Shown here: positions 1 to 43,493 of the stretch, piece by piece
Position numbering within the stretch: position 1 is the stretch's first letter
Layout of the letters: every line of letters begins with the position of its first letter
Assembly: GCA_049317445.1 (NCBI GenBank)
Contig: JBMOIG010000023.1
Span: 1 to 43,493 of the forward strand
DNA from: Myxococcota bacterium
Lineage (GTDB): Bacteria > Myxococcota_A > UBA9042
Length of the DNA stretch: 43,493 nt
Direction of reading: 5' to 3'
Position numbers and translations under genes: made by a program
The notes under the pieces: generated by a model
What the model was told of the DNA's origin: nothing
The model's database searches: none
The model's input: the letters and a program-made list of their open reading frames with translations, nothing else

Positions 1-104
1 TAGGGGCCGTGCGGCCGCGGGTCAACAGAAAATTATCGCCTGTGGTGAGGGTCGGGAATCGTTTCTTTTCGATTTTCCGCGTCACCGGAAATGGTGAACG
101 GTGA

Positions 105-250
105 ATACCTGCCGCCCTCCCGTGCTCCCTCGCCTTCTACGAGGCCGTCGGCGGTCTGGCGCACCCCAACGTGACGCAGGATCACGGCTTCATGTACGGA
201 CGCAGCTACGCCGATCCCGACGGCCACATTTGGGAGGTCATGTGGATGGC
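105..250 (+). pseudogene. 3' remnant of a VOC/glyoxalase-family gene, apparently disrupted (in-frame TGA at 102-104; reading frame runs on into antisense of the crp-like gene)
   Basis: Same-frame translation reads ...AFYEAVGGLAHPNVTQDHGFMYGRSYADPDGHIWEVMWM, which resembles the conserved C-terminal DPDGH-WE segment of VOC (glyoxalase/bleomycin-resistance) family proteins. The module is too short to be complete and has a stop just upstream. Beyond WEVMWM the ORF is Arg-rich junk overlapping the opposite-strand regulator gene. Confidence 0.3.
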
Positions 251-290
251 CGGTCGCCGCCGCCGACGCGGTGTCCTGACCCCCAACCCG

Positions 291-1034
291 CTACACCTGC
301 ACCTCGATCAAATCCAGCAGTGCGTCCAGATCGGGCACCACGACCTGCCGGCCTGTGAAGTGCGCGACGTTCTGCGCCTCAAGGCTGCGGACGGCGCGGG
401 CAATCGTCTCTGGGCGCGTGCCGACCATCGCGGCCATGTCCTGACGTGACAACGGCAATTCGATCACCAGCGTGCCGTCGGCGCCCACCGTACCGAAACG
501 CTCTTTCAGCACCAACAGCAGGTGCGCCACCCGCGCGCGCACGGACAGCGACATCGAGTGGAGCTTGGCTTCCTCTGCGTCCTCCAGGTCCTCGGCCATG
601 CGCTTCAAGAAAGCCATGCCGACCATGGGGTTGTGGTCGAGCAGGTGTCGCACCGCACTCCTGTCGATGAAGCAGACCCGCGTCGGTGTCAGGGCGTCGG
701 CGCTCGCGTGGTACGGTTGGCCGGCAAAGTAGGCCCGGTAGCCCAAGGTCTCGCCGCTGCAGGCCATTCGCACGATCGCGGAGTTGCCGTGCGGATCCGT
801 CATGCGCACGGCCACGGCGCCCGACTCGATGCAGTACAGGCCCAAGCACGGATTGCCTTGGTAAAAGATGACTTGGCCCGGTTGATAGGTGTTCGACACC
901 TTGACCTGGTTGAGCAGGTCAAGGCCCTCCTTGTCCAGCGAGGACCACTCAGTCTCGCCGCAGCTTCGGCAAGTCAAGCAGCTCGTCGCGCGGGGTGGCC
1001 CGGTGCGCTCATCCATGGGCATCTCCAAGGGCAA
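291..1034 (-). CDS. Crp/Fnr family transcriptional regulator (cNMP-binding domain plus C-terminal HTH)
   Basis: 247 aa. The N-terminal cyclic-nucleotide-binding beta-roll pattern (QGNPCLGLYCIESGAVAV...DPHGNSAIVRM...GETLGY) and a C-terminal HTH (SRQDMAAMVGTRPETIARAVRSLEAQNV) are typical of Crp/Fnr. ATG is at 1034. Confidence 0.85.
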   Translation of the reverse strand: MPLEMPMDERTGPPRATSCLTCRSCGETEWSSLDKEGLDLLNQVKVSNTYQPGQVIFYQGNPCLGLYCIESGAVAVRMTDPHGNSAIVRMACSGETLGYRAYFAGQPYHASADALTPTRVCFIDRSAVRHLLDHNPMVGMAFLKRMAEDLEDAEEAKLHSMSLSVRARVAHLLLVLKERFGTVGADGTLVIELPLSRQDMAAMVGTRPETIARAVRSLEAQNVAHFTGRQVVVPDLDALLDLIEVQV

Positions 1035-1206
1035 TCCGCCCCGTCGGCAACCGCCGCTACTCTACGCAACCCGGATCACGGCGACAACGCACGTTTGGAA
1101 GCCGGTGGGAGGCGGCAGGGGAATCGTCGACGGTGTTGCGCCTGCCGTCCGCCCAAGGCACGATCCGACCCTGCCCGCGACTCGACCCGAGGGCAAGAGG
1201 ATTCGC

Positions 1207-1660
1207 GATGTTCCAGTGCCGCTGCGAGATCGACGTCGCCGCGCCGCCCGAGGTCGTGTTCGGTGTGCTGTGGGATGCGGAACACTATCCCGACTTCATG
1301 ACCGACGTCATCGACGTCGAGGTGCACGCCGACAGCGAACCCTGGACGCAGGAGCTGACCCAGTTCGTCACCTTCATCCGCACCCGCCACTACCGCGTCC
1401 GGATGCACGCGACGCCCCACAGTCGCATCGCCTGGAAGCTGGTGGAGGGGGAGAACCTGGCCGTCAACGATGGCGCTTGGGACCTCTCGCCGCTGGATTC
1501 GGGCACCCGCTGCCATTTGACGTACCAGCTGCAGCTGGACGTAACGGTGCCGATCCCGGATGTGATCCTCAGGCGGCTGGCGGAGTTCAACCTGCCGACG
1601 ATGCTGCGTCAGGTCCAGGCGCGGGCCGAGACCCAGGCGCGTCGACCGTCGCCCACGTGA
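1207..1660 (+). CDS. SRPBCC family protein (polyketide cyclase/dehydrase-like, Bet v1 fold)
   Basis: ATG at 1207 preceded by AAGAGGA. The N-terminus MFQCRCEIDVAAPPEVVFGVLWDAEHYPDFM is the typical start of SRPBCC/cyclase-dehydrase proteins. ~150 aa. Divergent from the Crp-like gene. Confidence 0.7.
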
Positions 1661-2073
1661 GGCTTCCGATGGCCAAGGACGGCGGTCGACCACCCCGAGA
1701 AGCGTTCCCTACCGCCCCCGCGCGTCGTGGCCCGTCCTGGATCGACGAGCGTGCCGATGAGCGCGGGGATCTCCGCGTGATGCAAGGGGTCTCTGCCCTG
1801 CGTGCCGACCGTGTGTACGACGAGGCGCTGGTGTGCGGCGAGTGCGCCGCGGCGCGGGTTGCGGAGGGGAGAGACGACGCGCTGTGCGACGCCCACATGG
1901 CAGAAGCCCTTGGCATGCAAGGCGGTTGGCTGTCGGGTCCGCCGGGCCGAAAGCTGCGCTGAACGCTCTGGCGCAGCGGGCGATTGCCGCAGCGTTCGCG
2001 CTTGCCTATGCTCTGGCACCGGTCACGGACCCAAACCCGCTGCCAAAGTCGGCCGCGACGGAGGGCGATCCCG

Positions 2074-2631
2074 ATGCACCTGCTGTTCCTGATCACGGCC
2101 GCTGTGGGCTGCACACTGCTCGCCATTCAGATCCTGTTGCAGATTCTGGGCTTGGACCACGATTTTGCGGGCGACCTGCACGTCGACGCGCACGCCGGCG
2201 ACGTCGGTCACGACTCCAGCCTCTTCTTCGGTTTGCTGTCGCTGAAGAGCCTGACTGCGTTTCTGGCCTTCTTTGGGCTGGCCGGACTGGCGGCCGACGA
2301 GTTGGGCGTCCAGGGTGGGGCGATGAAGCTGGTGATCGCGACGCTGGCCGGCGTGGCGGCGATGGGCATCGTGGTGCTGATGATGCGAGGCATGGTGGCC
2401 TTGCAGTCGTCGGGGACGCTGCGGATCGAGAAGGCCGTGGGGCAGACCGCGCGCGTCTACTTGCGCATCCCGGGCCAGAACGCCGGCACCGGCAAGATCA
2501 CCGTCCAGGTCGACCAGCGCGAAGTCGAGTTGCAGGCGATGACCCCCGGTCCTACCATCCCGACCGGTGCCATGGTCGAAGTGGTTCGGCAAATCGACGT
2601 GCAGACATTCGAGGTCACGCGCGTTCGATAA
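2074..2631 (+). CDS. NfeD-like membrane protein (YqiJ-like), partner of flotillin
   Basis: ATG at 2074 with GGAGGG 8 nt upstream. There are N-terminal TM helices and a C-terminal OB-fold-like beta segment (GTGKITVQVDQREVELQAMTPG...MVEVVRQIDVQTFEVTRV). It lies 36 nt upstream of a flotillin gene, the conserved NfeD-SPFH arrangement. Confidence 0.7.
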   Translation: MHLLFLITAAVGCTLLAIQILLQILGLDHDFAGDLHVDAHAGDVGHDSSLFFGLLSLKSLTAFLAFFGLAGLAADELGVQGGAMKLVIATLAGVAAMGIVVLMMRGMVALQSSGTLRIEKAVGQTARVYLRIPGQNAGTGKITVQVDQREVELQAMTPGPTIPTGAMVEVVRQIDVQTFEVTRVR

Positions 2632-2667
2632 CCTATTGCGGCGCAAGTACTTTTCTGGAGCGTTCAG

Positions 2668-4215
2668 ATGAGCATTCTTGTCCTGATCGTCGTCTTCGCG
2701 ACCCTGCTGCTGTTCAGCTTCCTGTTGCTGCTGATGACGCGGTACCGCCGCTGCCCTTCGAACCAGATTCTGGTGGTGTACGGCAAGGTGGGCGGCGGCC
2801 AGTCGGCCCGGTGCCTGCACGGTGGCGGCGCGTTCATCTGGCCGTTGATTCAGAATTACGCATACTTGGCGCTAGACCCGCTGCAGATCGAGATCCCCCT
2901 GTCGGGTGCACTCTCTGCCGAGAACATCCGCGTCAACGTCCCGTCCGTGTTCACCGTCGCCATCGGCACGGAGAACGAGCTGATGAACGCCGCGGCCGTC
3001 CGTCTGCTGGGGCTGACCCGCCAGCAGATCATCGACCAGGCGCGCGACATCATCTTTGGCCAGCTGCGTCAGGTGATTGCGGGGCTGAAGATCGAGAACA
3101 TCAACCGCGACCGAGACACGTTCCGCGAGTCGATCAAGGAGGGTCTGGAGCCCGAGCTGCGCAAGATCGGCTTGGTGCTGATCAACGTGAACATCACGGA
3201 CATCACGGATGAATCCGGGTACATCGAGGCGATTGGCCGCAAGGCTGCGTCCGAGGCCATCCAGCAGGCCGTAATCGACGTCGCTGAGCAGCAGAAGCGC
3301 GGCGCGATCGGCGTGGCCAACGCTGAGCGAGAGCGCGCGGTTTCGGTGGCAGACGCTGAGCGCGACCGGCAGATCGGCGTGACCAAGGCCCAGCAGGAGC
3401 AGGCGATCGAGGTCGCCAATCTGGAGCGCGACCGCGTCATCGGTGAGCAGCGGGCGTCCTTGGAGCGGGAATCGTCGGTCAAGGAAGCCGAGCAGCAGAA
3501 GCGCGTGCGCGTGGCCGATGCCGACGCACAGGCGGTCGAGGGCGAGAACAAGGCCCAGGGCCGGATCGCCGCCGTCAACGCCGACCTGCAGGTGCGGCAG
3601 GCCGAGGCGATGCAGCGCGCAGAGACCCGCCGACGTGAGGCGGAAGCGGCCGTTCTGCAAGCGCAATACATCGCGCAGACCGCGGCCGCCACTGAGCTGG
3701 CCAAGAAGATCGAGGCTGAGAAGCGCGCTGAGGTCGAGGCTGTCGCGAAGGCCGAAAAGGCCAAGATCGTGGTCGACGCCGAAGCCGATGCAGAGCGCGT
3801 CAAGATCGCCGCTCTGGCGCAGGCCGCCGCCATCTTCGCCAAGCTGGATGCCGAGGCCCGCGGCAACTACGAGACGCTGCGCCGCAAGGGCGAGGGTCTG
3901 CGCGAGATCATCCAAGCGACTGGCGGTTCCAGTCAGGCCTTCCAGCTGCTGATGCTCGAGCACATGGACCACCTGGCCGACAAGGCATCGGAAGCCATCC
4001 AGAACATCAAGTTCGACAAGGTGGTGGTCTGGGACAGCGACAAGGGCGACGGCAAATCCGCGACCGCCAACTTCCTGAAGTCGATGGCGTCTACGCTGCC
4101 CCCGGTGCTGACGATGATGCGCGACATCGGCGGCGTCGAGATGCCCGAGTATCTGGGCAAGCTCTCGGATCCCAAGGAAGAAAAGAAGGACGCCGAAGAG
4201 AAGCCGACCGTCTAG
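2668..4215 (+). CDS. Flotillin family protein (SPFH/band-7 domain plus long Ala/Glu-rich coiled coil; YqiK/FloT-like)
   Basis: 515 aa. An N-terminal TM anchor and SPFH domain (ILVVYGKVGGG...IRVNVPSVFTVAIGTE) are followed by an extended EA-rich coiled coil and a conserved C-terminal tail. GGAG RBS before ATG 2668. Confidence 0.85.
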   Translation: MSILVLIVVFATLLLFSFLLLLMTRYRRCPSNQILVVYGKVGGGQSARCLHGGGAFIWPLIQNYAYLALDPLQIEIPLSGALSAENIRVNVPSVFTVAIGTENELMNAAAVRLLGLTRQQIIDQARDIIFGQLRQVIAGLKIENINRDRDTFRESIKEGLEPELRKIGLVLINVNITDITDESGYIEAIGRKAASEAIQQAVIDVAEQQKRGAIGVANAERERAVSVADAERDRQIGVTKAQQEQAIEVANLERDRVIGEQRASLERESSVKEAEQQKRVRVADADAQAVEGENKAQGRIAAVNADLQVRQAEAMQRAETRRREAEAAVLQAQYIAQTAAATELAKKIEAEKRAEVEAVAKAEKAKIVVDAEADAERVKIAALAQAAAIFAKLDAEARGNYETLRRKGEGLREIIQATGGSSQAFQLLMLEHMDHLADKASEAIQNIKFDKVVVWDSDKGDGKSATANFLKSMASTLPPVLTMMRDIGGVEMPEYLGKLSDPKEEKKDAEEKPTV

Positions 4216-4218
4216 GTC

Positions 4219-4956
4219 CTACAGCGGCTGCTCCGGGTCTGCCTCAGGCGTTTCAGGTACTTCGGACAGAAGCTGGGCCTCAGGCTTGTCGGCGTCGGGT
4301 GCTTCCGGAATGGCGTTGGTAATGCGCGCGCCCTGCAGGGCCCGGTTGCCGTTGATCGCCGCAATGTGCACGTCCATCGTGTGGCCGCTTGCGTCGACCT
4401 TCATCGAGACGAAGTCGTCCACGCTCCAGTCCAGGCGCGCGACGTAGGTGCGCTGCGGCGTGACGATGCGCATCCGGCTGGCGCTACGACTGCCGTCTTC
4501 CTGTGTACAGATGGCCACTTGGGTGCGGACGCCGTCCCAGTCCGCGCCCGTGCTTGACCGCCAGTACACCCGCTGGTCGCCTGCAATGCCGCGCACCACG
4601 GGGCCGATCCGGTCGTCCGTGGCTGCGCCGTGGACCTCCAGACCAAGCGGCTCGATGCGTTCGATTTCGCCGCAGTCCAGCGAGAGGTAGCCATCCCACT
4701 GCAGCGGGCTGGTTTGGCCGCGGTCGGCACCGTCTGAGGCTGGAAAGCCCCACCGCACCGTGACCGTGACGCGCCGAGCATCGGCCAAGGCAGCACCGAC
4801 CGGCCGAATGGGAACCTCGACCTTGGCAGCAACGGGGGGCGGCTTCGGGGTTTCGCGCCCCAGGTCACCGGCGAACCAGATCGCAGCCCAGCCCACCAGC
4901 GCGGCCACCACGAGCCACGCCCCTGCCGGCTTGAGCATGCGGATCACTATCGCCAT
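4219..4956 (-). CDS. hypothetical membrane-anchored protein
   Basis: Start MAIVIRMLKPAGAWLVVAALVGWAAIWFAG has a TM/signal anchor. The rest of the frame upstream is antisense to the MepA-like gene, so I take the start as ATG 4956. Convergent with the flotillin gene. No recognisable domain. Confidence 0.5.
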   Translation of the reverse strand: MAIVIRMLKPAGAWLVVAALVGWAAIWFAGDLGRETPKPPPVAAKVEVPIRPVGAALADARRVTVTVRWGFPASDGADRGQTSPLQWDGYLSLDCGEIERIEPLGLEVHGAATDDRIGPVVRGIAGDQRVYWRSSTGADWDGVRTQVAICTQEDGSRSASRMRIVTPQRTYVARLDWSVDDFVSMKVDASGHTMDVHIAAINGNRALQGARITNAIPEAPDADKPEAQLLSEVPETPEADPEQPL

Positions 4957-5161
4957 GCATCCTCCCCTGAATTGTTCGATGCCTCCACCCTTCACCCTAG
5001 GGATCCAAGGCCGGGCGCGCAAGTCGCCTTTGCTGTCTCGGAGGCTACCCTGATCACAAAACCTCAAGAGCTTCGCTTTGTTCCCATCAAGATCAACCCG
5101 TTTCTTGCCAACCCGGACCTCCACAGGCATGTTCCGGGGCTGCGGGAGGGCTGGCTTGTAC

Positions 5162-6901
5162 ATGATCCGGCACAGGCTCCAGAGGGCAGGCAGTGGCGGT
5201 CGATGGACCGCGGCGCTGCTGACTACCTTGGCGATCTTGGCCCCCGGCCCTGTGGTGGCCCTGAGCCTTCCGCCTGACCCCCCAGAGAGTGCTGAAGCTG
5301 CCGCAGACGAGCCCCCAGGGCTACAGGTCGACGAGGTTGTTGAGCCTTCGCTCTCGACCGGCGATACCTCTCGCGGTGAGCTGCGCGGCGGTGTCGAAGT
5401 GCCCACGGCGGCGCCAGGACTCCAGCGGCTGTCCGTGGTTGCGCGGCGTGGCACGGGTTGGGGAACTCGCGATCTGGTCTCGCTGATTGTGCGCGTGGCC
5501 GACGAGCTGGCGCGGCTGCCCGACCACCAGACCGTGCCGCTGCGCGTCGGCAACCTGTCTCGCCGTCAGGGTGGCGACTTGCGCTGGAGCCACTCGCACG
5601 CCTCAGGGCGCGACGCAGACTTCGCGTTCTACCTGCTCAATGCCGATGGCGAGCCGACGATGCCCGATGGCTATGTCGCTCTGGACGGATTGGGGCAGGG
5701 CAGGGTTCGCCACAAGCCGGTGAGCTTCGACATCTCCCGCAACTGGAACGCCGTGCGGGCGCTGTTGGTCGACTCGCAAGTCCAGGTGCAGCATCTGTTT
5801 ATCGCCGTGCCGCTGCGGCAGCTTCTGCTCAGCCACGCGCGCGCTCAGGGCGAGCCGGAGTGGCTGGTGGAGCGTGCGTCTCTGGTGCTCAGCGAGCCGG
5901 CGTACTCTGGACGCCACGACGACCACCTGCACATCCGCCTGTACTGCAACCGCGACGACCGGTTGGCGGGCTGCATCGACGAGGGCCCTCGCTGGTCGTG
6001 GGTGACGACGTTCGAGCCCGAGCTCAAGCGGCACGTCAGCGATTTGATGGCGGAATTGGGAGAGCCCGATCTGCACCGCCGCGTCGAAGCCGTTCGTCGT
6101 CTGGCCGTCTTTCAGCGCGACCCGCGGGTGGTCGATGCGCTGGTCTGGGCCGCATCGAGTGGCGTGCCGGAGCTGCGCTGGACCGCTTTGGACGGGCTCG
6201 CCCGCTTTCGCCGTGCTGAGGCGTTTGCGCCCCTGATGGCGGCGGCGAGGCGTGAGCCTGATGGTGCAGTCACCCAAGAGTTGTTGGCGGCGGCGATTCG
6301 TCTGGCGCGGCCGGCGAACGCAGGTGACCTCTACGCGCTGCTGCAGGAAGACGCCGGCGGGCTTTCAGGGCGACTGGACGTCCAGCAGCGGTCGGTCCTG
6401 CGGCAAGTGGTCGTACGCGCCGTGCGGCCGTGGCTGATCGAGTCGGCGGTGGCTCCGGTTCTGCTGGTGTTGAGCGACCCCGACGTGACGACGCGGCGGG
6501 CCGCGCTGCGGACCCTCGAGCACCTGGCGAACCGACGGTTTGCCAGCACATCCGACGTGTTGACGTGGCGTTGGCAGGCCGAGGGGCAGGACCGTGAAGA
6601 CTGGCTCGCCGAGGGCTTTGTCGCGCGCGGCTTGCCGCAGGGCCTGTCGTCGCCCGAGCTGATCGCCCTGGTCGGCAACCGCGACCCGACGCTCGCTGCC
6701 AACGCGGAGGCCTTGCTTCGCACGCGTTTGGGGGGGCCGGGAGAGATGGACCTCACGCCCGTGCGCCGCGTGCGCGCGTGGAAGCGCTGGTGGGACCTGA
6801 ATCAGCACCGCTTTGGCATCGCGGACATCGACCACGCCGCGATCACCGCGCAGCTCGATGCCGCAGGCGCGTCCCTACGGACCCCAGCAGCGCAGGAGTA
6901 G
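5162..6901 (+). CDS. Penicillin-insensitive murein endopeptidase (MepA-like, peptidase M74) fused to a C-terminal HEAT-repeat domain
   Basis: Signal peptide (MIRHRLQRAGSGGRWTAALLTTLAILAPGPVVALS). Motifs WSHSHASGRDADF and GRHDDHLHIRLYC match the MepA Zn-binding H-x-H...D and HxxHxHVRL signatures. The ~300-aa C-terminus has PBS-lyase/HEAT-like repeats (RVEAVRRLAVFQRDPRVVDALVWAAS..., TRRAALRTLEHLANRR). The start is uncertain; ATG 5129 is an alternative. Confidence 0.7.
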   Translation: MIRHRLQRAGSGGRWTAALLTTLAILAPGPVVALSLPPDPPESAEAAADEPPGLQVDEVVEPSLSTGDTSRGELRGGVEVPTAAPGLQRLSVVARRGTGWGTRDLVSLIVRVADELARLPDHQTVPLRVGNLSRRQGGDLRWSHSHASGRDADFAFYLLNADGEPTMPDGYVALDGLGQGRVRHKPVSFDISRNWNAVRALLVDSQVQVQHLFIAVPLRQLLLSHARAQGEPEWLVERASLVLSEPAYSGRHDDHLHIRLYCNRDDRLAGCIDEGPRWSWVTTFEPELKRHVSDLMAELGEPDLHRRVEAVRRLAVFQRDPRVVDALVWAASSGVPELRWTALDGLARFRRAEAFAPLMAAARREPDGAVTQELLAAAIRLARPANAGDLYALLQEDAGGLSGRLDVQQRSVLRQVVVRAVRPWLIESAVAPVLLVLSDPDVTTRRAALRTLEHLANRRFASTSDVLTWRWQAEGQDREDWLAEGFVARGLPQGLSSPELIALVGNRDPTLAANAEALLRTRLGGPGEMDLTPVRRVRAWKRWWDLNQHRFGIADIDHAAITAQLDAAGASLRTPAAQE

Positions 6902-6963
6902 CGTCGGCGACCTGATCCGGCACCGGTTCTCCGCGGAGTTGACGTATAATCACTAGATGAACA

Positions 6964-7752
6964 TCAACCGGCGATACGGGTGTTGACCAGATACGTGATC
7001 AAGTAATCGAACACGAAGATCCCGATCGCGCTGGTGACCACGCTGCCGTTGACCGCACGTCCCACACCGGTCGCGCCCCCTTCCACCGACAAGCCGTAGT
7101 AGCAGGACACGACGCTGATCGAGCCGCCGAAGCACGCGGCTTTGGCCAGTCCGGTGTAGTACTCGCCCAACAGCTGACTCTCGAAGACGCCGCGAAAGAA
7201 GACACGGTAGTCGACGTCGAGCAGCAGCTCGCTGGTCAGCGCGCCTCCGATCAGCGCGAAAAGGTCGCCCAGCGCCGTCAGCAGCACCAGCATCACCACC
7301 ATCGCCAGAAAGCGAGGCACGACCAAGTGGTGCATCGGATCGATGGCGAGCGCCCGCAAAGCGTCGATTTGCTCGGTGACCTTCATGGTGCCGAGCTCAG
7401 CCGTGTTGTTGGCGCCCACTCGACCCGAGAACATCAGGCCAATCAGCACGGGGCCGATCTCCGCCAGCACCGCATAGCCTGCACCCCAGCCCAGCAGCCC
7501 CGTCGCGCCCGTCTGCCGCACATACGCCCCCGTCTGGATCACCATGATGGCGCCGGTGAACAGTGCGGTCAGGATGACGATGGGATAGCTCTTGACGCCG
7601 ACCTTGTAGAAATTCAGCCAGGTTTCGGGCCCGTCGAACCGCGGCGGCACCATCGCCCGCAGGATGCGCCAGAGCGTCAGCAGAACGCCGCCCAGAATCT
7701 CGGACGCCTGCAGGAAGTTGCTGCCCAACAGGGCGAGGCCGCGACGGATCAT
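6964..7752 (-). CDS. mlaE: MlaE-family ABC transporter permease
   Basis: 263 aa with a typical MlaE/Ttg2B core (EQIDALRALAIDPMHHLVVPRFLAMVV...). The ATG at 7752 overlaps the upstream ATPase stop (ATGA). The rest of the long ORF above 7752 is antisense to the ATPase gene. Confidence 0.85.
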   Translation of the reverse strand: MIRRGLALLGSNFLQASEILGGVLLTLWRILRAMVPPRFDGPETWLNFYKVGVKSYPIVILTALFTGAIMVIQTGAYVRQTGATGLLGWGAGYAVLAEIGPVLIGLMFSGRVGANNTAELGTMKVTEQIDALRALAIDPMHHLVVPRFLAMVVMLVLLTALGDLFALIGGALTSELLLDVDYRVFFRGVFESQLLGEYYTGLAKAACFGGSISVVSCYYGLSVEGGATGVGRAVNGSVVTSAIGIFVFDYLITYLVNTRIAG

Positions 7753-8528
7753 GCCGGGCCTCCGTCGTGAGTGAACGAGAGATCGACGCCGACATCGCGC
7801 TGGAAGAACTCGTGGACAATCGGGTCGCTGCTGAGCAGGGCGTCGTCCGCGGTTCCCGAGAAGCGAACCTGGCAGTCGTACAGCAGCACGTAGCGGTCGC
7901 ACACCGCACGCATCCGATCGACGTCGTGGCTGACGATGATCGACGACGACCCCTGCGCGATCTGCAAGTCTCGAATCAGGTTGAAGATCTTCGACGAGGT
8001 CACGGGGTCCAGACCGGCCGTGGGGTCGTCGTAGAACACAAGCTCGGCGTTCGCGATGGTCGCCCGCGCCAGTCCGACGCGTTTGCGCATGCCGCCCGAC
8101 AGCTCGTTCGGCATCAGCCCGGCGACCAGGGGCAGACCGACCTCGTTGAGGCGCTGCTGCACCCTGTTGGCGATCTCGGGCGCCGTCACCGCCCCGTCCT
8201 GCGCCAGCGGAAAGGCGATGTTCTCGCCCACGGTCATGAAGTCGAACAGCGCGTAATTCTGGAAGGAAAGTCCGATTCGGGTGCGCAGCTTCTGCCGGTC
8301 CTTCTCGGCCAACTGCCGCAAGTTCTGGCCCAGGACCTCGATCTCGCCACGGTCTGGCGCCAGCAGTCCGCAGCACAGCTTGACGAAGACGGACTTGCCG
8401 CAGCCGCCGGGTCCGATCAGCCCGACAATCTCTCCAGCGCGCAGCTCGAAGTCGATACCGTCCAGCACGCAGACGCCTTCGAAGCGCTTGCCCAGACCCT
8501 TGACGCGCAGCACGACCTCCTGGCTCAT
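7749..8528 (-). CDS. mlaF: MlaF-like ABC transporter ATP-binding protein
   Basis: Walker A GPGGCGKS, signature LSGGMRKRVGLARA, Walker B LVFYDDPTAGLD and an H-loop SHD. 259 aa. Overlaps the upstream lipoprotein gene by 4 nt. Confidence 0.9.
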   Translation of the reverse strand: MSQEVVLRVKGLGKRFEGVCVLDGIDFELRAGEIVGLIGPGGCGKSVFVKLCCGLLAPDRGEIEVLGQNLRQLAEKDRQKLRTRIGLSFQNYALFDFMTVGENIAFPLAQDGAVTAPEIANRVQQRLNEVGLPLVAGLMPNELSGGMRKRVGLARATIANAELVFYDDPTAGLDPVTSSKIFNLIRDLQIAQGSSSIIVSHDVDRMRAVCDRYVLLYDCQVRFSGTADDALLSSDPIVHEFFQRDVGVDLSFTHDGGPA

Positions 8529-9691
8529 CGCGTCGCCTCGCTGTGTTGCAGGCGGGCGATGGCTTGGCGGGCGACGGCAGTCTCGCCGGGCTCGATGGGT
8601 GTCAGCGTCGCGATGTCGGCAAAGCAGCGGTCCCGCGCGGCGGGGTCGGGCTCCTCAGAGCAGATGCGGCGGTCGTTGGCGACTTCCTCGCGGCGACGCG
8701 CTTCAACGACGCTGACGACCTCTCGATAGGTGCCCAGCGCGTCGTCAGGGTGGCCTCGCTCCTCCTGAATCTCTGCCAGCGTGACCAGCAGAGCCGGCAG
8801 CTCCGTGGCGTGCATCATCATCTTCGGCAGCTCGCGCATGTGCCGTTCGGCCCGTTCCAGATCCTTGAGTTCATAGCGATAGAGATCAACCAGCCGCCGC
8901 GTGGCGTCCAGATGCGCCGTCGTCGTGTAGGTGCCGAAGACCAAACTGGTTTCCCAGGTTGCTACCACCTGTTCCAACGTCCGGGCCTCGTCGCGGGGCC
9001 TCGCCAGCGCCCGCTGCAGCCGCGCCTGCAACATCCGGGCGTCCAGGGCTGTCGGGTCCTGTCCGTGGCGGTCCTGCAGGCGTTGCAGCAACACCAGGGC
9101 TGTCTCGCGGGCCCTTGGCGGGTCGGTCTCGGCCATCAGCTCGGCGGCGCGCAGCAGCAGGTTGTCGGCCAGATCGGAGTCAGGGGCGGCCACCTCCAAC
9201 TCCCTGAAATGCTGAATCATGGCGTCGCGTTGAACTGGCCCGCGTCGGGCGTAGCGAACCAGAACGTCCACCGCTCTGGCCGAGGCGGCTTCCTCCGGGG
9301 CGCGTGTGACCAGCGCGTCCAGCATCCGCAGGGCGTCGGGCGCACGGTCGAGCTCGTCCAGCCGCAGCTCAGCCGCGTGCAGCAGAGCTCGCGCTCGCGT
9401 GGCTCGCGTGTCAGCGTCAATGGCCAGTGCGTCGTAGCAGACGGCGGCTTGCAGAAACTGCCTGTCCCGCGACGGGGTCTCGCAGGCCAACAGCGCCGCG
9501 TCGTCGGCGTCGCGTGGGTCGGTGGCGGTGTGACGCAATTCCGCATAGCGGGCGGCGGCTTCGGTGTGCCCGCCGTCCAAGTACAGGTGCTCGGTGGCGT
9601 AAAACTCAGCTTCCCAGCGCACCAGCTGCGGGCTTTGGGCGCAGGCGGCAAGCAGCAAGGGCAGGGCGTGAAGGAGGGGACGGCAGCGCAT
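8525..9691 (-). CDS. TPR-like helical repeat lipoprotein (hypothetical), in operon with MlaF/MlaE-like genes
   Basis: Signal peptide with a lipobox (LLLAACAQS). The protein is all-alpha and Ala/Leu/Arg-rich with TPR-like periodicity. It starts 12 nt after the stop of the giant Cys-rich gene and overlaps mlaF by 4 nt. Confidence 0.6.
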   Translation of the reverse strand: MRCRPLLHALPLLLAACAQSPQLVRWEAEFYATEHLYLDGGHTEAAARYAELRHTATDPRDADDAALLACETPSRDRQFLQAAVCYDALAIDADTRATRARALLHAAELRLDELDRAPDALRMLDALVTRAPEEAASARAVDVLVRYARRGPVQRDAMIQHFRELEVAAPDSDLADNLLLRAAELMAETDPPRARETALVLLQRLQDRHGQDPTALDARMLQARLQRALARPRDEARTLEQVVATWETSLVFGTYTTTAHLDATRRLVDLYRYELKDLERAERHMRELPKMMMHATELPALLVTLAEIQEERGHPDDALGTYREVVSVVEARRREEVANDRRICSEEPDPAARDRCFADIATLTPIEPGETAVARQAIARLQHSEATR

Positions 9692-9703
9692 CGCGCGCGC
9701 AGG

Positions 9704-12700
9704 CTAATACCCAAGCGTCAGGTTGTCGATCTGCCACGTCGGCGTGCCGATCATCGCGGTCGAGGTCAGCTGGAACCCGAGCTGGATCGCCCCCTTGCCG
9801 CCGAGCGGCACCTTGATCGCGACGTTCTGCGTGCCGGTGGTGACGTTGAGCAACTGGACCTCGCTCCAAGTCGAACCGCCGTCGCTGGACAGCCGCACCG
9901 AGAGCGTCGAGTTGCTGGGCAGCGGGAAGGGCGCTCCATTGTTCGCATAGGTCAACGCAAACTTCAGCGTGGCGGCCTGATCGGCGCCGGTCTCGATGAT
10001 CGGGCTGGTCAGGAAGGCGCTGACCGACACGAAATTCGGGAGCTGGGCCGATGCACTCAACTGGGCGAGCTTGTTGCTCTTGTTGTTTTGGATCAGCTGC
10101 CAGTTGGCTGGGCTGAAGCCGGGCAGTGCTTGCGCCGACCAGCCGCCCTCCGCAAAGGTCTTCAGGTACTGGTCGAAGAGCTCGGTCCACGGCAGCTTGC
10201 TCGCGTCGCAGGCGTCTCCCGTGCCGTTGCCGTTCGAGTCCTTCTGGTCCGGGTTGACGACCAACGGGCAGTTGTCCGACTTGTCGGCGATCCCGTCGTT
10301 GTCGTCGTCCAGGTCGCACGCGTCGCCCTGCTTGTCGCCGTCCGTGTCCAGTTGGTCCGGGTTGACCGTGTTGACGCAGTTGTCCACGTTGTCGCACTTG
10401 GTATCGCCGTCCTGATCCGGGCAGCACTCGGGCGAGGTCGACGGCTGGTGGAAGCAAGTGCCCGATGCGCAATAGTCGACGGTGCACTTGTCGTTGTCGG
10501 CGCACTGGAAGTCTGACTTGCACGGAGCAGGGACGCACACGCCGTTCGCGCTGCATACGCTGGCGGCGTCGCACTGGCACTGGCCGCCGCAACCGTCGGA
10601 ACCGCAAGTGTTGGGCGCGCACTGGGGAACGCAGGTTCCGCCGCAGCCGCCGCACAGTTTGGTCTGGCACAAGTCGACGCAAGGGGCATCCCAGCCGGCC
10701 TGGCAGCAGAACGGATCCTGTTCACAGACGCAGGCTTCACAGCCGCAGCCGCCGCAGCCGGGGTTGGGCGTGATGGTGCAGCCGTCGTTGGGCGGGCACT
10801 CGCCGCAGTCCATGTTGCAGTTGGTGCAGGTCTCGCCTTGGGAGTCCGCGCAGATGCCGTCGCCGCAAACGGGGCCGCAGGTGCCGCAGTCCTTCGAGCA
10901 GTTCTTGCAGGTCTCGCTGAGGTTGGGGTCATAGCTGGACGCTTCGCACTGGCCGTCGCCGCACACGGGGAAGCACGGACCGCAATCGGTCGCGCAGTCC
11001 TTGCAGTTTTCACCGGCCTCGCACTTGCCGTTGCCGCAGGTCGGCGGGCAAAACATGACCCCAGCGCAGTCGATCTTGCAGTTGGCGCAGTCCTCGCCGT
11101 GGGGTGAGTCGCAGGTGCCGTCACCGCACACCGGCGGGCAGACGCCGCAGTCCTTGTTGCAGGTCTTGCAGTCTTCCTTGGCCTCGCAATTGCCGTTGCC
11201 GCACACGGGCGGACAAACGCCGCAGTCGTTGGCGCAGGTGGCGCAACTCTCTCCCAAGGCAGCGTCGCAGGCGCCGTCACCGCACACCGGCTGGCACGCA
11301 CCGCAGTCCTGGGCGCAGCTGGAACAGCTCTCACCCGCGTCGCACTGGCCGTCGCCGCACGCGGTTGGGCAGTTGCCGCCGCACTGGTTCTTGCACTCGC
11401 CGACACAGATGTCGTCCCACGCCGTCGAGCAGCAGTAGTTGTCCGCCGAGCAGACGCACTGCTCGCAGGAACACCCGTCACAGCCCTGCTTGCCCGTCGC
11501 CTGGCACCCGGTCGCACACGCACCGCAGTCATTTTGGCAGGTCTTGCAGGTCTCACCCTTGGGCGTCTCGCAGATGCCGTCGCCGCACACGGGCTTGCAG
11601 ATTCCGCAATCCTGGGAGCAGGTCAAACAGGTTTCTTTGCCCGCGGAGCAGACGCCGTCGCCGCACGCCGGCGGGCACTTGCCGCAGTCCTTCGCGCAGG
11701 TCGAGCAGCTCTCCTTGCCCGCAGTGCAAACGCCGTCGCCACAGGTGGTCGGGCAGCTTCCGCAGTCCTTCGGACACGTCGAGCAGCTCTCCTTGCCCGC
11801 GGTGCAAACGCCGTCGCCGCAGGTGGTCGGGCAAATGCCGCAGTCAGGCTGGCAGGTTGAGCACGTCTCGCCCTTGGCCGGCTCGCACACCTTGTCGCCG
11901 CACTTGGGCGGGCAGCTGCCGCAGTCGATCGAGCAGCTCGAGCAGTTCTCCAGCCCAGCCACGCAGATGCCGTCGCCGCAGGTGGGCTGACAGGGACCGC
12001 AGTCCATCGGACAGGTCGAACAACTCTCCGCGTTCGCCGTGCACACGCCGTCGCCGCACACGGTGGGACAGATCCCGCAGTCCATGGGGCAGGTTGCGCA
12101 GCTTTCCTTGCCGGCCGTGCAGACGCCGTCGCCGCACTTGACGGGTTGCTGGCACCACTGCTGGTAGTCGGGGCAGCAGTCGCCGTATTGGGTGCAGACG
12201 TCGTCGCAGTAGCAGTTCTGGTCCGACCCTCCGCACTTGCCTTTGCAGGATCCGGCAGGGCAGGAACCGCAGTCATTGGGACAGGTTCCGCAGGACTCGC
12301 CGTCGCTGCATTGGCCGTCGCCGCAAATGGGCGGGCAGACGCCGCAGTCCAGCGCGCACGAGCTGCAGGTCTCGCCGAAGCCGATTTCGCACTGCTTGTT
12401 GCCGCAGAAGTTGGGGCACTGGCCGCAGTCGACCGAGCAGGTCAGGCACGTTTCGCCAGCGAACACGTCGCACGTGCCGTTACCGCAATTCGGCGGGCAC
12501 TTTCCGCAGTCGGCGGGACAGGTTGTGCACTGCTCACCAAGTGCGGCCTCGCACACGCCGTTGCCACACGCGGGGGGACATGGGCCGCAGTCGGTCCCGC
12601 AGGTCTGGCAGTTCTCGGCTTTCGACAGCTCGCAGATGCCGTTGCCGCAGTCGGACGGGCAGGTGCCGCAGTCCTTCTTGCAATTCGAGCAGTTCTCTCC

Positions 12701-13774
12701 TGCGGAGGCCAGACAGACCCCGTCGCCGCAGTACGGCTTGGGACACGTGCCGCAGTCGTTGACGCAGGTGTTGCACGTCTCGCCCAGCGCGGGCTCGCAG
12801 GTTCCGTTGCCGCACGACGGGCACTTGCCGCAATCCATCGGACATACAGTGCAATTCTCCGCCGAGCTGGGTTCGCACACGCCGTCGCCGCACTTCTGGC
12901 AGGCGCCGCAATCCTTGGCACAGCTCAGGCACGTTTCCTTCTTGCCGGGCTCGCACTTCATGTCGCCGCAAATGGCGGAGCATTCGCCGCAGTCGCCGGG
13001 GCAATACGTACAGTTCTCACCGGCTTGGGGCTGACAGGTGCCGTCGCCGCACGCCTGGCACGCGCCGCAGTCTTCCTTGCAGGTCGTGCAGTCTTCACCT
13101 GTCGAGGCAGAACACACGCCGTCGCCGCAGGTCTTGCACGCACCGCAGTCGGCAGCGCAGGTGCCACAGGTCTCGCCCGCAGCGGGGTCGCAGACGCCAT
13201 CGCCACAGACCGACGGGCACGCGCCGCAGTCGTCGGCGCAGGTGCCGCAGCTCTCGCCCGCTTGGGGCGCGCACTTGCCGTCGCCGCAGGCGGACTGACA
13301 CGGCGCGCCGCACTTGCCGCACAGTTCTGCGCATACCGCATCCCACGCCGACGAACAGCACGACGGGTCGACGTTGCACACGCAGTCCTGACAGCTGCAG
13401 CCCTGGCAACCGGCTTGGCCGGTGGGCTGGCAACCCTTGGTGTCGCCGCACGCCCCGCAGTCTTGCGGGCAGTCCGTACACGACTCGGTGGTCTCGCACT
13501 TGCCGTTGCCGCACGGCGCGGGGCAGGCGCCGCAGTCCGTCGCGCACGAGCCGCAGTCCTCGTTGGCCATGCACACACCGTCGCCGCAGTACGGCGGAGG
13601 GATGTCGGGGTCGACGATGTCGGTGGTGTCGAGATGCACGTCTTGGGCGTCCGACGCGGTGTCGCCGGGGTTACCGTACTCGGGACCCTGCAAGGTGGCG
13701 TCGTCGCCGCAAGCCGAGGCAAGGGCGGCAACGGCAAGCAAGGCGAGTCCGAGTCGAAGGCGCAAGGTAGACAT
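9704..13774 (-). CDS. Giant secreted cysteine-rich repeat protein (~33 six-Cys CGDGxC...GExCxTCxxDCGxCP repeats), C-terminal thrombospondin type-3 Ca-binding repeats and a ~190-aa C-terminal domain
   Basis: ATG 13774 with a GGGAGGA RBS. N-terminus [22 protein letters not shown] (lipoprotein-type signal). The 25-28-aa repeat occurs ~33 times. Three or four ~45-aa modules with GCxGCSCxxCVCxxDxxCCxxAWDxxC are interspersed. TSP3-like repeats: [60 protein letters not shown]. Resembles the Cys-rich repeat proteins of myxobacteria. Confidence 0.85.
10787..13588 (-). repeat. Tandem array of ~78-84-nt coding repeats (~33 copies) inside the Cys-rich gene; some adjacent copies are near-identical at DNA level (e.g. 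~11666-11821 and ~11981-12136)
   Basis: Direct reading: adjacent segments such as ...gtcgagcagctctccttgcccgcagtgcaaacgccgtcgccacaggtggtcgggca... recur with 1-3 substitutions. The protein-level periodicity is [26 protein letters not shown] / [26 protein letters not shown]. Confidence 0.8.
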
Positions 13775-13968
13775 GGCATCCTCCCGTTCGCCTCTGCGGG
13801 GGCGGGCGTCGGGTTGAGGGGCGGCGCGGTCAGGCGGCCGCCATCGAATCAAGCGACGGTTCGAAGGCTTGCGTGTACGCAAAAAACAGCCTCGCACCGG
13901 GCGACCAATAGGTTACCAGATGCAGACCGGGCTGCGCCACACGCGATTGCGGGGGAGAGGCAGAGAGA

Positions 13969-16026
13969 CTACAGACCGACGTCGGCGGCGTAGTTGACCT
14001 CGATCTCATCGGTCGGCTCAGGTACGGCCGAGAAGAAGATCGCCTCTGCATACTGCTTGCAGAGCTTTTCGTTGCACACCAGTCCGGCCGCGCAGTCACG
14101 CGTCGACTTGCAGGCCTGCGACTCGCCGGGCAGGGTTCCGCTGTCGCTGGTGCGGCAGTCGGGGGCGGCCTTGAGGTAGAAGCTGTCGGGTTTGGTCGAC
14201 TCCGCGTGCTGGACGTACTCCATCTGCTTGGTCTTTCCGCCGCGCTTGCGCACGACCTTGACCAGCGGCTTGCCGTCTTCCCAGTTGGGCGGGTGCGGCA
14301 GGCAGACCTTGATCACGCGGCCGAGGATCAGGTTGGCGACCTCTGTCAGCGCGGGGCCAAAGTCTTCTCCCTCGCAGATGTTGTAGAAGATGCCGTTCTC
14401 GCCGAAGGCCTTGGTCAGCGCGATGTACCGCGAGCCGTAGCCCGACTCGCCGCGCGCGCCTTGGCACACATACGGCACCTGCTTGGGGGCGGTGTTCTTC
14501 AGCACCGACCGGTAGTACTGCGATACGTCGATGCGCCGCTGGAAAGCGGTCGCCAAGGCGCTGGCCCCAGAGGCGTACAACGTGTCCCCGGTGATGGCCG
14601 CCACCATGACGCGGCTGGGGTCCGACTTCAGGGATCGGAATCGATTGACGAAATCATTGACCGTCGCGAAGCGGGTGTCGAACTTGATGCTCTCGAGGAT
14701 GCCCTTGTCGGCGGACGCAACGCACTTGGTGTAGTCGTCGGAGCCGACCTTGAACTTCACGCAGTCGGACAGGCACACCAGACTTGGGTTCGACACCTTG
14801 CGGATCTCGCAGCTGCCCTCGTTCAGGCCCTTGTTGCCGGCCACCGCATCGCCCAGCGACTGGCAGCGGTCCTGGACCTCAGAGGGCAGGATGCCCGCCT
14901 TGCCGGTCTTGGGATCGCCCACGATGACCTTCTTCTCCTCGGCGTTCAGGTTCGACAGCGAGATGTCCAGATTGACCGAGCAGTCGTCGTCGTCGCTGAC
15001 GAACACGATGACCAAGTAAGCGTCGTCGCGCACCAATTGCTTGTACTGGCACTTGGTCGGGTCGATCTTGCCCGTCTTGTCCTTGGTGCAGTTGATGCCG
15101 TTCGGGTCGAGCGCGTACCAGGCGGAGCGGAAGCCGCCCTCGAACTTCGACTCAGTGCTGGTGCCGGCGCCCACCGTGGCGATGCACTTGAACAGGTCCA
15201 GCGTGGGCTTGTTGGTCGGGTTGCCCTTGGCGTCCAGCGGGTGGGACTTCAGCACCGGCGGCAGCTTGTCCGACGTCGGGCAGGTCTTGGTGTCGGGCGG
15301 GAACATGCAGCCGGCGTTCTCAGGTGTGGTGCCGCCGGGGATGTAGCAGACCGACCGGCGCTCGCTGAGGGGCACGTTGGATTCGTACAGCTCCTGGCAT
15401 TCCTTGTCGCTGGTGCAGCGCTTCTCGCAGTAGGAGTTGATCGAGCAGTTCAGGTTGGTCAACAGCTGGTCCGTGCCCGGCTTGTCGCACTTCCACTTCG
15501 TGTTGCCGCCCACGGGATTCTCGTAGGTGCCGGTGCCGCCAACCGGGCACATGGACGACGGACCGACCGACGTGAACTGGTACTCGACCACGGCTTTGGT
15601 GCACTGCAGGTCGGTCAAGCAGGGCAGGCGGACCCGCTCCATGCAGTTGGGCGGAAATGCGGTTGCGGCGGAGTGCATGAACTGGCCGACCTGCTTGACC
15701 TGATTGGTCTCGACGGTCGTGCCACCCAAGTCGGAGATCTGCTGCACCGTAACGACAGCCATCTGTGCGTCGATCGTGCCCAGCGCCTGCAGGTTCTTGA
15801 TGAACTTGTCGAAACCCTTGGCGAGCTCGCGCTGCTCCTGACACATCGACGACGAGTGGTCGATCACCCAAAGGAAGTCGAGCTTCACCGCCTCCTTGTG
15901 TGACAGCTTGCTGGTGACCCGCACCTCGAAATTGTCGAGCAGGCTGTGAACGGGATAGGTGTTGCAGGTCGCGAGCAGGGGAAGCAGCACCAGGCTGACC
16001 ACAAGCAGGCGGGCGGGCTGGATCAT
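13969..16026 (-). CDS. Secreted VWA-domain lipoprotein with large Cys-rich insertions (hypothetical)
   Basis: ATG 16026 with GGAG upstream. Signal plus lipobox MIQPARLLVVSLVLLPLLATC. A MIDAS-like DxSxS (DFLWVIDHSSSM) and a later VWA-like strand (AYLVIVFVSDDDDCS). ~35 Cys. Unusually Lys-rich for this genome. Directly upstream of, and co-oriented with, the giant Cys-rich gene. Confidence 0.7.
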   Translation of the reverse strand: MIQPARLLVVSLVLLPLLATCNTYPVHSLLDNFEVRVTSKLSHKEAVKLDFLWVIDHSSSMCQEQRELAKGFDKFIKNLQALGTIDAQMAVVTVQQISDLGGTTVETNQVKQVGQFMHSAATAFPPNCMERVRLPCLTDLQCTKAVVEYQFTSVGPSSMCPVGGTGTYENPVGGNTKWKCDKPGTDQLLTNLNCSINSYCEKRCTSDKECQELYESNVPLSERRSVCYIPGGTTPENAGCMFPPDTKTCPTSDKLPPVLKSHPLDAKGNPTNKPTLDLFKCIATVGAGTSTESKFEGGFRSAWYALDPNGINCTKDKTGKIDPTKCQYKQLVRDDAYLVIVFVSDDDDCSVNLDISLSNLNAEEKKVIVGDPKTGKAGILPSEVQDRCQSLGDAVAGNKGLNEGSCEIRKVSNPSLVCLSDCVKFKVGSDDYTKCVASADKGILESIKFDTRFATVNDFVNRFRSLKSDPSRVMVAAITGDTLYASGASALATAFQRRIDVSQYYRSVLKNTAPKQVPYVCQGARGESGYGSRYIALTKAFGENGIFYNICEGEDFGPALTEVANLILGRVIKVCLPHPPNWEDGKPLVKVVRKRGGKTKQMEYVQHAESTKPDSFYLKAAPDCRTSDSGTLPGESQACKSTRDCAAGLVCNEKLCKQYAEAIFFSAVPEPTDEIEVNYAADVGL

Positions 16027-16141
16027 GGACGGGGCTCCGGCGCGAAACGGGGGCAAAACGCCCAGCCGGACGATAGCATCGCGCCTCGTTTCGCGCCAGA
16101 CGGGATGACGAACCGTTGCAGGTTCGCCTACGTGGCCGCGG

Positions 16142-18052
16142 TTACCTTCTCGCCAGTAACTCGCGGACCTCGGGACCGAAGGCTTGGGCCAGCGCCGCGT
16201 TCACCTGCTCGTGCCGCGCACCGCCGTGGCCCACCAGCCGTCCCTCAGCCAGCACCCAGACCTCGTCAGCATGGGCCAGCGCCAGCCGAAGGTCGTGGAT
16301 CGCCAGCACCACCAGCGCTCCGTCGCGGTGCGCGAGATCGCCCAACTGACGCAGCAGGCGGTCGGCCTGTGGCAGGTCCAGCGAGGCGGTCGGCTCGTCC
16401 AGCAGCAGCACCGGAGCCTCCTGCGCCAGCACCATGGATAGGAAGGCGCGCTGCCGTTGCCCGCCGGACAATGTCTCGACGGGGGCGTGGCGCAGTTCCG
16501 TCAGCTCCATGCGTTGCAGCGCGCCGTCGACGGCCTTGCGGTCGCGCGCAGCCAGACGTCCCCACAGCCGCAGTGCCAGATTGCCTTGCAGGTGGGCTGT
16601 GCGGCCCAGAGCGACCAGATCTTTCGTACGAATGCCGGGTTCCGTGGTGGCCTGCTGAGGCAGGAACGCGATGCGCCGCGCGTCGGGGCGGCCAAGGCGA
16701 ACGCGGTCGTCGTCGCAGATCGCGCCCGAGGACGGCGGCATCAGGCCTGCCAGTGCGCGCAGCAGCGTCGTTTTTCCCGCGCCGTTGGGGCCGACGACGG
16801 CGACCAGTCGACCGAGGGGCCAGGACAGATCCATAGAAGAGACAGCGGGTTGCGGGGTGTCCGGGTGTTGCAGCGTCAGTGCGCGGCAAGACAGCGCCGG
16901 TCTCAGCGAGGGGGCGGCGGCGAGGTCCATGGCAGGTTCGGCGGCAGAGGCGGCAACGACGGGCGCGCAAGGGGCGTTCACGGCTCGCTTGTGCCGCCGC
17001 TTCGGGCCCAAGCCAAGCAGCGCAACCAGCACCGGAGCACCCGCAAGGGCCGTCAGGATGCCCACCGGCAGCTCGGCGGGCGAAACGACCACGCGCGCCA
17101 GGGCGTCCATCCACGCCAGAAACGCACCGCCCGCCAGCACCGCGGCAGGCACAAGGGCGCGGTGGTCGCGACCCAGAACTGCCCGCAGCCCATGGGGAAC
17201 CAGCAGCCCCACGAAACCGATGATGCCCGCCAGCGACACGGCGACCGCGGCCAGCGCGCTGGACCACCACACGGCGCTGCGGCCCAACCGTCGCTCGTCC
17301 ACACCCACGCCCTGCGCCGCATCGGCACCCAAGGCCAGCGCGTTGAGCCGCGGCGCCTGTGCCACGGCGAATCCGGTCGCGAGGACCAACACGACCGCGC
17401 CCGGCACCAGCGCCCACAGCGACGGCACCGAGACGCCGCCCATCAACCAGGAGGTGGCCGCACGCAACCGCACGTCGCTCAAGCGGTACAGCGCAAACGA
17501 GGTCGCCGCGCCGCCGAATGCGGTCAGCACAAGGCCCGCCAACAGCACCCGCTCTGGCCGCAGCGGACCGCCCGCGCGGGCGATGGCGAACGTCAGCGAC
17601 ACGGCCAGCAGCGCGCCGACCAGCGCGGCGGCCGGCTGCAGAAATGGCAGGATCTGCTGCGGATCCGCGCCGACCCATGCGCCCACCGTCAGGCCCAGCG
17701 GCGCCGCCAGCACGGCTGCCAGCGTCGCGCCCGAGCTCGTGCCGACCAGATAGGGATCCGCAATCGGGTTGCGCGTGGCGGCCTGCAGCAGCACGCCGGA
17801 CAGCGAAAGGGTCGAGCCCACCAGAAACGACCCCAGCACCCTCGGCCAGCGCACATCCCACAGGATCGCCCGCGCCAAGGTCGCCGTCGGACTGTCCGGG
17901 CCAAGGGCGTCGGCTGCCAGCTGCAGCGGTCCCTGCGCCGAGGGCCCGACCGCAAGCGCGCCCAAGATCGAGAACAGAGCGAGCGCAAGTCCGCCCGTCC
18001 ACGCGAGCATCAGCGCGGTGCGGGTCGTCAGGCGTGGCGCGTGCAGGGTCAC
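16142..18052 (-). CDS. Fused FecCD/BtuC-type permease and BtuD/FepC-type ATPase (single in-frame ORF) of a cobalamin/iron-complex ABC importer
   Basis: The N-terminal ~340 aa are a FecCD permease (LAWTGGLALALFSILGALAVGPS..., ...GILTALAGAPVLVALLG). These continue without a stop into an ABC ATPase (VVGPNGAGKTTLLRALAGL, LSGGQRQRAFLSMVLA, LLLDEPTASLD, AIHDL). The GTG start at 18052 overlaps the btuF-like stop (GTGA) and GGAGG lies upstream. Confidence 0.7.
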   Translation of the reverse strand: MTLHAPRLTTRTALMLAWTGGLALALFSILGALAVGPSAQGPLQLAADALGPDSPTATLARAILWDVRWPRVLGSFLVGSTLSLSGVLLQAATRNPIADPYLVGTSSGATLAAVLAAPLGLTVGAWVGADPQQILPFLQPAAALVGALLAVSLTFAIARAGGPLRPERVLLAGLVLTAFGGAATSFALYRLSDVRLRAATSWLMGGVSVPSLWALVPGAVVLVLATGFAVAQAPRLNALALGADAAQGVGVDERRLGRSAVWWSSALAAVAVSLAGIIGFVGLLVPHGLRAVLGRDHRALVPAAVLAGGAFLAWMDALARVVVSPAELPVGILTALAGAPVLVALLGLGPKRRHKRAVNAPCAPVVAASAAEPAMDLAAAPSLRPALSCRALTLQHPDTPQPAVSSMDLSWPLGRLVAVVGPNGAGKTTLLRALAGLMPPSSGAICDDDRVRLGRPDARRIAFLPQQATTEPGIRTKDLVALGRTAHLQGNLALRLWGRLAARDRKAVDGALQRMELTELRHAPVETLSGGQRQRAFLSMVLAQEAPVLLLDEPTASLDLPQADRLLRQLGDLAHRDGALVVLAIHDLRLALAHADEVWVLAEGRLVGHGGARHEQVNAALAQAFGPEVRELLARR

Positions 18053-19041
18053 TTCGCCTCCAACGATGGAAATGCTTCGGGGTGCAGGGCTCGCGCGATC
18101 TGCTCGACCCCCAGCACCAGACGGGGACCTGGGCGGCTGACCCAATCGGACCGCAGCGGATGCACGCGACCCTGGCGCACCGCACGCAGCGCCTGCCATC
18201 CCGGTCGGGCGCGAACCGATGCGAGCGACTGCGGCGCCTCGATGGCGTCGGCGTCGGCCAGGAGAATCGCGTCGGGGTCGCCCACGAGCACCGCCTCGGT
18301 CGAGACCTGGAACCAAGGCATCGCTGCGTCGGCGAACAGGTTCTGTCCACCCGCGGCCTCCAGCACCGCGTGGCCGAACGCCTCGCGCGACACCGTGAAG
18401 GGCCGCGCCCCGTCCCCTGCGTCCATTTCATAGAACACTCGCGGCTTGGGCAGTCCCGCAACTCGCCGCCGGATGTCCTCGAGCTGACGGGCAAACGCCC
18501 GCTGGAGCACGTGCCCTGCCTCGGGTTGACCGCAAGCCCGCGCCACGTCACCCAGCGTCTCTTGCACTTGATGAAGATCCTTGGGGGAGTAGCCCAAGTA
18601 CGGCACCCTGGCGGCGTCCAGCGCGGTCCGCAGTGCGGCGGGCGGAAAGTGGGTCAGGACGAGGTCGGGGTGGGTGGCCAGAATCGCCTCGGCGTTGGGC
18701 ACGAAGCCTTGCGCGGCGGGGATGGTGCGGGCCTGTGACGGGTAGTCGCTCCAGCCGTCGCGCAAGACGACAGCGTCGCCGCAGCCGACCGCAAACAGGA
18801 TCTCGGTCAGGGCCGGCGACAGCGAGACGATGCGGCGCGCGGGAGAGGCGAGCTGAATCGTGCGGCCCTGGTGGTCCGTCAGCGTCACCGTGGCAGAAGG
18901 CGCAGGTGTCGCAGGGACTTGCGCGTGGGTGGTAGCAGCGGGCGGAAGCGACGGCGTGGCCGCTGGGCGTGAGCACGCCACCAGGCAGACCACCGCCGCG
19001 AGCACGAGCCTTCCGGACGCGCGTGACCTCGACGTCACCAT
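18049..19041 (-). CDS. btuF: BtuF/FhuD-like periplasmic substrate-binding lipoprotein of an ABC importer
   Basis: ATG 19041. Lipoprotein signal MVTSRSRASGRLVLAAVVCLVAC. Cluster-A binding-protein features (RIVSLSPALTEILFAVGCGDAVV..., HPDLVL, GYSPKDL). The symbol is assigned from the adjacent cobalamin riboswitch and TBDR. Confidence 0.75.
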   Translation of the reverse strand: MVTSRSRASGRLVLAAVVCLVACSRPAATPSLPPAATTHAQVPATPAPSATVTLTDHQGRTIQLASPARRIVSLSPALTEILFAVGCGDAVVLRDGWSDYPSQARTIPAAQGFVPNAEAILATHPDLVLTHFPPAALRTALDAARVPYLGYSPKDLHQVQETLGDVARACGQPEAGHVLQRAFARQLEDIRRRVAGLPKPRVFYEMDAGDGARPFTVSREAFGHAVLEAAGGQNLFADAAMPWFQVSTEAVLVGDPDAILLADADAIEAPQSLASVRARPGWQALRAVRQGRVHPLRSDWVSRPGPRLVLGVEQIARALHPEAFPSLEAK

Positions 19042-20405
19042 CCAAACGCTCCCATGTCGACGGCCGCCAGACCGCCGGGGTTCGACGTCACGGCGGGCAG
19101 CTCGAACGGATGCTCGGCGTCCTTCACGTCGAACACGCGCAGATCGCCGGCGGCGTGCGACGCCTCGCCCGCCCACACGATGCGGCGGGCGCCGTCGGCG
19201 AACAGGCCGCTGAACCCGAACGGCTTGCCGGCCTTGGCCAGCGGATATCCGCCCCACGACGCCATGTCGAGCAGCCACAGGGTATCGGGGGTTTCCTTTG
19301 CGAAATCGCCCGTCGTCGTGGTCACCAGATACCGTTCGTCCAAAGCCGCCAGATCCTTGCCGAACGGCGCCATTGCCAGGACGGTGGCCGAAGCCTCGAC
19401 TTCGGCGACCGGAGGACTGGCCGCGGTGTCGATGACCAGAATGTTCGAGTACGCGTACTGCTTGCCGTCGGGCTCGCCGAAGAAGCCCGTACACAGCACC
19501 GCGATCTTCGTGGACGTGCCCAACCGCCTGGCCTGCACGCAGTTCTTGGACTCGGGGGCCTCGACCACGTGGACGACCTTGCCCGTCTGCGGATCGATGG
19601 CGACCACCCGGCCCTTGCCCGCCGTCTGGAAGTCGGTGCTCATCGAGGCCAGCGGCACCCACACGAGCTTGCCGTCAAAGGCAAGCCGTCCGGGCGCAGC
19701 AACCGTTCCCGGTAGCGAGGCGTAGGGACCCAGGGCCACCCGCGCGGCGAGCTTGGCCGGGTTCAGGTCGATCAGGACCAGATCGTCGCCCTCATCCAGA
19801 TCGTCCGGCGCTGGCGTGGGCGAGGCGTTGGCGGACATCCGCGACACCACGGCGCGCGAGGGAGAAACCTGCAGGAAATCTTGGGGGTTGGCATAGAAGC
19901 CGGTGGCCACCGACAGCTGCTCGCCGACCTTGCGCGTCACAGGGTCCACGAAGCTGAGCACACCTGTGCCGCGGTCGATCAGCACCAGACGGCCGTCCGA
20001 CGTCGGGGTCTGTGTCACCACGACGTCGCCGCTCAGCGCTGCACCACCCGGGGTAACCGCTGATCCCGAGTCGAGAAAGCCCGAGGCCGACACCACGCGT
20101 TTCTCGAGATCCAGTGCGGAGATCGACACCGTCAGGTAGTCCGAACCCACCACCGCAAGCTGGGTCGGCGCCAGCGCGGACGCCGTGGTGTCGGCGGTCT
20201 CTGTGGCGTCTGCGGACACATCCTCGGCACCCGCCGCATCGTCGGCCGTCGCTGTGGCGTCTTCGGCGACGTCGGCGGCATCGTCGTCGGTGTCTGCGGC
20301 GTCTGCGACCGTCGTGTCAGCGGCGACTTTGGTGGTGTCGTCCGCGCACGCCGGTAGTGCGGCAAGCGCCAAGAGGAACATCGGGATCCAGTGTTTCGTG
20401 TGCAT
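19035..20405 (-). CDS. Surface/periplasmic beta-propeller-like lipoprotein (YncE/YVTN-like) with an N-terminal acidic Ala/Asp/Thr-rich linker, inside the B12-uptake operon
   Basis: Lipobox LAALPAC followed by DDTTKVAADTTVADAADTDDDAADVAED... low complexity. Repeated strand motifs (GRLVLIDRGTGVLSFVDPVTRKV, GRVVAIDPQTGKVVHVVEAP, RYLVTTTTGDFA) suggest a beta-propeller. Overlaps btuF by 7 nt and lies 39 nt after the TBDR stop. Confidence 0.6.
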   Translation of the reverse strand: MHTKHWIPMFLLALAALPACADDTTKVAADTTVADAADTDDDAADVAEDATATADDAAGAEDVSADATETADTTASALAPTQLAVVGSDYLTVSISALDLEKRVVSASGFLDSGSAVTPGGAALSGDVVVTQTPTSDGRLVLIDRGTGVLSFVDPVTRKVGEQLSVATGFYANPQDFLQVSPSRAVVSRMSANASPTPAPDDLDEGDDLVLIDLNPAKLAARVALGPYASLPGTVAAPGRLAFDGKLVWVPLASMSTDFQTAGKGRVVAIDPQTGKVVHVVEAPESKNCVQARRLGTSTKIAVLCTGFFGEPDGKQYAYSNILVIDTAASPPVAEVEASATVLAMAPFGKDLAALDERYLVTTTTGDFAKETPDTLWLLDMASWGGYPLAKAGKPFGFSGLFADGARRIVWAGEASHAAGDLRVFDVKDAEHPFELPAVTSNPGGLAAVDMGAFGW

Positions 20406-20444
20406 CAGTTCGAGGCTCCGAGTGGACAGGGGGCTTGGGAGGTC

Positions 20445-22526
20445 TCACTGCGAGTCGGGTCCGCCGTGCCAACCCAACGAGACGAAGAAGGTGCGACCCG
20501 GCAGCGGATAGCCGAGCAGGTCGAAGCGAGGGGGGTCGAGCGCGTTGTCCGCGCGAATGTCCAGGAAGCATCCATACTTGGGAAGCTCGGCGCGAACTCC
20601 GCCGGCAAGGGTCGTGCGGGACGGCACCACCACCAGTCCTGCGGCATCGGCAAAGTGTCCGGCCTGCCACTGCACGCCCGACCACAGCGACCCCTGCACG
20701 GCACCTACCTGACGCGCCCAAGACGCCCGCACGCCCCAACGCGTCCTGGGGCGCAGGGGCAGCGGCTTGCCGTGATAAGCGGGCGTCGCCGAACCGTTTT
20801 CTGTCCAAAGCGTCGTGTGCTGCGCCGAAAGCTTCAGGCCGTGGGGAGCCCGCAGTCGCAACACCCCCTCACCGCCCCGCAGCGATGCTTGGTCGACGTT
20901 TTGGTAGGCCGCCTGGTGCGGACCCAGCACCTGCAGTTGGATCAGGTCGTCGACGGCTGTTGCAAACGCCCCGACGCTGGCCGCCGCCCCCCACTCGCCG
21001 CGGTCGGCTTCGGCCTGCACCGCAGCATCGGCCCCGAACGAAGCCTCAGGGCGCAGCAGCACGTTGCCACGGATGACGCCGTCGTTGCCGAACAGCTCGA
21101 TCAGCGTAGGCGCCCGCGTGCCGCGAGTACCAGCGGCCGTCACGTGCAGCCACGGCAGCGCCCGCCAGCCCACGCCCAGCCGACCGGTCCACAACTGGCC
21201 GTCGTCTATCGGGATCTCGCGCCACGTGAACGGAAAGCCGACGTTCGTCATGCGCTGGTTGCGTTGCAGGTCCAGCCCCACCGAGGGAACGACTTCCAGT
21301 GCGCCATCGGCCAGCACCACCGGCGCCGCGAGCCCAAGCCCCAGCGTGGTGCGGCTCGACGTCGGTTGCCTCGTGTTCGACCGCAGGTCCGTCGTCTCGA
21401 CCGTGCCATGCTGCAACCCGACGCGTCCTTGCACGCCCACCGGCCCCCACCGCGCCGACTCGTACGTCGTGAGCGCTCCGAGGCCTGCGACTTGCTGCTG
21501 CGTGTGCCAGGGCGGACCCAGCTCACCCAGCCGGTCATCGACCTCAGTGTCCAGCAAGCTCGCCTGTACCGTTGCCCGCAGTCGGTCACCCTTGGCGGCA
21601 ACCCCCAACCCCGTCGCAGCGACGTACCCCAGCTGTCGGCCGCCCCCCAGACGCGATTGCTCTGCCGGGTAGAGCGCGACACCCGGAACGCCTTGATCCA
21701 GCAGCGATCCCAGCCATCGACCCTCGAACTGCCAGCGAGGTGTTGGGTGCCAATCTGCCGCCAGCGTGCCCGCCAGCCTTGCCACGTCGTTGTTGCGCCG
21801 CACCTGCCAGCGGTCGTCGCTTGCGTCCCACGCTGTGCCGCGCTGGTCCAGATAGCCGAAATCGCCGTCTGCCCGCAGCCAGCGCACGCCGCCCGAGACG
21901 CCGACCGACTCGTTCGCCCACGTCCCCCAGGCCTCGGCTGACCGGGCTCCGTAACTGCCTGCACCCAAAGACACTTCCGCCGTCGTTTCCCGCTCGTGTC
22001 GCATCTGTAGCCGCAGCGCCCCGCCGATAGCCTGACCGCCCAGCAGCGCCGGGGTCGTGCCGCGGTACAGCTCCAGCCGCTCGACCATGCCCAAGGGTAG
22101 ATCTGCGAGATCCAAGGGCGTTCCGTCGATCGCCAGCACCGGGATCCCGTCCAGGAACGTGTCGACCTCGTCCGGGGTGCTGCCCCGCACGCTCAGGACC
22201 GCCGTCGCGCCGAAGCCGCTGGTCTGGCGCACCGAGGTTCCCGCCTGTTCGTCCAGCGCCTGCGTCAGCGAAACGTGCTCCCGTGCCAGCGCGGCGCCAC
22301 TTGCCGACGTGACCGGAGCGGTACTATCCAGTTCGCCGCGGGGCAGCAGCGTTCGTTTTCCCTTGACGCGCAGGGACATCCGCTCTTGCGCGGTGGTGGG
22401 CGTCGGGTCGGCAGCCAGATCGAGGCCTTGACCGGCGACCGGCAGGCTCACGCCCGCGACCACCAGCAACAGCAGCGACGTTGGCAGGGCATGGCGCGCG
22501 CGGGCGCCGCCGAACCGACGAATCAC
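20445..22526 (-). CDS. btuB: TonB-dependent outer-membrane receptor, BtuB-like (cobalamin)
   Basis: 693 aa. Signal peptide. TonB box/plug region (TAVLSVRGSTPDEVDTFLDGIPV) and a C-terminal barrel ending ...GRTFFVSLGWHGG. GTG start at 22526 with AGGGAG upstream. Preceded by a cobalamin riboswitch. Confidence 0.85.
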   Translation of the reverse strand: MIRRFGGARARHALPTSLLLLVVAGVSLPVAGQGLDLAADPTPTTAQERMSLRVKGKRTLLPRGELDSTAPVTSASGAALAREHVSLTQALDEQAGTSVRQTSGFGATAVLSVRGSTPDEVDTFLDGIPVLAIDGTPLDLADLPLGMVERLELYRGTTPALLGGQAIGGALRLQMRHERETTAEVSLGAGSYGARSAEAWGTWANESVGVSGGVRWLRADGDFGYLDQRGTAWDASDDRWQVRRNNDVARLAGTLAADWHPTPRWQFEGRWLGSLLDQGVPGVALYPAEQSRLGGGRQLGYVAATGLGVAAKGDRLRATVQASLLDTEVDDRLGELGPPWHTQQQVAGLGALTTYESARWGPVGVQGRVGLQHGTVETTDLRSNTRQPTSSRTTLGLGLAAPVVLADGALEVVPSVGLDLQRNQRMTNVGFPFTWREIPIDDGQLWTGRLGVGWRALPWLHVTAAGTRGTRAPTLIELFGNDGVIRGNVLLRPEASFGADAAVQAEADRGEWGAAASVGAFATAVDDLIQLQVLGPHQAAYQNVDQASLRGGEGVLRLRAPHGLKLSAQHTTLWTENGSATPAYHGKPLPLRPRTRWGVRASWARQVGAVQGSLWSGVQWQAGHFADAAGLVVVPSRTTLAGGVRAELPKYGCFLDIRADNALDPPRFDLLGYPLPGRTFFVSLGWHGGPDSQ

Positions 22527-22599
22527 GCGACGCTCCCTACGCCTCGGACGAACTCCGGCGCAGGCGACTCACAATGCAATGGGCACAGTGCATGGCCCT

Positions 22600-22790
22600 C
22601 TCGCCGTCCCAGTCCCGGGGACACGAAAGTTGCGCTCTCGGCCGGTCTCCTGGCTTCCAGCGTGCATCGCTTCCCGCCTTCCCAGCCCGCAAGGGCCAGT
22701 GGCTTCAGGGTCGCGCAAAGCTGGTGACAGTGGCGGGTCCGCGCCGGATTCGCACCGGCTTCCCTCAGGGTCGGACGTCCCTCGCACACG
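22600..22790 (-). promoter_or_regulatory. Cobalamin (adenosylcobalamin) riboswitch in the 5' leader of the btuB-like operon
   Basis: Minus-strand RNA reads ...CUGAGGGAAGCCGGUGCGAAUCCGGCGCGGACCCGCCACUGUCACC...GAAGCCACUGGCCCUUGCGGGCUGGGAAGGCGGGAAGCGAUGCACG..., containing the GGGAAnnCGGUGnnAAUCC core, the CCCGCCACUGU element and the B12 box GCCACUGG. The ORF 22523..22789 on this strand is therefore spurious. Confidence 0.8.
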
Positions 22791-22920
22791 CGACGGACCG
22801 CGTTCGACCCAGGCCCTCGCGGGCACCGGGAGCAGGGCGGACGCTAGTCCTCCCGAGGCGGAAGGTCAACGCGGAGTCGGGATTGGCGCGGGTGGCAGGG
22901 CGCAACCAGGTCGGGCCTGA

Positions 22921-24675
22921 TTACGGCGCGGTGCAGGGATTGCCGTCGCTGCACGGGGCGAGCAGCAGCGCGGTGGCGACGGGGATGTGCGTGCCGACCG
23001 GAATCTGCTTGATCTGCATGCTGCCGCCGAACTGAATCGCGCCGCTCGACTGGTTGGCCCCTGAGAGCGTCACGCCGATCGTCGCGCCCGGGATGTTGCA
23101 GATGACCAGACCCTTGGCACCGGGCGGAATCGCGCACATCGGCTGCACGAAGCCCATGTCGACCACGCGCTGGGCGTAGGTGGACGAGGCGCTGATGCTG
23201 CACGGCTTCACGGCGAACGGGTCGTTCATCGGGACGACGACCTTGTCACCGGCGTCGCGGACCTCGACCAGCATCGAACCGACCTGATGCGACGCGCAGC
23301 TGCCGCCGTCGGCAAACGCCCAGTCCAGGCTGACGACCGTGCGCTTGCCGATGTCGATGGCGTTGGCCAGCTTGGCGTCGTTGTTGGCCATGATCTGTAC
23401 GGGACCCGCCAGCAGCACGTTGCCGTAGCTGTCCGCCGTCTGCGGTCCCAGACCGTCGAGCTGGATGTAGCGCGCGCCGGCCGGGATGTTCGACAGCGTT
23501 GCCGTACCGTTCTTGCAGGGCACCTGCACGCTGGCAAGCACTTGAGTCTTCTGCTCGTCCAGCACCCGCACGTCCACGTTGGTCAGCTCGTACTTGGCGC
23601 ACTCCGTGGCGGGAGCCTTGCCCAGCACCGTCCACGTCAGGGTCAGGCCGCCCGCCCCACTCAGCTGCACCAGATTCACGGCCGGCGAGATCACCGTCTG
23701 CGTGCCGCCGGTCACCTGGAAGGGGCCGGTCAGCGGGTCGTTGCCCACCACCAGCTGGCCCTGAGCGTTCAGGCCGTCCAGCTGCAGCATCCGGCTACCG
23801 GAAGGGACGTTGCTGATGATCGCCGAGCCGTTGGCGCAGGGCACCGATCCGGTCGAGATGACTTGCTTGCCGGTGCCGTCCAGCACGCTGATGGCGATGG
23901 TCTGTACGCCGTACTTGGCGCAGCCGGTGTTGGCGGCGGTACCCAGCACCGTCCAGCCAAGCGAGATGCTTCCGGTCAAGGCACGTGTCAGCGGCGCGAG
24001 ATCGATGGGCTTCTCCACCAGCACCAAGGTGTCCGCGGGCACGTCGATGGGGCCGTAAAGGCTGGCGTTTCCCCACTCGACCGTATTGTTCTGGGTCAGG
24101 CCGTCGATCTGCAGATAGCGCACGCCGATCGGCACGTTGTTGACGGTCAGCTGGCCGGCGCTGCACTGCGTCTCAGCCGAGGCGACGATGACGGTCTTGG
24201 TGTCGTCCAGCACGCTGACGACCACCGTGTGGATGCCGCGCTTGGCGCACCCTGCGATGGCCGAGTCGCCGGCGATGGTCCACGCCACGCCGATGCTGCC
24301 CGAGGTCACGACCGTGGGCCCCAAGGGCAGCACACCGGTCGGCTGGGTGAAGCCCGCCAGCGCAGTGACGGTCTGCCACGGCGTGACCGCCACGACCGTG
24401 TCTTGCGCCGACATGCCTTCGACGCGGACGTCGTAGTCGCCTTCCGGGACGCTGATGCTCCGGGAGCCCTGCGTGCAAGAGACGTTGGCGATGCTGGGGA
24501 AAGTGCCGTCGGCGGGTTCGACCCGAATGGTGACGGAGTCGATGCCGAGGGCAGAGCAACTGCCGCCGACCGGCTCCCACTGCACCTGAAGGATGCCGTG
24601 ATTCGCACCGGTGTTGACGATGCAACCGGTGGTGAAGAAAGCCAACAGAGCAAGGGCCTTGATGATGCGCGGCAT
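22921..24675 (-). CDS. Lipoprotein with 4-5 internal ~100-aa tandem repeat domains (hypothetical, probably Ig-like/beta-sandwich repeats)
   Basis: Signal/lipobox MPRIIKALALLAFFTTGC. The repeated pattern is GxxLxWTVLGxxxxxxCAKYGvxTvxvsVLDxxxxxVxxxxxVxCxxGxxxxSNvPxGxRxlQLDGL, each repeat with a conserved Cys pair. Confidence 0.65.
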   Translation of the reverse strand: MPRIIKALALLAFFTTGCIVNTGANHGILQVQWEPVGGSCSALGIDSVTIRVEPADGTFPSIANVSCTQGSRSISVPEGDYDVRVEGMSAQDTVVAVTPWQTVTALAGFTQPTGVLPLGPTVVTSGSIGVAWTIAGDSAIAGCAKRGIHTVVVSVLDDTKTVIVASAETQCSAGQLTVNNVPIGVRYLQIDGLTQNNTVEWGNASLYGPIDVPADTLVLVEKPIDLAPLTRALTGSISLGWTVLGTAANTGCAKYGVQTIAISVLDGTGKQVISTGSVPCANGSAIISNVPSGSRMLQLDGLNAQGQLVVGNDPLTGPFQVTGGTQTVISPAVNLVQLSGAGGLTLTWTVLGKAPATECAKYELTNVDVRVLDEQKTQVLASVQVPCKNGTATLSNIPAGARYIQLDGLGPQTADSYGNVLLAGPVQIMANNDAKLANAIDIGKRTVVSLDWAFADGGSCASHQVGSMLVEVRDAGDKVVVPMNDPFAVKPCSISASSTYAQRVVDMGFVQPMCAIPPGAKGLVICNIPGATIGVTLSGANQSSGAIQFGGSMQIKQIPVGTHIPVATALLLAPCSDGNPCTAP

Positions 24676-24858
24676 GATGTCACCTCCGGCCGCTTCAACG
24701 GCCGCGCCGCCAGTCTATTCACGGCACGGCCCGATGCTCAAGCGCTGGACCGCCGTGACGCGAAATCCATGGAAGTTGACGAACCGCGCAGGTGCCTGAT
24801 CCTGCGACCAACCGCCCGCGGGGCGGCGACGCTTCGATCCGCGAAGCTGGGGAGACTC

Positions 24859-25755
24859 ATGGACGACCGACCTCGTCCCGCCAGGCTGCTGTTGCTGACT
24901 TGCGCTTGCGTGGCATCGCTCGCTTCGGCTTGTGCGGGCGTTCCGTCGGTGCCTGCGCCGTCGTACGGTTTCGACTCCGGCTTGGCCAACGTCTCTCAGG
25001 ACGTTCATTTTGGTCGGCGCGCCGTCCCTGCTGCCTCTGCCCCGGCGCCAGCTTCAGACCGTCCTGCGGCCTACGCTGCCGCCGCGCCGAGGCCGACTTC
25101 TCCCCGCCCTGCAGCAAGACCGGCGCCCGTTGCCGTGAAGCCCGCGGCGCCTGCCACGGTGGCCGCGGCTCCGGTCGAGCCTCGTCCGTCGCCTGCCGTT
25201 GCCTCACCCGCAGCGAAGTCGGTGGTGCCTGCGGGTCCGATGCCGGCCGGTACGCCCTATCCCGACGATCTGCGGGCCTCTCAGCGGGTGGAGGCTGCCG
25301 CTGCCTTGCTGGGGACGGCGGGACTTGCCGATCGTGCGTTCGTCGCCCACGTGCTGCGGGCCGCGGGACAGGACCTCGAAGTCGACCGAAATGTGAACTA
25401 CGCCGCTGGGTTGCACGCCAAGCTGCAGGCCGATGGCGTCACCGTGGAGGCTGCCGAGGCCCGGCCCGGGGACCTGGTGTTCTTCCGCGACACGTCCGAT
25501 CTGAACGGCAACACGCGCCCGGACGACGGTGTGACGCTGGTTGGCGTGGTCGAGCGCGCACAGGGCACGCAGGTCGTCTTCATCGCCCAGCGCGCGGGCA
25601 AGGTGCGGCGCATGGCCGTGGACCCACAGCGACCCCAGGTGGTGCGCGAGGGCTCGCAAGTCGTGAATACGCGGCTGGTTCGTTGGCCTGGCAGCACGCA
25701 CGCCTGGACGACGGGGCAGTGTCTGGTCGGTTACGCGCGGCCGCGGCAGCCGTAG
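24859..25755 (+). CDS. Lipoprotein with Pro/Ala-rich linker and a C-terminal degenerate (probably catalytically inactive) NlpC/P60-like domain
   Basis: ATG 24859 with GGGGAGA upstream. Lipobox LASAC. Linker APAPASDRPAAYAAAAPRPTSPRPAARPAPVAVKPAAP. The C-terminal PGDLVFFRDTSD...VTLVGVV resembles NlpC/P60, but the expected DCSGLV catalytic Cys position reads DRAFVAHV and the His position is Leu. Confidence 0.55.
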   Translation: MDDRPRPARLLLLTCACVASLASACAGVPSVPAPSYGFDSGLANVSQDVHFGRRAVPAASAPAPASDRPAAYAAAAPRPTSPRPAARPAPVAVKPAAPATVAAAPVEPRPSPAVASPAAKSVVPAGPMPAGTPYPDDLRASQRVEAAAALLGTAGLADRAFVAHVLRAAGQDLEVDRNVNYAAGLHAKLQADGVTVEAAEARPGDLVFFRDTSDLNGNTRPDDGVTLVGVVERAQGTQVVFIAQRAGKVRRMAVDPQRPQVVREGSQVVNTRLVRWPGSTHAWTTGQCLVGYARPRQP

Positions 25756-25767
25756 AGGCCTGCGGTC

Positions 25768-28233
25768 CTACTGCCGAATCCACACCATCGTCACGCCCTC
25801 ACCGCCTTCGCCGCGGATGCCGATGCGGAAGCGGTCGACCTGCGGATGCTTGCGCAGATGCTGGCGAACGGCCTCGCGGACGGCCCCCGTGCCCATGCCG
25901 TGGATGACGCAGATGCCCGGGGCGTTGGTGACGGTGGCGCGGTCCAAGGCGCGGTCGACCTCCCGCAGCGCTTCGTCCACACGGTGGCCGCGTAGGTCGA
26001 TGGTGCGATCTGAGGTGCGCAGGGCCTGCGTGTCCTCGTCGTCGGTGGCCTGCAGCATGTCCACGGCGTCGGGCGTGACCTGACGGGCGGTGGCGGGCAG
26101 CGGGCGGATCCCGGTTGGCGGGGCCGGGCGTGGCGGGGATTTCTGCGGCGCGCCCTTGTCGGTCCCGGCAAGCTCGCGCAAGTCCGCTTCGCCGCACCAT
26201 TGTTCCAGACTGCCGGCGCGCACGCGGTAGCGGCGGTTGCGCGTGTCCACTTCGGTGACGACCACCGCGCGGTTCAGCGTCTCGAGCCAGACCGACGAGT
26301 CCACCTTGGTCTTCTGTGGATCCAACGGCTTGCGCTGTGGCTTGCCCTCGCGAACCTCGCGGGCCTGTCGCTCCAGTCGCTCCAGCTCGACCTGACGCGC
26401 CGACAGGGTGCGGGCCGCGTCCTCGATGCGTTTCCGGTCGCCCTCGCGTCCCGCTCGCTTGGCATCCTCGAGATCCCGAAGCGCGGCGGACACTTGCTCC
26501 AGCGCACCAGCGGCCGCCTTCTCGATGCGCCGCTCAGCCGCGACCGCCTCGTTGCGCCGCTGGTCGTCCAAGGCTGCGCGCGACCGGTCCAGCTGATGCT
26601 GCTGCTTCTCGATCTCCAGCAGCCGTTCCTGCACTTGGTGGCGCATGTCCTCCAGCCGCTGCAGGGTCTGCGCCACTTCGCTGCCGCCGCCGCCCGCCAG
26701 ACGCGTGGCGCGCTCGACCACCGATGCGGGCAGACCCAGCCGCCCGGCCAGCGCCAGTGGGTTGGACGAGCCGATCTGTCCCATTCGCAAGCGGTAATTG
26801 GGGGCCAGCGAGCGAGAGTCCAGGTCCAGCGCCGCGTTTTCGAACACCGGATCGCGCACGGGCAGCAGCTTCAGCGCCTCGAAGTGCGTCGTCACCAGAC
26901 CCACACACGGCGTCGGGTGGTTGCCCAGGTACTCCAGTAGCGCCGTCGCGAGCGCGCTGCCTGCGATGGGTTCGGTGCCACTGGCGAGCTCGTCCAGCAG
27001 AATCAGGACGTTGCGGTTGCCGGCACCGTCCAACGCCCGCGCTGCTCGCTGCACCGCGCGCAAGTGGCCCTCAAACGTGGACAGCCCGGCCTCGACGTCC
27101 TGCGCGTCGCCCAACACGACCTCGACGGCGTCGAACCACGGGATCTGCGTGTCCGGCCCGGTCGTGACGTACAACCCCAGACGCGACATCTCGATCGCCA
27201 GGCCCACCGTCGACAGCACGACGGTCTTGCCGCCGCCGTTGGGACCACTGACGATCAGCCACCGTGCGGGAGGGGCCACGTCCACGCTGTTCGCCACCAC
27301 CTGCACGCCGTCCAGCACCAACAGAGGGTGACGCCCACGGTCGATGAACACCCTGCCATTGTTCGAGAATCGCGGACGGTGGGCGTCGAGACGCGCGGCC
27401 AGCCGGGCCTGCGCCAGCACCACGTCGAGGGCCGCCAGACGTTCTGCCGCATCCAGAAAATCGTCGGACTGACCGGCGACCAGCCCCGTCAACTCTGCAA
27501 GAATTCTACGTTCTTCCCGCCGCACCGCCTCGATCGCCAGCGACAACTGGTTGTTGCCCTCGACCATCTCTGGTGGCTCGACGTACACCGTTTGACCAGT
27601 CTGCGACGTGCCGTGGATGACGCCGCCCAGCACCCGCTTGTCGCTGGACTTCACGGGCAGGACGTACCGATCGTCGCGCAGCGTGTAGTACTCATCCTGC
27701 AGCAGCCCTTGCTCGTCGGTTTCCTTGACCAATTCACCGATCCGGCGGCGCAGGCGGCTGGCGATGGACAGCACCTCGGCGCGCAGACGGGCCAGTTCAG
27801 GGCTGGCGGAGTCGAGGATGTGCCCCTCGTCGTCGATGGAGTCGGCCAGCAGGGTGGCCAGCAGGCCCAGATCCGGCAGATCGGCCACGTCACTGCGCAA
27901 CCGCTGCACCTGCATCGGCCAGGTCCGGGGCTGCCGCACCAGCCGCGCCGTCGTGCCCGCCAGCTTGGAAATCACGGCAAGTTCAAGGCCATCCAGTACG
28001 CCACCGCGCTGTCCGTGCGCCAGCAGGTCGGCGACTTCCAGACGCGGGCAGAGGGGGATCACCGCTCCCGAGTCGTGCAGCACGGTGGCCTCGCCAATGC
28101 GATCCAGCCTGCCCTCGGCCTCGAGCATGTCGCGGGCAAACGGCAGTTCGGCGGCGCGGCGGGCACCCAAATCAGTCTGGCAAAGGCTGGCCAGGGTCTT
28201 GAGGACGCGTTGGAGGCGCAGTGGGTCGTTCAT
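25768..28233 (-). CDS. mutS2: Endonuclease MutS2 (MutS domain ATPase with C-terminal Smr domain)
   Basis: 821 aa. Walker A IVSGPNGGGKTV, MutS signature, long coiled-coil region and a C-terminal Smr (IDLRGHRVDEALREVDRALDRA...VIHGMGTGAVREAV). Confidence 0.9.
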   Translation of the reverse strand: MNDPLRLQRVLKTLASLCQTDLGARRAAELPFARDMLEAEGRLDRIGEATVLHDSGAVIPLCPRLEVADLLAHGQRGGVLDGLELAVISKLAGTTARLVRQPRTWPMQVQRLRSDVADLPDLGLLATLLADSIDDEGHILDSASPELARLRAEVLSIASRLRRRIGELVKETDEQGLLQDEYYTLRDDRYVLPVKSSDKRVLGGVIHGTSQTGQTVYVEPPEMVEGNNQLSLAIEAVRREERRILAELTGLVAGQSDDFLDAAERLAALDVVLAQARLAARLDAHRPRFSNNGRVFIDRGRHPLLVLDGVQVVANSVDVAPPARWLIVSGPNGGGKTVVLSTVGLAIEMSRLGLYVTTGPDTQIPWFDAVEVVLGDAQDVEAGLSTFEGHLRAVQRAARALDGAGNRNVLILLDELASGTEPIAGSALATALLEYLGNHPTPCVGLVTTHFEALKLLPVRDPVFENAALDLDSRSLAPNYRLRMGQIGSSNPLALAGRLGLPASVVERATRLAGGGGSEVAQTLQRLEDMRHQVQERLLEIEKQQHQLDRSRAALDDQRRNEAVAAERRIEKAAAGALEQVSAALRDLEDAKRAGREGDRKRIEDAARTLSARQVELERLERQAREVREGKPQRKPLDPQKTKVDSSVWLETLNRAVVVTEVDTRNRRYRVRAGSLEQWCGEADLRELAGTDKGAPQKSPPRPAPPTGIRPLPATARQVTPDAVDMLQATDDEDTQALRTSDRTIDLRGHRVDEALREVDRALDRATVTNAPGICVIHGMGTGAVREAVRQHLRKHPQVDRFRIGIRGEGGEGVTMVWIRQ

Positions 28234-28382
28234 GGGCTCCAGGGGCCGGTCGGCGCATCCGGCGCGATCTTCGTGCCTTGCCGGGGGGGCGGCCGCCTTC
28301 TATCATCTGTCGGCTCAGGCGTGAACGGGGCCACTGCCCATCTCGAACGGATCCGTGACGGCCTGTCCAACGGGGACGACAC

Positions 28383-31037
28383 ATGACCACAGAGCCGAAC
28401 TCCGCGGAACAGAACCCGATGCGCCGCACCTGGTCGGAGTTCCGCGACGCGCGTCGCGAATTGACGACCCTGCTGGGCGTGCCCGTGCCGTTCGTCGGTC
28501 GCCGTGCTGAGGTCGAGGCGCTGTACAACATCGTCCGCGAGTCGCTGAACAAGCGGCAGATGGGCGCGGCGTGGGTCTACGGCCCGTCCGGTGTGGGAAA
28601 GACCAGACTGCTGAATGAGTTGGAGCGTGCCGTCAGCCCCGATCGCCGTGGCGTGGGCTGGTACCGCGTCGTGGTCGGCAAAGAGCTCGCTGGGCCGCCC
28701 ACGCTGGCAGGACGTTTACTGCTGGAGTTGCTTGGCGGTCCGCACGTGCTGCGCATGCCCGATCCTTGGCAGTTCGTGAAAGAGCGGCTCTCGGCCGTGG
28801 TCGGTGCCCAAGCGGCGGAGTGCATGGAGGCGGTGGCGCCGCTGCTGGGGTTGCGCGGGCAGGAGGGCAGTGAGGAAGAAGAGGCCCTGCGCCAGCGCGA
28901 GGCGCCCCACCACGTCGCGGTGCAGTTCGTCGGCAGCCTGCTGCGGCACCGCGGCAAGCAGGGTCCCTTCGTCCTGCAGGTCGATGCCTCTTACCACGAC
29001 GACGAGGAGCTGCAGATCCTGCTGTCCGGTCTGTGCGACACGCTGGCCCACTCGCCCGCCACGTTGCTGGTCGAGGCCCGCCGACCGCCACCCGAGGGCG
29101 TCGCCATCCGCGCCTGGCGTGTGGACCCGCTGGATGTCGAGTCGATGCAGGCGCTTGCGAAACACCTGAGCAAGCGCGTGCGGGGCGCTCCTGCAGACCT
29201 TTCGGAGCAGCTGCAGGCCGAGGCAGACGGCAATCCGGAGCGGATGATCGACAAGATGCGCGGCATGATCGCCGCGGGCGAAGTGGTGTCGACGGACGGC
29301 GCCTGGACCTTTCGCGACCAGGCACCGCGTGTCGAGGCGCCGGCGCGGCGCACCCCTGCGACAGGGACGTCCGGCAACACCTTGCCCGACCGCATTGCCA
29401 GACTTCCCAATGACTTGCACGAAGTCATCGACGCGGCCGCCATCTTCGGCCCGGTCACCTGGTTCGGCGGCATCCTCTCTGTGCTGCGGGGCGGGCGCCA
29501 TGAACCGTCCGAGAGCCTGTCGGAACGCGACCGCGTCAGCCTGAAAGCGTCGATGATGCAGCTGCAGGCGATCGACGTGCTGGTGTTCGTCGAGAACCCG
29601 AAGATGACGCGCGAGCTCGAGTTCGCGTTTGCCTTCCCCACCGACCCTGCGGCAATTCTGGCTGAGATGCCGTACGAAAAGCGCAGTCTGTACGCGCGTT
29701 TGGCGGCGCAGTGGCTGGGAAGTCGGCCGCGGCAGGACCCGGTCGGCGACACCGCGCGCATCGCCGAGCTGTACGAGCAGGGCGGCCGCAACCGGCAAGC
29801 GGCGGCGCTGTACATGGAAGCGGGCAACGCGGCGCGCACCGTGGGGCAGCTGCAGCGGGCGCTGGCGCTGTACGACTCTGGTGCAAGGACCGCCGGTCCC
29901 GACGACGCCGACCTGGCGTGTGATGTGCGAACTGCGCACGGTGGAAGCCTTTTGCGCCTGAGCCGCCACCGAGAGGCCGAGCCGGTGCTGCTGGACGCGC
30001 TGCACATGGCGCGCTGCCTGGACGATGACTTGCGCTGCGGCATCGTGCAGCTGCGGGTGGCGCAGGTGGCCCGCGTGTCGGGGCGGTATGAGGCGGCAAC
30101 GTCGTTTCTGGAGGGCGCGCTGAAGCACCTGCGGGTGGCGGGCGCACACCGCTGGATCGCCGACGTCAGCGACGAGCTGGGCGTGATCACACTGGTTCGT
30201 GGCGAGCCGGATGCCTACAAAAACGCGCTGGCCCACTTCCTGAAGGCGCTGGCGCTGCGGCGGCGATCGGAGGATCGGCGCGTGGTGGCCCGCTCCCTGT
30301 GCAATATCGCGAGGGTGCACATGGGCCGTGGCCATTTCACGGATGCGGTGGAGGCCGTCCACGAAGCCGTGCAGATCTGCGAGCAGATCCAGGACCGCTG
30401 GGGTGCCGCCGCGGCGCGGACGGTGCAGGGCGAGGTGCTGGCCGCGTCGGGCAAGCACAAGCAGGCGCTGCAGAGCTGGGAGGTGGCGACCGGTCTGGCC
30501 AGTGAGATCGGCGACCCGAGTCGGCGTGTCGAGCTGGTCGTCCTGCAGGCCGAGGTTCACATCGCCTTGGGCGACTGGCAGCACGCAGCGGCGCTCATGC
30601 TGGACGCCTTGGAGCAGGCCAGAGAGATCAACGATCCCGAGCTGTTGTCGGGCATCCACCGGGTGCAGGCGGCCATCTCGTTGGAGCGGGATGCGCTGGA
30701 GACGGCCGACCTCGACAGCGAGCGTGCGGTGCAGGTGGCGCGCGACAGCGGGGCGCGGCTGCAGGTGGCGCGGGCGCTGCTGGTGCGCGGCTGTGTGCTG
30801 GGCACCCGCGCGATGGCGGACAAGGGTGCGCGAGCGACTGTGACCGACCGCAAGTCCACAGAGTGCTTCGAGGAAGGGCTGAACATCCTGCGCGAGGTCG
30901 GCGACATCGTCGGGCTGGCCGTCGGGTTGCGGTCCTACTTGAGCTATCTGACCCGACGGGGTGGCGGGCCCCGGCACAGCGCCGTCCAGCACCGACTGCG
31001 CGAGGTAGAGGCAGAGATCGCCAGAGTCGCCGGGTAG
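28383..31037 (+). CDS. AAA+/STAND-like NTPase with C-terminal TPR repeat array (no recognisable effector or DNA-binding domain)
   Basis: Walker [12 protein letters not shown] near residue 65 and Walker [15 protein letters not shown]. The C-terminal 500 aa carry repeated TPR-like helices ([24 protein letters not shown]..., [23 protein letters not shown]...). Divergent from mutS2. Confidence 0.8.
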
Positions 31038-31078
31038 TTCGCAAACACCACTGGTCACGTCTGCCCCTGCGTGCTGCG

Positions 31079-33430
31079 ATGGGTGTTCGTCGCACTGACG
31101 CCGGAGGCATCGTGAACTGGACCCCGCACCCGGGCTCGCTGCCCGCCCCCCGCGACCTGCAGGCGCAGCTAGAAGCCGCGCTCGCCGCGCTGCCCCCGAA
31201 CCACGCGCCGCGCACCCGTCACTACGCCGGGGCCGACCGACGCTCGCAAGGCACCGCGGTGACGCACGACAGTCCGTATGCCCCCGCGGGCGCGCAGCCG
31301 ACGTACACCAACCGCCTGATTTTGCAGACAAGTCCCTACCTGCGCCAGCACGCCCACAATCCCGTCGACTGGCGGCCTTGGGGGCCTGAGGCGTTCGACG
31401 AAGCCCGCGAGCTGAACCGCCCCGTGTTTCTGAGCGTGGGCTACGCGACCTGCCACTGGTGTCACGTGATGGAGCACGAGAGCTTCGAGGACCTGGACGT
31501 CGCCCGCGTGCTCAACGAGCGCTATGTGCCGATCAAGGTCGACCGCGAAGAGCGTCCAGACGTCGATGCCGTGCACATGGCTGCTGTCCACGCCATGCAG
31601 GGTCACGGCGGCTGGCCGATGAACGTGTGGCTGGCGCCGCTGCCGGTCGAGGCGGGCGGCGGGGCCGTCGGGCTGCCCTTCTTTGCCGGCACGTACTTTC
31701 CGCCCCACGACGGCGTGCGGGGGCAGACCCGCGGCCTGCACGAAGTCGCCACGCAGCTTGCCGATCTCTACGCGCAGGACCCGGACCGCGTGTTCGGGCA
31801 CGGCTGGCAGGTCGCTGCGGCCGTGCGGCAGCAACTCTCGGGCGATGAACCGGGTGAGCTGGTGGGAACGCAAGCCACCGATGCCGTGGTGGAAGAGCTG
31901 AAGCGCGACTTCGATGCCGTGAGCGGCGGGCGGGGGCGGGCCCCCAAGTTCCCGTCGCAGATCCCGGTTGAAGCACTTTTGAGGCACTATTGGCGCACAG
32001 GTGATGCACAATCCCTGCACATGGCTGTCTTCACGCTGCAGCAGATGGCGGCAGGCGGCCTGTACGACCACGTCGGCGGAGGCTTCCACCGCTACAGCAC
32101 CGACGCGCGTTGGCGGGTGCCTCACTTCGAGAAGATGCTCTATGACCAAGGGCTGATCGTGCTGGCCGCGGTCGATGCTTGGCAGGTGGTGCGGGACCCG
32201 GATCTCGCTCTGGTCGTGCGCGAGACGCTCGACTACCTGTTGCGTGAGCTGCGTCACCCCGACGGCGCCTTCCACTCAGCCACCGATGCGGACAGTGAGG
32301 GGCGCGAGGGCGCGTACTTCGTCTGGACGTTGGCAGAGCTGCAGGACGTGCTGGGGCCCGACGAGGCGGCCGTTCTGGCCGATGTGTACGACGCGAGTCC
32401 GCAAGGCCACTTCGAGGGGGCCAACGTTCTGCACCGGCGCACACCGTGGCCGGAAGCGGCGGCGCGGCACGGCGTGTCGGTGGACGACCTGCAGCGACGC
32501 ACCCGAGCGAGTCTGGACCGGCTGTATGAGCGGCGTCAGACCCGGGAACCGCCGCTGCGCGACGACAAGATCCTGATGAGCTGGAACGGGTTGGCGATCT
32601 CGGCGCTGGCCCGTGCTGGCCGGGTGTTCGACGAGCCGCGCTGGGTACTGGCCGGTGAGCAAGCGGCGCACTTTCTGCTGGACCGCCTGCGGCAGGACGG
32701 GCGTCTGCTGCGGTCGTGGTTGGACGGGCCGTCGCGCACCTGGGCGTTCCTGGACGATTACGCCTTTCTGATTCAAGCGTTGCTGGATCTGTTCGAGGCG
32801 ACCTCGGCCGTGCAATGGCTTCGCAAGGCGCTGGAGCTGCAAGCGACGCAGGACCGCCACCATTGGGACCCGGAGCGCGGGGGCTACTTCGCGACGCCCG
32901 ACGACGGCGAGCACGGTCTGGTCCGCGTGCGGCCCGACCAGGACGGCGCGGAGCCGTGCGGCAACTCGGTCGCAGCGCTGAATCTGGTGCGTTTGGCGGC
33001 CCTGACCGGCGACGAGCGTTGGCACCAGCGGGCTGGGCAGACACTGCAGGCGTTCGGTGAGCGTTTGGCAGACATGCCCGGAGCGCTGGCTGAGATGCTG
33101 CTGGCGGTCGAGGCGTGGCACGCGCCGATGCAGGAGGTCGTGCTGGTGTGGCCCAAGGGCAGCGACCAGTCGACGCTCGGGCCGTTCCTGACCGCGCTGC
33201 GCGACACCTTTGCGCCGCATCGCGTGGTGATGATGGCGCAGGAAGGCGAGGGGATTCGAGCGCTTGCAGAGGTGGCCCCGTCGGTCGCCGAGCGAGTGGC
33301 GCTGCACGGCCTGGCCACGGCGTACGTCTGCCGACAGGGCGCGTGCGAGCTGCCCACGGTCGACCCGAGGGTGCTGGTGCAGCAGCTGTGGAGAGGATGG
33401 CGCCCCGACGAGAACGCGCGCGAGCGATAG
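31079..33430 (+). CDS. Thioredoxin-domain protein of the YyaL/DUF255 family (N-terminal thioredoxin-like plus C-terminal six-hairpin glycosidase-like domain)
   Basis: [42 protein letters not shown] is the hallmark N-terminus of YyaL/SPATA20-type proteins. Start is uncertain (ATG 31079; GTG 31111 is an alternative). The ORF extension upstream of 31079 overlaps the previous gene. Confidence 0.85.
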
Positions 33431-33494
33431 GCCAAAGGGAACGGCTTGACCGCGTCAGGCGCCGACGAGAGGGGCGCCGAGCCTTGGCCTCGCC

Positions 33495-33731
33495 CTACTC
33501 TGACGGCAGCGGCTGGCCGGTGCGCGCCATGGTGTGCAGGCTGTCGGCCTTCTCCTGCATGCTGGCCAGCTTGCGGTAGAGCTGGCTGAAGTGCGGATTC
33601 TCGATGAACTTCATCAGATGGTTGCGACCCCGGAATTCCTGGGTGGTCGCGGTGTCGATGATCTCTTTGAGAATACGGATCTCGTTGCGGGTGAACGAGT
33701 TGCTGACGCGGATGATGGTCTGCTTGCTCAT
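33495..33731 (-). CDS. small hypothetical protein (78 aa)
   Basis: ATG 33731 (MSKQTIIRVSNSFTRNEIRILKEIIDTATTQEFRGRNHLMKFIENPHFSQLYRKLASMQEKADSLHTMARTGQPLPSE). The coding-like composition ends where the rest of the ORF becomes Pro/Arg-rich junk. No domain recognised. Confidence 0.45.
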   Translation of the reverse strand: MSKQTIIRVSNSFTRNEIRILKEIIDTATTQEFRGRNHLMKFIENPHFSQLYRKLASMQEKADSLHTMARTGQPLPSE

Positions 33732-33806
33732 CGTTCCTTCCTGACGGGGTGGCGGCGCGATCGCCAATAGCGGCCGGAGTGTGCACCAGGAAGCGGGCCG
33801 AGCCAA

Positions 33807-33817
33807 GGGGGGGGGGG
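33807..33817. repeat. Homopolymeric G(11)/C(11) tract in the divergent intergenic region between the small hypothetical gene and the threonine aldolase gene
   Basis: Direct reading: agccaag ggggggggggg aacc. Confidence 0.9.
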
Positions 33818-34015
33818 AACCTTCGGACCACATGCCTGCGCAACCCTTGAAAGACCATCGAGAAAGTCTCGTCAGTTGCAGGGCAAACGGGCGAAGCCGC
33901 AGCGGCCGACCCTTCGGGGCCATCGGTTTGCAAGCACTACCGCGGCAGGGACTTTCCGGCTACCGTCGCCCTTTCTGTTCCGCCGACTCGGCCGCTCTGA
34001 CTTCTGGAGGCAACC

Positions 34016-35068
34016 GTGGACCCTTTCGTCGACCTTCGCAGCGACACCGTCACCCGACCGACGCCCGCCATGAAGCAGGCGATGATGGATGCGCCCTTGG
34101 GCGACGACGTGTTCGGTGACGATCCGACGGTGCACGCGCTGGAACGCAAGGTCGCTCAGCTGTTGGGCAAAGAGGCGGCGATTCTGGTTCCCTCTGGCAC
34201 CATGGCCAACCAACTTGCCTTGCGCGTGCACCTGCGACCCGGCGAGGAGGCCATCGTCCACGCGGGCTGTCACGTTCTGAACAACGAGGGCGGCGGCGCG
34301 GCGGCGCTGTCGGGGGTGACGTTGCGGCCGCTCGACTCGGCCGACGGCGGTCTGGACCCCGGCGAGGTCGAGGCCAACCTGCATCTGGACGACGACCCGC
34401 ACCACGCGCAGACCCGCCTGATCTGTCTGGAGAATACACACAACGCGTGCGGCGGGCAGGTGTTGTCGTTTCCGGGCTTGCAGGGGGCGGCCGAGGTCGC
34501 GCGGCGCCATGGCGTTGCGATGCATCTGGACGGCGCGCGACTGCTGAATGCGCAGGTGGCGTCGGGCCGTGCGGCGCAAGAGTGGGCGGTGCCGTTCGAC
34601 ACGGTGTCGCTGTGTCTTTCCAAGGGGTTGGGGGCTCCGGTGGGCAGCGTACTGGCCGGATCGGCCGACCTGGTCGCCAAGGCGCGTCGGCATCGCAAGC
34701 AGCTGGGTGGCGGCATGCGGCAGGCGGGTATTCTGGCGGCGGCCGGTCTGTACGCGCTGGAGCATCACGTGGAGCGACTCGCCGACGACCATCGCCGTGC
34801 GCGACAGCTGGCGGAGGCCATTTCCCAAGTCCCCGGACTGACGGTTGAGCTTTGGCGGGTGCAGACCAACATCGTCTACTTCGACCTCGCCCCGGACCAT
34901 CCGCTGGCCAGGGATCCACGGGGGCGTGAGACGTTGCAGCGGCGTCTGGCTGAGCGGGGCGTGCGCATCGCAGGGGCGCCGTATCGCCTGCGCGCCGTCA
35001 CACATCTGGACGTGGACGATGCAGGAATCGATAGGGCGTGTGCGGCGTTGCGCGAGGTGATGCGTTAG
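34016..35068 (+). CDS. ltaE: Low-specificity L-threonine aldolase (PLP-dependent, beta-eliminating lyase family)
   Basis: MDPFVDLRSDTVTRPTPAMKQAMMDAPLGDDVFGDDPTV...GTMANQLAL...HLDGARLLNA...LSKGLGAPVGSVLAG are canonical threonine aldolase motifs, including the PLP-Lys. GTG start at 34016 with GGAGG 6 nt upstream. Confidence 0.85.
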   Translation: MDPFVDLRSDTVTRPTPAMKQAMMDAPLGDDVFGDDPTVHALERKVAQLLGKEAAILVPSGTMANQLALRVHLRPGEEAIVHAGCHVLNNEGGGAAALSGVTLRPLDSADGGLDPGEVEANLHLDDDPHHAQTRLICLENTHNACGGQVLSFPGLQGAAEVARRHGVAMHLDGARLLNAQVASGRAAQEWAVPFDTVSLCLSKGLGAPVGSVLAGSADLVAKARRHRKQLGGGMRQAGILAAAGLYALEHHVERLADDHRRARQLAEAISQVPGLTVELWRVQTNIVYFDLAPDHPLARDPRGRETLQRRLAERGVRIAGAPYRLRAVTHLDVDDAGIDRACAALREVMR

Positions 35069-35086
35069 TCGCCAGCCAACGACGGG

Positions 35087-36595
35087 CTAGGCGCGGCGAC
35101 GGGCGATGGCGCTCTGGAAGACCTCGATGTAGTCGCCAGCCGAGCGATCCCACGAGAAGTCCTGACGCATGCCGTTGAGCTGAATCTGCCGCCAAGAGTC
35201 GGGCGCGGTGTAGAACACGGACAGTGCGCGGTCGATCGCCGCCTGCAGGCCCGCCGTCGTGTCTTCGTGGTAGCGGAAGCCGGTGGCCTGGCCGTCGCTG
35301 ACCTGCGAAACCGGGGTCTCGACCACCGTGTCGAGCAGGCCGCCCACCGCGCGAACGATCGGCACGGTGCCATAGCGCATGGCGTACAACTGGCCGAGAC
35401 CACAAGGCTCATAGCGGCTGGGCATCAGGATGGCATCACAGCCGGCCTGCATCGCGTGCGCCAGCGAGGGCTCGTGGGCAAAGCGGACGCGTACGTTGTT
35501 GGGGAACTGGCGCTCGAGATACCGCAGCCACTCTTCCAGCGCCGCCTCGCCCTGACCCAGAACCAGCAGGCGCACTCCGCGCTGGGCGAGCCACGGGACG
35601 ATCTCGGCGACCAGATCGATGCCCTTCTGGCGGGCAAAGCGGCTGATGACGCCGAAGACGGGCGTGCGGTCCCAGGTGTCAAAGCGCGCCGACTCGAGCA
35701 GCGAGTTGCGGCAAGCGGTCTTGCCGTCGAGCGAATTGATGTCGTAATTCGCGGGGATCAGAGGGTCCGTCGACGGGTTCCACGCTTGGGTGTCCACGCC
35801 GTTCAGGATGCCGGACAGCTTGTTCTTGTGCGTCGCCAACATGCCTTCCAGTCGCTCACCGAACAGGGAGCTCTGGATCTCTTGGGCGTAGCGCGGACTG
35901 ACGGTCGTCAGCGCGTCGGTGGTGGCGATGCCGCCCTTCATCAGGTTGATGCGGCCGAAGAACTCCATCTTCTCGATGGTGTAGTGCTCCCAGCCCAGAC
36001 CGGCCACCAGCAGTTCGTGGTTCGGGAACACGCCCTGGTAGCCCAGATTGTGGATCGTCAGTACGGACGCGGCGTTGGGCAGCCGGTCGCGGTATGGCCC
36101 CGACAAGTACACGGGGATCAGCGCGGTGTGCCAATCGTGGACGTGGAAGACATCCGGAGCGCCGCCCATCAGCTCGGTCGAGCAGTCCAGCACCGCCCGG
36201 CAGAAGGTCGAGAAGCGCGCGACGTCGTCGGGATGGCCGTACAAGCCTTCCCGGTCAAAAAGCACAGGACAGTCAAAGGCATAGGTCGGCACGTCAGAGC
36301 CGGGCGCGCCCGAGCCCGTCGCCCCTGCCTGTGGCCCGAGAATCCGCAGGAAGCGGCCTTCGATGTAGTGTGGCCCCAGCCAGACGCCGCTCTTTGCGCC
36401 GGTGTCGACCAGCAGCGAGCCCGACGTCTCGACCTTGCGCTTCACCTCGCGGTAGAGCGGCAGGAACACGCTGACTTCAGCGCCGGATTCGCGAAGGGCT
36501 TGGGGCAGGGCGCCGGAGACCTCAGCGAGGCCCCCGGTCATGCACCAAGGGTAGGCTTCGGCAACGGCGTAGGCGATGCGGAGTGGTTCAGTCAT
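35087..36595 (-). CDS. glgA: Glycogen synthase (ADP-glucose-type starch/glycogen synthase)
   Basis: The N-terminus AYAVAEAYPWCMTGGLAEVSGALPQAL, the mid-region HDWHTALIP and the C-terminal GT1 domain are typical. Start overlaps the glgC stop (ATGACTGA). Confidence 0.9.
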   Translation of the reverse strand: MTEPLRIAYAVAEAYPWCMTGGLAEVSGALPQALRESGAEVSVFLPLYREVKRKVETSGSLLVDTGAKSGVWLGPHYIEGRFLRILGPQAGATGSGAPGSDVPTYAFDCPVLFDREGLYGHPDDVARFSTFCRAVLDCSTELMGGAPDVFHVHDWHTALIPVYLSGPYRDRLPNAASVLTIHNLGYQGVFPNHELLVAGLGWEHYTIEKMEFFGRINLMKGGIATTDALTTVSPRYAQEIQSSLFGERLEGMLATHKNKLSGILNGVDTQAWNPSTDPLIPANYDINSLDGKTACRNSLLESARFDTWDRTPVFGVISRFARQKGIDLVAEIVPWLAQRGVRLLVLGQGEAALEEWLRYLERQFPNNVRVRFAHEPSLAHAMQAGCDAILMPSRYEPCGLGQLYAMRYGTVPIVRAVGGLLDTVVETPVSQVSDGQATGFRYHEDTTAGLQAAIDRALSVFYTAPDSWRQIQLNGMRQDFSWDRSAGDYIEVFQSAIARRRA

Positions 36596-37964
36596 TTCGG
36601 CTCATGTCGTTGCTATGCCGACGGACCGCGAGGTACGTGTCCGCACGCTCTCGCATGATGTCGGAGACTGCGGGGTCCTGGAGCAGCATGTAGGCCATGT
36701 CTTCGGGGATCTCGATCGGACCCTGGCGGGGCACGTGCGTTCCCTTGGGCAGGACGATGATTCCCTTGTCGGTGATGAACGGGAAGCGCAGTCGGTCGGC
36801 CTCCTCGTCGTAGCCGATGGTCGTGCCCTCGGCGATGGTGACGTTGTGGTCCAGCAGTGCGTTGCGGATCCAGCAGTGGCGTCCGACGTTGCAGCGACCT
36901 GAGGTGACGGAGTTCTCGATGCTGGCGAAGCGGTGAAAGTAGCTGTCCACGCCGGCCACCACGTTGATCAGCATAGCGCCCGAGACGATGGCGCCCTCGC
37001 ACACCAAGCTGTCGACCACCTGCCCGAATTCACGCTGCTTTCCGGCCAAGACGAATTTGGCGGGCGGCAGGTTGTACTGCGCCGAGTGGATGGGCCATTG
37101 GCGGTTGTACAGGTTGAACGCCGGCAGCACTGCGCGCAGGTCCATGTTGGCGTCGAAGAAGCTGTCGAGCGTGCCCACGTCGCGCCAGTACGGTGCCGCG
37201 CCGGGGGCCTCGCCGGGAACCTTGTTGGTCGAGAAGTCATAGATGTAGACGCGGTAACCGTCGGCCACCATCTTGGGGATGATGTCTTTGCCGAAGTCGT
37301 GCTGCGAGTTGGGGTCTTCGCTGTCCTGAATCAGGAGGTCTTCCAGCACCTTGCGCTTGAAGAAGTAGTTGCCCATCGACACCAGACAAATGTCGGGCTT
37401 GCCGGGGATCGGGATCGCGTCCTCGACCTTGGGCTTCTCCTGAAAGCCAATGATGCGGCCGGTCTCATCGACCTGGATCACACCGAAGGCAGACGCCTCT
37501 GCCCGCGGCACCGGATAGGCGGCGATGGTCAGGTCGGAGTTGAGTTCGACGTGGTGCGCCTCCATCTGGTCGACCGCAATCTTGTAGATGTGGTCGCCGC
37601 CGAAGACCGCCACGTGGTCGGCGTGCTCGTCCTGGATCAGGTTCAGGTTTTGGTAGACCGAGTCGGCCGTGCCCACGTACCAGTGCTCGCCGCGCCGCAT
37701 CTGCGCCGGCACCGCATCGACGTGCTGGTCCAGCAGCCCCGACAGGTTCCAGTTGCGCGACAAGTGCGTGATCAGCGACGACGCCATGTACTGCGTCAGC
37801 ACCTTGATTCGGTAATAGCCCGAATTCACGAAGTTCGACAGGACGAAGTCGATGATGCGATAGCGTCCGCCGAACGGAACCGCGGGCTTGGCCCGGTGGG
37901 TTGTCAACGGGGCCAGACGGGATCCCTTGCCGCCTGCGAGGACCATCGCCAAGGTGCGGGCCAT
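36588..37964 (-). CDS. glgC: Glucose-1-phosphate adenylyltransferase
   Basis: MARTLAMVLAGGKGSRLAPLTTHRAKPAVPFGGRYRIIDFVLSNFVNSGY is the canonical GlgC N-terminus. ATG 37964 with AGGAGA upstream. Confidence 0.9.
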   Translation of the reverse strand: MARTLAMVLAGGKGSRLAPLTTHRAKPAVPFGGRYRIIDFVLSNFVNSGYYRIKVLTQYMASSLITHLSRNWNLSGLLDQHVDAVPAQMRRGEHWYVGTADSVYQNLNLIQDEHADHVAVFGGDHIYKIAVDQMEAHHVELNSDLTIAAYPVPRAEASAFGVIQVDETGRIIGFQEKPKVEDAIPIPGKPDICLVSMGNYFFKRKVLEDLLIQDSEDPNSQHDFGKDIIPKMVADGYRVYIYDFSTNKVPGEAPGAAPYWRDVGTLDSFFDANMDLRAVLPAFNLYNRQWPIHSAQYNLPPAKFVLAGKQREFGQVVDSLVCEGAIVSGAMLINVVAGVDSYFHRFASIENSVTSGRCNVGRHCWIRNALLDHNVTIAEGTTIGYDEEADRLRFPFITDKGIIVLPKGTHVPRQGPIEIPEDMAYMLLQDPAVSDIMRERADTYLAVRRHSNDMSRND

Positions 37965-38073
37965 GTTGCGGGGTCTCCTTTGGTCCAGATCGGGGCTGTC
38001 GGACCAACTGGGTTGGATGCGATGCCGGAGTGTGCCACGGCGCAACCGCAAGCGCCAACACCCGGGGAAACCC

Positions 38074-39153
38074 TCAGGTCAGCACGACGCCGCGGCCGTA
38101 CAGCGCGAGCAGATCCATCGTCAGTGCCACACCGTAGTGCACGGCCACGCCCAGCCAGACCGAGCGGTGCTTCAGCGCCAGATAGCCCAGCACCGACCCC
38201 GCCAGAATTGCGCCCAGCGTCTCGGGCAGCGGCTTGCCGAAGTGTGCGGTCACGTAGGGGATGATCATCAGCGCGATCGCATACATACCGAAGTCGCGCT
38301 CAGTGCCGAAGGTGAGGTAGCCGCGCCAGAACGACTCTCCCGACACGAACACGAACACGTAGGCAACCTGATACAGCACGAACTGCCACACCGGGATGGA
38401 AGCGGAGGACAAGAGATCGTGGCAGAGCGGGTACTTGCGCAGGAAAGCGGGCGTCCCGGCGGCGTGGATGACAAACGGCAGGACGATCAGGAATGCCGCG
38501 AGGTACAGGGGCCACAGGCGGTGCGGGGTCGAGGACGAGCCGCTGGACGGCAGGACGCCGAGGTCGCGGGGGCGTAACCCCAGAAACCGACGGGCAAACA
38601 GCAGGGGCAGTATCATGCGGAAGAACACGCCTGAGGCCGAGAAGTAGAAGAACGACCACAGCGGCGCCATCGGGAAGGTGGGGTCGACCCAGGGCTGGAA
38701 CCACCGCCGCCAGCTGTCCACGCGGCCCAGATACCAGAAGCCGCAGAAGCACAAAGCACCGGACACCAGCACAAGCCAGCTCTGCGGCGACACGCGCCTG
38801 AGCCACGCCGTGCCGTGGAACCACACGAGAATGCTGAAGCTTGCGGTGAAGGCGATCAGCAGGTGAACCGCCAGCCAGCGCTCGTCGTACAGGAAGCCCA
38901 GCTGGTACCGCGCCACCACCTGAACCACCAGACACGTCGCCATCAGCAGCAACGCCAAGGGGTTCGCGCGCAACGTGTCGGGCGTGAAAGCCGGCGTGGT
39001 GGGGGTCAGCAGCCAGGGCAGCCAGCCCTCGCGGGAAGCGATCGTGCGCTGGGCGGCTGGGCGGGAGATGGCGTGCCTCCTCGGGCGGCGGCTAGCGGGT
39101 CGCGGTGGTGTCGTCGGCCAGATCAGCCTCGGCATCCGTGCCTGCGGCATCAT
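38074..39153 (-). CDS. CPBP-family intramembrane metalloprotease (CAAX protease/Abi domain)
   Basis: Multi-TM protein with the CPBP motifs SGESFWRGY (EExxxR-like motif 1), FxxxH and HFGKP. The start is uncertain: the 5' 62 nt overlap the upstream small lipoprotein gene, and later in-frame starts are possible. Confidence 0.65.
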   Translation of the reverse strand: MMPQARMPRLIWPTTPPRPASRRPRRHAISRPAAQRTIASREGWLPWLLTPTTPAFTPDTLRANPLALLLMATCLVVQVVARYQLGFLYDERWLAVHLLIAFTASFSILVWFHGTAWLRRVSPQSWLVLVSGALCFCGFWYLGRVDSWRRWFQPWVDPTFPMAPLWSFFYFSASGVFFRMILPLLFARRFLGLRPRDLGVLPSSGSSSTPHRLWPLYLAAFLIVLPFVIHAAGTPAFLRKYPLCHDLLSSASIPVWQFVLYQVAYVFVFVSGESFWRGYLTFGTERDFGMYAIALMIIPYVTAHFGKPLPETLGAILAGSVLGYLALKHRSVWLGVAVHYGVALTMDLLALYGRGVVLT

Positions 39154-39433
39154 CGGCGTCAGCGGCCGTGTCGGTGGTGGTGTCGGCCGTCGAGTCCAGC
39201 GCGTCCTTGGTGTCGGTCGTCGTCACGTCGGGCACGATCTGGCTGGGGCACAGGCCGTCGCACGCCTCGCACAAGGAAGTCTTCAGGTTGCAGTAGTGGT
39301 TGCCATCGGCAGGGCACTGCGCGTTCTTGGTGCACGCCAGCTCAGGCGATTGGCGGGCGGGCTCGCAGGCAACCAGCAGCATCAGCAGCAGCGAGCCAGC
39401 CGAGAACAGGCGAAGGAAGGTAGCGAGCGGCAT
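39092..39433 (-). CDS. Small secreted Cys-rich lipoprotein (six Cys) with acidic Asp/Thr/Ala-rich C-terminal tail
   Basis: ATG 39433. Signal/lipobox MPLATFLRLFSAGSLLLMLLVAC. Mature core ACTKNAQCPADGNHYCNLKTSLCEACDGLCPS, then DVTTTDTKDALDSTADTTTDTAADADDAAGTDAEADLADD. Confidence 0.5.
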   Translation of the reverse strand: MPLATFLRLFSAGSLLLMLLVACEPARQSPELACTKNAQCPADGNHYCNLKTSLCEACDGLCPSQIVPDVTTTDTKDALDSTADTTTDTAADADDAAGTDAEADLADDTTATR

Positions 39434-39559
39434 CGGCGGACTCCTGATCGGCGGCGCGGCGTTGCGCGATGTCCCCATGTAGCGGAACCGTCGGGTCGGG
39501 GCAACCCCGGGACGGTCGCGAAGGCTTGCGCAGCACACGGACATGCAACGCAAGCCGTG

Positions 39560-41967
39560 TCAGGGGTATTTCCACTCCCCGCACTTTGCGCACAACAGGT
39601 ACCACCGCGATTTCTTTGCGCTCCACAGCACCATCATCGCGTGCCCGCACTTGCACGGCTCGACTGCGGGCTCAGGCGGCAGCTTGGCGGGGTCGGGTGG
39701 GTCGTTCCACGTGTCGCAGGCGTCGCAGCGCTGGTACCAACGGGTCTTCTTGGCGCTCCAAAGCTGACGCAGGACGCCCTTGCAGCGCTCGCACTTCACC
39801 AGTGGTGGGGCGGCGGGGCGGTCGGCGTGCGGGGTGTCGTCCTGGGGGCGGCCGCAGGTCAGACACTCAGGCGCGTGGTGGGGGCTGGTGCGGACCGGAC
39901 CGTCGCAGAATCGACAGGAGCTGCTCGGGGTTCCATCGTCCGTGGTCTCGTAGGAGAAGCCGCAGAAGTGGGGGCCGACGCCGCTGCAGCGGACCCAAGC
40001 GGGGCTGTGTGCACGGTGCAGGATCAGCGGACGCTTGCAGCGCGGGCAGTCGCCCATGCGTTGCGAGCTGGTGGGCGACGAGCCCAGATCGATTCGCTCG
40101 AGATCGGGGGGCTTGGCTTGGATGCGTGCCACCAGATCCTTCACAAAGTCCCGTACTTCAGTCATGAAGACATCGCGCTGGTGTTCGCCACGGCGGATCC
40201 GTTCCATCGCCGCTTCCCACTGCCCGGTCAGCAGCGGCGACTTCAAGGCGTCGACCTCGATGCTGCGGATGAGGGCAATACCCTTCTCCGTGGGGCGCAA
40301 CATCGTGTTCTTGCGTTCGGTTTTGCGCTCGACGTATTGCCGCTTGATCAGCGTCTCGATGATGTTGGCGCGGGTTGCCGGTGTCCCCAGGCCGCAGTCC
40401 TTCATCGCGCCGCGCAGGGACTCGTCGTCCAGATCGCGGCCGGCCGTTTGCATCGACCCCAGCAGATCGCCCTCCGTCATCGGCTTGGGGGGCGAGGTCT
40501 TGCCCGCCTTGGGGCCCACCGTCAGCGTCTCGACCGGTTCGCCCTTCTTCACCAGAGGCAACGCGGCGTCGGGCTTGCCTTCCTTGCCACCCGAGGCGGG
40601 CGGGTCGACGCGCGTCCAGCCCAGGTCCTTGACGACGGTGCCCAGGCTCTTGAAGGTCTCGATCCCCTTGGGATTTTCGACAGCGACGCGGGTAACCACG
40701 GTCGTCTTGGCCTCGACGCGGTCGGGAAACCACGCGGCCAGCAGCCGCCGGGCGATCAGGTCGTAGATCGCCGCCTCGTCGCCCATCAACCCTTGCGCCG
40801 ACTTTTCGGTCGGGACGAGCGCCGAGTGGTCCTCGACCTCCTTGTCGTCCACGAACCGCTTGGTCAGCTTGGGGGTTCCCATCGCCCGGACTTCGGCGGC
40901 AAAGCCCGCGTACTTGCCGTTCTGGCCGTCTGCCAGCGCTTGCAGCCACTGCGGCGCCTTGGCGGCATCGGCCTCGGTCAAGTGGCGGGAATTCGTTCGG
41001 GGGTACGAGATCAGCTTGGATTCATACAGCTTCTGCGCGATCTCCAAGGTCTTTTCTGCGGTCAGCCCCAAACGCTTGTTCCCCTCTTTCTGCAGGGCCG
41101 TCAGGTCGTACAACAGCTCGGGGCGCTTGCGTTCGTCCTTGGCCGTGACCGTGTGCACCGTTCCCGCACGGCCCTGAACGCGGTCAACGATCGCGCGTGC
41201 CTCGGCTTCGGTGTCCAGGCGGTCGATCTCTTTGCCCTCCGCCGTGCGGTACCACTTGCCCTCGTAGTCGCCTGCCTCCGCCCGGAAGGTTGCCAGCACC
41301 GTCCAGAAGTCTTTCGGCACGAAATCGCCGATCTCCAGCTCGCGCTGCACCAGCATCGCCAGCGTCGGTGTCTGCACCCGCCCGATCGAAAACACGCCCT
41401 CGAGGCCCACCGCGCGCGCCATCAGCGTCTGCGCCCGCGTGCAGTTCAGGCCGACCATCCAGTCCGCTTCCTGCCGACACCGCGCCGCATCCGTCAGTCC
41501 CTGATAGGCCGACTCGGGCTTCATCGCCTTCCACGCGTCCTGGATCGCCGCGTCCGTCAGGCTGGAAGTCCACAGACGTTTCACGGGCTTGCTGCACTCG
41601 GCCAGCGCATAGGCCAGGTGGAAGATCAGCTGCCCCTCGCGCCCGGCGTCCGTCGCGTTCACCACCTCGGTCACGTCGGGGTGCTGCAACCACTGGCGCA
41701 CTTCCTGCCATTGGTCCAGCGAAGAGGCGATCGGCTCGTAGCGGAACGTCTCGGGAAGAAAGGGCAAAGTCGCCAGCGTCCAGCGCTTCAGGTTCGGATC
41801 GTAGGCCTCAGGGCCCATCGCCTCGACCAGGTGGCCCACGCACCACGTGATGACCAGCTCGCCACCGCCCAGATGGTGCCGCCCCGTACCCTTGACCCCC
41901 AGCGCGGTGGCAATGGCGCGTCCCATCGAGGGCTTTTCGGCGATGACCAGACGCACGTGGGACTCCA
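39560..41967 (-). CDS. topB: DNA topoisomerase III (type IA) with C-terminal zinc-ribbon repeats
   Basis: ATG 41967 (MESHVRLVIAEKPSMGRAIATALG). Toprim, the catalytic-Tyr region (ISYPRTNSRHL) and four C4 Zn ribbons at the C-terminus (CPRCKRPL...C, CRFCDGPV...C, CERCKGVL...C, CKCGHAMM...C). The rest of the 1308-aa ORF upstream is antisense to the LysE/thioredoxin genes. Confidence 0.9.
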
Positions 41968-42223
41968 TGTGGGCAACAAGGGGGCCGAGGGTAGGGTCGG
42001 CAAGGGTCCGTCGGCAAGGGTTGCAGGACACGTGCCAAGCGTGCAGTGGCGCAACCCCAGACAATCCCTGCAAACCGTCGAATCCCCTGCGCAACCTGGG
42101 CGGTCTCGGGACCAGTCTCGAGAGCGGTCTCAGCCGTGCACACCCCTGACCACGACACTGCGCTGTGATTGGCCTATTCTCCCTGTCCTGACCGTCCATC
42201 GACGCAGGGAGCTCGCGCCAACC

Positions 42224-42868
42224 GTGATCGCCATCCTCTTGATCGGTTTCCTGTTCGGCTTCGTCGGGTCCATCCCGGTCGCGGGACCGATCTCTGCCTT
42301 GGTGCTGGGCCGGGCGCTGGACGCGCGCTACCGCGAGGGGTTGGCCATCGCCGCCGGTGCCGCGCTGGCCGAGTCGATCTACGCCGCGCTGGCTTTCTGG
42401 GGCTTGGGTGTGCTGCTGACCGCGCATCCGTGGCTCGATCCGGCGTCGCGGGTGGTGGCAGGTGCCGTGCTGCTGGCCTTGGGCGTCTTGTTCCTGCGGT
42501 ACCGGCCAAGCCCGCCGTCGTCCGAACCCGCGCCGACCGGGCGCAAGGCCCGCGGATTTCTGTTGGGGTTTGGGATCACCGCGCTGAACCCGACGCTGAT
42601 CGCCACCTGGACGGCGGCGACGGCCACACTTGCGTCGACGGGCTTTGTCGCCTTGAGCCCCAGCGGCGTCGGGCCGTTTGCGCTGGCGGCCTGCCTTGGC
42701 ATCCTCAGTTGGTTTGCCGTCATGCTGGCGACGATCCGGCATCTGGCGGGTGGCGTCGGAGGACGCAAGTTCCAGCGCTTGCTGCCGATTCTGGGTGCGG
42801 TCCTGGTCGTCGTCGGCGTCGTCGTGACGGTCAGCGCGGTGGCGCCCCTGGTTCATGCGTGGCGTTAG
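42224..42868 (+). CDS. LysE/RhtB-family amino-acid exporter
   Basis: VIAILLIGFLFGFVGSIPVAGPISALVLGRAL...ALNPTLIATW... gives a six-TM LysE-type translocator profile. Probable GTG start at 42224 with AGGGAG upstream. The long + ORF 38975..42868 is otherwise antisense to topB. Confidence 0.7.
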   Translation: MIAILLIGFLFGFVGSIPVAGPISALVLGRALDARYREGLAIAAGAALAESIYAALAFWGLGVLLTAHPWLDPASRVVAGAVLLALGVLFLRYRPSPPSSEPAPTGRKARGFLLGFGITALNPTLIATWTAATATLASTGFVALSPSGVGPFALAACLGILSWFAVMLATIRHLAGGVGGRKFQRLLPILGAVLVVVGVVVTVSAVAPLVHAWR

Positions 42869-43048
42869 CGGTCGCGGCGGTTGCTGTGCAAGGCCCACCT
42901 CCGACGGCCCACGCTTGACCTGTCCGTGACGCGGGTGCCACCTTGCTGGGCCGTGCAGACGGTCTTCCGGGGCACGTCCCGAATCCTTCCACGTCTGTCG
43001 CGGCTCCCACGCCCACGCCGCACGCCTTTGCGGTTCTGGCAGGTCCCC

Positions 43049-43441
43049 ATGGTCAAGGTCATCACCATCGTCTTGTTGGGCCTGCTGGGCGTCGTGTTGC
43101 TGATGCAGCTGGGCGTGCGGTTGCGGGCACGCGCTTTTCGCGGCAAGGCCGTGCCGAAGCTGCCCGGGGAAATCGGTCGCAAGGTCGCAGACTTGGACGT
43201 GGCGCTGCTGTACTTCTTCGGTCCGAATTGCGCCGCATGTCGCCCGCTGACCCCGCGGATCCGCGAGCTGGCGAACACGAATCCCGCCGTGCTGCTGGTC
43301 GATGTGAGTCGGGACTTGGGTGTCGCTCAGGCGCTGGGCGTCATGGCCACGCCGACGGTGGTCGAGGTTGGCGGTGGGCAGGTGCAGGGGTACTACGTGG
43401 GGATGCCGCCGCAGGCGATTCTGGAGCGGTTTCGACGCTAG
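43049..43441 (+). CDS. Membrane-anchored thioredoxin-family protein (CxxC)
   Basis: ATG 43049. N-terminal TM MVKVITIVLLGLLGVVLLMQL followed by a thioredoxin-like fold with FGPNCAACRPL (CxxC) and ...ATPTVVEV. Confidence 0.7.
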   Translation: MVKVITIVLLGLLGVVLLMQLGVRLRARAFRGKAVPKLPGEIGRKVADLDVALLYFFGPNCAACRPLTPRIRELANTNPAVLLVDVSRDLGVAQALGVMATPTVVEVGGGQVQGYYVGMPPQAILERFRR

Positions 43442-43493
43442 ACCGGGGCGGCTAACCTGCCGGCCGTTCGGTGGTCGCGATGGCATAGGGTTT

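Follow-up and report, generated by a model that had tools for sequence, protein, structure and literature searches.

A TPR lipoprotein–MlaF–MlaE triad beside two Cys-rich lipoprotein genes in Myxococcota resembles a fragment of an Mla/MCE-type lipid transporter operon

The interval 6964-16026 of the window (the whole 43.5-kb stretch of DNA analysed) contains five ORFs, all on the minus strand and co-directional. They encode, in the direction of reading, a Cys-rich lipoprotein with a MIDAS-like DxSxS motif (13969..16026, 685 aa), a giant Cys-rich lipoprotein (9704..13774, 1356 aa), a TPR-superhelix lipoprotein (8525..9691, 388 aa), the ABC ATPase MlaF1 (7749..8528, 259 aa), and the MlaE-family permease MlaE1 (6964..7752, 262 aa). 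The first two genes are referred to here as unit A, and the TPR–MlaF1–MlaE1 triad as unit B. The MIDAS-like and giant genes are separated by 194 nt and the giant and TPR genes by 12 nt, while TPR/mlaF and mlaF/mlaE each overlap by 4 nt; this recalculation from the ORFs agrees with the strand, order and spacing given in the first-pass annotation. A hairpin followed by a U6 run is found on the minus strand at 13878..13936, 33 nt past the stop codon of the MIDAS-like gene. Its predicted RNA fold has an energy of -32.3 kcal/mol with a z-score of only -1.6, a consensus terminator scan did not flag it, and it is possibly, as a weak candidate, an intrinsic terminator between the MIDAS-like and giant genes. 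Purifying selection acts on each of the five genes (dN/dS 0.03-0.13, with locus L006 as reference).

The 685-aa protein had been described as a VWA lipoprotein, a description that its DxSxS motif, lipobox and Cys-rich character bear out; the VWA domain itself is a candidate. The lipobox LLATC/N is kept as GC/NDYPVHSLLD in six homologues, and D56, S58 and S60 of the motif (D56-H-S58-S-S60) are invariant among six homologues. The MIDAS adhesin family model NF052240 matches the protein only locally, over 48 residues (30.9 bits against a cut-off of 700), and the same local match recurs at residues ~47-95 in 6/6 homologues (best E = 5.3e-8). No match to Pfam VWA was obtained at E ≤ 1 in the six homologues, and a PDB sequence search with the window protein gave none. 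Alignment to a VWA_CoxE protein with hhalign gave a probability of 0.3%, and a single-sequence AF2 model (pLDDT 35) was unusable. The gene has a dN/dS of 0.08 (versus L006). The Bdellovibrio MIDAS-family adhesins (Bd0875; NF052240; PMC11003981) offer the concept of a surface-exposed adhesin, with the DxSxS MIDAS motif in the same local sequence context as in the window protein. However, the match spans only ~48 of 378 model positions, and the window protein, with its long Cys-rich insertions, is known by motif and not by fold.

The giant protein contains 245 Cys residues (18%), and is built largely of 30 six-Cys repeats of 25-32 aa (~26), with the form CG[DN]GxC..GExCxxCxxDCGxC, reflected in the gene as 75-81-nt periods in a TRF analysis. 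It also holds three copies of a GCxC..CxC..CC..W module, two TSP3 repeats (TSP_3, 52.0 bits, cut-off 25), one Somatomedin-B domain (Somatomedin_B, 40.9 bits, cut-off 23.1), and a C-terminal choice-of-anchor J beta-sandwich, for which the match is marginal (choice_anch_J, 30.7 bits, cut-off 30). A lipobox, LASAC, follows the signal peptide, and its Cys is kept in homologues as read from the sequences. Searches with isolated repeats gave no match in Pfam or NCBIfam at E ≤ 1, nor to any PDB sequence at E ≤ 10, and the 26-aa unit fits no described Cys-rich repeat model (e.g. Myxococcus Cys-rich repeat, EGF, Dicty_CTDC). Homologues of the giant that share its domain set and measure 1668-1931 aa are present in L007, L010, L011, L014 and L018, and the dN/dS of the gene is 0.13 (versus L006). 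The signal peptides, lipoboxes and domain matches bear out the earlier description of both unit A proteins as exported, Cys-rich and adhesin-like, and from their sequences they look like a pair of adhesin-like surface or matrix proteins specific to the lineage. Large Cys-rich proteins are frequent in these genomes.

In unit B, the 388-aa lipoprotein has the tandem helix-turn-helix superhelix typical of TPR proteins and a lipobox, LLAAC, after its signal peptide, the Cys of which is again kept in homologues as read from the sequences. The window MlaE matches PF02405 over profile positions 4-211 of 212 (E = 1.5e-68, 231 bits, cut-off 22.5), and scores 191.3 against the NCBIfam subfamily TIGR00056, just under the cut-off of 212.2. 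The window MlaF matches ABC_tran (E = 5.4e-31, 108.5 bits); its best NCBIfam match is MlaF (PRK11831), at 156 bits and under the equivalog cut-off of 441, and its identity to E. coli MlaF is 36%. The dN/dS values are 0.034 for MlaE1 and 0.087 for MlaF1, within a range of 0.03-0.12 for the triad (versus L006), and MlaE1 is 75-84% identical across the clade. In sister Myxococcota two MlaE paralogues, E1 and E2, occur in tandem. The window MlaE shares 65-74% identity with E1 of L021, L022 and L025 and 54% with Polyangium E1, but only 32-35% with the E2 paralogues; by sequence comparison, it is the orthologue of E1.

The triad was found in 15/15 genome loci, in 4/4 additional contexts and in all outgroups with the TPR gene, and the TPR stop codon overlaps the mlaF start in 9/9 annotated loci. 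Across all loci that could be read, TPR-lipoprotein–MlaF–MlaE is the only invariable linkage, and no description of such a unit was found in the libraries and literature searched, so the view of the lipoprotein–MlaF–MlaE arrangement as tight and undescribed stands. Its extension to a conserved five-gene module does not. In a comparison of related genomes the triad is constant and the MIDAS-like/giant pair is not: the pair lies directly upstream of the triad in only ~8 of ~15 same-clade loci, although both main sub-branches of the clade are represented among them. It is missing from L012, L015, L019, L024, L017 and every outgroup, and in L013 and L016 the giant is displaced, with 6-9 kb of opposite-strand genes between it and the TPR gene. 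In a neighbour-joining (NJ) tree, adjacency of the giant has been lost or disrupted at least three times, while the triad has not been lost. The pair and the triad are thus largely not co-conserved, an outcome that the first-pass annotation itself had named as counting against its proposal. Synteny with the MIDAS-like gene is about equal for the Mla genes and for a FecCD transporter upstream. Six or seven other genomes have 20-120 nt between the giant and TPR genes; since the gap is only 12 nt in the window, unit A is probably co-transcribed with unit B there, and co-transcription in a sub-clade could reflect an acquired functional coupling.

Pfam scans of candidate ORFs and tblastn with MlaD revealed no MCE/MlaD gene (PF02470) in the 43.5-kb window, in agreement with the initial observation, and no MlaD, MlaF2 or MlaE2 was found within ±10 kb of 15 loci of the clade in which the operon is split. 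The Pfam families of MlaB (STAS) and MlaC were likewise absent from the window and from the complete operons described below. In sister Myxococcota, the triad lies near the start of a longer set, IMPase–TPR–MlaF1–MlaE1–MlaE2–MlaF2–MlaD. All seven genes are on one strand in L025, which is sister to the split clade in the NJ tree, and the same set with a convergent MlaD is found in L021-L023 and L034. An MCE gene accompanies orthologous transporter genes in L021-L023, L025, L034 and L109, and the sister-lineage MlaD (341-348 aa) combines PF02470 with a Helical_needle domain (PF28544). Absence of an MCE partner is therefore a feature of a fragmented operon, and not the trait of the system that it had been taken for. 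Nor does the lipoprotein occupy the MlaD position, as had been suggested: the TPR gene is upstream of mlaF, whereas E. coli mlaD comes after mlaE, and as the TPR gene also coexists with MlaD, its product is not an MlaD substitute.

In outgroups, the IMPase gene is translationally coupled upstream of the triad, in the place of the giant. L017 keeps this ancestral IMPase but has already lost E2–F2–MlaD from the locus, which orders the events. In the cultured Polyangium aurulentum, E1–E2 are accompanied by one ATPase and MlaD, and the TPR and F1 genes are absent. An orphan MlaE2, 64% identical to E2 of L025 and on a contig other than that of the triad, was recovered from samples ERZ1426826 and ERZ1426635, the same two samples that contain the TPR gene of L014's MAG; its placement in that MAG is by these two shared accessions and not by a bin listing. 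Its context, which is kept in a second species, includes an adjoining large Cys-rich lipoprotein that has no sequence relationship to the giant. In other metagenomic lineages, F2 and MlaD occur as a pair apart from any MlaE, and metagenomic contigs L032 and L033 carry shortened E2 and F2 remnants beside an intact MlaD.

The ATPase motifs were compared among 21 F1 sequences, 7 F2 sequences and the single ATPase of Polyangium, with E. coli MlaF, which is canonical at both motifs (FDEP and LSGGM), for reference. F1 has an [FY]DDP Walker B and an LSGGM signature in 21/21 sequences; the window copy reads YDDP, with the catalytic Glu replaced by Asp. F2 has an FDEP Walker B and a degenerate signature, [IF]GDG[LM] (e.g. 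IGDGL), in 7/7. A Walker B without its catalytic Glu is the hallmark of the degenerate nucleotide-binding site of heterodimeric ABC transporters (PMC7544095, PMC5216877), and the Walker B defect of F1 and the signature defect of F2 fall in the same composite site. These complementary motifs suggest that F1 and F2 form a heterodimer with one dead ATP site, which would consist of F1 'DDP' and F2 'IGDGL', leaving a consensus site of F2 'DEP' and F1 'LSGGM'. The single ATPase of Polyangium has the 'degenerate' signature LGDGM and presumably homodimerises, so the signature alone may not kill a site. The literature searched contained no description of an asymmetric Mla/MCE ATPase.

Judged from the genes, unit B looks like a translationally coupled piece of an Mla/MCE-type lipid transporter of myxobacteria, which would descend from an operon IMPase–TPR–MlaF1–MlaE1–MlaE2–MlaF2–MlaD. 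In the freshwater clade of the window this operon would have been broken up with TPR–F1–E1 kept together; MlaE2 would have moved to another locus, as in a sister MAG, and MlaF2 and MlaD would be expected at other sites in the genome. Unit A would have come to lie upstream of the triad after IMPase was displaced. In the machine that we envisage, the permease would be an E1/E2 heterodimer, the MCE protein would be anchored in the inner membrane with its C-terminal helical needle directed towards the outer membrane, and the TPR lipoprotein would probably serve as a partner for docking or as a scaffold, in the periplasm or at the outer membrane.

Taken as a whole, the best explanation, which we hold to be probable though well short of certain, is that units A and B are neighbours by descent and that the five genes are not one machine. 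The single module proposed earlier, in which the MlaFE-like pair and the TPR protein handle, lipidate or assemble the giant and MIDAS-like proteins, is consistent with the shared direction of the five genes, with the close spacing of giant and TPR genes and its recurrence in both sub-branches, and with the Cys-rich lipoprotein that likewise adjoins MlaE2 in two species; TPR proteins are, moreover, often chaperones or scaffolds. We nevertheless consider it quite improbable. The triad occurs without the giant or MIDAS-like protein in the five loci listed above and all outgroups, the long opposite-strand insertions are tolerated, and the comparable synteny of FecCD makes narrow-clade synteny weak evidence. 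The Cys-rich neighbour of MlaE2 is also unrelated to the giant and of a frequent kind, and the cargo of MlaE-family transporters is lipids, not proteins.

An MCE-less system, in which MlaF2 and MlaD have been lost, the triad works independently of MCE with or without the orphan MlaE2, and the TPR protein takes the periplasmic role, would fit the empty ±10-kb flanks, the orphan MlaE2 without an adjoining ATPase or MCE gene in two species, and the strong purifying selection on the triad. It is unlikely, however, as F1 keeps a Glu-to-Asp change that is sensible only if F2 is its partner, MlaD accompanies the TPR protein in every complete operon, so that the latter is not a replacement, and the F2–MlaD pairs without MlaE indicate that dispersal without loss occurs. 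To our knowledge, all MlaE-family permeases characterised so far act together with MCE proteins, the transmembrane helices of which pack against the permease (MlaFEDB, Mce1, TGD). Very doubtful is a joint reading in which MlaF2 and MlaD are gone and the triad and orphan MlaE2, independent of MCE, are functionally tied to the large Cys-rich lipoproteins now beside both permease genes, e.g. by delivering or withdrawing the lipid needed to anchor or release them; if true, it would be the first case of an MlaE-family transporter that lacks an MCE partner and has a protein-linked role. That the triad is instead a decaying, non-functional leftover of the broken operon is extremely improbable: the operon has been broken apart, the catalytic Glu is missing from F1, and shortened E2 and F2 persist beside intact MlaD in L032 and L033, but the ORFs are intact with their 4-nt overlaps preserved, MlaE1 identity is high across the clade, dN/dS of the triad is low, and the DDP motif is ancestral, being present in complete operons too.

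The E. coli MlaFEDCB system (with MlaA; retrograde/anterograde phospholipid transport) shares with unit B and its sister operons a PF02405 permease with an MlaF-like ATPase, the F-then-E order with overlapping or abutting genes, and, in the sister lineages, a downstream MlaD-type MCE protein with an N-terminal transmembrane helix. In contrast to its homodimeric permease and ATPase, the permease here has two paralogues (32-35% mutual identity), as has the ATPase, whose paralogues are degenerate in complementary motifs. MlaB and MlaC are not seen, the window locus has no MCE gene, genes for two extra components, a TPR lipoprotein and an IMPase, precede the others and are coupled to them, and the myxobacterial MlaD (341-348 aa with a helical needle) is longer than that of E. 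coli (183 aa). The actinobacterial Mce systems (YrbEA/YrbEB, MceG and MceA-F) also have a heterodimeric MlaE-family permease from two tandem paralogues, and components such as the ATPase may be encoded far from the permease (reviewed in PMC13492129). They differ in having a single MceG homodimer versus two different ATPases, six different MCE proteins versus one MCE gene, and accessory Mam/LucA-type proteins versus a TPR lipoprotein.

The PqiABC/LetAB trans-envelope bridges resemble the sister operons in an MCE protein with a C-terminal helical needle (PF28544 on the myxobacterial MlaD), which the partner lipoprotein PqiC docks at the outer membrane; the role proposed for the TPR lipoprotein is modelled on PqiC. 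PqiC is not a TPR protein, however, the likeness is one of genes alone, and PqiA/LetA membrane proteins are used there in place of an MlaE/MlaF ABC transporter. As for the ATPases, heterodimeric ABC transporters (TM287/288, TAP1/2, BmrCD, Rv1273c/72c) similarly combine one subunit that has lost the Walker B Glu with a partner whose signature is non-canonical, both defects being in the same composite site (PMC7544095, PMC5216877, PMC12038006). In those transporters, which are type IV exporters, the transmembrane and nucleotide-binding domains are fused, whereas the proteins here are of an MlaE-type fold (type VII-like) with the ATPases as separate polypeptides.

The interval 6964–16026 contains five ORFs, all on the minus strand of a window with ~67% G+C, separated by spacers of 194 nt and 12 nt and then by two 4-nt overlaps, confirming the five co-directional genes and the spacing reported in the first-pass annotation. 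All five (5/5) are under purifying selection (dN/dS 0.03–0.13), and the MIDAS-like, giant Cys-rich and TPR proteins each start with a signal peptide and a lipobox cysteine that is kept in homologues. The nearest relatives of the window are MAGs of uncultured freshwater Myxococcales/Myxococcota, apparently from lakes, judging from isolate names such as Baikal and Erken. A promoter and terminator scan of the interval found no excess of sites over the chance expectation. Just past the stop of the MIDAS-like gene lies a long hairpin with a U6 run behind it (13878–13936, minus strand; fold z-score only −1.6), a possible terminator that would make this gene its own transcription unit.

The genes for the TPR lipoprotein (8525–9691), an ABC ATPase (MlaF1; 7749–8528, minus strand; top NCBIfam match MlaF) and an MlaE-family permease (MlaE1; 6964–7752, minus strand; PF02405, E = 1.5e-68) form a conserved, translationally coupled unit. 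They are adjacent and in the same order in every readable context, comprising 15 genome loci at species level plus a number of additional contigs, and in all annotated cases (9 of 9) the stop codon of the TPR gene overlaps the start of mlaF. Among the MAGs with the triad are CAJBNH01 (Loc090721-8m_bin-517), CAIXGW01 (ErkenSummer_bin-0937), GCA_947499075.1 and GCA_037441385.1. Close homologues of the TPR protein number only 14 in 5.8 billion proteins, far fewer than the MlaE orthologues at 62–75% identity; a profile search recovered 348 cluster representatives.

This triad is the orthologue of the leading half of an Mla/MCE operon of seven genes found in sister lineages (relatives' loci and metagenomic contigs carry L numbers here). 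In L025 (Myxococcota JABWCM01) the order is IMPase–TPR–MlaF–MlaE–MlaE–MlaF–MlaD, on one strand and with overlaps or tiny gaps; L021–L023 and L034 have the same gene set, but with MlaD convergent. The MlaD proteins of these lineages (341–348 aa) combine a transmembrane helix at the N-terminus with an MCE domain and a match to Helical_needle, and their TPR proteins are homologous to that of the window (hhalign probability 97.9%). The window permease is 65–74% identical to the first MlaE of the sister operons and only 32–35% identical to the second, and by sequence is the orthologue of the first. The cultured Polyangium aurulentum has E1–E2, one ATPase and MlaD, without TPR or F1; all sightings of the complete operon to date are in MAGs. 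The lipoprotein had earlier been placed in the position of MlaD. In E. coli, mlaD follows mlaE; the TPR gene lies upstream of mlaF and coexists with MlaD in the sister operons, so the MlaD slot is not the one it fills. In annotated complete operons an inositol-monophosphatase (IMPase)-family gene overlaps the start of the TPR gene by 4–8 nt (L021 5353–6150, L022 5329–6153, L023 5338–6114, L025 7346–8158), and this coupling may be a clue to what the transporter carries or how it is regulated.

In a rough neighbour-joining tree of MlaE1 plus MlaF1, the window, L005–L019 (L017 included) and L024 form one freshwater clade, sister to L025. Pfam scans of the candidate ORFs in the 43.5-kb window detected no MCE domain, as the first reading had claimed, and tblastn of MlaD, E2 and F2 found no match in the window and none within 10 kb of the clade loci. 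The absence of an MCE gene at the window locus is a property of a rearranged locus. A conserved 245-aa ORF (4219–4956, minus strand) was considered as a cryptic MCE protein and rejected on a negative MlaD profile comparison. Since L017 retains the ancestral IMPase upstream (9123–9914) and has no E2, F2 or MlaD within 10 kb, the downstream half was lost before the giant and MIDAS-like genes arrived.

Detached parts of the operon were found elsewhere. An MlaE2 orthologue, 64% identical to L025 E2, is present in samples ERZ1426826 and ERZ1426635, the same two in which the TPR gene of L014's MAG occurs. This orphan is flanked by a secreted coiled-coil/PEGA protein on one side and a 968-aa Dicty_CTDC-type Cys-rich lipoprotein on the other; neither an ATPase nor an MCE gene lies nearby, and the arrangement is repeated in a second species of the clade. 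Across L026 (1959–5608), L110 (5889–15753) and L111 the conserved order is S41/PDZ protease, coiled-coil/PEGA protein, MlaE2 and Cys-rich lipoprotein. F2–MlaD pairs without any MlaE were found on metagenomic contigs L031 and L035 using the MlaD alignment, and solitary MlaD genes on L029, L030 and L036, indicating that dispersal of the operon is common. A tetranucleotide comparison, confounded by shared homologous sequence, did not assign the L031 and L035 pairs to the window's clade. An IS200-type Y1 transposase lies directly downstream of the orphan MlaE2 (L110 10899–11156; L111 8109–8366), consistent with ongoing rearrangement around MlaE2 genes. Both MlaE paralogues adjoin big Cys-rich lipoproteins (911–968 aa beside MlaE2), the two being unrelated in sequence. 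On L032 (7764–9115) and L033 an intact MlaD adjoins truncated remnants of F2 (a 113-aa C-terminus) and of E2 (with a scrambled N-terminus), which represent either a pseudogenised ABC half or an assembly error.

The ATPases were compared in an alignment of 21 F1 sequences, 7 F2 sequences (L021, L022, L023, L025, L031, L035 and L038), the single ATPase of Polyangium and E. coli MlaF. All F1 sequences, including that of the window, have a Walker B motif [FY]DDP, in which Asp stands in place of the catalytic Glu, together with the canonical signature LSGGM (n = 21), while all F2 sequences have FDEP and a degenerate signature [IF]GDG[LM] (n = 7); both motifs are canonical in E. coli MlaF. The degenerate motifs of F1 and F2 are complementary. 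In an NBD dimer, each ATP site is formed by the Walker motifs of one subunit and the signature of the other. Because the sites are shared in this way, an F1/F2 heterodimer would have one doubly degenerate and one consensus site, and the motifs predict that one ATP site is dead and the other live. Such a pair of sites is the defining pattern of heterodimeric ABC transporters with a degenerate site (PMC7544095, PMC5216877). The single ATPase of Polyangium also carries LGDGM, which is a caveat to the dead-site reading. The literature searched, including that on degenerate MlaF, yielded no description of ATPase asymmetry in Mla/MCE-type transporters.

The MIDAS-like protein (13969–16026, minus strand; 685 aa) had been annotated as a VWA protein. 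Its DxSxS motif is invariant, and 48 residues match a Bdellovibrio MIDAS-adhesin model locally, but no VWA family model matched, and it is now termed MIDAS-like, with the fold unproven. Comparison of its family with a bona fide VWA_CoxE protein by hhalign gave no match, the family profile retrieved only spurious antibody matches from PDB sequences, and AF2 prediction from the single sequence gave an unusable model (pLDDT 35). The giant protein (9704–13774, minus strand; 1356 aa, 18% Cys) has 30 repeats of ~26 aa with six Cys each, with DNA periods of 75–81 nt. It also carries a single Somatomedin-B domain, a pair of TSP3 repeats and, at its C-terminus, a choice-of-anchor J domain. The repeat itself matched no described family in the Pfam, NCBIfam and PDB sequences searched, but myxobacteria commonly encode proteins of this general type. 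A module, GCxGC(S/G)CxxCVCxxDxxCCxxxWDxxC, occurs in three copies between the repeat arrays (residues ~108–163, 752–806 and 1005–1040). Against PDB sequences, neither repeat nor module gave a significant match, the best being SmtA metallothionein (E = 0.4); at this non-significant E-value, the resemblance is between the first module copy and the CxCxxCxCxVDP core of cyanobacterial SmtA (1jjd).

The first-pass annotation had proposed that all five genes form one module, in which the ABC pair handles the adhesin. The MIDAS-like and giant genes do lie directly upstream of the triad in L005–L008, L010, L011, L014 and L018. In L013 and L016 they are pushed off by 6–9 kb of opposite-strand genes; in L012, L015 and L019 they are replaced by an unrelated 739-aa lipoprotein and an OmpA-TSP3 protein; in L024, whose downstream MepA/Band_7 synteny is that of the window, they are absent; and in L017 the giant is absent and the MIDAS-like gene persists only as a fragment ~10 kb upstream. 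Synteny of the MIDAS-like gene with the upstream FecCD transporter is about as strong as with the Mla genes, so gene order in this narrow clade is weak functional evidence. An adhesin-handling module is unsupported by these displacements and absences, and we regard it as quite improbable. We hypothesize that the two proteins are surface or matrix adhesin-like lipoproteins, as suggested by the MIDAS motif, the Ca-binding TSP3 repeats and SMB, and that they are probably co-transcribed with the triad in the window but function independently of it.

For the triad, we propose that a core of composition (E1E2)(F1F2), in which a single ATP site is active, would drive lipid through an MlaD ring and needle, with the TPR lipoprotein as a putative scaffold in the periplasm or at the outer membrane, analogous to PqiC or MlaA. 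In the window genome the partners would be supplied in trans. Genuine loss of the MCE protein in the split clade would agree with the search of clade loci ±10 kb and metagenome contigs, where no F2 or MlaD was located for the window's own lineage. The DDP motif of the window F1 is kept under purifying selection, which argues that F1 still works with an F2 encoded elsewhere, and loss appears unlikely. That the triad is a decaying remnant would likewise fit a half operon separated from its partners; the low dN/dS of its genes makes decay highly improbable.

Mla/MCE systems play a central part in the lipid homeostasis of the outer membrane. To our knowledge, those known so far are either homodimeric, as in Mla and TGD, or combine a heterodimeric permease with one ATPase, as in Mce. 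Judged from its genes, the myxobacterial system would work like Mla and Mce; the window system has the MlaE and MlaF components, and an MCE protein encoded with them is missing at the window locus only. In contrast to E. coli Mla, the myxobacterial operon has two permease and two ATPase paralogues, lacks MlaB and MlaC, has an MlaD carrying a helical needle, and has a TPR lipoprotein and an IMPase coupled upstream; Mce differs in its single MceG and six MCE proteins. This architecture was undescribed in the literature searched (Mla in Myxococcus/Myxococcota, TPR with MlaE, degenerate MlaF). The operon adds an ATPase pair with motifs predicting one dead and one live ATP site, and a dedicated TPR lipoprotein whose gene is in every case translationally coupled to that of the 'dead-Walker-B' ATPase. 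In the freshwater clade the machine is probably spread over at least two or three separate loci, a natural experiment on which subunits must stay together. 'Orphan MlaFE' genes should not be called MCE-less before sister genomes are checked.

Upstream of the interval, a separate uptake cluster (16142–18427 and 20445–22568, minus strand) adjoins the MIDAS-like gene in several relatives. It encodes a TonB-dependent receptor, an unknown 456-aa protein and a single ORF fusing a FecCD permease to an ABC ATPase; its Peripla_BP_2 gene was seen in relatives. Downstream of mlaE, a block kept in the window's sub-branch (L017, L024) consists of an M74 (MepA-like) peptidase–HEAT repeat fusion convergent on mlaE, the 245-aa unknown ORF and a 515-aa Band_7/SPFH protein (5078–6901, plus; 4219–4956, minus; 2668–4215, plus); in L001 and L013 a pair of Band_7 genes is found upstream of the TPR gene instead. 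L006 (CAYURO010000002.1) and L017 (CAYTLW010000004.1) are titled 'uncultured Enterobacteriaceae bacterium' but are syntenic with Myxococcales MAGs, the L006 proteins being 93–98% identical, and the titles look like a taxonomic mislabel in the public record.

Follow-up and report, generated by a model that had tools for sequence, protein, structure and literature searches.

What kind of protein is encoded by a bacterial gene in which 245 of 1,356 residues (18%) are Cys, and what could it do for the cell? We addressed this question for a gene in a 43,493-nucleotide stretch of Myxococcota DNA, hereafter the window. The host is an uncultured freshwater (lake) lineage. The gene occupies 9704..13774 on the reverse strand and is one intact, conserved reading frame of 1,356 codons plus a stop, encoding a giant Cys-rich modular lipoprotein candidate. 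The prediction of a single modular Cys-rich gene was borne out by the reading frame, the motifs and the orthologues. A ribosome-binding site (GGGAGGA) is located 6 nt upstream of the ATG, and the GC content at third codon positions (GC3, 0.86) is typical of coding sequence in the host genome.

Long shadow reading frames are common in high-GC DNA, and several lie opposite this gene, as might be expected if the frame had arisen by chance in GC-rich repetitive DNA or if the repeat array were mis-assembled. The orthologues refute an artefact or a decaying gene. Two have the identical length of 1,356 residues, with 97% and 94% identity and dN/dS values of 0.085 and 0.131, respectively. The same frameshift-free gene is kept in independent MAGs, and every Cys is unchanged across three relatives. 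With dN/dS of about 0.1, the gene is under purifying selection, and proteins with its architecture form a conserved group of orthologues across MAGs of lake Myxococcota. Furthermore, curated domain models match in the same frame, and assembly collapse of the array is unlikely because the DNA repeats share only 70–79% identity. We consider the probability of an artefact to be practically nil.

Table 1. Modules of the giant protein, from N- to C-terminus, and its gene neighbours (positions in the window).
Feature	Residues	Position	Strand	Basis
Signal peptide with lipobox (…ALASA-C22)	1–22	13709..13774	(-)	Inspection
Linker, acidic, Pro-rich, without Cys	23–62	13589..13708	(-)	Composition
Six-Cys repeats 1–2	63–112	13439..13588	(-)	Cys spacing
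CC-x3-WD module 1, 12 Cys	113–162	13289..13438	(-)	Position kept in orthologues; no Pfam/PDB match
Six-Cys repeats 3–15	163–508	12251..13288	(-)	AF2 on repeats 10–13, pLDDT 82.6
Somatomedin B domain, 8 Cys	509–546	12137..12250	(-)	PF01033 and vitronectin 1oc0
Six-Cys repeats 16–23	547–756	11507..12136	(-)	DNA period 78 nt, 71% matches
CC-x3-WD module 2	757–805	11360..11506	(-)	Motif; orthologue comparison
Six-Cys repeats 24–30	806–996	10787..11359	(-)	Cys spacing
CC-x3-WD module 3	997–1045	10640..10786	(-)	Motif; orthologue comparison
Cys-rich linker, 15 Cys	1046–1119	10418..10639	(-)	Inspection
Thrombospondin type-3 Ca-binding repeats	1120–1191	10202..10417	(-)	PF02412, COMP, TSP-2
Choice-of-anchor J domain (borderline), Cys-free beta-sandwich	1192–1356	9707..10201	(-)	NF038128
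Upstream partner: 695-aa Cys-rich lipoprotein, lipobox LATC, MIDAS-type DxSxS motif		13969..16056	(-)	Conserved neighbour
Downstream trio: TPR lipoprotein (8525–9691), MlaF-like ATPase (7749–8528), MlaE permease (6964–7752)		6964..9691	(-)	Pfam/NCBIfam

The giant protein carries 30 tandem six-Cys units with the overall spacing C-x4-C-x5-12-C-x2-C-x3-C-x2-5-C (Table 1). The usual spacing is C-x4-C-x5-7-C-x2-C-x3-C-x2-C, with linkers of 2–4 residues between units; the exceptions are repeat 29, whose second loop has 12 residues, and repeat 27, whose last loop has 5. Besides the Cys, a Gly, a Glu, an Asp and an Asp/Asn position are invariant. The strict motif occurs 28 times, compared with 0.001 times on average when the protein was shuffled 1,000 times. 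The original prediction of about 33 tandem repeats and more than 250 Cys was right about the units themselves and too high in both counts, since the Cys sum exactly to 1 (lipobox) + 30 × 6 + 3 × 12 + 8 + 15 + 5 + 0 = 245.

The six-Cys unit and the CC-x3-WD module gave no match in the versions of Pfam and NCBIfam that were searched, nor in the PDB. The unit shares its start, CG[DN]G…GE.C, with DUF4215 (PF13948, TIGR02232), and both are found on the same Myxococcota surface proteins, sometimes interleaved; however, their Cys pattern and length differ. The DUF4215 models did not match repeat-only segments, nor 60 diverse four-repeat segments, at E ≤ 10. In P0032 and P0027, two relatives, the DUF4215 model matches a separate module between six-Cys units and never the unit itself. 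Its identification as the 'Myxococcus cysteine-rich repeat', for which TIGRFAM models had been suggested, was therefore rejected. Likewise, Dicty_CTDC (PF00526) has no match in the giant protein, and in P0107 and P0120 it matches modules other than the six-Cys units. Two motifs stand out in the Cys-rich linker, which has no Pfam or NCBIfam match: CxPxC…CGxDGCGGxC, and '[12 protein letters not shown]', the latter similar to the Dictyostelium repeat in a comparison confined to the sequence matched in P0107.

The positions of the three CC-x3-WD modules in the array are conserved among orthologues. Three or four copies had been proposed; three are confirmed, and the supposed fourth (aa 509–543) is a Somatomedin B (SMB) domain, matched by PF01033 with E 2.5e-10 (40.9 bits against a cut-off of 23.1) over profile positions 2–39 of 40. 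Its 8 Cys lie within aa 510–541, vitronectin (1oc0) is matched with E 5e-4, and the position of the domain within the repeat array is conserved in most orthologues.

The six-Cys repeat is not confined to this protein. We found it in 5,130 clusters at 50% identity, joined to unrelated extracellular domains that include LTD, cohesin, cupredoxin, FG-GAP, DUF11, peptidase M64 and GH16, a pattern of reuse that fits a generic spacer. An AF2 model of four repeats (10–13) reached a pLDDT of 82.6 and a pTM of 0.52, the latter leaving the geometry between repeats uncertain. Every mature module has an even Cys count (244 mature Cys in total), which fits full disulfide pairing.

These observations bear on a metal or redox role, in which the 245 Cys, with their CxxC-type spacings, would act much like those of a metallothionein, as ligands for Zn, Cu or Fe or as a buffer against redox stress, rather than pairing in disulfides. 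In its favour, the C-x2-C-x3-C-x2-C spacing is reminiscent of metal-binding knuckles, the Asp/Asn, Glu and Asp of each unit are invariant, and some homologues carry cupredoxin domains. However, the protein appears to be exported, and the bacterial envelope is oxidising (Dsb systems). The occurrence of the repeat on many unrelated extracellular domains is easier to reconcile with a spacer than with a metal site, AF2 gives the units a confident fold in the absence of metals, and the strictly even Cys count per module fits pairing. We regard a metal or redox role as highly improbable.

Thrombospondin type-3 (TSP3) repeats, described as bona fide in the original prediction, are confirmed by PF02412 (E 2.8e-14, 53 bits against a cut-off of 25, three stretches). 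In residue-by-residue alignment this segment matches COMP (3fby) with E 7.5e-30, and it matches TSP-2 with E 2.4e-27; the TSP3 part of the NCBIfam MtsC model also matches (E 5.6e-21). The last domain, previously left without assignment, can be placed as choice-of-anchor J (NF038128) over profile positions 3–161 of 162. The assignment is a borderline pass, with 37.0 bits for the isolated domain and 30.7 for the whole protein against a cut-off of 30, and the predicted beta-sandwich is consistent with it. The predicted structure, built on five sequences and with an overall pLDDT of 65.9, is a jelly roll similar to MAM and Eph-receptor domains; no sequence-profile match to the MAM or Eph ligand-binding domain families was found for this domain. 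The jelly-roll fold class is common to domains with very different ligands.

At the N-terminus, LASA-C22 fits a loose PROSITE-type lipobox pattern by inspection, and diverged orthologues have classical lipoboxes at the same position (LVGC in P0002, LTSC in P0003). The cleavage-site Cys being kept in these lipoboxes indicates that the giant protein is probably lipidated. No C-terminal sorting tag is present, and the chain ends with the beta-sandwich. The ASA-C sequence is also a canonical signal peptidase I site, so that the protein might instead be released, by cleavage after ASA or by shedding of the anchor, and become a Ca2+-cross-linked structural element of a matrix or sheath. SMB, TSP3 and MAM-like domains are modules of matrix proteins, and Cys-rich proteins are described as typical of extracellular matrices (PMC3325183). 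Against release stands the same conserved lipobox Cys, and the searches detected neither a coiled coil nor any other oligomerisation module. We consider a released matrix element unlikely.

The gene directly upstream encodes a second Cys-rich lipoprotein. The partner gene followed by a giant gene of the same architecture is found in 10 of 13 loci: L001, where the partner is 47% identical and the outer flanks differ, L003–L009, L011 and L013. L010 and L012 have partner paralogues without this giant gene. Because the whole region is syntenic across the lineage, this adjacency is weaker evidence of coupling than it first appears. The DxSxS motif and a strand motif downstream of it, SDDDDCS, are invariant among nine partner homologues, and the NCBIfam model 'MIDAS family adhesin' (NF052240) matches aa 57–105 (E 1.6e-7, 30.8 bits against a cut-off of 700, 48 residues). 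No Pfam VWA or other Pfam match was obtained, and no PDB sequence match even with a profile. These motifs and the 48-residue match suggest a putative VWA fold for the partner.

On the other side, the TPR lipoprotein gene begins 12 nt after the giant gene, and the MlaF-like and MlaE genes come next, each start codon overlapping the preceding stop codon. The three genes may therefore be co-transcribed with the giant gene in the window. The arrangement would suit a rod that spans or organises the periplasm or outer membrane together with the TPR lipoprotein and an MlaFE-type ABC transporter, in lipid or lipoprotein trafficking. L004 and L005 show the same order, and in L003 the giant gene is followed by a TPR-lipoprotein fragment before the contig breaks off. 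In contrast, the trio lies 6 kb away in L001, behind opposite-strand genes, and neither L006 nor L008 has it downstream of the giant gene; with the linkage thus not conserved, the trio is probably not part of the giant gene's unit. Extracellular proteins are where TSP3, SMB and jelly-roll binding domains are typically found, and 30 repeats with the other modules would, by our estimate, be longer than the periplasm is wide. An envelope tether is thus very unlikely. The thioredoxin-family genes proposed to assist disulfide formation are both separated from the giant gene by over 17 kb and by MutS2, a STAND-type protein (AAA ATPase and TPR) and glycogen genes, and the suggested link does not hold. 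One of the two reads as YyaL/DUF255-like on inspection of its CHWC region. No glt gliding genes were seen in the window.

The closest known proteins come from Myxococcus xanthus, among them the integrin-like gliding adhesins CglD and CglB. CglD, a lipoprotein exposed at the surface, combines a COMP-like TSP3 region with a Cys-rich EGF-like stalk, a beta-sandwich and a VWA/MIDAS domain; its disulphide bonds were probed by DTT-titration blot (bioRxiv 10.1101/2023.10.19.562135). CglB is a VWA surface lipoprotein (PMC9946355). As far as their published descriptions allow comparison, these Myxococcota lipoproteins share their domain inventory with the giant protein and its partner. The layout differs, since CglD combines TSP3, stalk, beta-sandwich and MIDAS on one protein, whereas in the window the MIDAS motif is on a separate adjacent gene. 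Moreover, the CglD stalk consists of a few EGF-like repeats rather than 30 copies of a different, unnamed six-Cys unit, CglD has a twelve-fold DxDxDG motif where the TSP3 segment here is short (2–3 repeats), and the SMB and CC-WD modules are additional in the giant protein.

For TraA, the receptor for outer-membrane exchange, a lectin-like domain is proposed to sit on a rigid stalk of Cys-rich repeats (PMC3325183). Both proteins present a beta-sandwich on exported Cys-rich tandem repeats and are encoded beside a partner gene. The polarity is reversed: TraA begins with a PA14 domain and ends in a MYXO-CTERM anchor, whereas the giant protein has a predicted N-terminal lipid anchor and a C-terminal head. 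The TraA partner TraB is OmpA-like, unlike the MIDAS-like partner described here. The TraA repeat is TIGR04201; no NCBIfam model matched the 60 four-repeat segments of the present unit, in a release whose inclusion of TIGR04201 is unconfirmed. TraA mediates polymorphic kin recognition, whereas the tip of the giant protein is not hypervariable among close relatives at 3–6% protein divergence, which argues against a recognition system of this kind. Bdellovibrio Bd0875 (NF052240; PMC11003981) matches the partner in the first beta-strand and DxSxS region, and both come from predatory or bacteriolytic lineages; the partner, falling far below the cut-off, is no member of the Bd0875 family, and it has double the length and contains large Cys-rich insertions.

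With TraA and CglD published as surface proteins with Cys-rich stalks, and the repeat present in thousands of clusters, the architecture cannot be called unusual for bacteria where Myxococcota are concerned. The original prediction also saw a likeness to eukaryotic matrix proteins. This stands for individual modules, namely the TSP3 repeats shared with thrombospondin and COMP, the SMB domain shared with vitronectin with all 8 Cys, and the modelled jelly roll similar to MAM and Eph-receptor domains. It does not extend to the order and number of modules or to the six-Cys and CC-WD bulk of this bacterial protein, which have no counterpart in animals. Membership of a large paralogous family without neighbourhood specificity had been raised as well; the repeat does belong to a very large family, whereas the architecture marks off an orthologue group of its own, whose neighbour is both specific and conserved.

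Our favoured reading, to which we give an even chance, is that the giant protein is a lipid-anchored surface stalk adhesin resembling M. xanthus TraA and CglB/CglD. It would be exported by Sec and lipidated on Cys22, leading to outer-membrane anchoring. Oxidation of the 244 remaining Cys in the periplasm would give each six-Cys unit three internal disulfides, each CC-WD module six and the SMB domain four. Thirty mini-domains, with three CC-WD modules and one SMB domain inserted at set points, would form a protease-resistant, semi-rigid rod, possibly tens of nanometres long by analogy with similar-sized small disulfide-rich modules. Such a rod would hold the Ca2+-binding TSP3 segment and the jelly roll (choice-of-anchor J, similar to MAM, Eph-LBD or CBM) off the cell, where the head may bind a ligand carried by prey, particles, matrix or sister cells, with the upstream MIDAS-motif lipoprotein as probable co-adhesin.

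A more specific proposal, which we consider distinctly doubtful, is that the two proteins form a two-gene integrin-like adhesion apparatus, perhaps capturing prey or particles in planktonic freshwater Myxococcota. The MIDAS head would be on one chain, and the Cys-rich stalk, COMP-like Ca module and MAM/Eph-like head on the other. If this is true, bacteria would have put together the animal cell-adhesion toolkit independently, down to the SMB domain.

The stalk-adhesin design is already known in myxobacteria, and the locus reveals no new kind of biological system. It carries the theme of integrin- or matrix-like adhesins, familiar from CglB, CglD and TraA of cultured Myxococcus, over to an uncultured lake lineage, where the two-gene layout with an SMB domain at a conserved position is new. 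The six-Cys unit and the CC-x3-WD module are abundant, unnamed building blocks rich in disulfides, and both merit family models and structure determination. Family models for the two would improve the annotation of thousands of Myxococcota surface proteins.

The Cys-rich protein is encoded by a single ORF with a strong Shine–Dalgarno sequence (GGGAGGA) 6 nt 5' of its ATG, and its GC3 of 0.86 is the same as that of the other genes of the window (66–70% GC). Cysteine accounts for 245 residues, or 18% of the protein. The two closest relatives share the gene at exactly 1,356 codons, with 40 or 84 amino-acid substitutions that leave every Cys in place. The corresponding dN/dS values are 0.085 and 0.131, with the stalk (the six-Cys array) and the C-terminal head alike. 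The conserved length, the unchanged Cys and the dN/dS refute the explanation that the ORF is an artefact; this is a genuine gene that evolves under purifying selection. Long ORFs with high GC3 also lie opposite the gene, for example 12146..13993 (+, 615 aa) and 8543..10516 (+, 657 aa). The long + strand ORFs across 9704..13993 only shadow the GC-rich coding strand, though they are easily mis-called as genes.

Features of the giant Cys-rich protein and of its neighborhood (nucleotide positions refer to the window, aa positions to the giant protein)
Feature	Position	Strand	Remarks
Giant gene	9704..13774	-	single ORF, 1,356 codons
Signal peptide	aa 1-22	-	ends LASA-C
Acidic, Pro-rich linker	aa 23-62		without Cys
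Six-Cys units (30)	aa 63-1045		blocks of 2, 13, 8 and 7
CC-x3-WD modules (3)	aa 113-162, 757-805, 997-1045		12 Cys each; separate or close blocks
Somatomedin B (SMB) domain (1)	aa 509-546
15-Cys linker	aa 1046-1119 (10418..10639)	-
Thrombospondin type-3 (TSP3) repeats	aa 1120-1191
C-terminal domain	aa 1192-1356		Cys-free
Partner, Cys-rich lipoprotein	13969..16056	-	695 aa, lipobox LATC; directly upstream of giant gene
TPR lipoprotein (weak YbgF/CpoB-like match), MlaF-like ATPase, MlaE permease	6964..9691	-	start 12 nt after giant gene
Peptidase_M74 + HEAT protein	5054..6901	opposite to trio	next to the TPR lipoprotein/MlaF-like/MlaE trio

Because orthologues carry classical lipoboxes (LVGC, LTSC) at the point where the signal peptide ends, the protein is likeliest a lipoprotein; the rival here is a matrix component that is shed. 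The six-Cys units follow the spacing C-x4-C-x5-7-C-x2-C-x3-C-x2-C, except for one 12-residue and one 5-residue loop. Positions C, G, E and D do not vary between the units, which are joined by linkers of 2–4 aa. The strict motif occurs 28 times, versus a mean of 0.001 in 1,000 shuffles of the protein. The Cys of the modules add up exactly (1 + 180 + 36 + 8 + 15 + 5 + 0 = 245), so that each module holds an even Cys count; a metal-binding protein is another rival reading of this composition. At the DNA level, the array shows periods of 75–81 nt with only 70–79% matches, and these repeats are old. A recent expansion or an assembly collapse is rejected because of this low identity and because copy number is the same in three relatives. 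The 15-Cys linker holds a 'C.P.C…CG.DGCGG.C' motif, which recurs several times in the homologous proteins P0001–P0003, and a second motif of 12 letters, like the sequence matched by the Dicty_CTDC model in the homolog P0107. Both remain below the threshold of every model scanned.

Whole-protein Pfam and NCBIfam scans missed the SMB domain and the TSP3 repeats, probably owing to composition filters, and scans of individual segments detected both (PF01033, E 2.5e-10, and PF02412, E 2.8e-14). The TSP3 repeats named in the original prediction are thus confirmed by profile. In agreement with the segment scans, a PDB sequence search returned COMP (E 7.5e-30), TSP-2 (E 2.4e-27) and the SMB domain of vitronectin (E 5e-4). 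In a segment scan, the C-terminal domain scored 37 bits with the NCBIfam model choice_anch_J (choice-of-anchor J), whose cut-off is 30. Word-indexed protein searches with the single sequence or an 11-row alignment of this domain gave no matches, so its AF2 alignment comprised five rows only.

The six-Cys unit has no match in Pfam or NCBIfam when repeat-only segments are scanned, in NCBIfam among 60 diverse four-repeat segments, or, to any meaningful degree, in a PDB profile search. The Myxococcus cysteine-rich repeat had been suggested as its family. This family is the wrong one, since DUF4215, which we take to be its Pfam model, matches separate modules in the relatives. Like Dicty_CTDC, it lies there between or outside the six-Cys units, and the DUF4215 repeat and the six-Cys unit have a common opening motif, CG[DN]G…GE.C. 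For the CC-x3-WD module, no relative was found in Pfam or PDB, including by PDB profile search. PF26780.1, which was absent from the Pfam copy scanned, may be an existing model for this module: as a precomputed label it is found on eight homologs (P0004, P0010, P0011, P0016, P0037, P0076, P0087 and P0118), all of which carry CC-x3-WD. Many other CC-x3-WD proteins, P0001–P0003 included, are without this label.

Searching proteins with the giant sequence gave 699 matches at E < 1e-5 (8,000 candidates scored). Those with a named source come from 'Deltaproteobacteria', Myxococcales, Polyangiaceae and Myxococcota MAGs, and from the cultured Sorangium sp. So ce1128. A four-repeat profile retrieved 5,130, 2,118 and 454 clusters at 50% identity for E <= 1e-3, <= 1e-10 and <= 1e-30, respectively. 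The repeat is reused promiscuously, in fusions with LTD, cohesin, DUF4215, cupredoxin, FG-GAP, DUF11, peptidase M64, GH16 and beta-helix domains. Such varied extracellular partners mark it, in our reading, as a general-purpose spacer. Of the 120 best matches, 49 contain the CC-WD module, which occurs in several variants. The Sorangium protein (P0112, 753 aa), annotated as 'SdrD B-like domain-containing protein', has eight six-Cys units of the same kind, so the repeat is available from a strain open to experiment.

The giant architecture is conserved in P0001, P0002, P0003 (from the homologous loci L003, L002 and L001, respectively) and P0007, as well as in L004–L009, L011 and L013, an ortholog group of lake Myxococcota MAGs. 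With R for six-Cys units, W for CC-x3-WD modules and S for SMB, the shared scheme reads R-W-R(n)-S-R(n)-W-R(n)-W, followed by TSP3 and the J domain. A MAM-like insert and three extra repeats are present in the more distant orthologs. An SMB motif was found at a conserved position in eight orthologs, and not in L006–L009. A search of the literature on SMB domains of myxobacteria, and on MtsC, found nothing useful. In a closely related MAG ('uncultured Myxococcales bacterium Loc090721-8m_bin-517'), the protein of the gene upstream of the giant is 99% identical. In the Baikal-deep MAG locus L011 (12212-22206), two giant Cys-rich genes in tandem come after the partner gene; their products have 1,376 aa (14% Cys) and >1,886 aa (18% Cys). 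L005, L008, L012 and L013 carry a Myxococcota-type locus yet are titled 'uncultured Enterobacteriaceae bacterium'. These labels look wrong; the L005 partner protein is 95% identical to that of the window, and L012 has 73% GC.

The giant gene is linked to its partner, homologs of which (38–99% identity) precede it in L001, L003–L009, L011 and L013. This adjacency argument is weakened because much of the wider region is syntenic in the lineage (mutS2 … M74 peptidase). In L001, the pair is kept though the outer flanks differ, and L010 and L012 contain partner paralogs without a giant of this architecture. The partner has invariant DxSxS (MIDAS-type) and SDDDDCS (strand) motifs, with many conserved Cys between them. 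Pfam gave no match for it, nor did the PDB even when a nine-row profile was used; the NCBIfam 'MIDAS family adhesin' model matches over 48 residues (E 1.6e-7, far below cut-off). The partner has the appearance of a VWA domain into which large Cys-rich stretches are inserted.

On the downstream side, the genes of the trio are packed so closely that stop codons overlap the start codons that follow, and no MlaD/MCE gene adjoins them. Their presence suggests another rival explanation, in which the giant protein is an envelope tether tied to the MlaFE genes. The trio directly follows the giant in the same order in L004 and L005, and L003 shows a TPR-lipoprotein fragment before the contig ends. It lies 6 kb from the giant in L001, where as in L004 and L005 the TPR lipoprotein comes first, and is missing downstream of it in L006 and L008. 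The trio is not counted as part of the giant unit. A link to nearby thioredoxin-family genes, which the original prediction had drawn, found no evidence and is rejected on distance and on what lies between: both are >17 kb off, beyond intervening housekeeping genes (MutS2, a STAND-type AAA ATPase + TPR protein and glycogen genes). Inspected at its CHWC region alone, one of them reads as a YyaL/DUF255-like protein. Three ORFs near the locus (16659..17753 (+), 19035..20444 (-) and 22921..24714 (-); 364–597 aa) have no Pfam match. Their order and sequence are kept (31–97% identity) beside the locus in L004–L009 and L013, and they are lineage-specific genes.

The most economical reading is that the giant protein is a lipid-anchored stalk adhesin. 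After Sec export, it would be lipidated at Cys22, and the other 244 Cys would be oxidized in the periplasm to intramodule disulfides. The bonded array would then form a rod on which the TSP3 segment, with its Ca2+-binding repeats, and a binding head of jelly-roll fold are presented at the cell surface to a ligand. The adjacent MIDAS-motif lipoprotein may act as a co-adhesin in contact with it. What the analysis establishes of this picture is which modules are present and that they are conserved, the head's fold class, the linkage to the partner gene and the repeat's promiscuous reuse.

Precedents from Myxococcus support this logic. For TraA, it was proposed that the Cys-rich repeats make up a rigid stalk carrying a PA14 lectin-like domain (PMC3325183), and the surface lipoprotein CglB has a VWA domain (PMC9946355). 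CglD, a lipoprotein exposed at the surface, combines COMP-like TSP3 and a beta-sandwich with VWA/MIDAS and a stalk that is Cys-rich and EGF-like; its disulfide bonds were probed by DTT-titration blot (bioRxiv 10.1101/2023.10.19.562135). TraA-like polymorphic recognition by the head is unsupported at the available divergence (head dN/dS 0.07–0.16). We consider it unlikely that a new disulfide-knot fold forms an integrin-like two-gene adhesion apparatus here. Cys-rich stalk surface adhesins with matrix-like domains are an already known kind in Myxococcota. New are the particular architecture of the giant, the scale of its array (30 units, ~122 disulfides if all Cys pair), the embedded SMB domain at its conserved position in eight orthologs, the lack of any match for its two most abundant modules in the copies of Pfam, NCBIfam and PDB that were searched, and the arrangement over two genes, the second of which encodes a MIDAS-motif lipoprotein.
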